Below, piece by piece: positions 1-32,591 of a stretch of DNA of 32,591 bases. Position numbers and translations under genes: made by a program. Where the stretch lies: positions 1-32,591 of the forward strand of contig JBFILX010000003.1 of the NCBI GenBank assembly GCA_041612035.1. The letters are read 5' to 3'. How positions within the stretch are numbered: the stretch's first letter is position 1; each line of letters begins with the position of its first letter. This stretch comes from Gemmatimonadales bacterium (GTDB lineage: Bacteria > Gemmatimonadota > Gemmatimonadetes > Gemmatimonadales > GWC2-71-9). The notes under the pieces were generated by a model. It did no database searches. It was not told the origin of the DNA and saw nothing but the letters and a program-made list of their open reading frames with translations.

Positions 1-18
1 CCCGCGGGCGCCTGACCG

Positions 19-1167
19 ATGCCGATCCAGGGCCCGCTCCGGGAACTCGGGATCCACGACGTGTTCCAGCTGCTCGACCTCAGCCGGAAGACGGGCGCCC
101 TCCGGGTCACCTCGGAGCTGCGGCAGAACGAGGGCACGATCTGGTTCGAGGCCGGCGCCGTGGTGGCGGCCACCATCCGGTCCAACCCGCACCGGCTGGG
201 CGACGTGCTCCTCCGCACCGGCAAGATCCGGGAGGAGGACCTGCTCCGGGCCAAGGCGATGCAGGAGGCCGGCGACCCCCGGCGGCTGGGCGAGATCCTG
301 GTGGCGATCGGGGCCGTGACGGCCAAGGAGATCGAGCGGCAGGTCCGCATCCAGGTCGAAGAGGTGGTGTTCGCCATGCTGGGCTGGTCCGAGGGCTACT
401 TCGTGTTCGAGGAAGGCGCCCCGGGAGAGGCCCCCGGCGACACCAGCGTCCGGGTGTCCACCGAGGCGCTGCTGATGGAGGGGGCGCGCCGGATCGACGA
501 GTGGGAGCGGATCCAGACCCGGGTGCCGCACCTCGGGGTCGTCCCCCACCTCAACCCGGCCGACGACGGACAGGCCGGCACCCTGAGTCTCACGCCGTTC
601 GAGTGGCGGGTGCTCGCCTCGTGCGACGGCTCGCTGGATGTGCGGTCGCTCGCGCGGGCGCTCGCGGCGGCCGAGTTCGACGTGGCGCGAACCCTGTTCG
701 GCCTGGCGGCGGCGGGACTGGTGGTGCTGCACGACCCGGCGGCGGCCACCGCCCGGGCGGCGCCGGACCGGGACCCGGATGCGCTGCTGCGCCAGGCCGA
801 GGAGTTCCTGCGCCGGGGCGACCCGGCCGCCGCCCGCACGGTGGCAGAGGCGATCGTGGCCCGGTATCCCGAGCAGGCCAGGGGCCATCTGCTGCTGGGG
901 CGGACGTTCCTGAGCGAGCGGCGCTTCCAAGAGGCCGAGGCGATCCTGCGGGAGGCGATCCGGGTCGGGGGCCCGGCGGCCCATCCGCTCCGGCTGCTGG
1001 GTGCGGCGCGGGCGGCGCCGGGCCGGCTCGAGGAAGCGGTCCAGGCGTGGAACGAGTGGCTGGCGCTGTCCAGCCGGCCGGCGGAGGAGGATCGCCACCT
1101 CGCCGCCGTGGGCCGGATGCGTGACGCCGCCCGGGCCCTGGCGGAGGGGCTGGGAGGGGCCGGGTGA
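19..1167 (+). CDS. DUF4388 (PATAN-like) protein with tandem MshEN-like motif, wHTH-like segment and C-terminal TPRs
   Basis: N-terminus 'IQGPLRELGIHDVFQLLDLSRKTGALRV...IWFEAGAVV' is typical of DUF4388. Two RLGxxLxxxGxxxxxxLxxxxxxQ repeats follow, then a 'LLMEGARRIDEW' helix and TPR-like C-terminal helices. Confidence 0.85.
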   Translation: MPIQGPLRELGIHDVFQLLDLSRKTGALRVTSELRQNEGTIWFEAGAVVAATIRSNPHRLGDVLLRTGKIREEDLLRAKAMQEAGDPRRLGEILVAIGAVTAKEIERQVRIQVEEVVFAMLGWSEGYFVFEEGAPGEAPGDTSVRVSTEALLMEGARRIDEWERIQTRVPHLGVVPHLNPADDGQAGTLSLTPFEWRVLASCDGSLDVRSLARALAAAEFDVARTLFGLAAAGLVVLHDPAAATARAAPDRDPDALLRQAEEFLRRGDPAAARTVAEAIVARYPEQARGHLLLGRTFLSERRFQEAEAILREAIRVGGPAAHPLRLLGAARAAPGRLEEAVQAWNEWLALSSRPAEEDRHLAAVGRMRDAARALAEGLGGAG

Positions 1168-1925
1168 GCCAGGACATCGCCGGCATGACCGCGCGGCTGG
1201 CGGCGGAGCCCGACAGCCTGGTGTTCCTGCCCCTGGGCGAGGCCCTGCGGCAGCGGGGACAACTGGACGCCGCCCTGGCGATCGCGGCCCGCGGCGTGGA
1301 GCGCTACCCGGACCTGGCGGACGCCCACGACCTGCTGGGACGGATCATGAGCGACCGGGGGACGGGGGACGCCGCGTTCGACGCCTGGACCGAGGCTCTG
1401 CGGCTCGACCCGCGGCACCTCGGGGCGCTTCGAGGGCTGGCATTCCTGGCCTACCGCGCCGGGGACCACCCCAGGGCCGAACGCCACCTCGCGGCCGCGG
1501 TGGCCCTCGCGCCGGACGACGCCGCGCTGCAGCGGGCGCTGGCCCGGGTCCGCACCGAGGTGGTGGCCACCCGTGCCAGCGCCCCGCCCCCGCGGTGGGA
1601 CGAGGCCGGCGGCGCCGTGCTGGTGGATGCGCAGGGCCGGCGGCTGGCGGGCCGCCTCGACGACGCGGCCGACCGGTCGGACGCCGTCGCCGCGGAGCTG
1701 GCGGGGGTGGGCCGCGAAGCGGAGCGCGCCGCCCGGCTGCTGGGGCTCGGCGCCTGGCGCTCCGTCGGCGTCGAGTGCCGCGAGGCCCAGTGGCACCTGG
1801 TGCCGCCCACGCCGGAGACGGTCCTGCTCGCGGTCGGCAGCCCCGCCACCCCTGCGGGCCGGCTGGCCCTCGTCACGGAGCGCTCGGCGGCGTCCGCCCG
1901 TCGATGGCTGGAGCGGCTGGCGTGA
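1164..1925 (+). CDS. TPR protein with C-terminal Roadblock/LC7-like domain
   Basis: GTG start overlaps the upstream stop (GTGA). About 3 TPRs, then 'GAVLVDAQGRRLAG...DAVAAELAGV...GLGAWRSVGVEC...VLLAVG', which follows the Roadblock pattern. Confidence 0.75.
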   Translation: MSQDIAGMTARLAAEPDSLVFLPLGEALRQRGQLDAALAIAARGVERYPDLADAHDLLGRIMSDRGTGDAAFDAWTEALRLDPRHLGALRGLAFLAYRAGDHPRAERHLAAAVALAPDDAALQRALARVRTEVVATRASAPPPRWDEAGGAVLVDAQGRRLAGRLDDAADRSDAVAAELAGVGREAERAARLLGLGAWRSVGVECREAQWHLVPPTPETVLLAVGSPATPAGRLALVTERSAASARRWLERLA

Positions 1926-2269
1926 CGGCGTTCGGGCCGGTCCTGGACGGCCTCACCCGGGTGGCCGGGGTCCGCAGCGCCCTCCTGGTCTCCGCCGACG
2001 ACGGGCTCCCCGTGGCGGACGCCACCATGGAGGGGGTGGACATCGAGGCGGCCGCCGCGCTGGCGGCCAGCCTGGTGGCGCGGCTGGGGCGGGCCCTGGG
2101 GGCCGCCGGGCACGGGCGGCCCACCCTGGTGCACCTGGAGGCGGCGGCGGGCTCGGTCATGGCGCTCCCCGCCGGCGACGAACTGCTGCTCGTGGCGGTG
2201 TGCGATCCCGACGCCAACCTGGGACTGCTCCGGCTGGTGCTGCGCGACTCCGTGGAGCGGCTGACCTGA
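1922..2269 (+). CDS. Roadblock/LC7 domain protein (MglB/MglC-like)
   Basis: 3' part of track ORF 1001..2269. GTG at 1922 overlaps the upstream stop, with GGAG about 8 nt upstream. Motif: 'VAGVRSALLVSADDGLPV...AAAALAASL...LLLVAVCDPDANLGLLRL'. Confidence 0.85.
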   Translation: MTAFGPVLDGLTRVAGVRSALLVSADDGLPVADATMEGVDIEAAAALAASLVARLGRALGAAGHGRPTLVHLEAAAGSVMALPAGDELLLVAVCDPDANLGLLRLVLRDSVERLT

Positions 2270-2730
2270 TGCGCAGCGTCGAGCCGTGGGTGGCGGCCCC
2301 CCTGGCCGAGTTCCTTCGCGAGTCCTCGGCCGACCTGGTGCTGCTGATGACGTCGTCGGGGCAGGTGGTGGCGCAGCACGGGTTCGCCCGGTCGCTGGAT
2401 GTCATGGCGGCCGCCTCCCTGGGCGCGGCGATCGTCGCCTCCACCGGTGAGCTGGCGCGGGTGATGGGGGTCCAGGCGTTCGGCCACGTGGTACATCAGG
2501 GCCGGAGCCGGAGCGTGCTGCTGGCGCCCTTCGCGATGCCGCGCGGAACCTGGATCGGGCTGATCGTCTTCGACCGCGAGACCACGGTGGGACTGGTCCA
2601 GCTGTTCTTCCGCGAGCTGGGGCGCGCCCTGTCGGTCGCGGCGCCCGCGACCCCGCCGTCACGGGTGGTGCTGGCCGAGCAGTTCGAGGCGGAGCTCAAT
2701 GCCAGCCTGCGCACCCTGTTCGGGCGCTGA
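2269..2730 (+). CDS. mglB: MglB-like Roadblock protein (putative GAP of MglA)
   Basis: ATG in a TGATG overlap, directly upstream of mglA. Motif 'LVLLMTSSGQVVAQHG...AASLGAA...LIVFDRETTVGLV' plus a C-terminal helix 'FEAELNASLRTLFGR'. Confidence 0.75.
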   Translation: MRSVEPWVAAPLAEFLRESSADLVLLMTSSGQVVAQHGFARSLDVMAAASLGAAIVASTGELARVMGVQAFGHVVHQGRSRSVLLAPFAMPRGTWIGLIVFDRETTVGLVQLFFRELGRALSVAAPATPPSRVVLAEQFEAELNASLRTLFGR

Positions 2731-2735
2731 CGCCG

Positions 2736-3338
2736 ATGCCGCTCGTCAACTTCACGACCCGCGAGATCACCTGCAAGCTGGTGTACTACGGCCCCGGCCG
2801 GTCCGGCAAGACGACCAACCTGCAGTACATCCACGGGCGGGTGCCCGACCAGCGGCGGGGCGCCATGGTCTCCCTGGCCACCCACGGCGACCGGACCCTG
2901 TTCTTCGATTTCCTCCCGCTCGACCTGGGATCCATCTCGGGATTCACCACGCGCTTCCAGCTGTATACCGTTCCGGGCCAGGTGTACTATGCCGCCACCC
3001 GCCGGCTGGTGCTCCAGGGGGCGGACGGGGTGGTGTTCGTGGCGGACAGCCAGGCGCGCCGGTTCGACGAGAACGTCGAGAGCCTGCGCGACCTGCACGA
3101 GAACCTGCGGCAGCAGGGCGTGGAGGCCTCGACGTTCCCGATGGTGTTCCAGTACAACAAGCAGGACCTGCCGACCGACCTCATCATGCCCCCGTCCGCG
3201 CTGGACCACGCGCTCAACTTCCGGGGGCGGCCCTCCCAGCCGGCCGATGCCCTGCGGGGGAGCGGCGTGTTCGAGACGCTCAAGGCGGCGGCGGGCCTGG
3301 TCCTGGAGCGGCTGGCCCAGCCGGCGGCGGAGTCATGA
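2736..3338 (+). CDS. mglA: MglA-family small GTPase
   Basis: 'KLVYYGPGRSGKTTNL' (G1), 'DRTLFFDFLP', 'LYTVPGQVYY' (G3), 'DGVVFVADSQ' and 'NKQD' (G4) closely match Myxococcus/Thermus MglA. Confidence 0.95.
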   Translation: MPLVNFTTREITCKLVYYGPGRSGKTTNLQYIHGRVPDQRRGAMVSLATHGDRTLFFDFLPLDLGSISGFTTRFQLYTVPGQVYYAATRRLVLQGADGVVFVADSQARRFDENVESLRDLHENLRQQGVEASTFPMVFQYNKQDLPTDLIMPPSALDHALNFRGRPSQPADALRGSGVFETLKAAAGLVLERLAQPAAES

Positions 3339-5317
3339 GCTTCCAGCCCGATCCGGCCCGGACCTTCGTCAGCTTCGTGGTCGGCGCCCCGAACCAGCTC
3401 GCGGCCGCGGCGGCGCGGGCCCTGGCCGACCTGGCCCGGCCGCCCTTCAATCCGCTCTACCTGCTGGGCGAGCCGGGCCAGGGGAAGACCCACCTGCTCC
3501 AGGCCATCGGGGCCCAGCGGCTCACCGTCGCCCCCGGCACCACGGTCGAGCTGGTGACCTGGGGGGGGCTGAGCGAGCAGCTGCTCGAGGCGGCGGCCTC
3601 CGGTCGGTCGGATGTCCTGCGTCCCTGTCGGGAGGCGGGCCTGCTTCTGCTCGACGACGTGGACCGGATGACCCAGTACGCGGTGGCGCGCCGGCCGATC
3701 CTCGACCTGCTCGACGCCCGGCTCACGCGGGGCCTCGCCACCGCCATGGCGGGCCGGCGTCCGCCGGGGGCCCTGCTGGGTCCGGAAGACCCCGCCGTCC
3801 GCCTGCTGGGCGCCGGGCTGGTGGTGGAGATCGGGCCGCCCGACGCCGCGCTGCGGGAGGAGATCGTCCGTTGGCACCTCGGCGCGGCGGGGGTTTCGTT
3901 CGCCCAGGCCGTGGTGGACGAGGTGGTCGGGCTCCCGCTGGGATCGGCGGCGGACCTGGTGGCCGCGGTCCAGCGTCTCATTGCCTTCCAGACCGTGTCG
4001 CCCACCCCGCTCGCCCCGTCGCAGGCGCGGGTGCTGATCACGGGGGTGCTGGAGGAGCCGTTCCCGGTGGCCGTCGCCGCGGGGGTCCCGGCGGCCGACG
4101 CGGCGGCGCCCCCGGGGCCGGCACCCGCCCGCGGGCTCGACGAGGGCGACGAATTCGGCTCGTTCCTGTCCGAGGTGGTGGCCGGGATCAGCCACCAGGT
4201 GGACCGGTGGCGGACCGAGGTGGGCGATGCGGTGCTCCGCTTCGAGGCGGCGGGGTACCACACCGCGCGGCTCGAGGCGCTGCTCGACCAGGAGCTCCCC
4301 GCGCAGCCGGAACAGGTGCTGGCGCGCTACGAGGCGGACGTGGCGCGGCTGGAGCAGATCGCGGCGGAAGTGCGGGCCGTGGCCCCGGACCTGGGCGGCC
4401 ACGAGGTGCTCCGCGACCCGGACCGCGTGGAGGAGGCGGAGCAGCTGCTCGAGGAGGCCAGGACCCGCGACCTCTCTCCTCACCGTCCCGATCCCGGCCT
4501 GCGCCTGGACGACCTGATCGAGGGACCGTCCAACCGGGCCGCCCTGGACGCCGTCCGCGCCCTGGTGGCCCGGGCGCCCGGCGCGACCGCGCTCTGCCTG
4601 GTGGGGGACCCCGGCACCGGGAAGTCCCACCTGCTCCACGGCCTGGGCAACGCCCTCGCGGAGGCGGGGACCGCCGGCGTGGTGTGCGTGTCGGCGCAGA
4701 CCCTGGCCCGGGAGATCGAGGACGAAGCGCGCGCGGGGCGCCTGGGCGACTGGCGGCGGCGTCACCGGTGGATCGGCGCGCTCCTGGTGGACGACGTGCA
4801 CCTCCTCGGGGAGCGGCGGGAGGCGCAGGAGGTGCTGCTGGAGCTGGTGGACCAGCTCGGACGCGACGGGCGGCCGGTCGCGGTCACGGCGGCCATCCCG
4901 GTGGCCGAGCTGGAGGCGGTGGAGCCCCAGCTGCTCGCCCGGCTGGCCAGCGGCGCCGTGGTCGACCTCCCGCGGCCCGACCGCGAGGTGCGGCTGGGGC
5001 TGGTGCTGCGGTGGCTCGACCAGCTGCCCGCGCGCCCCGCCTCCGACCTGGCCGCGTACATCGCCGGGCGACCCGCGGGGTCGGTGCGCGCCGTGCAGGT
5101 CATGCTGCAGCGGGTGCTCCGGCAGGCGGCCGCGGCGGGGAGCGCGCCGGACGTGGCCCTGGCGCGGCAGGTGCTGGAGGGGCCGCCCGGCGCGGGGCGC
5201 CTGCTCGGGGCCCGACCCGGCGTGCTGGGCCCCTCGGTCGCGGGTCCCCGGCTGCGGGAGAAGCTCATCGAGCGCTGGCCCGAGGCGCGCGATCTCCTGA
5301 CGGAGGAACTGTCCTGA
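3335..5317 (+). CDS. Tandem DnaA/Hda-like AAA+ ATPase (two ATPase modules, no DnaA domain I or IV)
   Basis: ATGA overlap with the mglA stop. Module 1: 'TFVSFVVGAPNQLA...FNPLYLLGEPGQGKTHLLQAIG...LLLLDDV'. Module 2: 'GPSNRAA...GDPGTGKSHLL...LLVDDVH...LLARLASG...PDREVR...SVRAV'. Confidence 0.85.
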   Translation: MSFQPDPARTFVSFVVGAPNQLAAAAARALADLARPPFNPLYLLGEPGQGKTHLLQAIGAQRLTVAPGTTVELVTWGGLSEQLLEAAASGRSDVLRPCREAGLLLLDDVDRMTQYAVARRPILDLLDARLTRGLATAMAGRRPPGALLGPEDPAVRLLGAGLVVEIGPPDAALREEIVRWHLGAAGVSFAQAVVDEVVGLPLGSAADLVAAVQRLIAFQTVSPTPLAPSQARVLITGVLEEPFPVAVAAGVPAADAAAPPGPAPARGLDEGDEFGSFLSEVVAGISHQVDRWRTEVGDAVLRFEAAGYHTARLEALLDQELPAQPEQVLARYEADVARLEQIAAEVRAVAPDLGGHEVLRDPDRVEEAEQLLEEARTRDLSPHRPDPGLRLDDLIEGPSNRAALDAVRALVARAPGATALCLVGDPGTGKSHLLHGLGNALAEAGTAGVVCVSAQTLAREIEDEARAGRLGDWRRRHRWIGALLVDDVHLLGERREAQEVLLELVDQLGRDGRPVAVTAAIPVAELEAVEPQLLARLASGAVVDLPRPDREVRLGLVLRWLDQLPARPASDLAAYIAGRPAGSVRAVQVMLQRVLRQAAAAGSAPDVALARQVLEGPPGAGRLLGARPGVLGPSVAGPRLREKLIERWPEARDLLTEELS

Positions 5318-6939
5318 TGGCGATCAAGGGCAGTCTCCAGGAAGCGGGTCTCCCCGACGTGATCCAGATGCTCTACCTGGGCCGACGCACCGGGTGCCTG
5401 TCGGTCTCCGAGCGGGGAAGCCTCGCCAGCCTCTACTTCGAGGACGGCTGGGTCACGGACGCCGCGATGGTGAACCGGCCCGACCGGCTGGGGGACATCC
5501 TGGTGCGCTCCGGCCGCCTGACGCCGGCGCAGCTGGAAGAGGCCATCGCCATGCAGGCCCGGCAGCAGGGGCGCCGGCTCGGGGCGGTCCTGGTGGAGCT
5601 GGGCCATCTCCAGCCCGACGACATCCGTCGGGCGGTCCGGCGGCAGGTGGAGGAGGCGGTGTACGCCATGTTCGGCTGGCGCCGGGGGTCCTTCTCGTTC
5701 GAGCCGGGGGTGCGCACCCCGAACCCCGACAGCGTCCGCCTGGCCCCGGAGGCGCTCCTGCTGGAAGGCGCCCGGCGGGTGGACGAGTGGGCCCTGATCC
5801 AGTCGAAGATCCCGTCGTTCGACCTGGTGTTCGCCGTGGACCGGAGCCGGGCCGCCACCGCCGACCCCGAGCTGTCGGACCTGCAGCGCCGGCTGCTGGA
5901 TCTGCTGGACGGCGTGCGGGACGTGCGCACCCTGGTGGACGAGGCGGGGTCCACCGAATTCGACACCTGCCGCGCCCTGTACGGCCTGGTCACCGCGTGC
6001 CTGGCGCAGCGGGTCGGCACCTCGCCGCCCGCCGCGGGCCGGCCGCGCGAGGCGCAGATCGAGGAGCACCGGAACCTCGGGGTCGCCTTCTACCGGACGG
6101 GCATGCTGGAGGAATCGCTGCGCGAGTTCCGCCGGGTCATGGAGCTTCGTCCGGCGGAGGGGGCCGCGCCCTTCCACCTCGGGCTCATCGCGGCCCGACA
6201 GGGTCGCTGGGCGGACGCCTCCTATTTCTTCCGCCGGGCGGCGGACCGCGCGGGACCCCGGGCCGCCATCCTTCACAACCTGGGGGTCGCGCTCGCCCTG
6301 GCCGGTGAACCCGACCAGGCGGAGACCACGCTGCGGGAAGCCACGAGCCGGGCCCCCGACGGGCCCCGCACGCTCATCGCGTGGGCCATCCTCGCCCTCG
6401 ACCGCGGCGACGTCCACCCCGCGCTGGTCCGGCTGGAGCGGGCGCGTGGCCTCCTCGATCCGGAGATCCCGGCGCTCTGGTACTGGGCCGCGGTGCGGGC
6501 CCTGGCCGGCGTGGGCGACCTCGACCGCGCGCTGGAGGTGGCCACCGAGGGGGTGGATCGCTGGCCCGGGGTGCCGGCGCTCCTCAACAACCAGGCGGTC
6601 CTGCTGGAGGCGGCGGGCGAGCTGCCCGGGGCCGAAGCCGCGCTGCAGCAGGCGCTGGAACGGGATCCCGGGCTGCCCGAGGTCTCCAAGAATCTCGGGG
6701 ACGTGCTCTATCGGCTGGGCCGGTACGACGAGGCATGGACCGCCTTCCAGCGCGCGCTGCGGCTGCGGCCCGAGGGTGGCGACGACCTGCACTTCAAGCT
6801 CGGCAACCTGGCCCTGCGCCGGGGTGATGCGGAGGACGCACGATCCCACTGGCGCCGGGCGGTCGAGCTCAATCCCCGGCACCAGCTGGCCCGCGCCAAC
6901 CTGCAGAGCGCCGTGGGGAGCGATGCCGCTCTCCGATGA
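5317..6939 (+). CDS. DUF4388 (PATAN-like) protein with tandem MshEN-like motif and multiple TPRs
   Basis: ATG in a TGATG overlap, with GGAGG upstream. 'IKGSLQEAGLPDVIQMLYLGRRTGCLSV', RLG repeats, 'LLLEGARRVDEW' and a long TPR array (NLGVAFY, HLGLIA, NLGVAL, NLGDVLY, KLGNLA). Confidence 0.88.
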   Translation: MAIKGSLQEAGLPDVIQMLYLGRRTGCLSVSERGSLASLYFEDGWVTDAAMVNRPDRLGDILVRSGRLTPAQLEEAIAMQARQQGRRLGAVLVELGHLQPDDIRRAVRRQVEEAVYAMFGWRRGSFSFEPGVRTPNPDSVRLAPEALLLEGARRVDEWALIQSKIPSFDLVFAVDRSRAATADPELSDLQRRLLDLLDGVRDVRTLVDEAGSTEFDTCRALYGLVTACLAQRVGTSPPAAGRPREAQIEEHRNLGVAFYRTGMLEESLREFRRVMELRPAEGAAPFHLGLIAARQGRWADASYFFRRAADRAGPRAAILHNLGVALALAGEPDQAETTLREATSRAPDGPRTLIAWAILALDRGDVHPALVRLERARGLLDPEIPALWYWAAVRALAGVGDLDRALEVATEGVDRWPGVPALLNNQAVLLEAAGELPGAEAALQQALERDPGLPEVSKNLGDVLYRLGRYDEAWTAFQRALRLRPEGGDDLHFKLGNLALRRGDAEDARSHWRRAVELNPRHQLARANLQSAVGSDAALR

Positions 6940-7744
6940 CCCCGGCTTCGCGCTGGTGCTCCAGCGACTGGCCGGCCGCGGGCTCCCGCCGCTCGACGCC
7001 TACAAGGACAACTGCCTCCGCCGCCGGCTGCAGGTCCGCCTGCGCGCCTGCGGGGCCCGGACCCTGACCGAGTACGCCCAGGTGCTCGAGACGACACCGG
7101 ACGAGGTGGAGCGGCTCCGGGAGGCGCTCACCATCAACGTGACCGGGTTCTTCCGCAACCCGGAGACCTGGGAGCGTCTGCGGTCGGAACTGCCCGCGCT
7201 GGTGTCCGGCCCCTGGCGCCAGATCGCCGCGTGGAGTGCCGGGTGTGCCTCGGGGGAGGAGGCGTGGACGCTGGCCGCCCTCCTCGCCACGGTCATGGGA
7301 GAGGGCGGCATCCGCGTCTCCAGCGCCCGCCTGCGCGTGGACGCGACCGACATCGATACGGCCTGCCTGGCCACCACCGCGGCGGGCGTCTATCCGGATC
7401 AGGCGTTCACCGACGCCCCGGCCGCCATGCGGGAGCGCTGGACCGTCCCCGACCGGGACGGGCGCCGGATGGTTCCCCAGCTCCTCCCCGTGGTCCGCGC
7501 GCTGGCGCACGACATGACCCGCGACCATCCCCCCGACCCGCCCTACCACCTGATCGTGTGCCGGAACGTGATGATCTACTTCACCCGGCCCGTGCAGGAG
7601 GCCCTGTTCGCGCGGTTCGCTGGCGCCCTGCGGCCCGGCGGGCTCCTGGTGCTCGGCAAGGTCGAGTCGGTGTCCGCCCCGGCCCGGGACCGGTTCGCGG
7701 TGGTGGACCACCGCGAGCGGATCTTCCGGCGAACCGATGACTGA
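6923..7744 (+). CDS. cheR: Chemotaxis protein-glutamate methyltransferase CheR
   Basis: 'YKDNCLRRRL', 'LTINVTGFFRNP', 'WSAGCASGEE', 'ATDID' and 'LIVCRNVMIYF'. ATG at 6923 follows GGGGAG. Confidence 0.93.
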   Translation: MPLSDDPGFALVLQRLAGRGLPPLDAYKDNCLRRRLQVRLRACGARTLTEYAQVLETTPDEVERLREALTINVTGFFRNPETWERLRSELPALVSGPWRQIAAWSAGCASGEEAWTLAALLATVMGEGGIRVSSARLRVDATDIDTACLATTAAGVYPDQAFTDAPAAMRERWTVPDRDGRRMVPQLLPVVRALAHDMTRDHPPDPPYHLIVCRNVMIYFTRPVQEALFARFAGALRPGGLLVLGKVESVSAPARDRFAVVDHRERIFRRTDD

Positions 7745-8222
7745 GGAACTGGTGGTCGTCCCGATGGGCGGGCTCGAGGTCCGCGCCGCCCCCGCGGTGC
7801 TGACCGCGATCGGGCTGGGCAGCTGCGTCGCGATCATGATGCTCGATCCCGGGACCCGGACCGGGGGGCTGGCCCACGTGCTCCTCCCGGTGCCGGGCGA
7901 CGCCGGGGCGGTTCCGCCCGGGCGCTACGCGGCCAGTGCGGCTCCGCTGCTCTTCCGGCAGCTGGTGGCGACCGGGGCCGACCCCGCACGGTTCCAGGCC
8001 TGGCTGGTCGGCGGCGCCACCATGTTCGCGGCGCTCATGGCGCCGGACACGGTCTCCATCGGGGACCGCAACGTGACGGCGGCGCGGGAAGCCCTCGACC
8101 GGCTCGGGGTTCCGATCGCGGGGGAGGCGCTCGGCGGGACCCGGGGCCGCACCGTGACGCTGGACCTGGCCCGGGGGCGGGTCGAGGTCCGGTCGGTGGG
8201 ACAGGGGGTCCATGTCCTCTGA
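7737..8222 (+). CDS. cheD: Chemoreceptor glutamine deamidase CheD
   Basis: 'GLGSCVA' (catalytic Cys), 'GGLAHVLLP' (His), 'GGATMF', 'IGDRN' and 'GGTRGRTV'. Confidence 0.93.
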
Positions 8223-9294
8223 GACGGCCTCGGTCCTGGTGGTGGACGACAGCGCCTTCTTCCGGCGGCTGCTGTCGGACCTCATCGCGGGCTCGGGGCG
8301 ATACCGCGTGGTGGGCAGCGCCCGCCACGGCATGGACGCGCTCCGCAAGGTGCATCAGTTCGAGCCCGATCTCGTGACGATGGACCTGGAGATGCCCGAG
8401 CTCGACGGGCTCGGCGCCATCGGGTACATCATGTCCGAGGCCCCCCGCCCGGTGGTGGTGGTGAGCGCGTACGTGGGGGCGGGGACGGTCGGCGCGATCC
8501 GGGCCCTCGAGCTGGGCGCGGTGGAACTGGTGCCCAAGGAGGAGGATCGCAGTCCCGCGTCGCTCGAGCGGCTGCGCGACCGGCTGCTCGCCGCGCTGGA
8601 CGCGGCCCGGTCGGCCGACCTCAGCCGGGTGTCCGTCCTCGCCCGTCCCCAGCATCGCCCGCCGCCGGCCCTGGTGCACGCCCTCCCGGGCCGGGCCCGG
8701 TTCTGCGTGGCGGTCGCGTCGTCCACCGGGGGCCCCCGCGCCCTGGCCGACCTGGTGCCGCAGTTGCCCGCCGGCCGGCGGGCCGGGGTGGTCATCGCCC
8801 AGCACATGCCGCCCGGCTTCACCCGCAGTCTCGCCGAACGGCTGGCGGGGATGAGCCGGCTCCAGGTGGTGGAAGGGGAGGACCGGGCGCCGCTGCTGCA
8901 GGACACGGCCTACGTCGCCCCGGGCGACTGGCACATGGCCGTCGAGACCGGACCCGACGGCCCCCGCCTGCGGCTGGGCCAGTCCCCCGCGGTCTGGGGC
9001 GTGCGGCCGGCGGCCGACCCGCTCTTCCGGTCGGTCGCCACCGCTTACGGTGACCGGGCCATCGGGGTGGTACTGACGGGGCTCGGCAAGGACGGTGCGC
9101 AGGGGCTCCGGGCCATCCGCGACGCGGGCGGGTACGGGATCGCCCAGGACCGCGAGACGTCGGTCATCTACGGCATGCCGGCCGCGGCCGCGGCGGCCGG
9201 CGGGGCGGAGGCGATCCTGCCCCTCGGCGCCATCGCGGACGCGGTCGCCGCCCGGCTCGAACGGCTGGCGCTGACCCGGGCCGAGACGACGTGA
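8212..9294 (+). CDS. cheB: Chemotaxis response regulator protein-glutamate methylesterase CheB
   Basis: REC domain (VVDDS, TMDLEMP, VSA, PK) plus esterase triad SSTGG / QHMP / LTGLGKDG, and 'SVIYGMP'. Confidence 0.95.
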
Positions 9295-9917
9295 GCGAGG
9301 TCCCCCGGCAGGACCGGCTCGGGGCCTCCACCTTCATGGAGAAGGGGTGGAGCCTCATCGCCTCGGGCGACCCGGAACGGGCCATCGCGGCGCTGCAGGA
9401 GGCCCGGCGCCTGGCGCCCGACGACGTGGACGCCGCGGCCCTGCTGGGCTGGGCCGAGACCCTGACCGGGCGCCACGACGACGCGCTGCAGACCCTGACC
9501 GGGGTCCTGGCGCGCGATCCGGCGCATGCCATGGCGCGGGTGAATCTCGGGTACATCTGCCTGCGGCGGGGCGTCTTCGGCGAGGCCATCGAGCACCTCA
9601 CCCGGGTGATCCACGAACAACGCGACCGCAAGGCGGTGCTGTACGCCCACCACTACCTTGGCCTGGTGTACCTGGAACGGGGGATGGCGGACGATGCCGC
9701 GGGGTTCCTGCGCGAGGCGGTGGCCCTGGGGCCCAACCTGATCGAGGCCCGGTACGACCTCGGGCGCGCGCTCGCGCTGGCCGGCCGGCCGGCGGAGGCG
9801 CTCGCGGTCTGGCGGGAGGGCGCGGCGGTCGGGGCCTATTCGCCGTGGGCGCTGCGGTGCGTCGAGGCGGTCGCGCGGGTCGAGGCCGGAGAGGAGCCGC
9901 CATCCTCGCCGGGCTGA
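9291..9917 (+). CDS. Tetratricopeptide repeat protein
   Basis: GTGA overlap with cheB and repeated TPR helices (ALLGWAE, NLGYIC, YLGLVY, DLGRAL). Confidence 0.85.
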
Positions 9918-10816
9918 TCCTGGCCCTCCAGTCGGTCTTCGCGCAGGTGCCGGCGGGGTTTCAGGTCGCGGAAGTCGGCGAGGTGACCGTGATCGCGCCG
10001 GCCAGCCGGATGGCCCTGGGCCTGTCGCTGGCCGACCTGGCCTCCCGGCCGATGGCGTTCCCCGGCCTCGAGCCGCGCCCGGTGGGCCGGATGCGCCTGA
10101 TCGTGCTGGAGGGAAACGGCGCCCGGCAGGTGGTGCGCGGCAGCGTGCCCGAGTGGGGGGTGGGGCTCGCCCTGCCGGGCTCGCGCACGATCATCATCCG
10201 GACCGACGCGCCCGATCCGGCGGCCGTCCTGCGGCACGAGCTGGCCCACCTGGCGCTGCACGACGCCATCCGGAGCCGGGTGCCGCTCTGGTTCGACGAG
10301 GGGTACGCCGTGGTGGCCGCGGGAGAGGTGGCGAGGTTCCGCGGTCTCCAGCTCAACCTGGCGGTGGCCCGGGGCCGGGTGGGGGGCTTCGACGCGCTGG
10401 ACCGGATGCTCCGGCAGGACGCGCTCCGGGCCGGGATCGCCTACGCGCTGGCCGGGTCGGCGGTGCTGCACCTGCTCCGGCTCCAGCCCTCCGGCTCACT
10501 GGCCCCCCTGATCGACCGGCTGGCCGCGGGCGAGCCGTTCGCCGAAGCCCTGGAGCGGACGACGGGGTATACCACCGGGACCTTCGAACGGTCCTGGCGC
10601 ACCGATCTCCGGCGGCGGTACAATGTCTTCCTCTGGCTCGGCGCGGGCGGCGGGTGGGCCGTGCTGGCGGCGGCCGTGGCGGGGATCGCGTGGTGGCGCC
10701 GCCGGCGGGACCGGCCCCGGCGGGCCGCGCTGGACGAGGGGTGGGTGGCGGAAGGGTGGCAGGCGGAGGTGGGGGAGGGCGGCGATCCGCTTGACCCGGG
10801 GCATTCGGCTGGGTAG
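9857..10816 (+). CDS. Exported, membrane-anchored zinc metallopeptidase-like protein (peptidase MA / gluzincin)
   Basis: 3' part of track ORF 9347..10816. The start is uncertain; GTG 9857 gives a basic plus hydrophobic signal-like N-terminus. 'RHELAH...PLWFDEGYA' (HExxH...E), then a C-terminal TM segment followed by RRRRDR. Confidence 0.72.
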   Translation: MRRGGRAGRGRRGAAILAGLILALQSVFAQVPAGFQVAEVGEVTVIAPASRMALGLSLADLASRPMAFPGLEPRPVGRMRLIVLEGNGARQVVRGSVPEWGVGLALPGSRTIIIRTDAPDPAAVLRHELAHLALHDAIRSRVPLWFDEGYAVVAAGEVARFRGLQLNLAVARGRVGGFDALDRMLRQDALRAGIAYALAGSAVLHLLRLQPSGSLAPLIDRLAAGEPFAEALERTTGYTTGTFERSWRTDLRRRYNVFLWLGAGGGWAVLAAAVAGIAWWRRRRDRPRRAALDEGWVAEGWQAEVGEGGDPLDPGHSAG

Positions 10817-10819
10817 CAT
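10791..10819 (+). promoter_or_regulatory. Putative sigma70-type promoter
   Basis: TTGACC (10791-10796), 17-bp spacer, TAGCAT (10814-10819), 8 nt before ATG 10828. Confidence 0.6.
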
Positions 10820-10827
10820 CCAACTCT

Positions 10828-11019
10828 ATGCCCCAAACCGAGATGGCCCCCGGCGGCCGGCGTCACGCGCTGGGCCGCAGGAACCTCGTCGTGCTGGCTG
10901 CGGCGGTCGCCACGCTCGTCGCGGGGTATGTGCTGCTGGGGGCCGGAAGCACGAGCCTCGCGGCGGTGCTGCTGGTCGTGGGGTATTGTGTGCTGTTCCC
11001 CCTGGCCATCGCGCTCTGA
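10828..11019 (+). CDS. Small two-TM membrane protein (DUF3098-like)
   Basis: 63 aa: 'RRNLVVLAAAVATLVAGYVLL...SLAAVLLVVGYCVLFPLAI'. The family resemblance is from memory only. Confidence 0.65.
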   Translation: MPQTEMAPGGRRHALGRRNLVVLAAAVATLVAGYVLLGAGSTSLAAVLLVVGYCVLFPLAIAL

Positions 11020-11082
11020 GGGCGTGCCCGTCGGTCCCCCTTCGGCGTCTCCCATCAGGTGGAGTGGCCGGCGGGAGCGGTC

Positions 11083-11157
11083 GGGCGAATAGCTCAGCTG
11101 GTCCAGAGCGCCTGCCTTACACGCAGGAAGTCGGGGGTTCGAATCCCTCTTCGCCCA
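11083..11157 (+). tRNA. tRNA-Val (anticodon TAC), CCA not encoded
   Basis: Acceptor stem GGGCGAA/TTCGCCC, D-arm GCTC..GAGC, anticodon arm CCTGC-CT TAC AC-GCAGG and T-loop GTTCGAATC. Confidence 0.97.
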
Positions 11158-11225
11158 TGTGGTCCGCACCGGTGGCCATCCGGGTCACCCATGGCGGAAC
11201 GTTCGAGGTCCGGAGGCCGTCAGGA

Positions 11226-12932
11226 ATGCGTCTGATTCGTTTCGTGTGTCTCGCCTTGTTTGCGGTGGTCGGCGTGGTGCCGGCCCAGGCGCAGCTGCGT
11301 GCCAACCGGCCGCCGCCCCGCACCCAGAACCTGCCGCGGCTCCTCGTGGCCACGCCGTATCCCGCCAACACCGGCGACAGCGCCGCCTCGGTGCGGGTGG
11401 GCGACGGGATGCGCAAGCGGATGGACGACATCGCGGGCCGCTGGTTCAACACGGTCACCCGCGAGCAGATGAACGACGCCCTGCTCCAGTACGCCTATCC
11501 GCCCGACGCGGTGCTGCCGCCCCCGGTGGCCCGCACCCTGGCCACCCAGCTGCAGGCGCGGTTCCTGGTCAGCTCGACCCTGGCGCGGTCGGAGGGCGGC
11601 CGCTACACGGTGCAGGTCCGAGCCGCGGGGCTCAACGACAAGGCGGGGTACACGATCTCGCTGGTGCAGGCCCCGGGGCAGAGTCTCGATGACTTCGGCA
11701 AGGCGTCGGCCGACGCCTTGCAGGGCGCGTTCCGGGCCTACGAGGACGCACGGAAGTGCTGGGACCAGCAGACCACGCGCCCGCGGGACGCGATCGAGTC
11801 GGCCCAGAAGGCGCTGCGCGACCAGCCGGGTCACGGACTGGCCCACTACTGCCTGGGCGAGATCGCCGCCGCGCAGGGGCAGCCGCGCGACTCCCTGATC
11901 AAGCACTACAGCGCCGCCGCCGCGGGCGACCCGCAGAGCCTCGAGGCCTGGAGCCAGCTGGCGATCCAGTATCAGCAGGCCGGCGACAGCGCGAGCACCG
12001 TCAAGGTGTTCCAGGAGATGCTCCGGGTCTCCCCCACCAACCAGCCCCTCCGGGAGCAGGCGTTCCGCCTGTTCCTGCAGTACGGCCGCCCCGAGGCGGC
12101 CCGGCAGGTGGCGGAAGAGGGTCTGGAGATCGATCCGACCAACGCCGACCTGTGGGACCTGAAGAGCAACGCCTGCCTCTTCCTCGAGGACTTCACCTGC
12201 GCCGTGGACGCCCTGGAGCAGGTCCACGAGGTCGACCCGGCCAAGGCCGACTCGGCGTTCTTCAACAAGATCAGCGTGGCCGCCTCCCAGCAGCCGGACA
12301 CCGCGCGGCTGCTCCGGTGGGCGCGGCAGGGGGTCCAGAAGTACCCGGACAACCCGACCCTGCTGGCCCACCTGGCCACCGCCTACGGCTTCGCGGGGCC
12401 GCTGGACAGCGCGATGGTCGCGACGACCCGGCTCATGGCGGTGGACTCCTCCGACCTGCGCCCGGTCCTGAAGACGATCCAGACCCTGGCCACCGCCAAC
12501 CGGGTGACCGAAGTCGAGCCGCTGGGCCGGTACGTGGAGCGGCTGGGGGACGAGGACGACAAGCAGACCTACGCCGTCATCCTGATCAACGGGGCGCTGC
12601 CGCTCCTGCAGCAGGAAGGACAGGACCTGGAGGGGGCCGCGCGCATGGCGCGGAAGGCCGTCTCCCTGTCGGTCTCGGGCGGACGGGTGGCCGCGAACGC
12701 GAACTACGTGCTGGGCCTCGCGACCGCGCTCCAGCTGCCGCCCCGCGACCAGCCGATCATGGACCAGAAGTCCTGTCCGCTGGCGCAGGAGTCGAAGGCC
12801 CTGCTCGACGAGGCGGCGGCCGCGCTGACCGCCGGGCAGACGGTGCGCCCCGACGCGGTCGCCCAGTACATGCGGATCGTGGACGGCTTCCGGCCCCGGG
12901 TGGAGTCGCAGCTCCGCGCGTTCTGCCGGTAA
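11226..12932 (+). CDS. Exported TPR-repeat protein with N-terminal alpha/beta domain
   Basis: ATG at 11226 with GGAGG upstream. Sec-type signal 'MRLIRFVCLALFAVVGVVPAQA' followed by many TPR-like helices. Confidence 0.8.
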   Translation: MRLIRFVCLALFAVVGVVPAQAQLRANRPPPRTQNLPRLLVATPYPANTGDSAASVRVGDGMRKRMDDIAGRWFNTVTREQMNDALLQYAYPPDAVLPPPVARTLATQLQARFLVSSTLARSEGGRYTVQVRAAGLNDKAGYTISLVQAPGQSLDDFGKASADALQGAFRAYEDARKCWDQQTTRPRDAIESAQKALRDQPGHGLAHYCLGEIAAAQGQPRDSLIKHYSAAAAGDPQSLEAWSQLAIQYQQAGDSASTVKVFQEMLRVSPTNQPLREQAFRLFLQYGRPEAARQVAEEGLEIDPTNADLWDLKSNACLFLEDFTCAVDALEQVHEVDPAKADSAFFNKISVAASQQPDTARLLRWARQGVQKYPDNPTLLAHLATAYGFAGPLDSAMVATTRLMAVDSSDLRPVLKTIQTLATANRVTEVEPLGRYVERLGDEDDKQTYAVILINGALPLLQQEGQDLEGAARMARKAVSLSVSGGRVAANANYVLGLATALQLPPRDQPIMDQKSCPLAQESKALLDEAAAALTAGQTVRPDAVAQYMRIVDGFRPRVESQLRAFCR

Positions 12933-12981
12933 GGACTACCACGGAGCGGGGGGCCGGACTAAATTGTCCGGCTCCTCGCGA

Positions 12982-13056
12982 GGGGCTGTAGCTCAGCTTG
13001 GTTAGAGTGCCGCACTGTCACTGCGGAGGTCGCGGGTTCGAGCCCCGTCAGCCCCG
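12982..13056 (+). tRNA. tRNA-Asp (anticodon GTC), CCA not encoded
   Basis: Acceptor stem GGGGCTG/CAGCCCC, anticodon arm CCGCA-CT GTC AC-TGCGG and T-loop GTTCGAGC. Confidence 0.97.
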
Positions 13057-13073
13057 CTCCACGCGGTCTGCAC

Positions 13074-13112
13074 GACACCCCGCCCGGTTCGCCGGGCGGG
13101 GTGTCCGTCTTT
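13074..13112 (+). terminator. Perfect 14-bp hairpin with UUCG loop; putative intrinsic terminator or attenuator after tRNA-Asp
   Basis: GACACCCCGCCCGG-TTCG-CCGGGCGGGGTGTC, followed by CGTCTTT (weak U-tract). Confidence 0.65.
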
Positions 13113-14031
13113 GATGACCGGGGCGCCCCCCGCCGGCTGGCACGCCCCGGTGCTCGTGGGGGAGGTGCTGGCGGCCGCCGGCCGTCCGGCCCGTGCCGTG
13201 GACGCGACGCTGGGCGACGGAGGTCACGCCGCCGCGCTGGTCGCCGCCGGCGCGGAGGTGCTCGGGATCGACCGCGACCCGGAGGCGCTGGTCCGGGCGG
13301 GGGCCCGGCTGGCCGGAGCGCCGGTGCGCCTGGTGCCGGGTGCCTTCGACGACCCGGCGGTGCTGGAACAGGTGGCCGCGTTCCGGCCCGACTTCGCCCT
13401 GCTCGACCTGGGGGTCTCCTCCCGGCAGCTGGACGACGACGCCCTGGGCTTCAGCTTCCGGCCCGGGACCCTGCTGGACATGCGGATGAGCCGGGCCGGC
13501 CCCACCGCCGCCGACCTGCTCAACCGGATGGACGCGGCGGACCTGGCCCGGATGTTCGCCGACCTGGCCGACGAGCGCCGGGCCCGGCGCATGGCCGGGG
13601 AGGTGGTGCGTCGCCGGGCCCGTGAGCCGTTCCGGACCAGCGACGACCTGGTCAACGCGATCCGGGCCGTGCTCGGGCCGTCGAGTGGACCCTCGGACTT
13701 CGCCCGGCTCTTCCAGGCGGTCCGGATCACCGTGAACGATGAGCTCGACCGCCTCGAGCGGGCCCTCCCGGCCTTTCGCGACGCCCTGGAGCCGGGCGGC
13801 ACCCTGGCCGTGATCAGTTATCATTCGGGAGAGGACCGGCTGGTCAAGCGGGCCTTCCGCGAGTGGGCGCGTCGCTGCGTCTGCCCCCCGGCGTTCCCGG
13901 TCTGTCGCTGTCGGGGCCGACCGCTGGGGTCGCTGCCGACGCGTCGGGCGATCACCCCCTCGCCGGAGGAGTCCGCCGCGAACCCGCGGGCCCGCAGCGC
14001 TCGCCTTCGACTCTTTCGCACCGCGACATGA
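13111..14031 (+). CDS. rsmH: 16S rRNA m4C1402 methyltransferase RsmH (MraW)
   Basis: 'HAPVL', 'VDATLGDGGHA', 'DLGVSSRQLD', 'LDMRM', 'FQAVRITVNDEL', 'ISYHSGEDRLVK' and 'NPRARSARLR'. The start may be ATG 13114. Confidence 0.95.
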   Translation: MMTGAPPAGWHAPVLVGEVLAAAGRPARAVDATLGDGGHAAALVAAGAEVLGIDRDPEALVRAGARLAGAPVRLVPGAFDDPAVLEQVAAFRPDFALLDLGVSSRQLDDDALGFSFRPGTLLDMRMSRAGPTAADLLNRMDAADLARMFADLADERRARRMAGEVVRRRAREPFRTSDDLVNAIRAVLGPSSGPSDFARLFQAVRITVNDELDRLERALPAFRDALEPGGTLAVISYHSGEDRLVKRAFREWARRCVCPPAFPVCRCRGRPLGSLPTRRAITPSPEESAANPRARSARLRLFRTAT

Positions 14032-14324
14032 AGCTCCGGGGACGGTTCTGGCTCGGGTTCTGGCTGGTCTTCTTCCTGGTGGTCTCCCTCACCGTGGTGG
14101 CCCGCCAGCGGTCGGCGCTGGCCACGGCGGCGACCCTGCGCGCCCTGCGGGCGGAACGGCTTGCCCTGGAGGCCACCCGGGCCGAGTACGAGCGCCGGAT
14201 CCGGGAAGGCCAGAGCCGGAAGGTGCTGATCCCGCTCGCCGAGACCCGGCTGCAGCTCCGGCTGCCAACCGACAGTGAGTACGTGATCCTCCGGCTGCGT
14301 CCCCCTACCGACCCCAGGGACTGA
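14028..14324 (+). CDS. ftsL: Cell division protein FtsL-like
   Basis: ATGA overlap with rsmH; short TM plus coiled coil; located between rsmH and ftsI. Confidence 0.75.
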   Translation: MKLRGRFWLGFWLVFFLVVSLTVVARQRSALATAATLRALRAERLALEATRAEYERRIREGQSRKVLIPLAETRLQLRLPTDSEYVILRLRPPTDPRD

Positions 14325-16303
14325 TGGCGAACCCGGTCACCCGCATCTCCTTCCTCAACGTGGTGCTGCTCCTGGGCCTGGCCGGGATCGTGGGCCGGGC
14401 GGTACAGCTCCAGGTCGTGGAGGGCGACCGCTGGCGGGCCCAGGCGGAGCGGACCCGGACGGAGACCCGGAGCCTGCCGGCCCGGCGGGGCACCCTGTAC
14501 GACCGGCAGGGGTCGCCCCTGGCGATCTCGCAGGAGAAGTACCGGGTGGGGGTCGCGCCCTGGGAGGTGCCGGCCCGCCAGGCCGATACGGTGGCCCGGC
14601 TCCTGGTGCGGGACCTCGACTTCCCGCGGGCCAAGGTCCGCGAAGCGTTCCGCGCGGTGCGGCAGGGGGAGCACTACCTCTACCGGTACGCGCCGGCCAC
14701 GGCCAGCCAGGTCGAGGCGCTGCGTCGCTACCGCGGGATCCGGCTGGAGCCGGTGTACCTGCGGACCTACCCGTCGGGGCCGCTGGCCCGGGACCTGATC
14801 GGCGCCCTGGAAGCCGACTCGGGCCGGGGCCGTTCCGGCATCGAGCGGGCGATGGACCACCTGCTGGCCGGGGTGCCGGGGCTCGCCGGGTTCCTCCGCG
14901 ACCGGCGCGGCGTGCTGTACGAGTCGCCCGACCGGCTGGTGCGGTCCCCCGTGGCGGGCCACGACGTCCACCTGACGCTCGACGCGGAGCTGCAGGGGAT
15001 CGCCGAGGCGGCGCTGGCGCAGACCTTGGACGAGCAGCAGGCCGACGCGGGGGACGTGGTGCTGATCGAGCCGGCCACGGGCGAGGTGCTGGCCCTGGCC
15101 TCGCAGGTGCGACGCCCGGCGGGCGAGCGGCGCGTGGGGGCCTGGACCCCGTCGGAGCCGGGGTCCACCATCAAGCCCTTCGCCGCGGCCGGGCTCCTCG
15201 CGCTGGGCCGGGCGGCGGCGTCGGACTCGGTGCACGGGGAGAACGGCGTCTGGCAGGTGGATCAGCGCCGCCGCCCGATCCGGGACACCCACCCGCGGGC
15301 CGGCTGGCTCACGCTGGCGCAGGCGATCCAGGTGTCGAGCAACGTCGCCACCACCAAGTTCACCCTCCGGCTGCGCCCCGAGGAGCACTACGACGTGCTG
15401 CGGGACTTCGGCTTCGGGACGCCGACCGGGCTGGAACTTCCCTTCGAGTCGGCCGGCATCCTCAAACGGCCCCACGCCTGGAACCCGGGCAACACCCAGC
15501 CCAGCATGGCCCAGGGCTACGAGCTGGAGGTCACCCCGCTGCAGCTCGCGGCGGCGTACGCGGCGCTGGCCAACGACGGCCTGCTGCCGTCACTCACTCT
15601 GGTGCGGGAGATCCGCAATCCGGAAGGCCGGGTCGTCTACCGGCACCGGCCGGCGCCGGTACGCCGGGTGGTGAGCGCCGGCGTGGCGGCCCAGGTGCGC
15701 GGCTTCCTGCGGGACGCCGCCTCGGCCGGCGGCGGAACCGGGAGCCGGGCCCAGCTCGCCACCTACCGGGTGATCGGGAAGACCGGGACCGCCAAGAACG
15801 TGGTGGGCGGGACCTACGCCTCGGGGCAGTACACGGCCTCCTTCGCCGGGATGTTCCCGGAGGAGGACCCCCAGCTGGTCTTCGTCGTCCGCATCGTGAA
15901 TCCGCAGGCGGGCGAGTACTACGGGGGACTGGTGGCGGCGCCGCTCACCCGGCGCATGCTGCAGAACGCCCTCGCCGCCCGCCGCTCGGGGATCGACCGC
16001 AGCCGGCTGGCGCTCCGGTCCGCGACCGAGTCGACGGTGCCCGCCCCGGCCCCGGTCCACGACGCGGCCCCCATCGTGATGCCGGTGACCCCCGCCTCGG
16101 CCGGGGCGCGGCCGCCGGCCCCCATGGTGGCCGTGCCCGACGTGATCGGGCTCCCCGTCCGCCGGGCGGCGCTGCAGCTCCACCAGCGCGGTCTCCGCGT
16201 GCGCATGGACGGCCGCGGCACGGTGCGCAGCATGTCCCCGGCCGCGGGCGACTCGGCGCGGGCGGGCAGCGCGATCCGGCTGGTGGCGGGGGCCGGTGGC
16301 TGA
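14324..16303 (+). CDS. ftsI: Class B penicillin-binding protein FtsI with C-terminal PASTA domain
   Basis: 'RRGTLYDRQG', 'EPGSTIKP' (SxxK), 'SSN', 'KTGT', and PASTA-like 'VPDVIGLPVRRA'. Confidence 0.93.
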   Translation: MANPVTRISFLNVVLLLGLAGIVGRAVQLQVVEGDRWRAQAERTRTETRSLPARRGTLYDRQGSPLAISQEKYRVGVAPWEVPARQADTVARLLVRDLDFPRAKVREAFRAVRQGEHYLYRYAPATASQVEALRRYRGIRLEPVYLRTYPSGPLARDLIGALEADSGRGRSGIERAMDHLLAGVPGLAGFLRDRRGVLYESPDRLVRSPVAGHDVHLTLDAELQGIAEAALAQTLDEQQADAGDVVLIEPATGEVLALASQVRRPAGERRVGAWTPSEPGSTIKPFAAAGLLALGRAAASDSVHGENGVWQVDQRRRPIRDTHPRAGWLTLAQAIQVSSNVATTKFTLRLRPEEHYDVLRDFGFGTPTGLELPFESAGILKRPHAWNPGNTQPSMAQGYELEVTPLQLAAAYAALANDGLLPSLTLVREIRNPEGRVVYRHRPAPVRRVVSAGVAAQVRGFLRDAASAGGGTGSRAQLATYRVIGKTGTAKNVVGGTYASGQYTASFAGMFPEEDPQLVFVVRIVNPQAGEYYGGLVAAPLTRRMLQNALAARRSGIDRSRLALRSATESTVPAPAPVHDAAPIVMPVTPASAGARPPAPMVAVPDVIGLPVRRAALQLHQRGLRVRMDGRGTVRSMSPAAGDSARAGSAIRLVAGAGG

Positions 16304-17777
16304 TGGTCCGGGCGTGACGCCGCCGTCCGGCGATGCGCTCCGGCGCGTGGTGGACCGCCTGACCCGCGACGGACTGCTGGCCGGGCCCGTGCCGGCCGCT
16401 GCCCGGGCGACCTCGATCACCGCCGACAGCCGCACCGCCGTGGCGGGGAGCCTCTTTCTGGCGATCCCCGGCACCCGGACCGACGGGCACCGCTTCGTGA
16501 CCGACGCGGTCGCCCGGGGCGCCACGCTGGTGATGGCGGAGCAGGCCGCCGACGGGGTGCCGGTGCTGCTGGTGCGCGACGCCCGCCGCGCCGCCATCGC
16601 CGCCGCGCGGGCCTGGTACGACGACCCGGCCGAGCGGCTGCTCCTGATCGGCGTGACGGGCACCAACGGGAAGACCACCACCACCGGACTGCTGCAGCAC
16701 CTGCTCAACCAGCACGGGCAGGCCGGCACCATCGGCACCCTGGGGGCCTTCGACGGGGCGGGACGGGCGGTCGCCTCCACGGCGGGGGTGCTCACCACGC
16801 CGGGGCCGGTGGACCTGCACGCCACCTTCGCGGCGCTCGCCGACCGCGGAGTGACCCGGGTGGTCATGGAAGCCTCGTCCCACAGCCTCGACCAGGGCCG
16901 GCTCGACGGCCTGGTCTTCGCCGGCGCGGTCTTCACCAACTTCACCCGGGACCACCTCGACTACCATCACACGATGGAGGCGTACCTCGGGGCCAAGCTC
17001 CACCTCGCCGACCTGCTCTCGCCCGCCGGGGTCTGCGCGATCAGCGCCGACGAACCGGCCTGGGCCGCGCTCCGGCACCGGCCCGGGGTGGTCACCTTCG
17101 GCCTGGGACCGGGGGCCGACGTGCGGGCGGAGGGGATCGTGCTGGGCGCGGAGGCCGGCCGGTTCCTGCTCACCGGCCGGTTCGGGACCCGGGAGGCGAC
17201 GGTGCCGCTCCCGGGCGACTTCAACGTCCTGAACGCGCTGGCCGCCGCCGCCTGCGCCCTGCGGCTGGAGGTCCCCCTCGATCAGGTCGTGGAGCGGCTC
17301 GCCTCGGCGCCGCAGGTGCCGGGACGGATGGAGCGCCTCACGGCGTCGCCCTGCCCGGTGTTCCGGGACTACGCCCACACGCCCGACGCGCTGGAGCGGG
17401 CCCTGCGCGCACTGCGTCCGCTCACGCGGGGACGGCTCATCGTGCTGTTCGGGGCCGGAGGCGACCGCGACCGCGGCAAGCGGCCGATGATGGGTCGCAT
17501 CGCGGCGGAACTGGCCGACGAGGCGATCGCCACCTCCGACAACCCGCGCACGGAAGACCCGGAGCAGATCCTGGACGAGGTGGTGGCCGGGGCGGGCCGC
17601 CCGATCCGGCGGGTGGTGGACCGGCGGGGCGCGATCGCGGAGGCGCTCGCGATGGCGCAACCCGGCGACACGATCCTGCTGGCCGGGAAAGGTCACGAGA
17701 CCTACCAGGTGATCGGAACGGTCCGGCACCCGTTCGACGAGCGGGAGATCGTGCGCCAGCTCACGGGGGCGGCATGA
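16296..17777 (+). CDS. murE: UDP-MurNAc-tripeptide synthetase MurE (meso-DAP type)
   Basis: 'GVTGTNGKTT', 'MEASSH', 'DHLDYH', 'DYAHTPD', 'SDNPR' (DAP-specificity motif) and 'AGKGHE'. Confidence 0.96.
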   Translation: MADGPGVTPPSGDALRRVVDRLTRDGLLAGPVPAAARATSITADSRTAVAGSLFLAIPGTRTDGHRFVTDAVARGATLVMAEQAADGVPVLLVRDARRAAIAAARAWYDDPAERLLLIGVTGTNGKTTTTGLLQHLLNQHGQAGTIGTLGAFDGAGRAVASTAGVLTTPGPVDLHATFAALADRGVTRVVMEASSHSLDQGRLDGLVFAGAVFTNFTRDHLDYHHTMEAYLGAKLHLADLLSPAGVCAISADEPAWAALRHRPGVVTFGLGPGADVRAEGIVLGAEAGRFLLTGRFGTREATVPLPGDFNVLNALAAAACALRLEVPLDQVVERLASAPQVPGRMERLTASPCPVFRDYAHTPDALERALRALRPLTRGRLIVLFGAGGDRDRGKRPMMGRIAAELADEAIATSDNPRTEDPEQILDEVVAGAGRPIRRVVDRRGAIAEALAMAQPGDTILLAGKGHETYQVIGTVRHPFDEREIVRQLTGAA

Positions 17778-19141
17778 TCACGGTGACCGAGCGCTGGGTC
17801 CGGGAGGCCCTGGGCCTGGAGGGCGGGAGCGCGTCGCTCCGCTACCCCGCCATCGGGACCGACACCCGCATCCTGGCGCCGGGGGCGCTTTTCGTGGCCC
17901 TGGCGGGCGAGCGCTTCGACGGGCACGACTTCCTCGACGCCGCCGCCCGGGCGGGCGCCCGGGCGGCCGTGGTCCGGCAGGGGACGCCCGAGCACCCGGA
18001 GCTGGTGCTCCACCGCGTCCCGGACACGCTGCGGGCGTACGGGCTGCTGGCCCGGCACCGGCGGCGGCAGGTCGGCGGACCGGTGGTGGCGATCACCGGA
18101 ACCAACGGCAAGACCTCCACCAAGGAACTGATGGCGGCGGCCCTCCGCACCCGGTTCCGGACCTACGCCACCCGGCAGAACCTCAACAACCTGGTCGGCG
18201 TGCCGCAGACCATCCTCGAGGCCCCTCCCGACACCGAGGCCCTCGTGGTGGAGGCGGGCGCCAACCTCCCCGGCGAGATCGCCAGCTACCGCGCCATCAT
18301 CGAACCGAGCCTGGCGATGGTGACCAACGTGGGGGCGGGCCACCTCGAGGGGTTCGGATCGCTGGACGGCGTGATGCAGGAGAAGCTGGAGCTCGTGCGC
18401 GGCGTGCCGGTGGCGGTGGTGGGGACCTCGCCCGCCCGGCTCCCGGAGGAAGCCCGCCGCCGGGGCCCCGGCCGGGTCATCACCGCGGGACTGGCCGGGG
18501 CCGACGTGGTGCCCGACCGGGTGGAGCTGACGCCCCGGGGGCACCCGCGGATCGTGGTGGGGGGGCACCTGGTGCGGCTGGGGCTCCTGGGCCGGCACCA
18601 GGCGGCCAACGCGATGCTGGTCTGGGCGGCCGCGGCCGAGCTCGGGCTCGACGCGTCGCTGGTGGCGGCGGCGCTGGAGACCGTGACGGTGCCGGGCGGC
18701 CGGGGCGAACTCACCCAGGCGGGGCAGCTCACGATCCTCAACGACTGCTACAACGCCAATCCCCAGTCGTTCGCCTCGGCGATCGAGACCGCGGTGAGCC
18801 TCCGGGCGGGCCGCCGGCTGGTGTTCGTGGCGGGGACCATGCGCGAGCTGGGGGAGGACTCGGCCCGGCTGCACGGCGAGGTGGCGGCCGCGCTGGTGGC
18901 CCTGGAGCCGGAGCTGCTCGCGGCCACGGGCGACTTCGTGGAGGCCCTCGGCCCGTGGGCCGGGACCCTGGGCGACCGGCTGGTGCGCGCCCCCGACGCG
19001 GAGGCCCTGGCCCCGCTGCTGGCGGAACGGCTGCGGGGTGACGAGCTGGTGGTCCTGAAGGCGTCCCGCGGGGTGGCCCTGGAGCGTATACTTCCCGCCA
19101 TCACGCGCCGCGCCGCCCCCGCTCCCATCGCCGAGGCCTGA
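17774..19141 (+). CDS. murF: UDP-MurNAc-pentapeptide synthetase MurF
   Basis: 'GERFDGHDF', 'ITGTNGKTSTKE', 'NLNN', 'NDCYNANP', 'MRELG' and 'LKASRG'. Confidence 0.96.
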   Translation: MITVTERWVREALGLEGGSASLRYPAIGTDTRILAPGALFVALAGERFDGHDFLDAAARAGARAAVVRQGTPEHPELVLHRVPDTLRAYGLLARHRRRQVGGPVVAITGTNGKTSTKELMAAALRTRFRTYATRQNLNNLVGVPQTILEAPPDTEALVVEAGANLPGEIASYRAIIEPSLAMVTNVGAGHLEGFGSLDGVMQEKLELVRGVPVAVVGTSPARLPEEARRRGPGRVITAGLAGADVVPDRVELTPRGHPRIVVGGHLVRLGLLGRHQAANAMLVWAAAAELGLDASLVAAALETVTVPGGRGELTQAGQLTILNDCYNANPQSFASAIETAVSLRAGRRLVFVAGTMRELGEDSARLHGEVAAALVALEPELLAATGDFVEALGPWAGTLGDRLVRAPDAEALAPLLAERLRGDELVVLKASRGVALERILPAITRRAAPAPIAEA

Positions 19142-20268
19142 TGCTCTACCACCTCCTGGCCCCGCTGGCCAAGAGCCACATCCTCGCAAACCTCTTCACG
19201 TACATCAGCTTCCGGGCGGCGGGGGCGACGGTGACGGCGCTGCTCGTGGCGTTCCTGATCGGCCCGGCCATCATCCGCCGCCTGCACGCGCTGAGGGTGG
19301 GGCAGGTGGTGCGGGCCGACTTCCTGTCGAGCCACCAGGGGAAGCGCGGCACCCCCACCATGGGCGGGCTCATCATCATCCTGGCCACGGTGGTGCCGAC
19401 CCTCCTCTGGGCCCCGCTCACCAACCGGTACGTGGTGGTGGCGGTCCTCGCGACGGTGTGGGCGGGGATGATCGGGTTCCTGGACGACTACCTGAAGGTG
19501 GTGCAGGGCAAGTCCCGGGGGCTGGTGGCCCGGTGGAAGCTGGCCGGGCAGGTGAGCTTCGGCGCCGCCCTCGGCCTGTACCTGGTGGCCTTCCCGCTGG
19601 TGCCCGCGGGCACCATGGACGCGACCTCCACCTCGGTCCCCTTCTTCAAGTACGTCACGATCACCTTCGCGCCGGTGGCCTACATCCTGTTCGTGACGTT
19701 CGTGGTCACCGGGGCCAGCAACGCCGTGAACCTGACCGACGGGCTGGACGGCCTGGCGACCGGGCTGGCCTCGATCGCCGCGGCGGCGTTCGCGTTCTTC
19801 GCGTACGTCTTCGGGCGGGTGGACGCCACCTCCTACCTGAACCTCTTCTACCTGCCCGGCGCGGGCGAGCTCACGATCTTCTGCGGGGCGCTGATGGGGG
19901 GCACCCTGGGCTTTCTCTGGTTCAACGCCCATCCGGCCCGGGTCTTCATGGGGGACACCGGGAGCCTGGCGATCGGGGGCGCGCTGGGCACGGTCTCCAT
20001 CCTCCTCAAGGCCGAGTTCCTGTTTGCCATCATCGGCGGGGTGTTCGTGGCGGAGGCCCTGTCGGTGATGGTGCAGAGCGGGGTGTTCAAGTGGCGCCGG
20101 CGCACCCGGGGGCGTGAGTACGCCGACGCGAACCGGGTCTTCCGGATGGCGCCGCTGCACCACCACTTCGAGAAGCTGGGCTGGGCCGAGAGCACCGTGG
20201 TGACGCGGTTCTACATCCTGGGGATCCTCTGCGCCCTGGTGGCCTTCGCCACCCTGAAGCTCCGGTGA
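19141..20268 (+). CDS. mraY: Phospho-N-acetylmuramoyl-pentapeptide transferase MraY
   Basis: 'KRGTPTMGG', 'GFLDDY', 'SNAVNLTDGLDGLA', 'VFMGDTGSL' and 'MAPLHHHFE'. Confidence 0.97.
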   Translation: MLYHLLAPLAKSHILANLFTYISFRAAGATVTALLVAFLIGPAIIRRLHALRVGQVVRADFLSSHQGKRGTPTMGGLIIILATVVPTLLWAPLTNRYVVVAVLATVWAGMIGFLDDYLKVVQGKSRGLVARWKLAGQVSFGAALGLYLVAFPLVPAGTMDATSTSVPFFKYVTITFAPVAYILFVTFVVTGASNAVNLTDGLDGLATGLASIAAAAFAFFAYVFGRVDATSYLNLFYLPGAGELTIFCGALMGGTLGFLWFNAHPARVFMGDTGSLAIGGALGTVSILLKAEFLFAIIGGVFVAEALSVMVQSGVFKWRRRTRGREYADANRVFRMAPLHHHFEKLGWAESTVVTRFYILGILCALVAFATLKLR

Positions 20269-21617
20269 GTCTCGCGGCCTGGTCGGCGGGGGACGCCGAG
20301 GTGGCCGTCCTGGGGCTGGGCCGGAGCGGCGTGGCGGCCGCCCGGCTGCTCCGGCGGGAGGGCGTGGCGGTGTACGCGTCCGACACCGGGCGCGGGGCCG
20401 GGCTCGACGAGGCCGCCGCGTCGCTCCGCGCCCTGGGGGCCGCGGTCGACGTGGGGTGCCACGACCTCGACCGGATCGCCGGGGCCGCCGGGGTGATCAT
20501 CTCGCCGGGCGTCCCCCCGGACGCCGCGGCGGTGGCGGCGGCCCGCCGGGCCCAGGTCCCGGTACGGGCGGAGGCCGACCTGGGGCTCGAGGCGCTGGGC
20601 GGCCTGCCGTACCTCGCGGTGACCGGGACCAACGGGAAGAGCACCGTGACGGCGCTGGCCGCCCACCTGCTCACCGCCGCCGGCCTCGACGCGGAGGCCG
20701 CCGGCAACATCGGGGTCCCGCTCTGCGACGTGGCGCTCCGGCCGGTGCGCCCGGCCTGGCTGGCCATCGAGCTGTCGTCCTTCCAGCTGCACGACTGCCC
20801 CCGGGTCCAGCCGCGGGTGGGGGTGCTCACGAACCTCTCGCCCGACCATCTCGACCGCTATCCCGACCTCGCGACGTACTACGCCGACAAGAAGCTCCTC
20901 TTCCGCAACGCGACCCCCGACGCGATCTGGGTCCTGAACCAGGACGACCCCGCCTCGCTCGAGCTGGCGGCCGGCGCGGCGGGCACGGTGCGGCGCTTCT
21001 CCACCCGGTCGCGGGCCGAGGCGTGGTACGACCGCGGGGCGGGGGTCCTGCGGCTGGGCGACCGCGCCCTGGTCCCCCGACCCGACCTGCACCTGCTGGG
21101 CGACCACAACGTCGCCAACGCCCTGGCGGCGGCGCTCGCCGTGGCCGCCGCGACCGGCGCGTCCGACGACGCGCTGGCCGACGGGCTCCGAAGCTTCCGT
21201 GCCCTGACCCATCGGCTGGAGCCGGTGCGGGAGGTGGGCGGGGTGCTGTGGATCAACGACTCCAAGGCCACCAACATCGCCTCGACCGGCGTGGCGGTCA
21301 CCGCGCTCGACCGGCCCTACGTGCTGCTGCTGGGTGGCCGTCACAAGGGCGAGTCGTACCGGGGGCTGCGGCCCGGCCTCGACGGGTGCCGCGCCGTGGT
21401 GGCCTACGGGGAGGCGGCCCCGCTCGTCGCCCGGGACCTCGGCGACCTGGTGCGGGTCGCGGACGGCGCGGACCTCGCGGGGGTGGTCGCGATGGCCGCC
21501 GATCTGGCACGGCCGGGCGACGCGGTCCTGCTCTCGCCGGCGTGCTCCAGCTACGACATGTTCCGGAACTACGAGGAACGGGGCGGCGAGTTCCGTCGCC
21601 TGGTGGAGGCGATGTGA
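20265..21617 (+). CDS. murD: UDP-MurNAc-L-Ala:D-Glu ligase MurD
   Basis: 'GLGRSG', 'TGTNGKST', 'ELSSFQL', 'DHLDRY', 'NDSKATN' and 'LLSPACSSYDMF'. Confidence 0.96.
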   Translation: MSLAAWSAGDAEVAVLGLGRSGVAAARLLRREGVAVYASDTGRGAGLDEAAASLRALGAAVDVGCHDLDRIAGAAGVIISPGVPPDAAAVAAARRAQVPVRAEADLGLEALGGLPYLAVTGTNGKSTVTALAAHLLTAAGLDAEAAGNIGVPLCDVALRPVRPAWLAIELSSFQLHDCPRVQPRVGVLTNLSPDHLDRYPDLATYYADKKLLFRNATPDAIWVLNQDDPASLELAAGAAGTVRRFSTRSRAEAWYDRGAGVLRLGDRALVPRPDLHLLGDHNVANALAAALAVAAATGASDDALADGLRSFRALTHRLEPVREVGGVLWINDSKATNIASTGVAVTALDRPYVLLLGGRHKGESYRGLRPGLDGCRAVVAYGEAAPLVARDLGDLVRVADGADLAGVVAMAADLARPGDAVLLSPACSSYDMFRNYEERGGEFRRLVEAM

Positions 21618-22741
21618 GCCCGCCCGCCGTCCGGCACCCGGGCGAGCACCGCTGGGAGGTCCGGCTCCTGGTGGTGATCGCCGCGATCCTCACGGTGTTC
21701 GGGGTGGTGAACCTGTACGGCGCCATGGGGGTCCGCCAGGCCGGGTTCATGACCGTCGTGAAGCAGCTGGTGATCGCCCTGGCCGGCGCGGTGGTGATGC
21801 TGGCGCTGGCCCGGGTGGACTACCGGCGGCTCCGCCCGCTCGCCTGGCCCGCCCTGCTGGCGACCCTCTTCCTGCTGCTCATCCCCGCGCTGCCCGAGTC
21901 CCTCACCGGCGGGGTGGCCCCGGTCCGCAACGGCGCCCGGCGCTGGATCGACCTGGGGCCGATCGACCTGCAGCCCTCGGAGCTGGCCAAGTTCGTGGTG
22001 GTCCTGTGGTGCGCCATGCTGGCCGCCAAGAAGGGGACGGCGATCCGCGGCTTCAGGAAGGGGGTGGCCCCGTTCCTGGTGGTGGTGGGGCTGATCTGTC
22101 TCCTCATCATGCGGCAGCCCAACCTCTCGATGGCCGCGCTGGTGGCGATGCTGGCGGCCACCGTGCTCTTCACCGCCGGGGCCCGCATCGGGCACGGGCT
22201 CCTGCTGGTGATGGCCGCGGGGCTCATCGGGGCCCAGCTCATCTTCCTGTCCGACTACCGGCGGGCGCGGTGGGAGACCTTCGTGGGCCGGGGGACCACC
22301 GACGGGGCGATGCAGATCAACGAGTCGGTGGTGGCCATCGGGTCGGGCGGGGTGTTCGGGGTCGGACTGGGCCAGGGGAAGGCGAAGCTGGCCCACGTGC
22401 CCTACGCCTACTCCGACTTCCTGTTCTCGTCGATCGGGGAGGAGTGGGGCCTGGTCGGGGTGGTCGTGGTGGTGGTCCTGTTCGGCCTGCTGGGATGGGT
22501 GGGCTACCGGATCGCGCGAACCGCGCCGGACCCGTTCGGGCAGTTCCTCGCGGCGGGGCTCACCACCGCGGTGGTCCTGACCGCCGTGCTGCACATGGCC
22601 GTCACCCTCAAGCTCATGCCGACCACCGGGCTCACCCTGCCGTTCATGTCGGCCGGGGGCTCGAGTCTGCTCATCAACCTGGCCGCGGTCGGCGTGCTGG
22701 CGAGCGTCGGGCGGATGCGAGGTCGCCCCGGGGCCCGATGA
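21614..22741 (+). CDS. ftsW: SEDS peptidoglycan glycosyltransferase FtsW
   Basis: GTGA overlap with murD. 'NGARRWI', 'QPSELAK', 'SDFLFSSIGEEWG' and 'PTTGLTLPFMSAGGSS'. Confidence 0.93.
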   Translation: MSPPAVRHPGEHRWEVRLLVVIAAILTVFGVVNLYGAMGVRQAGFMTVVKQLVIALAGAVVMLALARVDYRRLRPLAWPALLATLFLLLIPALPESLTGGVAPVRNGARRWIDLGPIDLQPSELAKFVVVLWCAMLAAKKGTAIRGFRKGVAPFLVVVGLICLLIMRQPNLSMAALVAMLAATVLFTAGARIGHGLLLVMAAGLIGAQLIFLSDYRRARWETFVGRGTTDGAMQINESVVAIGSGGVFGVGLGQGKAKLAHVPYAYSDFLFSSIGEEWGLVGVVVVVVLFGLLGWVGYRIARTAPDPFGQFLAAGLTTAVVLTAVLHMAVTLKLMPTTGLTLPFMSAGGSSLLINLAAVGVLASVGRMRGRPGAR

Positions 22742-23832
22742 CCACCCTGCTGATCGCCGGCGGCGGGACCGGCGGCCACCTGATGCCCGCCCTGGCGATC
22801 GCGGACGCGGTGCGCGCCGCCCATCCCGACTGGGCGATCGTGCTGGCCGGCGCGGAGCGGGGGATCGAGGCGCGGCTGCTGCCCACCCGGCCCTACCGCC
22901 ATCACCTGCTGCCGGCGGAGCCGCTCTACCGGCGGCAGTGGTGGAAGAACTTCCGGTGGCCCCTGCTGAGCCTGCGCCTGATCCGCCGGGTCCACCGCCT
23001 GCTCGCCGAGGAGCGGCCCACGCTCGTCCTCGGCACCGGCGGGTACGCCGCCGGCCCGGTGGTCTGGCGGGCCGCCGCACGCGGGATCCCCACGGCCCTG
23101 TTCGAGGCCGACGCCTACCCGGGGCTCACCACCCGGCTGCTGGCCCGTCGCGCGCGGGAGATCTACCTGGGCGTCCCCGAAGCCGCCCGGCACCTGCGGG
23201 CGGGCCGGCGGACCGAGGTGGTCGTCACCGGTCCCCCGATCATCCCGCCCGACCCCGGGGCCCGGGCCCGGGGGCTCGCCGCCTTCGGCCTCGATCTCGC
23301 CCGTCCGACCGTGCTGGTCACGGGAGGCAGCCAGGGGGCGCTGGCGCTCAACGAGGCGGTCGCGGGGTGGATCCGCGCCGGCGGGACCCGGGAGCTCCAG
23401 GTCATCTGGTCCACCGGCCCCGCCACGCACGAGCGGTTCGCCGCCCTGGACGCCCCGCCCGCCGTGCAGGTGCGGCCCTTCCTCGACCCCATCGCCGAGG
23501 CCTATGCGGTGGCCGACCTGGCGATCACCCGGGCCGGGATGACCACGATCGCCGAACTGTCGGCCTGGGGGATCCCCAGCATCCTGGTGCCCCTGCCGAC
23601 CGCGGCCGCGGACCATCAGCACCGCAACGCGGCGGTGATGGCCGATGCGGGGGCGGCCGTGCTCCTCCCCCAGTCGGCCCTCACCCCCGACCGGCTGGGG
23701 CTGGAGGTCGGGGCCCTGGTGGCCGACCGGGACCGGCTGACCGCCGTGGGATGGGCCGCCCGGACCCGGGGCCGGCCCGACGCCGCGGCCCGGATCGTGA
23801 CCCGCCTGGAGCGGCTTTCCGGGGCCGTCTGA
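22738..23832 (+). CDS. murG: Lipid II GlcNAc transferase MurG
   Basis: 'AGGGTGGHLMP', 'GTGGY', 'GGSQGA', 'RAGMTTIAE' and 'HQHRNA'. Confidence 0.96.
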   Translation: MTTLLIAGGGTGGHLMPALAIADAVRAAHPDWAIVLAGAERGIEARLLPTRPYRHHLLPAEPLYRRQWWKNFRWPLLSLRLIRRVHRLLAEERPTLVLGTGGYAAGPVVWRAAARGIPTALFEADAYPGLTTRLLARRAREIYLGVPEAARHLRAGRRTEVVVTGPPIIPPDPGARARGLAAFGLDLARPTVLVTGGSQGALALNEAVAGWIRAGGTRELQVIWSTGPATHERFAALDAPPAVQVRPFLDPIAEAYAVADLAITRAGMTTIAELSAWGIPSILVPLPTAAADHQHRNAAVMADAGAAVLLPQSALTPDRLGLEVGALVADRDRLTAVGWAARTRGRPDAAARIVTRLERLSGAV

Positions 23833-23835
23833 GCG

Positions 23836-23863
23836 TTGCCATGTCCGTGCAGTTGCTTAGATT
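23836..23863 (+). promoter_or_regulatory. Putative internal sigma70-type promoter upstream of murC
   Basis: TTGCCA (23836-23841), 16-bp spacer, TAGATT (23858-23863), in a relatively AT-rich intergenic gap. Confidence 0.5.
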
Positions 23864-23875
23864 AGGTCCGTCGCC

Positions 23876-25249
23876 ATGAACCTTTTTCTCGCCCGGGATC
23901 CCAGGCCGGTCCACTTCGTCGGGATCGCCGGGGCGGGGATGAGCGCCTTGGCCATGCTGGCGCTGCGACGGGGCGTGGCGGTCACCGGTTCCGACAGGCA
24001 TCCCGAGGGCGCGCCTGACCTCCCGCGCCAAGGTGCGGTGGTCCGGGAGGGGCACGACCGGGCATACGTGGACGGGGCCCGGGCGGTGGTGTACAGCGCG
24101 GCGATCCCGGCCGACCATGTCGAACTGGCGCGGGCCCGCGAGCTGGGGATTCCCGTGGTGCCACGCAAGACGGCGCTGGGCGAACTGGTGGCGGGCCGGA
24201 CGACGGTGGCGGTGGCGGGGACGCACGGCAAGACCACCACCACGGTCATGGCCGCGGAAGCGCTCGCGGCCGCCGGGCTCGATCCCACCGCGCTCGCCGG
24301 CGGCCGGGTGGCCGCCTGGGGCGGGAACGCCCGGGTGGGAGGCGAGGCGCTGTACGTGGTGGAGGCCGACGAGTACGACCAGGCCTTCCTCGCGCTGTCG
24401 CCGACGGTGGCGGTGGTCACCAACGTCGAGCCCGAGCACCTGGAGTGCTACGACGGATCGGAGGCGAAGCTCTTCGACGCGTTCGTCACCTTCGCCGACC
24501 GGGCCCGCACCGCGATCGTGACCTCGGGGGACCCGGGGGCCGATCGGGTGGCCGCCCGCCTCTCGACCACCGTGTGGCGGGTGGGGCCGGGGGCGGACGG
24601 GGTGGCGCTCGGGCCGGTGCAGGCGGACGGAGCCGGGAGCGAGTGCCGGGTCCGGCTCCCGGGGGGGCGCGAGGTGACCCTCCGGCTGTCGGTGCCGGGC
24701 GAGCACAACGTCCGGAACGCCGCCGCCGCGCTGGCGGCGGTCGCGGCCCTGGACGGCGAGATCGACCCCGCGCTCGAGGCGCTCCGGCGCTTCCCCGGGG
24801 TCGGCCGGCGGTTCGAGCGGCTGGGCGAGCGGGCGGGGGTGGCGGTGGTGGACGACTACGCCCACCATCCGACCGAGATCGCCGCGACCCTGGCGGCGGC
24901 GCGGCAGGCCTTCCCCGGCCGGCGACTGGTGGCGGTGTTCCAGCCCCACCTGTTCAGCCGGACCGCGGTCCACGCGGCGGGGATGGGGGCCGCGCTGGCG
25001 GCCGCCGACCAGTGCTGGGTGACCGAGGTCTACGCCGCCCGCGAGGCGCCCATCCCGGGGGTGAGCGGCGAGCTCGTGGCGGAGGCCGCCCGGGCAGGCG
25101 GGGCGGCGACCGAGTTCGAGCCCTCCCTGGACCGGCTTGTCGAGCGGGTGGCCCGGGCGGTGCGGTCGGGAGACGTGGTCGTGACGCTGGGTGCGGGCGA
25201 CGTGACCACCGTAGGACCCAGGCTGCTGACCAGGCTGGGGACGGCATGA
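23876..25249 (+). CDS. murC: UDP-MurNAc:L-Ala ligase MurC
   Basis: 'HFVGIAGAGMSALA', 'AGTHGKTTT', 'VEADEYD', 'DDYAHHPTE' and 'FQPHLFSRT'. Confidence 0.96.
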   Translation: MNLFLARDPRPVHFVGIAGAGMSALAMLALRRGVAVTGSDRHPEGAPDLPRQGAVVREGHDRAYVDGARAVVYSAAIPADHVELARARELGIPVVPRKTALGELVAGRTTVAVAGTHGKTTTTVMAAEALAAAGLDPTALAGGRVAAWGGNARVGGEALYVVEADEYDQAFLALSPTVAVVTNVEPEHLECYDGSEAKLFDAFVTFADRARTAIVTSGDPGADRVAARLSTTVWRVGPGADGVALGPVQADGAGSECRVRLPGGREVTLRLSVPGEHNVRNAAAALAAVAALDGEIDPALEALRRFPGVGRRFERLGERAGVAVVDDYAHHPTEIAATLAAARQAFPGRRLVAVFQPHLFSRTAVHAAGMGAALAAADQCWVTEVYAAREAPIPGVSGELVAEAARAGGAATEFEPSLDRLVERVARAVRSGDVVVTLGAGDVTTVGPRLLTRLGTA

Positions 25250-25914
25250 GGTGGCGGACGGGGCTCGTCATCGCGGCGCTCGGGGTGGCCGCGGCCCTGG
25301 TGGCGCCGAGCCTGCTCCGGCGGGTGTCGTTCTTCGAGGTGCGCCGGGTGGAACTCCTGGGCGCCCGATACCTGACGGGGGAAGACGTCGTGGAGGCGCT
25401 GGGGCTGGCCCCCGATCGCAGTCTGTTCGACCGGCTGGACGGACTGGACGCCAAGGTGGCCGCGATCCCGGGGGTCCGGGCGGCCCGGGTGTCGCGCCGG
25501 TGGCCGGGGACCCTGGTGGTCCGGGTGACCGAGGCCGACCCGGTGGCCCTTGCCCCCCGCGACGGGGTGCTGGTGCTGATGGACGACGGCGGCCGGCTCC
25601 TGCCGTTCGACCCGACGCGGGCCCCGGCCGACCTGCCGGTGGCCCAGGCCGATTCGGCGGTGGCCCGGGTGCTGGGACGGGTGCGGGAGGCGGAACCGTC
25701 GCTGTACGCGCTGGTGCAGTCCGCCCGGCGGGTGGCCGGCGACGTGGTGCTGGAGTCGGGGCGCGGGCGGTACCTGCTGCGGGCCGACGCGCCGGTGCCG
25801 GCAATTCGGGCCCTGGCGGCGGTGCTCCGGGACCTCGCGACCAGGGCGTGGACCTTTCAGGAACTCGATGCGCGATTCACCGACCGGGTGTTCGTGCGGG
25901 GCATGAAGACGTGA
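25246..25914 (+). CDS. ftsQ: Cell division protein FtsQ/DivIB
   Basis: N-terminal TM, POTRA-like segment ('GARYLT...VSRRWPGTLVVRVTE') and C-terminal 'LDARF'; located before ftsA. Confidence 0.88.
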   Translation: MRWRTGLVIAALGVAAALVAPSLLRRVSFFEVRRVELLGARYLTGEDVVEALGLAPDRSLFDRLDGLDAKVAAIPGVRAARVSRRWPGTLVVRVTEADPVALAPRDGVLVLMDDGGRLLPFDPTRAPADLPVAQADSAVARVLGRVREAEPSLYALVQSARRVAGDVVLESGRGRYLLRADAPVPAIRALAAVLRDLATRAWTFQELDARFTDRVFVRGMKT

Positions 25915-27161
25915 CCCAACCCCAGCGGCTGGTGGCCAGCCTCGACCTCGGCAGCACCAAGGTGACCGGCGTGATCGGCGAGGTCACCGGGGAGCCCAGC
26001 GCGCCCGGCGTGAAGATCCTGGGCGTGGGGGTCGAGCGCAGCGCCGGCATCCGGCGCGGCGTGGTGCGCGACATCGAGGCCACCACCCGCGCCATCGTCA
26101 AGGCCATGAAGGATGCCGAACTGATGGCCGGGGTCGAGGTGGGGACGGTCTACTGCGGCGTGGCGGGGGACCACGTGACCGGGCGCAGTTCCCACGGGGT
26201 GGTGTCGGTCACCGGGTCGGAGATCCGCACGGGCGACGTGGCCCGGGTGAACGACGTCGCCAGCAACGTCTCCTTCGGCATGGGGCACGAACTGCTCCAC
26301 GCCATTCCGCAGGACTACATCGTGGACCAGCAGGGGGGCATCACCGACCCCATCGGCATGACCGGTTCCCGCCTGGAGGCCGAGGTCTACCTGGTCACGG
26401 TGCTGAGCACCGCCGTGCAGAACCTGCGGAAGTGCGTGGAGAAGGCCGGGTATCACGTGGGCGAGTTCGTTTTCGAGCCGCTGGCCGCCTCGCTCGCCGT
26501 GCTCACGCCCGACGAGCGCGAGCTGGGCTGTGCCCTGGTGGAGCTGGGCGGCGGCGCGACCACGGTGTCGGTCTTCCACACCGGCAAGATCCGCCACTTC
26601 GCCTCGCTCATGTTCGCCGGGACCCACGTCACCAACGACATCGTGCACGGGCTGCAGGTCACCCAGCAGGAGGCCGAGCGGATCAAGCACCGCCACGGTG
26701 CCGCGTTCGAGCCCCTGGTGCCCGATGACGACACCCTGGAACTCCCCGGCACGCCGGGCCAGGGGGTCCGGACTGCCTCCCGACGGGTCCTTGCGCATAT
26801 CATTCACATGCGGCTCCAGGAGGTCCTGGAGCTGGCGCTCGCGGAAACATCACGGGCCGGGTACCACCAGCACCTCCCGGCCGGGGTGGTGCTGACCGGC
26901 GGCGGCTCCCAGCTGCCGGGGGTGGTCGAGCTGGCGCGCGAGGTCTTCGCGCTGCCGGTGCGGCTCGGCGCCCCGGGGCCCGGGCTCAGCGGTCTGGCGG
27001 ACAGCGTGGAGTCGCCGCGGATGGCGGTGCCCGCCGGCCTGATGCTCTACGGCGCCCGGCAGATCGGGCTGGGGACCGGCTTCGGGAGCGGGCGCAGCCG
27101 GTCCCCCGCGGTGGACAAGGTGCTCGGACCGGTCAAGCGTTGGCTGCAGGACTTCTTCTGA
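25911..27161 (+). CDS. ftsA: Cell division protein FtsA
   Basis: GTG start overlaps the ftsQ stop. 'LDLGSTKV', '[10 protein letters not shown]', 'ELGGGAT', 'VLTGGGS' and amphipathic C-terminus 'VKRWLQDFF'. Confidence 0.95.
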
Positions 27162-27201
27162 TCTCCCCTCCGGGGGGTGGCCCCATGCCAAGGGTGGCGC
27201 G

Positions 27202-28344
27202 ATGAGATTCGAACTCGAGGAGGCCCAGGAACAGCACGCCCGGATGAAGGTCCTGGGGGTCGGCGGTGGCGGCGGCAACGCGGTCAACCGCATGATCCAG
27301 GAGCGGCTCCGGGGCGTGGAGTTCATCTCGGTCAACACCGATGCGCAGGCGCTGCAGTCGTCCAAGTCGGACCTCAAGGTGCAGATCGGGAAGAAGCTGA
27401 CCCGGGGGCTGGGGGCCGGGGCGCGGCCGGAAATCGGCCGCCAGGCCATCGAGGAGAACCGGGACGAGGTGGAACGCGTGTTGCAGGGTGCGGACCTGGT
27501 CTTCGTGACCTGCGGGATGGGGGGCGGGACCGGGACCGGGGCGGCGCCGATCATCGCCCAGCTGGCCCGGGACGCCGGGGCCCTGACCGTGGGGATCGTC
27601 ACGAAACCGTTCCTGTTCGAGGGCCGCAAGCGGATGAAGCAGGCGGAAATGGGCATCACCGAGATGCGCCAGAACGTGGACACGATGATCGTGGTCCCCA
27701 ACGAGCGGCTCCTGGCCGTGGTCGGCAAGGGGATCCCGTTCCAGGACGCGCTCAAGAAGGCCGACGAGGTGCTGCTGCACGCCACCCAGGGGATCGCCAG
27801 CCTGATCACCAACACCGGGATCATCAACGTGGACTTCGCCGACGTGCGGACCGTCATGCAGGACGGCGGCGCGGCGCTCATGGGCACCGGGGTGGGCCGC
27901 GGCGAGAACCGGGCGCTGGAGGCCGCGCAGCAGGCCATCTCGAGTCCGCTGCTCGACAACGTGTCCATCGCCGGCGCCACCGGCGTGCTGATCAACATCA
28001 TCGGCGGGTCGGACCTGACCCTGGGCGAGACCACCCAGATCAACGACATCATCCACGAGGCCGTCGGCGACGAGGCGGAGATCATCTTCGGCGCGGGCGA
28101 CGATCCGTCGATGGAGGGCGAGGTGCGGGTGACCGTGATCGCCACCGGCTTCGACCGGGCCATCACCGGCGCCCCGCTCACCCGCGGCACCGCCACCCAG
28201 CCGGGGGTCATTCCCCTCGCGGCGGCCCGGAGCCGGACCGCCGGGCCGGCGACCCGTCCCGCCGCGGAGCCGCGGACGGTGACCCCGCTGACCGACGTGC
28301 CCGACATGGAGATCCCGACCTTCATCCGCCGGCAGATGGACTGA
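27202..28344 (+). CDS. ftsZ: Cell division protein FtsZ
   Basis: '[11 protein letters not shown]', 'GMGGGTGTG' tubulin signature, 'INVDFADV' and C-terminal 'IPTFIRRQ'. Confidence 0.98.
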
Positions 28345-29597
28345 TGCGTCGGCGGCTGGCGCTCCCCCTCTCGATCGCCGTCTTCGCCGGGGCCTCGGTC
28401 CTGGCCCTGACCGACAGCTGGCCCTGGCCCCGGCTGCACACGGCCGAGCCGATCGTGGTGACCCGGGCCTTCCGGCAGACCAGCGACACCCTGCGCCGCG
28501 GGGAGACGGTGAGCGAGCTGTTCGCCCGCCAGGGGCTCGCGAGCTTCGACGTGGGCCGGCTCGCGCGCGAGGCGGGGCTCGATCCGCGCCGGCTCCGGTC
28601 GGGGCTGGTCTTCCAGTTCCGCCACGCGGTGTACGAGGCGACCCCGTCCGAGGTGGTGGTCCGCACCGGGCCCGAGGAGCGGATCCGGCTGCAGCGGGAG
28701 GACGAGACCTGGCATCTCCAGCGCGAGGTCATCGCCTGGCGCCGCGAGACCGTCCGGGTCGGCGCCGACATCGGCACCTCGCTGTACGCCGCGCTCGACG
28801 AAGGGGTCCCGGACGCGGTGCTGCGGCAGGGCGAGCGGGTGCGGCTGGCCTGGGACCTGGCCGACGTCTTCGCCTGGAGCGTCGACTTCACCCGGGACAT
28901 CCAGCCCGGTGACCGGTTCGCCGCGGTGATCGAGCGGCAGGTGTCCGAGGAGGGGGAGGTCCGGTACGGCCGCGTCCTCGCCGCCGCGCTCGACGTGGGC
29001 GGGCGCACCCAGACCGCGTTCCGGTTCGCGCCCGACGGCGAGCACCGCTTCTACGACGCCCAGGGGAATTCCCTCCGGCGCGCCTTCCTGCGGGCGCCGG
29101 TCGAGTTCCGCCGCATCAGCTCGCGCTTCAGCAACGCCCGGTTCCATCCGATCCTCAAGGTCTACCGCCGCCACGCCGGCACCGACTACTCGGCGGCCGC
29201 CGGCACGCCCGTGATGGCCGCGGGCGACGGGACGGTGACCACCGCCGGGTGGTCGGGCGGGTACGGGATCCTGGTGGAGCTCCGTCACCGCAACGGGATC
29301 AGCACCCGCTACGCGCACCTGCGCGGACTGGGCCGCGGGATCCGGACCGGCGCCCGGGTCGCCCAGGGCGACGTGATCGGCTACGTGGGCTCGACCGGGC
29401 TCTCCACCTCCGCGCACCTGCACTACGAGTTTCGGGTCAACGGGGTCCCGCGCGATCCCCGCTCCCTGAAGCTCGAGGCCGGCCCCCCGATCCCGGCCGC
29501 CATCCGGCCGGCGTTCGAGGCGGAACGGGACCGGCTGGCGGGGCTGCTCGCCTTCCGCCCCGCTCCCGACCTCCCGCCCGCCCGGCGCGGCGACTAG
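28344..29597 (+). CDS. M23 family peptidoglycan endopeptidase (MepM-like)
   Basis: TGATG overlap with ftsZ. N-terminal hydrophobic segment, 'RFHPIL...HAGTDY' (HxxxD), 'YAHL' and 'AHLHYE' (HxH). Confidence 0.9.
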   Translation: MRRRLALPLSIAVFAGASVLALTDSWPWPRLHTAEPIVVTRAFRQTSDTLRRGETVSELFARQGLASFDVGRLAREAGLDPRRLRSGLVFQFRHAVYEATPSEVVVRTGPEERIRLQREDETWHLQREVIAWRRETVRVGADIGTSLYAALDEGVPDAVLRQGERVRLAWDLADVFAWSVDFTRDIQPGDRFAAVIERQVSEEGEVRYGRVLAAALDVGGRTQTAFRFAPDGEHRFYDAQGNSLRRAFLRAPVEFRRISSRFSNARFHPILKVYRRHAGTDYSAAAGTPVMAAGDGTVTTAGWSGGYGILVELRHRNGISTRYAHLRGLGRGIRTGARVAQGDVIGYVGSTGLSTSAHLHYEFRVNGVPRDPRSLKLEAGPPIPAAIRPAFEAERDRLAGLLAFRPAPDLPPARRGD

Positions 29598-29638
29598 CCG
29601 CCCGCGGGGCCGCCAGGCCGGCTCCGGCACCACCCTCC

Positions 29639-30559
29639 ATGGACCGCATCACCGAACGCAAGACCCTGGGTTTCTGGGGCAAGCTCAAGCGCCTGGCGCT
29701 CACCGACGTGGGCGCCCTGGTGCGGCGGCTCAACGCCTCGGACGTGGAGGCGATGGAGCGGCTCCTGCTCGAGGCCGACTTCGGGCTTCCCGCCACGGCC
29801 GACCTGGTGGACGCGATCGAGGCCGAGATCCGCTCGGGCGCGGTCAGGACCGAGGACGACCTGCGACAGGCGGTGGAGGACCGGCTGGCCGGACTGCTGG
29901 AGAGCGGGCCCGACCCGGGCCGCCTGGCCCGCGCCGGGAGCGGACCGACGGTGATGCTGTTCGTGGGGGTGAACGGGGTGGGGAAGACCACCACGGTCGC
30001 CAAGGTGGCGCACCGGCTCCGGCAGGAGGGGCGGTCCGTCCTGCTGGCCGCGGCCGACACCTGGCGGGCGGGGGCCATCGACCAGCTGCGCATCTGGGCC
30101 GAGCGGCTGGGCGCCGAGTTCGTCGCGGGGACGCCCGGGGGTGACCCGGCGGCCGTGGCCTTCGACGCCCTCGAGGCCGCGGCGGCGCGCGGGGTGGACG
30201 ACGTCCTCGTGGACACCGCCGGGCGGCTCCACACCCAGGAAGGGCTGATGGCGGAGCTGCAGAAGCTGGTGCGGGTGATGGGCCGGAAGCTGGAGGGGGC
30301 GCCCCACGAGACCCTGCTGGTGCTGGACGGCACGGTGGGTCAGAACGCGGTGCAGCAGGGGCGGCTCTTCACCCAGGCGGTGCCGCTCACCGGCCTGGTG
30401 ATCACCAAGCTCGACGGCACCGCACGGGGAGGGGCGGTGGTCGCCCTGCGGCGCGAGCTGGAGGTGCCGGTGCGGTTCCTGGGGCGGGGCGAGGACCTGG
30501 CGGGGCTCGACCCGTTCGACGCCCGCCGGTTCGCGGGCGACCTGCTGCAGCGCGACTAG
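29639..30559 (+). CDS. ftsY: Signal recognition particle receptor FtsY
   Basis: 'GVNGVGKTTT', 'DTWRAGA', 'DTAGR', 'GQNA' and 'TKLDGTARGG'; short NG-only form. Confidence 0.95.
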   Translation: MDRITERKTLGFWGKLKRLALTDVGALVRRLNASDVEAMERLLLEADFGLPATADLVDAIEAEIRSGAVRTEDDLRQAVEDRLAGLLESGPDPGRLARAGSGPTVMLFVGVNGVGKTTTVAKVAHRLRQEGRSVLLAAADTWRAGAIDQLRIWAERLGAEFVAGTPGGDPAAVAFDALEAAAARGVDDVLVDTAGRLHTQEGLMAELQKLVRVMGRKLEGAPHETLLVLDGTVGQNAVQQGRLFTQAVPLTGLVITKLDGTARGGAVVALRRELEVPVRFLGRGEDLAGLDPFDARRFAGDLLQRD

Positions 30560-30566
30560 GCCCCCC

Positions 30567-32591
30567 ATGGCCACCCTCCGCCCCGACACGCCCGTCAAGT
30601 TCCTGAAGGGTGTCGGCGAGCGCCGGGCCGAGGCCTTCGAGCAGCTCGGCATCCGGACCGTCACCGACCTGCTCCACCATCTCCCCCATCGCTACCTCGA
30701 CGCCTCGTCCGTCACCCCGCTGGCGCGCGCGGAGGTGGGCCGCGAGGTAGCGTGCATCGGTACCGTGGTGAGCAAGGGCGTCCGCCCCACCCGCCGCGGC
30801 CTTCGCATCTTCTCGGCCGTCCTGCGCGACGCGAGCGGGCTGCTCGAGTGCTCGTGGCCGGGCCAGGCCTTCCTCGACCGGACGATCGAGACGGGACAGC
30901 TCCTGCTGGTGGCCGGCCCCGTCCGCTACTACCACGGCCGCCAGATGGTGCCCCGGGAATACGTGATCCTGGCCGAGGCCGGCGAGGCCGAGGACGGGAT
31001 GGCGGAGGGGAAGGTGCTCCCGGTCTATCCGGCCACCCGGGGGCTCAGCCACCGGATGATCCGGGGCCTGGTGGCCCGGCACCTGGAGGCGCTGATCGCC
31101 ACGACCGGCGACCCCGTCCCGGGGGAGCTCCGGGCCCGGCTCGGTCTCGCGGGCGTGGCGGACGCCTACCGCGCCGTCCACCGCCCAGCCTCGCTGGCGG
31201 AGGCCGAACGCGGTCGCCGCCGCCTGGCGTTCGACGAACTGCTCGACTTCCAGCTCATGCTGGGCCGGGCCCGGCTGATCGCGCGGCGGGGCCGGGAGGG
31301 GATTCCCTTCGAGGTCAAGCGCGACCTCACGACCCGCCTGCGGGAGGCGCTGCCCTGGGAGCTCACCGGCGACCAGAAGCAGGCGCTCCGCGAGATCGCC
31401 GCGGACATGACCTCGCCGGAGCGGATGCACCGGCTGCTGATGGGCGACGTGGGGACCGGCAAGACCGTGGTGGCGCTGTTCGCCATGCTGCTGGCCCTGG
31501 AGAACGACTACCAGGCCGCCCTGATGGCGCCGACCGAGCTGCTGGCGGAACAGCACTCGGCCACGCTCGGCCGGCTCCTGGCGCCCCTGGGCCTGGTGCC
31601 CGACCTGCTGCTGGGCCGGATGAGCGCCCGCGAGAAGGAGGAGGTCCGCGCCCGGCTCGCCGCGGGCGACACCGGGATCGTGATCGGGACCCACACCCTG
31701 TTCCAGGAGAAGGTGACCTTCCAGCGGCTCGGCCTGGTGGTGATCGACGAGCAGCACCGGTTCGGGGTGGAGCAGCGCGCCGCCCTCATCGAGAAGGGCG
31801 CCGCGCCCGACGTGCTCCTGCTCACCGCCACCCCGATCCCCCGGTCGCTGGCGCTCACCCGCTACGGTGACCTCGACGTGTCGGCCCTGCGGGAAAAGCC
31901 GCCGGGCCGGGGTACCGTGCGGACCGCGGTGCGGGGGCCCCGCCAGCGGGAACGGGTGTTCGAGTTCGTGCACCGGGCCTGCCGCGAGGGCGGGCAGGCG
32001 TACGTGGTGCTCCCGGTGATCGAGGAATCGGAGAAGGCCGACCTGCGGGCCGCGCGGGTGATGGCGGAGCAGCTGACCGAGCGCTGGTCCGACCTGACGG
32101 TCGGACTGGTGCACGGGCAGCTGAAGCCCGAGGAACGCGATCGGGTGATGCGCGGGTTCCGCGAGGGGGCGCTGCAGGTGCTGGTGGCGACCACCGTCAT
32201 CGAGGTGGGGATCGACGTCCCCAACGCCACGATCATGGTGGTGGAACACCCCGAGCGGTTCGGGCTGGCCCAGCTGCACCAGCTGCGCGGGCGGATCGGC
32301 CGGGGGAGCGCGGAGAGCCACTGCATCCTGCTGGCGCCGGAGCCGGCCCCGCCGCGCCTCAGGGCGTTCGCCGCGACGACCGACGGGTTCCGGATCGCGG
32401 AGCTGGACCTCGAGGAGCGGCGCCAGGGCGACCTGCTGGGCGCCCGGCAGTCGGGCACGGCGGACATCCGGATCGCCCGGTTCCCCGAGGACACCGACCT
32501 GCTGCAGGAGGCCCGCGGCGCCGCCCGCGCGATCCTCGAGGCCGACCCCCTGCTGGACGCCCACCCCCACCGGGGCCTCCGGGCGCGGGCC
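30567..32591 (+). CDS. recG: ATP-dependent DNA helicase RecG (runs off the window end)
   Basis: Absent from the ORF track because there is no stop in the window. Read directly: MATLRPDTPVKFLKGVG..., 'GDVGTGKT', 'DEQHRFGV', 'TATPIPRSL' and 'QLRGRIGRG'. Confidence 0.95.
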   Translation, partial: MATLRPDTPVKFLKGVGERRAEAFEQLGIRTVTDLLHHLPHRYLDASSVTPLARAEVGREVACIGTVVSKGVRPTRRGLRIFSAVLRDASGLLECSWPGQAFLDRTIETGQLLLVAGPVRYYHGRQMVPREYVILAEAGEAEDGMAEGKVLPVYPATRGLSHRMIRGLVARHLEALIATTGDPVPGELRARLGLAGVADAYRAVHRPASLAEAERGRRRLAFDELLDFQLMLGRARLIARRGREGIPFEVKRDLTTRLREALPWELTGDQKQALREIAADMTSPERMHRLLMGDVGTGKTVVALFAMLLALENDYQAALMAPTELLAEQHSATLGRLLAPLGLVPDLLLGRMSAREKEEVRARLAAGDTGIVIGTHTLFQEKVTFQRLGLVVIDEQHRFGVEQRAALIEKGAAPDVLLLTATPIPRSLALTRYGDLDVSALREKPPGRGTVRTAVRGPRQRERVFEFVHRACREGGQAYVVLPVIEESEKADLRAARVMAEQLTERWSDLTVGLVHGQLKPEERDRVMRGFREGALQVLVATTVIEVGIDVPNATIMVVEHPERFGLAQLHQLRGRIGRGSAESHCILLAPEPAPPRLRAFAATTDGFRIAELDLEERRQGDLLGARQSGTADIRIARFPEDTDLLQEARGAARAILEADPLLDAHPHRGLRARA

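Follow-up and report, generated by a model that had tools for sequence, protein, structure and literature searches.

A Gemmatimonadales chemosensory operon with a built-in second MglA/MglB switch, PATAN-TPR proteins and a double DnaA-type ATPase

Among the closest described relatives of the gene cluster discussed here is the Frz system of Myxococcus xanthus with its MglA/MglB(/RomR) module. In both, a Che-type pathway that adapts through CheR/CheB is found together with an MglA GTPase and a Roadblock GAP, and both occur in cells whose motility, if they have any, depends on pili and not on flagella. In the accounts available to us, pilus polarity in Myxococcus is governed by MglA, which has a TPR protein as partner there (SgmX) and in Bdellovibrio, a further likeness to the cluster. 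The two also differ. The switch genes of the cluster lie inside the che operon, whereas those of Myxococcus lie elsewhere in the genome, and they encode a second, diverged MglA/MglB pair beside the canonical pair that this genome carries on contig C39. No receiver domain is fused to CheA, and the set includes CheC and CheD. The cluster further adds two Roadblock proteins, a pair of PATAN-TPR proteins and an AAA+ protein derived from DnaA.

Other known systems share parts of this arrangement. The cyanobacterial Tax/Pix phototaxis systems, with their PatA-type PATAN-REC regulators, also encode PATAN within a chemosensory gene cluster, and there PATAN is the output domain, binding PilB1 and PilC in Synechocystis according to the portion of the preprint available to us (bioRxiv 10.1101/2021.06.11.447907). 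In the Gemmatimonadales cluster, however, PATAN is joined to TPR and not to a receiver, CheY is a separate single-domain protein, and the cyanobacterial systems, as described in the accounts at hand, have no MglA module. Neighbourhoods with MglA/MglB homologues near PATAN proteins go back to Makarova et al. 2006 and Wuichet & Sogaard-Andersen 2015 (PMC4316618). In the part of that article covered here, Group 1 MglA is recorded in Gemmatimonadetes, Group 1 neighbourhoods are called variable, and the terms 'DnaA', 'CheR' and 'chemotaxis' do not occur. The same part treats the actinobacterial conservon (CvnA-D), which resembles the cluster in being an operon that links a sensor kinase with a GTPase of the MglA family and a Roadblock protein (PMC4316618). 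Unlike the cluster, the conservon has a membrane histidine kinase and DUF742 and is without Che, PATAN, TPR or AAA+ proteins, and the MglA2 of the cluster resembles Group 1 MglA (226 bits). Finally, g6 shares the Walker A/B, sensor-I and box VII arginine regions of DnaA and Hda, but it has two ATPase modules per chain, no domain I or IV, and a middle domain and C-terminal tail of its own.

A reading-frame check of the window (the whole stretch of 32,591 nucleotides that was analysed, from a Gemmatimonadales bacterium) places 12 closely spaced genes at positions 19-10816, all on the + strand (Table 1). Every proposed frame is open across its full length, and the GC content of these frames is 0.92-0.97 at codon position 3 and 0.45-0.58 at codon position 2. 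Along the entire contig, a sliding frame plot indicates coding on the + strand. The consecutive genes and junctions of the original prediction were borne out at the coordinates described, with GTGA at 1164, 1922 and 9291, TGATG at 2269 and 5317, ATGA at 3335, and overlaps of 17 nt at 6923, 8 nt at 7737 and 11 nt at 8212. Overlapping junctions, 9 of 11 in the cluster, are usual in this genome (11 of 15 in the downstream dcw operon) and thus reflect operon packing and nothing special. The domains named earlier were also found, namely two DUF4388-TPR proteins, three Roadblock proteins, MglA, the tandem DnaA-like protein, CheR, CheD and CheB. One start did not hold up: position 9914, proposed for the twelfth gene, is a CTG codon, and the true start is uncertain between GTG at 9845, 9857 or 9947. 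The g12 translation, read directly, shows an HELAH motif and a C-terminal hydrophobic segment.

Table 1. Features of the cluster and its downstream boundary, in window coordinates
Feature	Position	Strand	Evidence
g1: PATAN (DUF4388) + TPR, 382 aa	19..1167	+	Pfam DUF4388 115.9 bits, TPR families
g2: TPR + Roadblock/LC7, 253 aa	1164..1925	+	Pfam TPR families, Robl_LC7 24.5 bits; GTGA overlap with g1
g3: single-domain Roadblock/LC7, 115 aa	1922..2269	+	Robl_LC7 44.3 bits
g4: weakly MglB-like Roadblock (MglB2), 153 aa	2269..2730	+	solved MglB 6h5b_B 43.4 bits, E 3.6e-10
g5: MglA paralogue (MglA2), 200 aa	2736..3338	+	solved M. xanthus MglA 226.7 bits, end-to-end
g6: tandem DnaA-domain-III AAA+, 660 aa	3335..5317	+	two Bac_DnaA stretches
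g7: PATAN (DUF4388) + long TPR, 540 aa	5317..6939	+	DUF4388 129.2 bits; MshE-type motif aa 57-110
g8: CheR methyltransferase	6923..7744	+	Pfam CheR 139.2 bits, CheR_N
g9: CheD	7737..8222	+	Pfam CheD 86.7 bits
g10: CheB (REC + methylesterase)	8212..9294	+	CheB_methylest 203.2 bits, Response_reg 64.8 bits
g11: TPR protein, 208 aa	9291..9917	+	TPR families
g12: MA-clan zinc peptidase, hydrophobic C-terminal anchor	9947..10816	+	Peptidase_MA_2 45.3 bits
tRNA-Val(TAC), downstream operon boundary	11083..11157	+	ARAGORN and Rfam, 73.3 bits
tRNA-Asp(GTC) 12982-13057, then 14-bp hairpin 13074-13105	12982..13105	+	just before rsmH/dcw

The cluster had been taken for a self-contained pathway, which turned out to be wrong. 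Contig C23 of the same genome overlaps the start of the window, its last 166 codons corresponding to g1 with 165 of 166 amino acids identical, and directly upstream it carries cheW-cheY-cheA-cheC and then an 891-aa TPR gene. Relatives with unbroken assemblies have the same continuity. The window thus contains most of a single long operon that is conserved in Gemmatimonadales and whose order is cheW-cheY-cheA-cheC-TPR (891 aa), followed by PATAN-TPR, TPR-Roadblock, Roadblock, MglB2, MglA2 and the AAA+ protein with two DnaA-III modules, and then by PATAN-TPR, cheR, cheD, cheB, (cheW), TPR and peptidase. This is the sole CheA pathway of the genome, and its two receptors are encoded elsewhere, away from the cluster.

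Gene order across relatives, to which the original prediction had looked for a check, is conserved, with the stretch from cheY to g12 repeated in three Gemmatimonadales families. The proposed unit, in which chemosensory genes stand together with the MglA/Roadblock switch, the DnaA-derived AAA+ protein and PATAN-TPR proteins bearing an MshE-type motif, is upheld as a conserved and tightly packed one. In the 29 loci compared, g5 occurs in 28, g6 in 26, g7 in 29 and g12 in 22, counts that are not unbiased as the loci were picked by g6 hits or g6 absence. Natural variants occur without che genes, without any of the cassette or without the AAA+ modules. Genome G020 keeps the 891-aa TPR gene, g1-g7 and g11-12 and has no cheA anywhere, while G095 keeps cheW-Y-A-C, one PATAN-TPR gene, cheR, cheB and g11 and is missing the 891-aa TPR gene and g1-g6. 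In G072 no match was obtained for MglA2, g6 or CheA, and g7 matched weakly in its TPR region only; in G108, which was searched for g6, g7 and CheA, none of these three was matched. The MglA2 cassette is a separable module embedded in the CheA pathway.

Judged by its sequence, MglA2 looks like an active switch, as none of the hallmark motifs (P-loop, DRTLFFDF, TVPGQ, NKxD) varies among 23 sequences. The neighbouring g4 is more weakly assigned as MglB-like, with 16.4 bits to Pfam Robl_LC7, which is below cut-off, and 34.6 bits to NF052242 against a cut-off of 200. Among solved structures, g3 is nearest to Roadblock proteins and MglB (E 9e-6 to 4e-5).

The protein g6 is a new protein family. It consists of module 1 (about aa 1-235), a family-specific middle domain (about 265-400), module 2 (about 400-615) and a conserved C-terminal tail, and the Pfam search lists neither DnaA domain I nor domain IV. 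It stays below the equivalog cut-offs of DnaA (TIGR00362; 219.1 against 343.9) and Hda (117.5 against 194.8). Module 2 can be aligned with 8bv3, a solved structure of DnaA domain III. In the family alignment the Walker A/B residues vary little or not at all in either module, both modules retain the sensor-I and box VII arginine regions, and a sensor-II arginine is in the consensus. Of 171 long homologues examined, 155 have the tail no more than 4 residues from their C-terminal end. G107 has a g6 with a single AAA+ core, the middle domain and the tail. In genus g24 a protein of 72-73 aa takes the place of g6, keeping just two short g6 motifs and no AAA+ modules; these mini-proteins reach 22.4 and 15.7 bits against the g6 profile, matching at those motifs only, compared with a maximum of 3.0 in 2000 shuffles. 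Public records name g6-type proteins 'DnaA/Hda family protein' or 'chromosomal replication initiation ATPase DnaA', a label that is probably misleading in this context; a separate DnaA-length gene lies on contig C82 of the same genome.

The MshEN-like assignment made earlier stands for one of the two PATAN-TPR proteins. Against NF053729 (NCBIfam, an MshE-related c-di-GMP motif with a cut-off of 38 bits) g7 scores 55.5 bits, but g1 reaches only 33.6, and Pfam MshEN is unlisted at E<=0.01 for the window proteins. A relaxed 24-residue MshEN motif is present in 20 of 24 g7 sequences, 8 of which have two copies, and the g7 of the window itself matches neither the strict nor the relaxed form. The genome has 7 GGDEF matches. 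For the suggested c-di-GMP input, then, the evidence consists of a motif.

With moderate confidence, we prefer to read the operon as a circuit of Frz/Mgl type that directs the polarity of pili or of the cell, possibly with c-di-GMP input. The two receptors would drive CheA, with adaptation through CheR, CheB, CheD and CheC, and the target of CheY~P would be the polarity module and not a flagellar motor, as for Frz in Myxococcus. MglA2 would be the GTP switch, its GTPase or exchange cycle set by MglB2 and the two other Roadblock proteins. The PATAN-TPR proteins could be output adaptors for the pilus motor, contacting PilB/PilC in the manner of cyanobacterial PATAN, and their MshE-type motif may bring in c-di-GMP. 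The double DnaA-type protein g6 would be an ATP-gated scaffold or timer, whose essential parts may be the acidic DEFxxF helix and the strictly C-terminal WP...R-IEE tail; a TPR domain or CheY could dock this tail. All of these protein contacts are ones that we infer. Type IVa pilus genes are present in the genome, pilB (MshEN+T2SSE)-pilT-pilC on contig C16 and PilM on C235, and PilM also occurs in G108 and G083, which are without the cluster, so that pili are not tied to it. The available part of a phylum survey reports type IV pilus genes missing from marine MAGs (PMC10581226), a difference from the present genome.

This reading has to be weighed against several others. CheC and CheD are typical of flagellar systems, and the operon could be an ordinary flagellar chemotaxis operon of CheC/CheD type that carries along the genes for MglA, the Roadblock and PATAN proteins and the DnaA-like protein as passengers, with an unrelated function or a role in flagellar placement. 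The che set is complete, CheY is strongly conserved (75-93% identity among relatives), and the patchy distribution of flagella reported in the available part of the survey (PMC10581226) would allow a flagellated ancestor. We nevertheless consider it unlikely. Of 41 relatives, 8 gave a flagellin match and 33 did not, and none was found in the 8 genomes of the same genus, this one (G000, 95.7% complete) included; the cluster is retained there, and most of its carriers show no flagellin. CheA is present in 38 of the 41 genomes, singly in 31, and in every locus fetched the single copy sits in this cluster. A second CheA is found in 4 of the 7 genomes whose flagellin exceeds the family cut-off, but the flagellated relatives G008, G029 and G037 have one CheA each, and there the cluster pathway may serve flagella. 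The g11 orthologue of locus L016 carries a fused N-terminal CheW domain, and in other relatives g11 is immediately preceded by one cheW gene or two. Where there is no MglA cassette, the che genes still come with a PATAN-TPR gene. Fusion and retention together argue that at least g11 and PATAN-TPR belong to the pathway. The fusion also bears on the notion that there is no functional unit and that order is kept merely by regional synteny in a moderately related order. The tRNA-Val is at the same place in all 16 relatives' loci scanned, the tRNA-Asp in 11 of 16 (the rest end earlier or went unchecked there), and g13 and the dcw genes likewise hold position, so conserved order is unspecific to the cluster and by itself weak evidence of function. 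This notion is very improbable even so, given the overlapping start and stop codons and the CheW-TPR fusion. Losses come in blocks along functional lines, with all che genes on both sides gone in G020, the 891-aa TPR gene and g1-g6 in G095, and the whole set, as far as searched, in G072 and G108. MglA2 keeps an identity of 70-81% where neighbouring proteins fall to 30-50%.

Two further readings look for the output elsewhere. The original prediction had considered the cell cycle, and the operon might control cell-cycle or division-site polarity, with the DnaA-derived ATPase as a link to replication status and dcw as the target. The origin of g6 in a replication initiator's ATPase fits this, as does the position directly upstream of rsmH-ftsL-ftsI...ftsZ, conserved across the order. 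The asymmetric division planes and polar spherical appendages of Gemmatimonadota would be candidate outputs, and polar appendages and unusual division-plane placement are described for cultured members in the available part of PMC11271474. The idea is improbable, however. Before dcw come the tRNA-Val, a secreted TPR gene, the tRNA-Asp and the 14-bp hairpin, conserved as well; g6 is without the DNA-binding domain of DnaA; its AAA+ modules are dispensable in some lineages, being lost in genus g24 and halved in G107 with the rest of the cassette kept; and G072 and G108 live without the cluster. The output might instead be exopolysaccharide, biofilm or development, as in alternative-cellular-function Che systems, with the MglA cassette and the exported peptidase acting on the envelope. 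The operon is closed by the membrane-anchored and probably exported g12, the secreted TPR protein follows it, and MshE-type motifs are also found in c-di-GMP-controlled polysaccharide synthases, g7 having weak matches to NfrB and glycosyltransferase models. This seems quite unlikely, as the operon has no glycosyltransferase or export genes and the characterised partner families, MglA, MglB and PATAN, all point to pilus or polarity control.

The claim that no characterised system has this combination survives in part. No description of che genes together with MglA/Roadblock, PATAN-TPR and a DnaA-derived AAA+ protein was found in the literature searched, but the route from Frz to MglA/MglB is a precedent in kind. 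This chemotaxis-type pathway, with its built-in second MglA/MglB switch, its PATAN-TPR adaptors and a double DnaA-type ATPase that has no DNA-binding domain, is an undescribed variant of the chemosensory-to-polarity circuit of Myxococcus.

The cluster is a new and strongly conserved variant of the theme in which chemosensory signals are passed to an MglA polarity switch, arranged in a single operon together with a previously undescribed family of proteins derived from DnaA. The genome that carries it belongs to a member of Gemmatimonadales and is 2.2 Mb in 259 contigs, 95.7% complete and about 75% GC; the window is one entire contig of it (C3, 32,591 b). Codon-position GC places all the genes of the window on the + strand, and the twelve reading frames of the original prediction (g1 to g12) are all open with a GC3 of 0.92-0.97. 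What had been observed in the sequence was confirmed as a whole, and the overlapping junctions lie at the positions that had been claimed for them, with 9 of the 11 junctions of g1-g12 overlapping. One start needs correction: the codon at 9914, proposed as the beginning of g12, is CTG, and the gene must start at a GTG nearby. As 11 of the 15 junctions in the division and cell-wall (dcw) operon downstream also overlap, this style is usual for operons of the genome and is no peculiarity of the cluster. A sigma-70 consensus scan over 14.4 kb of DNA with 75% GC gave just 2 sites, and promoters are not inferable from it. The nine sequencing runs listed as covering window 1500-9500, which come from three studies, are DNA or contigs, with no RNA run among them. 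We are highly confident that the operon works as one functional unit.

Features of the window and of the other contigs and loci referred to in the text
Feature	Contig or locus	Positions	Strand	Description
Contig-end overlap	window	1-516		about 516 b shared with C23, one amino-acid difference
Contig-end overlap	C23 of the same genome	16836-17335		counterpart of the above
g1	window	19-1167	+	PATAN/DUF4388 and TPR
g2	window	1164-1925	+	TPR and Roadblock
g3	window	1922-2269	+	Roadblock
g4 (MglB2)	window	2269-2730	+	Roadblock protein, weakly MglB-like
g5 (MglA2)	window	2736-3338	+	MglA
g6	window	3335-5317	+	two DnaA domain-III ATPase modules, without DNA-binding domain
g7	window	5317-6939	+	PATAN and long TPR
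g8	window	6923-7744	+	CheR
g9	window	7737-8222	+	CheD
g10	window	8212-9294	+	CheB
g11	window	9291-9917	+	TPR
g12	window	about 9947-10816	+	MA-clan zinc peptidase, C-terminal membrane anchor
Small open frame	window	10843-11019	+	putative gene between g12 and tRNA-Val, about 58 codons, two hydrophobic stretches
tRNA-Val(TAC)	window	11083-11157	+	
g13	window	11226-12932	+	TPR protein with signal-peptide-like N-terminus, between the two tRNA genes
tRNA-Asp(GTC)	window	12982-13057	+	
Hairpin	window	13074-13105		14 bp, 12 of them GC
Canonical mglB-mglA pair	L046 (contig C39)	11232-12411		adjoining dnaX-ybaB-recR
PilB/GspE-type ATPase and hybrid kinase	L056 (contig C78)	3100-8800	-	pair of adjoining genes
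Mini-protein of genus g24	L064	8427-8648	+	between mglA2 and g7
Mini-protein of genus g24	L065	11324-11542	-	between mglA2 and g7
CheW-g11 fusion	L016	16420-17772	+	uncultured Gemmatimonadaceae MAG

The window holds only part of the cluster, and the boundaries first drawn for it were wrong. The start of g1 lies 18 b from the contig end, and the end of another contig, C23, encodes the first 166 codons of g1 with 165 of the 166 identical. A strain-level polymorphism within g1 evidently interrupted the assembly, and C23 lies directly upstream, adding CheW, CheY, CheA, CheC and an 891-aa TPR protein (TPR891). The order on C23 is tightly spaced, with the housekeeping genes for IleRS, a DksA-type zinc finger protein and a pseudouridine synthase followed by cheW, cheY, cheA, cheC, TPR891 and g1, and the run from cheW to g1 is continuous in relatives with unbroken assemblies. 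TPR891 and g1-g6 are thus seven non-Che genes standing between cheC and g7. All the parts of a Che pathway are present once the two contigs are joined, with CheR, CheD and CheB in the window and two receptor genes (MCPsignal) on further contigs: C27 encodes a 703-aa GAF-MCP, and C169 has a HAMP-MCP at its edge. Both CheW-domain matches of the genome are on C23 and the match to the CheA dimerisation domain is single, and the cluster is the only CheA pathway of this genome. The Frz system has a CheA-CheY fusion kinase (FrzE), a cytoplasmic receptor (FrzCD) and the regulators FrzZ and FrzX. The CheA here, in contrast to FrzE, has the architecture Hpt-P2-dimerisation-HATPase-CheW without a receiver domain, and CheY is a separate single-domain protein.

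The GTPase at the center of the cluster is well supported as an MglA. The product of g5 aligns end to end with the solved M. xanthus protein 5ymx_A (226.7 bits, residues 1-194 on 1-192), and its motifs GPGRSGKT (the P-loop), DRTLFFDF, TVPGQ and NKQD are invariant in the 23 sequences aligned. Among these are the hallmarks of MglA, the Arg of the DRTLFFDF segment and the NKxD form of G4, as well as the TxxGQ form of G3, in which Thr takes the place of Asp (PMC3000849). Identity of this protein across the order is 70-81%. Its partner g4 is more distant from known proteins, scoring 16.4 bits with Pfam Robl_LC7 (cut-off 23), 34.6 with NF052242 (cut-off 200) and 43 bits with solved MglB (E 3.6e-10). 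It ends 5 nt upstream of g5, and the g4-g5 order is kept in 25 of 29 loci compared. A canonical mglB-mglA pair is found on C39, where MglB is 163 aa and reaches 111.6 bits with solved MglB, and MglA reaches 290 bits and has some 30 extra residues inserted ahead of its last helix. Because of this canonical pair we read g5 and g4 (MglA2 and MglB2), from their sequences, as a diverged second copy of the MglA/MglB pair. Two further Roadblock domains are found in g2 and g3 and recall the multi-Roadblock regulators MglC and RomY of Myxococcus.

The most unexpected member of the cluster is g6, whose 660 residues contain two complete initiator-type ATPase modules. The Bac_DnaA model (domain III) matches twice, with no DnaA C-terminal domain, domain I or domain IV among the matches listed. 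DnaA has a single AAA+ module flanked by domains I and IV, whereas g6 falls below the family cut-off (TIGR00362, 219.1 bits against 343.9); Hda is a single domain III, whereas g6 has two modules and again falls short (TIGR03420, 117.5 against 194.8). A separate gene of DnaA length is present on C82. In 28 orthologues, Walker A residues K51 and K430 and Walker B residues D107, D108 and D486 show no or almost no variation, and both modules conserve the box VII region. A sensor-II Arg belongs to the family consensus of both modules and, as read off the alignment, is replaced in module 1 of the window's own protein. Module 2 aligns with the solved DnaA domain III 8bv3 from Walker A to sensor II. 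The family has two parts of its own. One is a middle domain of some 130 aa with an acidic DEFxxF(L/M) helix at its beginning, and the other is a tail at the extreme C-terminus of the form EK-x-W-x-WP...R-IEE. By profile coverage, this tail lies within 4 residues of the end in 155 of the 171 database homologues that have at least 600 aa and the middle domain.

The family is small, with 125 representatives (E<=1e-30) out of 1.84 billion. The only names it has in public records are 'DnaA/Hda family protein', for MAGs of Gemmatimonadales or Gemmatimonadota, and 'chromosomal replication initiation ATPase DnaA'. One scan of a genome collection found no tandem form outside Gemmatimonadota. The collection loci that carry names are labelled as 'uncultured Gemmatimonadaceae' and 'Gemmatimonadales' MAGs, and one of the fetched loci (L018) is a 1.7-kb fragment. 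The one locus that the scan gave from outside the phylum, in an Actinomycetota MAG (L019), was rejected as an ordinary DnaA, with both modules matching the same stretch and no other gene of the cluster present. Three database proteins of 800-1900 aa (P0103, P0105 and P0118) cover the middle domain on the profile and could be family members joined to further domains.

Natural truncations of g6 are informative as to which of its parts matter. In genus g24 (G031 and G035) a gene of 72-73 aa stands between mglA2 and g7. On the g6 profile the products from the two genomes reach 22.4 and 15.7 bits, with similarity confined to the DEFxxF helix and the tail, whereas 2000 shuffles gave 3.0 at most. In G107 the protein has a single ATPase core left, together with the middle domain, an acidic linker and the tail. 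Because of these two truncations, the two short motifs appear to be the constant part, or functional core, of the family and the ATPase modules would be an accessory regulatory layer. A further variant was observed in G091, where module 2 lacks its lid and the tail is kept. The operon holds six TPR proteins, and since the tail is both acidic and strictly C-terminal, this suggests by analogy that it could dock in a TPR groove. The DEFxxF helix is acidic and amphipathic, like peptides to which CheY~P attaches in other systems, and could be a docking site of that sort.

Conservation was assessed at three scales. A g6-type match (E<=1e-38) was found in 37 of 41 genomes (40 relatives and the genome itself); the remaining 4 have a match only at the level of true DnaA, two of them being 77% complete and two belonging to genus g24. 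An even sample of the phylum gave 98 of 151 genomes at E<=1e-25, distributed among families as f1 71/72, f2 21/31, f3 2/2, f4 1/1, f5 1/1 and f8 1/2, the last resting on the unpublished genome G120, with no match at the same threshold in the 41 genomes of six other families. Other unpublished genomes in these counts are G021 in the 41-genome tallies of g6, flagellin and CheA, and G082 in the sample of 151; apart from the f8 match, nothing claimed here hangs solely on these unpublished genomes. Lastly, 19 proteins were mapped on 29 loci from 29 genomes, which were chosen by g6 hits or g6 absence and so do not give population frequencies. Several absences in this map reflect the 20-kb limit or contig ends, and with that limit g7 was found in all 29, g5 in 28, TPR891, g1, cheB and g11 in 27 each, g6 in 26, cheY, cheA and cheC in 25 each, cheR and cheD in 24 each, and g12 in 22. 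Conservation of gene order had been put forward as a check, and the order is the same throughout the 29 loci. All 16 relatives' loci that were scanned have the tRNA-Val gene at the corresponding position, and 11 of the 16 have tRNA-Asp; with the tRNA places conserved and the whole region syntenic across the order, conserved order alone says less than it seems.

The natural deletions say more. In G020, TPR891, g1-g7, g11 and g12 are kept while cheR, cheD and cheB are lost; CheY, CheA and CheC gave no match in the 3 kb upstream of TPR891, and CheA gave none in the whole genome (96% complete). The reverse case is G095, which keeps cheW-cheY-cheA-cheC, one PATAN-TPR gene, cheR, cheB and g11 while TPR891 and g1-g6 are absent. 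In G072 no match was found to g6, MglA2 or CheA, and the g7 match is weak and confined to the TPR region; in G108 none of the three proteins searched (g6, g7 and CheA) was matched. A CheW domain is fused to the N-terminus of the g11 TPR protein in L016, and in many relatives a cheW gene, or a pair of them, stands between cheB and g11. Taken with the fusion, these four patterns of loss indicate that loss follows functional blocks. TPR891 and g1-g6 behave as a cassette, and g7 and g11, at least, belong to the Che pathway proper. Some loci show further variation: L037 has an AAA_22 ATPase gene in the cheB-g11 interval; in L064 and L065, the loci of genus g24, g1 is shortened with no TPR, g2 is Roadblock only, g7 is shortened, and cheD, g11 and g12 are absent; and tblastn of g2-g4 and cheR found no match in L066 and L067 (G091 and G126, single-contig genomes of family f2).

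Both PATAN proteins are clear members of their family (PF14332, DUF4388/PATAN; g1 115.9 and g7 129.2 bits, cut-off 25). They differ from PatA-type regulators, in which PATAN is followed by REC, as g1 and g7 combine PATAN with TPR and have no Response_reg match. It had been proposed that c-di-GMP provides an input to the pathway. The model of an MshE-related c-di-GMP motif (NF053729, cut-off 38) is passed by g7 at 55.5 and narrowly missed by g1 at 33.6, Pfam MshEN is not listed for either, and the genome has 7 GGDEF matches. The MshEN motif consists of two tandem 24-residue motifs and has a relaxed form (PMC5013675). We found the relaxed motif in g7 of 20 of 24 sequences, at about positions 57 and 87 and twice in 8 of them, and in 14 of 24 rows for g1, one of which (L034) is a mis-assigned g7. 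The g7 of the window itself does not have it, with R and H at two hydrophobic positions. An input of c-di-GMP through the PATAN proteins is therefore only a plausible prediction from these motifs, and less certain in this genome than in its relatives.

The output of the pathway is harder to assign. The domain known as PATAN is an output domain that binds PilB1 and PilC in Synechocystis (bioRxiv 10.1101/2021.06.11.447907), and in Myxococcus MglA sorts pilus motors and acts with TPR partners. The genome has pilB (with an MshEN domain), pilT and pilC on C16, pilM on C235, a Tad locus and a PilB-REC fusion. On the simplest reading, CheY would act on the MglA2-centred polarity module, which would then position or activate type IVa pili. 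We put the chance that the output is the pilus or cell polarity by this CheY-MglA2 route at about even. Against it, PilM is present without the cluster in G108 and G083, and the operon ends with an exported peptidase. The pathway may also serve flagella in some relatives. Among 41 genomes, this one included, a search for flagellin succeeded in 8, with 7 of them scoring above the family cut-off, and it found none in the genome itself or in the 7 others of its genus that it covered. CheA was found in 38 of the 41, in single copy in 31; among the 7 with flagellin above the cut-off, a second CheA is present in 4 (G009, G013, G019 and G025) and CheA is single in G008, G029 and G037. Separately, on L056 a PilB/GspE-type ATPase with MshEN and a C-terminal receiver domain adjoins a 1202-aa hybrid histidine kinase with PAS and Hpt domains, and this pair may be a second pilus or secretion motor, controlled by a phosphorelay.

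An anti-phage defence system was rejected on the PADLOC models, with which g6 gave P-loop-level matches only (<=20.3 bits), g11 a generic TPR match and the other seven proteins scanned no match. A role in the cell cycle, which had been suggested, was overrated. The dcw genes follow the hairpin in the order rsmH, ftsL, ftsI, murE, murF, mraY, murD, ftsW, murG, murC, ftsQ, ftsA, ftsZ, M23 peptidase, ftsY and recG, with no mraZ ahead of rsmH (window 12932-13114), so that dcw opens with rsmH after tRNA-Asp and the strong hairpin. Since conserved tRNA genes stand between them, the signalling operon and dcw are adjacent yet separate units, and this weakens the idea of a link to cell division. The intervening g13 has a match in 26 of 29 relatives' loci compared, at only 23-68% identity, and its product is probably periplasmic and outside the operon. 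A more ambitious possibility concerns g6 itself. It could add a third nucleotide switch to a bacterial polarity circuit, as an ATP-driven hub made from a replication initiator, with CheY~P on the DEFxxF helix and the tail in a TPR carboxylate clamp, which would time or gate the MglA2 GTPase cycle and could set the asymmetric division planes or the polar appendages that are peculiar to Gemmatimonadota. We consider this unlikely as it stands. If true, it would be a direct link at the operon level between chemosensing, a Ras-like switch and an AAA+ protein of the initiator clade.

Earlier work gives some context to the claim of novelty. Group 1 MglA with variable neighbourhoods and occasional PATAN neighbours has been described in Gemmatimonadetes by Wuichet and Sogaard-Andersen (PMC4316618). 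The words 'DnaA', 'CheR' and 'chemotaxis' are absent from the text of that paper, and its supplementary tables of MglA neighbourhoods may contain this one. The literature searched for MglA, PATAN, Roadblock, DnaA and chemosensory systems in Gemmatimonadota, in the portions accessible, has no description of the operon or of the tandem DnaA-type family, and by a term search surveys of the phylum mention flagella and pili and not chemotaxis or MglA. Cultured Gemmatimonadota have polar spherical appendages and unusual division planes, with no motility genes reported in the available part of the source (PMC11271474). The original prediction of a self-contained pathway from chemosensory adaptation to a GTPase and a repurposed initiator ATPase was right in spirit, while its boundaries were wrong and it was too generous both to the cell cycle and to the claim that nothing like it was known.

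The finding places a whole circuit in one operon, from the receptor-coupled kinase and adaptation enzymes to the GTPase, its Roadblock regulators, the PATAN/TPR adaptors and an unexpected ATPase. Because the corresponding genes of Myxococcus are scattered, it took genetics to connect Frz with MglA there. For the present cluster, variants with natural deletions (of the che genes, of the cassette, or of one or both AAA+ modules) provide a compact parts list for the path from a chemosensory signal to polarity. The cluster also defines a DnaA-derived family that public records now label as a replication initiator, points to two short motifs as the functional core of that family, and predicts a c-di-GMP input through the PATAN proteins. 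Gemmatimonadota are an abundant and poorly studied phylum, and all of this would be testable in cultured strains of the Gemmatimonas type, provided that the cluster is present in them.

Follow-up and report, generated by a model that had tools for sequence, protein, structure and literature searches.

A tandem DnaA-type AAA+ protein without an origin-binding domain, encoded beside mglA in Gemmatimonadales

What does a protein built from two replication-initiator ATPase modules do when it lacks the part that binds the origin and is encoded directly behind mglA? The question is raised by a gene in the window analyzed here (the whole stretch of 32,591 nucleotides from a Gemmatimonadales genome). 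The source genome, a MAG, is fragmented into 259 contigs. On translation, the gene is a single stop-free coding frame, and we call its 660-aa product P0001. GC3 is 0.92-0.98 in each 198-nt block of the gene, and the frame signal ends past 5315. The gene overlaps both of its neighbors: the mglA stop and its own ATG share ATGA (3335-3338), the first-pass annotation having called the two genes translationally coupled, and its TGA shares TGATG (5315-5319) with the start of the downstream PATAN-TPR gene.

The first-pass annotation described two modules resembling DnaA domain III, with the Walker A motifs GEPGQGKT and GDPGTGKS and the Walker B motifs LLLLDD and LLVDD, joined by an Ala/Pro linker and an acidic helical region; all of these elements are present, with the Walker A motifs at the places it had given (Table 1). 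Bac_DnaA (PF00308) covers two stretches of P0001 (E = 1.5e-39, Pfam), which a whole-genome scan locates at 3359-3826 and 4505-4963 with 71.7 bits each. Pfam reports 29 families for P0001 at E up to 0.1, and the 25 listed do not include Bac_DnaA_C (PF08299), as had been expected; family searches with Pfam and NCBIfam detect neither a domain I nor a domain IV. The AF2 model of P0001 has a mean pLDDT of 89.9, and Foldseek matches each module to the AAA+ fold of DnaA domain III (2z4r and 8bv3; target TM-score 0.90, rmsd 2.1-2.4 Å). In the predicted structure (DSSP), helices H76-89 and H96-100 lie between strands E71-75 and E103-107 of module 1, and helices H454-466 and H470-477 between strands E449-453 and E482-486 of module 2; as modeled, both modules carry the initiator-type helical insertion between beta-2 and beta-3. 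An extra helix at this place is the initiator-specific motif with which DnaA holds single-stranded DNA.

The two modules differ in their equipment. Across 69 relatives, module 2 keeps K430, D486, D487, R536, and R585 in every sequence, and module 1 likewise keeps K51 and D107. At the arginine-finger position of module 1 (157), Arg is present in 38 of the 69 relatives and P0001 has Leu; at the sensor-II position (206), Arg is present in 62 of 69, and Ala occurs in P0001 only. Judged by these residues, module 1 of P0001 is partly degenerate.

P0001 as the genome's own initiator can be rejected, since a separate dnaA with domains III and IV, foreseen in the first-pass annotation, lies on contig C82: a 463-aa ORF that scores 227.6 bits for PF00308 and 93.5 bits for PF08299, the only match to the latter family in the genome. 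A search of 31 genomes of the class finds canonical dnaA in every one. P0001 resembles DnaA in having its Walker A and B motifs, box-VII arginine, and sensor-II arginine in DnaA-like contexts, and in a module 1 that begins where domain III begins ('LNP..F..FVVG..N' in relatives). It differs from DnaA in having two modules per chain, no domain I/II, no helix-turn-helix of domain IV, and mglA rather than dnaN/recF as its context. In a tree with 66 sampled DnaA sequences, the two modules branch outside that entire set. We read P0001 as a cytoplasmic protein of two DnaA-derived AAA+ modules without an origin-binding domain. Type II tandem AAA+ proteins (p97/Cdc48, NSF, ClpB) also have two modules per chain, one often degenerate, but belong to another AAA+ clade (Foldseek TM-scores 0.23-0.34, rmsd 19-25 Å). 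Initiator-type AAA+ modules form open spirals, not closed rings.

Between the modules, the linker (10 Ala and 7 Pro out of 31 residues) varies in length across the alignment and is followed by the middle domain, whose net charge is -13, against -3 for each module. The middle domain has the motifs DEFxxFL and WR...W/F.GEGY.T.RLE.LL...DPD and is modeled by itself with a pLDDT of 87.3. Searches with Pfam, NCBIfam, PDB sequences, and Foldseek find nothing that matches it, and it is a candidate new protein family. Its profile matches 441 proteins, multi-copy forms included. The bacterial form has one copy between ATPase modules; giant metagenomic proteins, some named Thermoplasmata and one Wallbacteria, carry four to 25 tandem copies, some as fusions with a DnaA-type ATPase that end in DnaA domain III. 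In the C-terminal tail, K643, W648, and P649 are invariant among the 69 relatives, and E642 is kept in 68 of them; the tail motif is retained even in the one-module short form of locus L019. The first-pass annotation did not recognize the inter-module region as a distinct conserved domain, nor did it include the conserved tail or the one-module and gene-less variants described below.

The surroundings of the gene are conserved. From 1164 to 9294, adjacent genes overlap by 1-17 nt, and the order PATAN-TPR, TPR-Roadblock, two Roadblock genes, mglA, P0001 gene, PATAN-TPR, CheD, CheB holds in all 17 related loci, to the extent that their contigs cover it. The upstream PATAN-TPR gene is kept wherever contigs extend that far, and the downstream one follows the P0001 gene in all 13 loci that do so. 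The second Roadblock-like protein, whose domain match is weak, is 41%-70% identical across the 17 loci. Among the first 30 other genomes listed, 29 have a cluster-type mglA directly upstream on the same strand; in the one exception (G148), the two genes are on separate contigs. One relative (G142) has CheW, CheY, CheA, and CheC just upstream. The hairpin at the downstream end of the cluster has 12 G-C pairs in its 14-bp stem and runs into a T-rich tail.

Table 1. Features of the P0001 protein and its gene cluster, in window coordinates
Feature	Position	Strand	Basis
PATAN (DUF4388)-TPR protein, 382 aa, contig's first gene	19..1167	+	DUF4388 115.9 bits and TPR families
TPR-Roadblock/LC7 protein, 253 aa	1164..1925	+	TPR families and Robl_LC7 24.5 bits; syntenic
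Roadblock/LC7 (MglB-like) protein, 121 aa	1904..2269	+	Robl_LC7 44.1 bits; syntenic
Second Roadblock-like protein, 153 aa	2269..2730	+	Robl_LC7 16.4 bits, under cut-off 23 (weak)
Cluster-type MglA paralogue, 200 aa	2736..3338	+	small-GTPase matches
P0001, tandem DnaA-type AAA+ protein, 660 aa	3335..5317	+	frame, Pfam, homologues, model
Module 1, residues 1-240, AAA+ base and lid	3335..4054	+	PF00308 stretch, motif counts, pLDDT 85-98
Module 1 Walker A	3467-3490	+	GEPGQGKT, residues 45-52
Module 1 Walker B	3641-3658	+	LLLLDD
Ala/Pro-rich disordered linker, residues 241-271	4055..4147	+	pLDDT <50 for 244-270; composition
Conserved acidic helical (middle) domain, residues 272-385	4148..4489	+	pLDDT 91-98 in full model
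Module 2, residues 386-618, fully equipped AAA+	4490..5188	+	PF00308 stretch; aligns to B. subtilis DnaA domain III
Module 2 Walker A	4604-4627	+	GDPGTGKS, residues 424-431
Module 2 Walker B	4778-4795	+	LLVDD
Module 2 arginine finger R536	4940-4942	+	present in 69/69 relatives
Module 2 sensor II R585	5087-5089	+	present in 69/69 relatives
Disordered C-terminal tail, residues 619-660	5189..5314	+	motif R.REK.V..WP...DRLIEE.R
PATAN (DUF4388)-TPR protein, 540 aa	5317..6939	+	DUF4388 129.2 bits and TPR families
CheR methyltransferase	6923..7744	+	CheR 139.2 bits
CheD	7737..8222	+	CheD 86.7 bits; syntenic
CheB, receiver domain and methylesterase	8212..9294	+	CheB_methylest 203.2, Response_reg 64.8 bits; syntenic
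TPR protein, cluster tail	9291-9917, start approximate	+	Pfam; GC3-based gene calls
Peptidase_MA_2-like protein, cluster tail	about 9845-10816, start approximate	+	Pfam; GC3-based calls
Large TPR protein, cluster tail	about 10623-12932, start approximate	+	Pfam; GC3-based calls
Terminator-like hairpin between cluster and mraW	13074..13105	+	consensus match only

Full-length relatives occur almost only in records named Gemmatimonadota or Gemmatimonadales, and they always keep the gene order described above, with CheR ahead of CheD and CheB. Among the best 120 database matches, 117 are 642-694 aa long and cover 94%-100% of the query, so that the two-module form is no fusion artefact of this assembly. 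All 120 listed matches are named 'chromosomal replication initiation ATPase DnaA' or 'chromosomal replication initiator protein' (JGI) or 'DnaA/Hda family protein' (NCBI), the mislabeling that had been predicted. In a sample of 201 genomes of the phylum, the middle-domain profile has matches in 134 and none in 67. An MglA match is present in all 134 positive genomes, and the middle domain is absent from all 44 sampled genomes that have no MglA match; these are related genomes, not independent ones. Variants include a one-module short form and clusters without the gene: in three of four middle-domain-negative genomes examined (G036, G114, and G168), PATAN-TPR directly follows mglA with no P0001-type gene. 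Because some clusters do without the gene yet are intact in other respects, it cannot be a core part of the switch.

Within the GTDB family, relatives of P0001 are 34%-45% identical to the window protein, compared with 73%-78% for DnaA and mostly 70%-79% for MglA. The fast evolution of the P0001 family fits an adaptor and also weak constraint. In slow-evolving relatives, both modules are very DnaA-like, and the DnaA-like 'AGK..TQEEL' segment after Walker B is kept; given these relatives, the AAA+ surface may bind DNA or DnaA.

To our knowledge, the MglA switch has so far been described with GAPs, GEFs, and effectors, and with no AAA+ component. The cluster MglA has the motifs 'YTVPGQ' and 'GPG..GKT' and is 47%-78% identical across the 17 loci. 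A second mglA, 50% identical to it, follows an mglB on contig C39; the cluster mglA is thus a dedicated paralogue, apart from the mglB-mglA pair. The genome also has eight T2SSE-family ATPase matches over cut-off and two MCPs. Co-location with mglA and Roadblock genes (17 of 17 loci) and co-occurrence of the middle domain with MglA (134 of 134 genomes) place P0001 with an MglA-associated module. As in the M. xanthus MglA-MglB-RomR/RomX and Frz system, genes for MglA, Roadblock/LC7, TPR, and Che proteins stand together; unlike there, an AAA+ protein lies beside MglA, and we found no AAA+ partner of MglA in the literature. Nor did we find a paper on the tandem DnaA-like protein of the mglA cluster, and the available section of a 2014 survey of MglA neighborhoods, which mentions PATAN proteins, has no mention of a DnaA-like gene (PMC4316618). 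PATAN (DUF4388) proteins flank the P0001 gene and recall the PatA-type regulators, but in this cluster PATAN is joined to TPR repeats where those regulators have a receiver domain. In Synechocystis, PATAN domains bind the pilus motor proteins PilB1 and PilC, according to the available part of a preprint (bioRxiv 10.1101/2021.06.11.447907); a link between PATAN and P0001 we infer from gene order only.

A complex prediction for P0001 with MglA and GTP scores 0.60 (runs 0.60, 0.61, and 0.59), which the method rates as weak support; this band is more often wrong than right unless the pairing is likely beforehand. The best of three controls scores 0.01, the runs share at least 50% of their contacts, and the partner has a pLDDT of at least 79. 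Of 80 solved complexes, 58 reach the pass mark, as do two of 110 mismatched pairs; scores at the pass mark but no higher than 0.60 come from only seven of the 80 solved complexes and from both passing mismatches.

We lean, by a modest degree, toward P0001 being an accessory subunit, dispensable and specific to this lineage, of an MglA-type switch for polarity and motility in Gemmatimonadales, and neither an initiator nor an Hda. It is best read as a switch or scaffold, gated by ATP, within an MglA polarity and type-IV-pilus module. Because the Walker A and B motifs, arginine finger, and sensor II are all invariant in module 2, this module is probably the working ATPase; module 1 would bind ATP and, having lost its arginine-finger and sensor-II arginines in P0001, may have a regulatory or structural role beside it. 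Modules of the DnaA type pack head to tail, the arginine finger of one reaching the ATP of its neighbor, and we therefore propose an ATP-dependent association of modules, within a chain, between chains, or both, that would build or release a scaffold. Docking would fall to the conserved middle domain and to the C-terminal 'EK.V..WP...DRLIEE' tail. They might bind MglA, whose synthesis the ATGA overlap would couple to that of P0001, or the TPR or PATAN proteins encoded next to it; which of these the tail or the middle domain would bind is pure conjecture, and gene neighborhood by itself does not demonstrate binding. The likely output would be control over where type IV pilus machinery operates, the flanking Che genes providing the input.

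A bolder version of this proposal, which we consider unlikely, wires a DnaA-derived ATP switch to the Ras-like GTP switch. Head-to-tail assembly of the modules, gated by ATP, would determine where or when MglA-GTP acts, and the result would be a two-nucleotide polarity oscillator. Since its modules descend from DnaA, P0001 might also report the state of chromosome replication or of the cell cycle to the motility apparatus, and the helical unit might serve as a general adaptor for DnaA-type and KaiC-type ATPases.

The first-pass annotation also entertained an Hda-like regulator coupling MglA to replication initiation. P0001 would then dock on DnaA-ATP, through the arginine finger of module 2 in particular, and cap the filament or trigger hydrolysis as an Hda/RIDA-like brake or HdaB-like modulator under MglA, coupling initiation to cell polarity or motility state. 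Hda is a protein of about 230-250 aa with an N-terminal beta-clamp-binding motif like QL[SP]LPL. This motif is in none of the 69 relatives (regex QL[SDPKR]L[FPL], anywhere in the protein), and P0001 scores 117.5 bits against a cut-off of 194.8 for the Hda model TIGR03420. Nor does the architecture agree: at about 660 aa in a polarity cluster, P0001 has two modules with a helical domain and a tail, and its variants one module with the helical domain, not a single Hda-sized module. It does share with Hda/HdaA and HdaB a DnaA-family AAA+ fold without domain IV and, in module 2, the conserved arginine finger (R536, in all relatives); the best NCBIfam match is the DnaA model TIGR00362 (219.1 bits, under the cut-off of 343.9), and module 1 of slow-evolving relatives is up to 50.9% identical to domain III of Gemmatimonadota DnaA. 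In P0001 itself, however, the modules are only 27.2% and 26.6% identical to domain III of the genome's own DnaA, and the partner of a DnaA conserved at 73%-78% in the family would be expected to keep its interface. In the loci examined, the gene is always in the mglA/PATAN/Che cluster and never near dnaA or dnaN; it is absent from 67 of the 201 sampled genomes, whereas dnaA is in all 31 searched. DnaA-related regulators without domain IV are known (Hda/HdaA and HdaB, in the available section of PMC7049699), yet on this evidence a replication link for P0001 is rather improbable.

Myxococcus FrzCD uses the nucleoid as a scaffold, and P0001 might similarly tether MglA or Che proteins to the chromosome, its AAA+ modules binding single- or double-stranded DNA without domain IV. 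The extra helices modeled between beta-2 and beta-3 in both modules would suit this, as would the 'AGK..TQEEL' segment of slow-evolving relatives. The protein is acidic throughout its modules and middle domain, though; Pfam and NCBIfam detect no DNA-binding domain, and candidate DNA-contact positions are not conserved in the window protein. We regard a DNA anchor as very improbable.

P0001 is a genuine protein, not an artefact. That it is an assembly artefact, a fusion of two genes, or a decaying, functionless dnaA duplicate, as the fragmented host MAG and the two arginines missing from module 1 might suggest, has practically no chance of being correct: the architecture recurs at full length in 117 of the 120 best matches, the frame is open in more than 100 sampled genomes, the coding signal is even over the whole gene, 32 columns are invariant in the 69 relatives (the tail motif and every catalytic residue of module 2 among them), and contigs from public runs span 2748-4504 (run X1, perhaps the source sample itself) and 3279-3526 (run X5, from a different study).

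The context of the gene suggests that an initiator ATPase was re-used for polarity or motility signaling, not for starting replication. Of the co-option proposed in the first-pass annotation, the conserved mglA/Roadblock/Che context and the separate, far more conserved dnaA speak in favor; context is not proof of signaling. The known roles of DnaA-family ATPases are initiation, helicase loading, and the regulation of initiation. If our reading of P0001 as an accessory subunit of the MglA switch is true, it would extend the uses of the DnaA fold to a member without a DNA-binding domain, with a doubled ATPase, in a cell-polarity operon, and would add a new class of partner for the MglA switch. 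The middle domain has an unusual range of architectures, from the single copy between ATPases to the long arrays of the giant proteins. Hundreds of P0001-type genes are labeled 'chromosomal replication initiator' in public records, and in Gemmatimonadota such labels can lead to errors when origins are predicted or gene content is surveyed.

P0001, the product of the tandem gene, carries two AAA+ modules derived from DnaA, one of them with a complete catalytic set, and no DNA-binding domain. Across every 198-nt block of its frame, G+C at third positions is 0.92-0.98, and the signal is gone past 5315. Since this signal follows the P0001 frame, the long antisense ORFs of the 75% G+C window are not the gene. 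The two DnaA domain-III-like modules proposed in the first-pass annotation are borne out by two matches to PF00308, with Walker motifs near 3467 and 4604 as it had read them, and the proposed lack of domain IV holds as well, the Pfam families listed for P0001 including no Bac_DnaA_C. The best NCBIfam model is DnaA (219.1 bits, below the curated cut-off of 343.9), and the Hda model scores 117.5 bits, below its cut-off of 194.8. A canonical dnaA is found elsewhere in the genome, a MAG of 259 contigs that is 95.7% complete: a 463-aa ORF on contig C82 has both domain III (227.6 bits) and domain IV (93.5 bits).

Features of the tandem protein (residues) and of the window (nucleotides)
Feature	Position	Strand	Content or basis
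Tandem gene	3335-5317	+	single open frame, 660 aa (translation)
PF00308, first stretch	3359-3826	+	71.7 bits; Pfam, whole-genome scan
PF00308, second stretch	4505-4963	+	71.7 bits; Pfam, whole-genome scan
Module 1	residues 1-240		AAA+ base and lid; AlphaFold2 model
Ala/Pro linker, disordered	residues 244-270		AlphaFold2 model
Helical (middle) domain, confident	residues 273-383		AlphaFold2 model
Module 2	residues about 390-615		AlphaFold2 model
Tail, disordered	residues 622-660		AlphaFold2 model
Cluster genes 1-5		+	PATAN(DUF4388)-TPR; TPR-Roadblock; Roadblock; weak Roadblock-like protein; MglA
Cluster genes 6-10		+	tandem ATPase; PATAN-TPR; CheR; CheD; CheB
Cluster genes 11-13		+	TPR protein; Peptidase_MA_2-like protein; large TPR protein
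Terminator-like hairpin (strong)	13074-13105		between MglA cluster and mraW
dcw cluster, first part			mraW, 98-aa ORF, ftsI-like PBP, murE, murF, mraY, murD
dcw cluster, second part			ftsW, murC, ftsQ, ftsA, ftsZ, M23 peptidase, ftsY

The AlphaFold2 model of P0001, with 69 relatives in the alignment, has a mean pLDDT of 89.9. Foldseek aligns a P0001 module with DnaA domain III at a target TM-score of 0.90 and an rmsd of 2.1-2.4 A; the many p97-type matches are nominal only, since their TM-scores are 0.23-0.34 and their rmsd 19-25 A. In module 2, Lys430 (Walker A), Asp486 and Asp487 (Walker B), the box-VII Arg536 and the sensor-II Arg585 are each invariant in the 69 relatives, and for this reason the module looks like a working ATPase. 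Module 1 keeps Lys51 and Asp107 in 69 of 69; its arginine-finger position 157 is Arg in 38 and Leu in 16, and its sensor-II position 206 is Arg in 62, with Ala in the window protein only. To judge by these residues, module 1 of the window protein looks ATP-binding but otherwise degenerate. The tail carries the motif R.REK.V..WP...DRLIEE.R, with Lys643, Trp648 and Pro649 invariant in the same relatives.

Searched against 5.8 billion proteins, P0001 gave 310 matches. Among the 120 listed, 117 are 642-694 aa long with 94-100% coverage, so that the fusion is present in homologues and an assembly artefact can in practice be set aside; where an organism is named, it is Gemmatimonadales or Gemmatimonadota. 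The expected mislabelling as dnaA is also met with, the source names of the 120 being without exception DnaA or DnaA/Hda labels. A scan with one genome per species gave 17 full-length loci (L005-L021), 16 of them in records named Gemmatimonadota or orders or families within it and one in a record named Acidimicrobiia, where the whole cluster is present. The other 63 kept loci match one module only (~230 aa), and the 39 of these examined are ordinary dnaA. The Acidimicrobiia locus (L012, CAXMUQ010000073.1, labelled 'uncultured Acidimicrobiia bacterium') has a complete Gemmatimonadota-type cluster, and its tandem gene has the best E-value among the kept loci (2e-126, at 39% identity). The contig may be misbinned or mislabelled, or the cluster may have been transferred.

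Of 201 genomes sampled from the phylum, 134 match a profile of the middle domain, the own genome included. By GTDB family, with the own genome left out and four unpublished genomes counted, matches occur in 94 of 96 genomes of f1, 27 of 38 of f2, 3 of 3 of f3, 3 of 4 of f4, the single genome of f5, 3 of 3 of f8 and 2 of 23 of f7; families f6, f9, f10, f11 and f12 together have none in 32. Within the GTDB family, identity to the window's copy is 34-45% for the tandem protein, 73-78% for DnaA and mostly 70-79% for MglA. A short form with one module (module 1, middle domain and tail; about 330-445 aa) is common; locus L019 has it, as do clusters named Longimicrobium sp. and Gemmatimonadota. One genome (G180, L121) has two ATPase matches and no middle-domain match. 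The tandem gene is dispensable in some lineages: in G036 (L118), G114 (L119) and G168 (L120) the DnaA-like gene is missing, and PATAN-TPR directly follows the cluster-type mglA after a gap of about 230-320 nt.

Two trees were made, both by a quick method whose only support values are SH-aLRT. Among the 108 domain-III sequences of the first, those of module 1 form one group (support 99) and those of module 2 another (support 100), the internal branching of the two groups matches, and a branch with support 85 separates both groups from all 66 DnaA sequences. In the second (85 rows), the module of the short form joins module 1 (support 97) and module 2 stays separate, a grouping that fits a one-module ancestor into which module 2 was later inserted between middle domain and tail. 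As the trees contain no outgroup (no Hda, DnaC or Orc), the direction of this gain is one that we infer. Mean identity to Gemmatimonadota DnaA is 36.2% for module 1 and 31.7% for module 2, the latter being about equally far from module 1 (30.2%); the window protein's own modules are 27.2% and 26.6% identical to its genome's DnaA.

The tandem gene is placed strictly between a dedicated mglA and a PATAN-TPR gene, and only in mglA-bearing genomes. All window genes from 19 to about 12932 are on the + strand, and from 1164 to 9294 neighbours are at most 5 nt apart or overlap by 1-17 nt. The start codon of the tandem gene and the stop of the small GTPase gene before it share the sequence ATGA, in keeping with the translational coupling to mglA read in the first-pass annotation, and the tandem gene's own stop overlaps the next start as TGATG. 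A look for RNA data holding 2700-5400 listed none. All 17 related loci, every one from a MAG, keep the gene order of the cluster for as far as their contigs extend. Among the first 30 other genomes listed for MglA, the cluster-type mglA is the immediate upstream neighbour of the tandem gene, on the same strand, in 29; in the remaining one (G148) the two are on different contigs. Two mglA genes occur in most sampled genomes. The own genome's second copy follows mglB beside dnaX-ybaB-recR (C39:11232-12411; L117 2733-3912), in a canonical-looking pair with a Roadblock match of 42.2 bits and a 224-aa MglA. Because this separate mglB-mglA exists and the two MglAs are 50% identical, the mglA coupled to the tandem gene is a dedicated paralogue. 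An in-frame TGA flagged in the second MglA of seven genomes was the terminal stop codon in all five checked. Each of the 134 genomes that have the middle domain also matches MglA, and the 44 without MglA all lack the middle domain; as these genomes are related and so not independent, we take this as a pattern and not a test.

The stretch directly upstream of the cluster in G142, a complete genome, encodes CheW, CheY, CheA, CheC (CheC/CheX) and a TPR protein of 894 aa (L115 10563-16637), and no MCP gene was seen in it. The window contig begins too late to cover the matching region. The own genome has eight T2SSE-family ATPase matches over cut-off and two MCP matches; flagellin was not found in it at 95.7% completeness. 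Past the hairpin, a complete-looking division and cell-wall (dcw) cluster occupies 13111-30559, and downstream of the MglA cluster in G142 are ORFs that resemble it in size and order.

The middle domain has no match in Pfam or in PDB sequences (best E of the profile against PDB, 0.095), NCBIfam gives no family, Foldseek against the PDB finds nothing at E ≤ 0.001 (best E 5.5) and the ESM Atlas yields no usable match; after these negatives we rejected its assignment to a known fold or family. Among 1.84 billion representative proteins, a profile built from 17 copies matches 441 at E ≤ 0.001, of which 71 reach E ≤ 1e-30. Among 150 listed, 24 have 4-25 tandem units, the largest being P0121 (3090 aa, 25 copies) and P0237 (3143 aa, 18 copies). 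These giant repeat proteins, P0123 included, are K/E-rich, with a helical unit of ~95 aa and the motifs W..EGY...LE and DPD. Pfam scans of 15 of the 24 show that P0130, P0162, P0166 and P0216 end in DnaA domain III (230-236 bits), followed in the last three by zinc ribbons; P0135 has zinc ribbons only, P0150 starts with DUF835 and continues with repeats, and P0192 and P0231 have weak, sub-threshold KaiC matches. Two further DnaA-fused repeat forms were found. Source names are available only for forms without DnaA: Thermoplasmata/Thermoplasmatota (three clusters) and Candidatus Wallbacteria (one). In the second tree the ATPase of the fused forms groups with canonical DnaA and not with module 1 or 2, so this repeat seems to have been joined to a DnaA-type ATPase on more than one occasion.

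One giant-protein architecture consists of an unassigned N-terminal domain, eight repeats and DnaA domain III, with optional zinc ribbons. Had the N-terminal domain been PATAN, the fusion would have mirrored the operon; hhalign gives a probability of 2.3% (E 0.021) over 44 columns, and a search with this domain returned only four proteins. The P0216 fusion was also sought in metagenome contigs, in a scan dominated by the conserved DnaA pattern QEEFFHTF. None of the 80 kept loci is the fusion, since their matches are confined to the DnaA-type part (residues about 900-1275).

One complex was predicted, of full-length P0001 (alignment A2) with MglA (alignment A4) and GTP. The prediction is graded as weak support, with a score of 0.60 (runs 0.60, 0.61 and 0.59) against 0.01 for the best of three controls; at least 50% of contacts agree between runs, and partner pLDDT is at least 79. 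Of 80 solved complexes 58 reach the pass mark, and so do 2 of 110 mismatched pairs, but at 0.60 or under only seven of the solved complexes do so, together with both mismatches. Together with the conserved gene coupling, this prediction raises the odds of direct P0001-MglA contact modestly and no more.

From gene order, sequence and predicted structure we consider it slightly more likely than not that P0001 is an ATP-switchable scaffold of the MglA/Roadblock/PATAN-TPR module. Its modules, of the initiator type, would associate in an ATP-gated manner, with docking at the middle domain and the tail; the Che genes would supply the input, and the output would likely be type IV pili. A clamp-binding motif, searched for in the 69 relatives, was found in none, and we consider a link of P0001 to replication unlikely. 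A role of P0001 as a DNA or nucleoid anchor seems to us slightly less likely again. A defence system is rejected, PADLOC giving only P-loop-local matches (15.8-20.3 bits) for P0001 and none for five neighbours.

In the literature covered, passages from the text of the MglA-neighbourhood survey PMC4316618 among it, we found no description of a DnaA-like protein with MglA, Roadblock or PATAN, and databases name the P0001 family by generic DnaA labels only. We place P0001 among the DnaA/Hda-family ATPases, as one whose architecture and functional neighbourhood are new and which carries a domain not described before.
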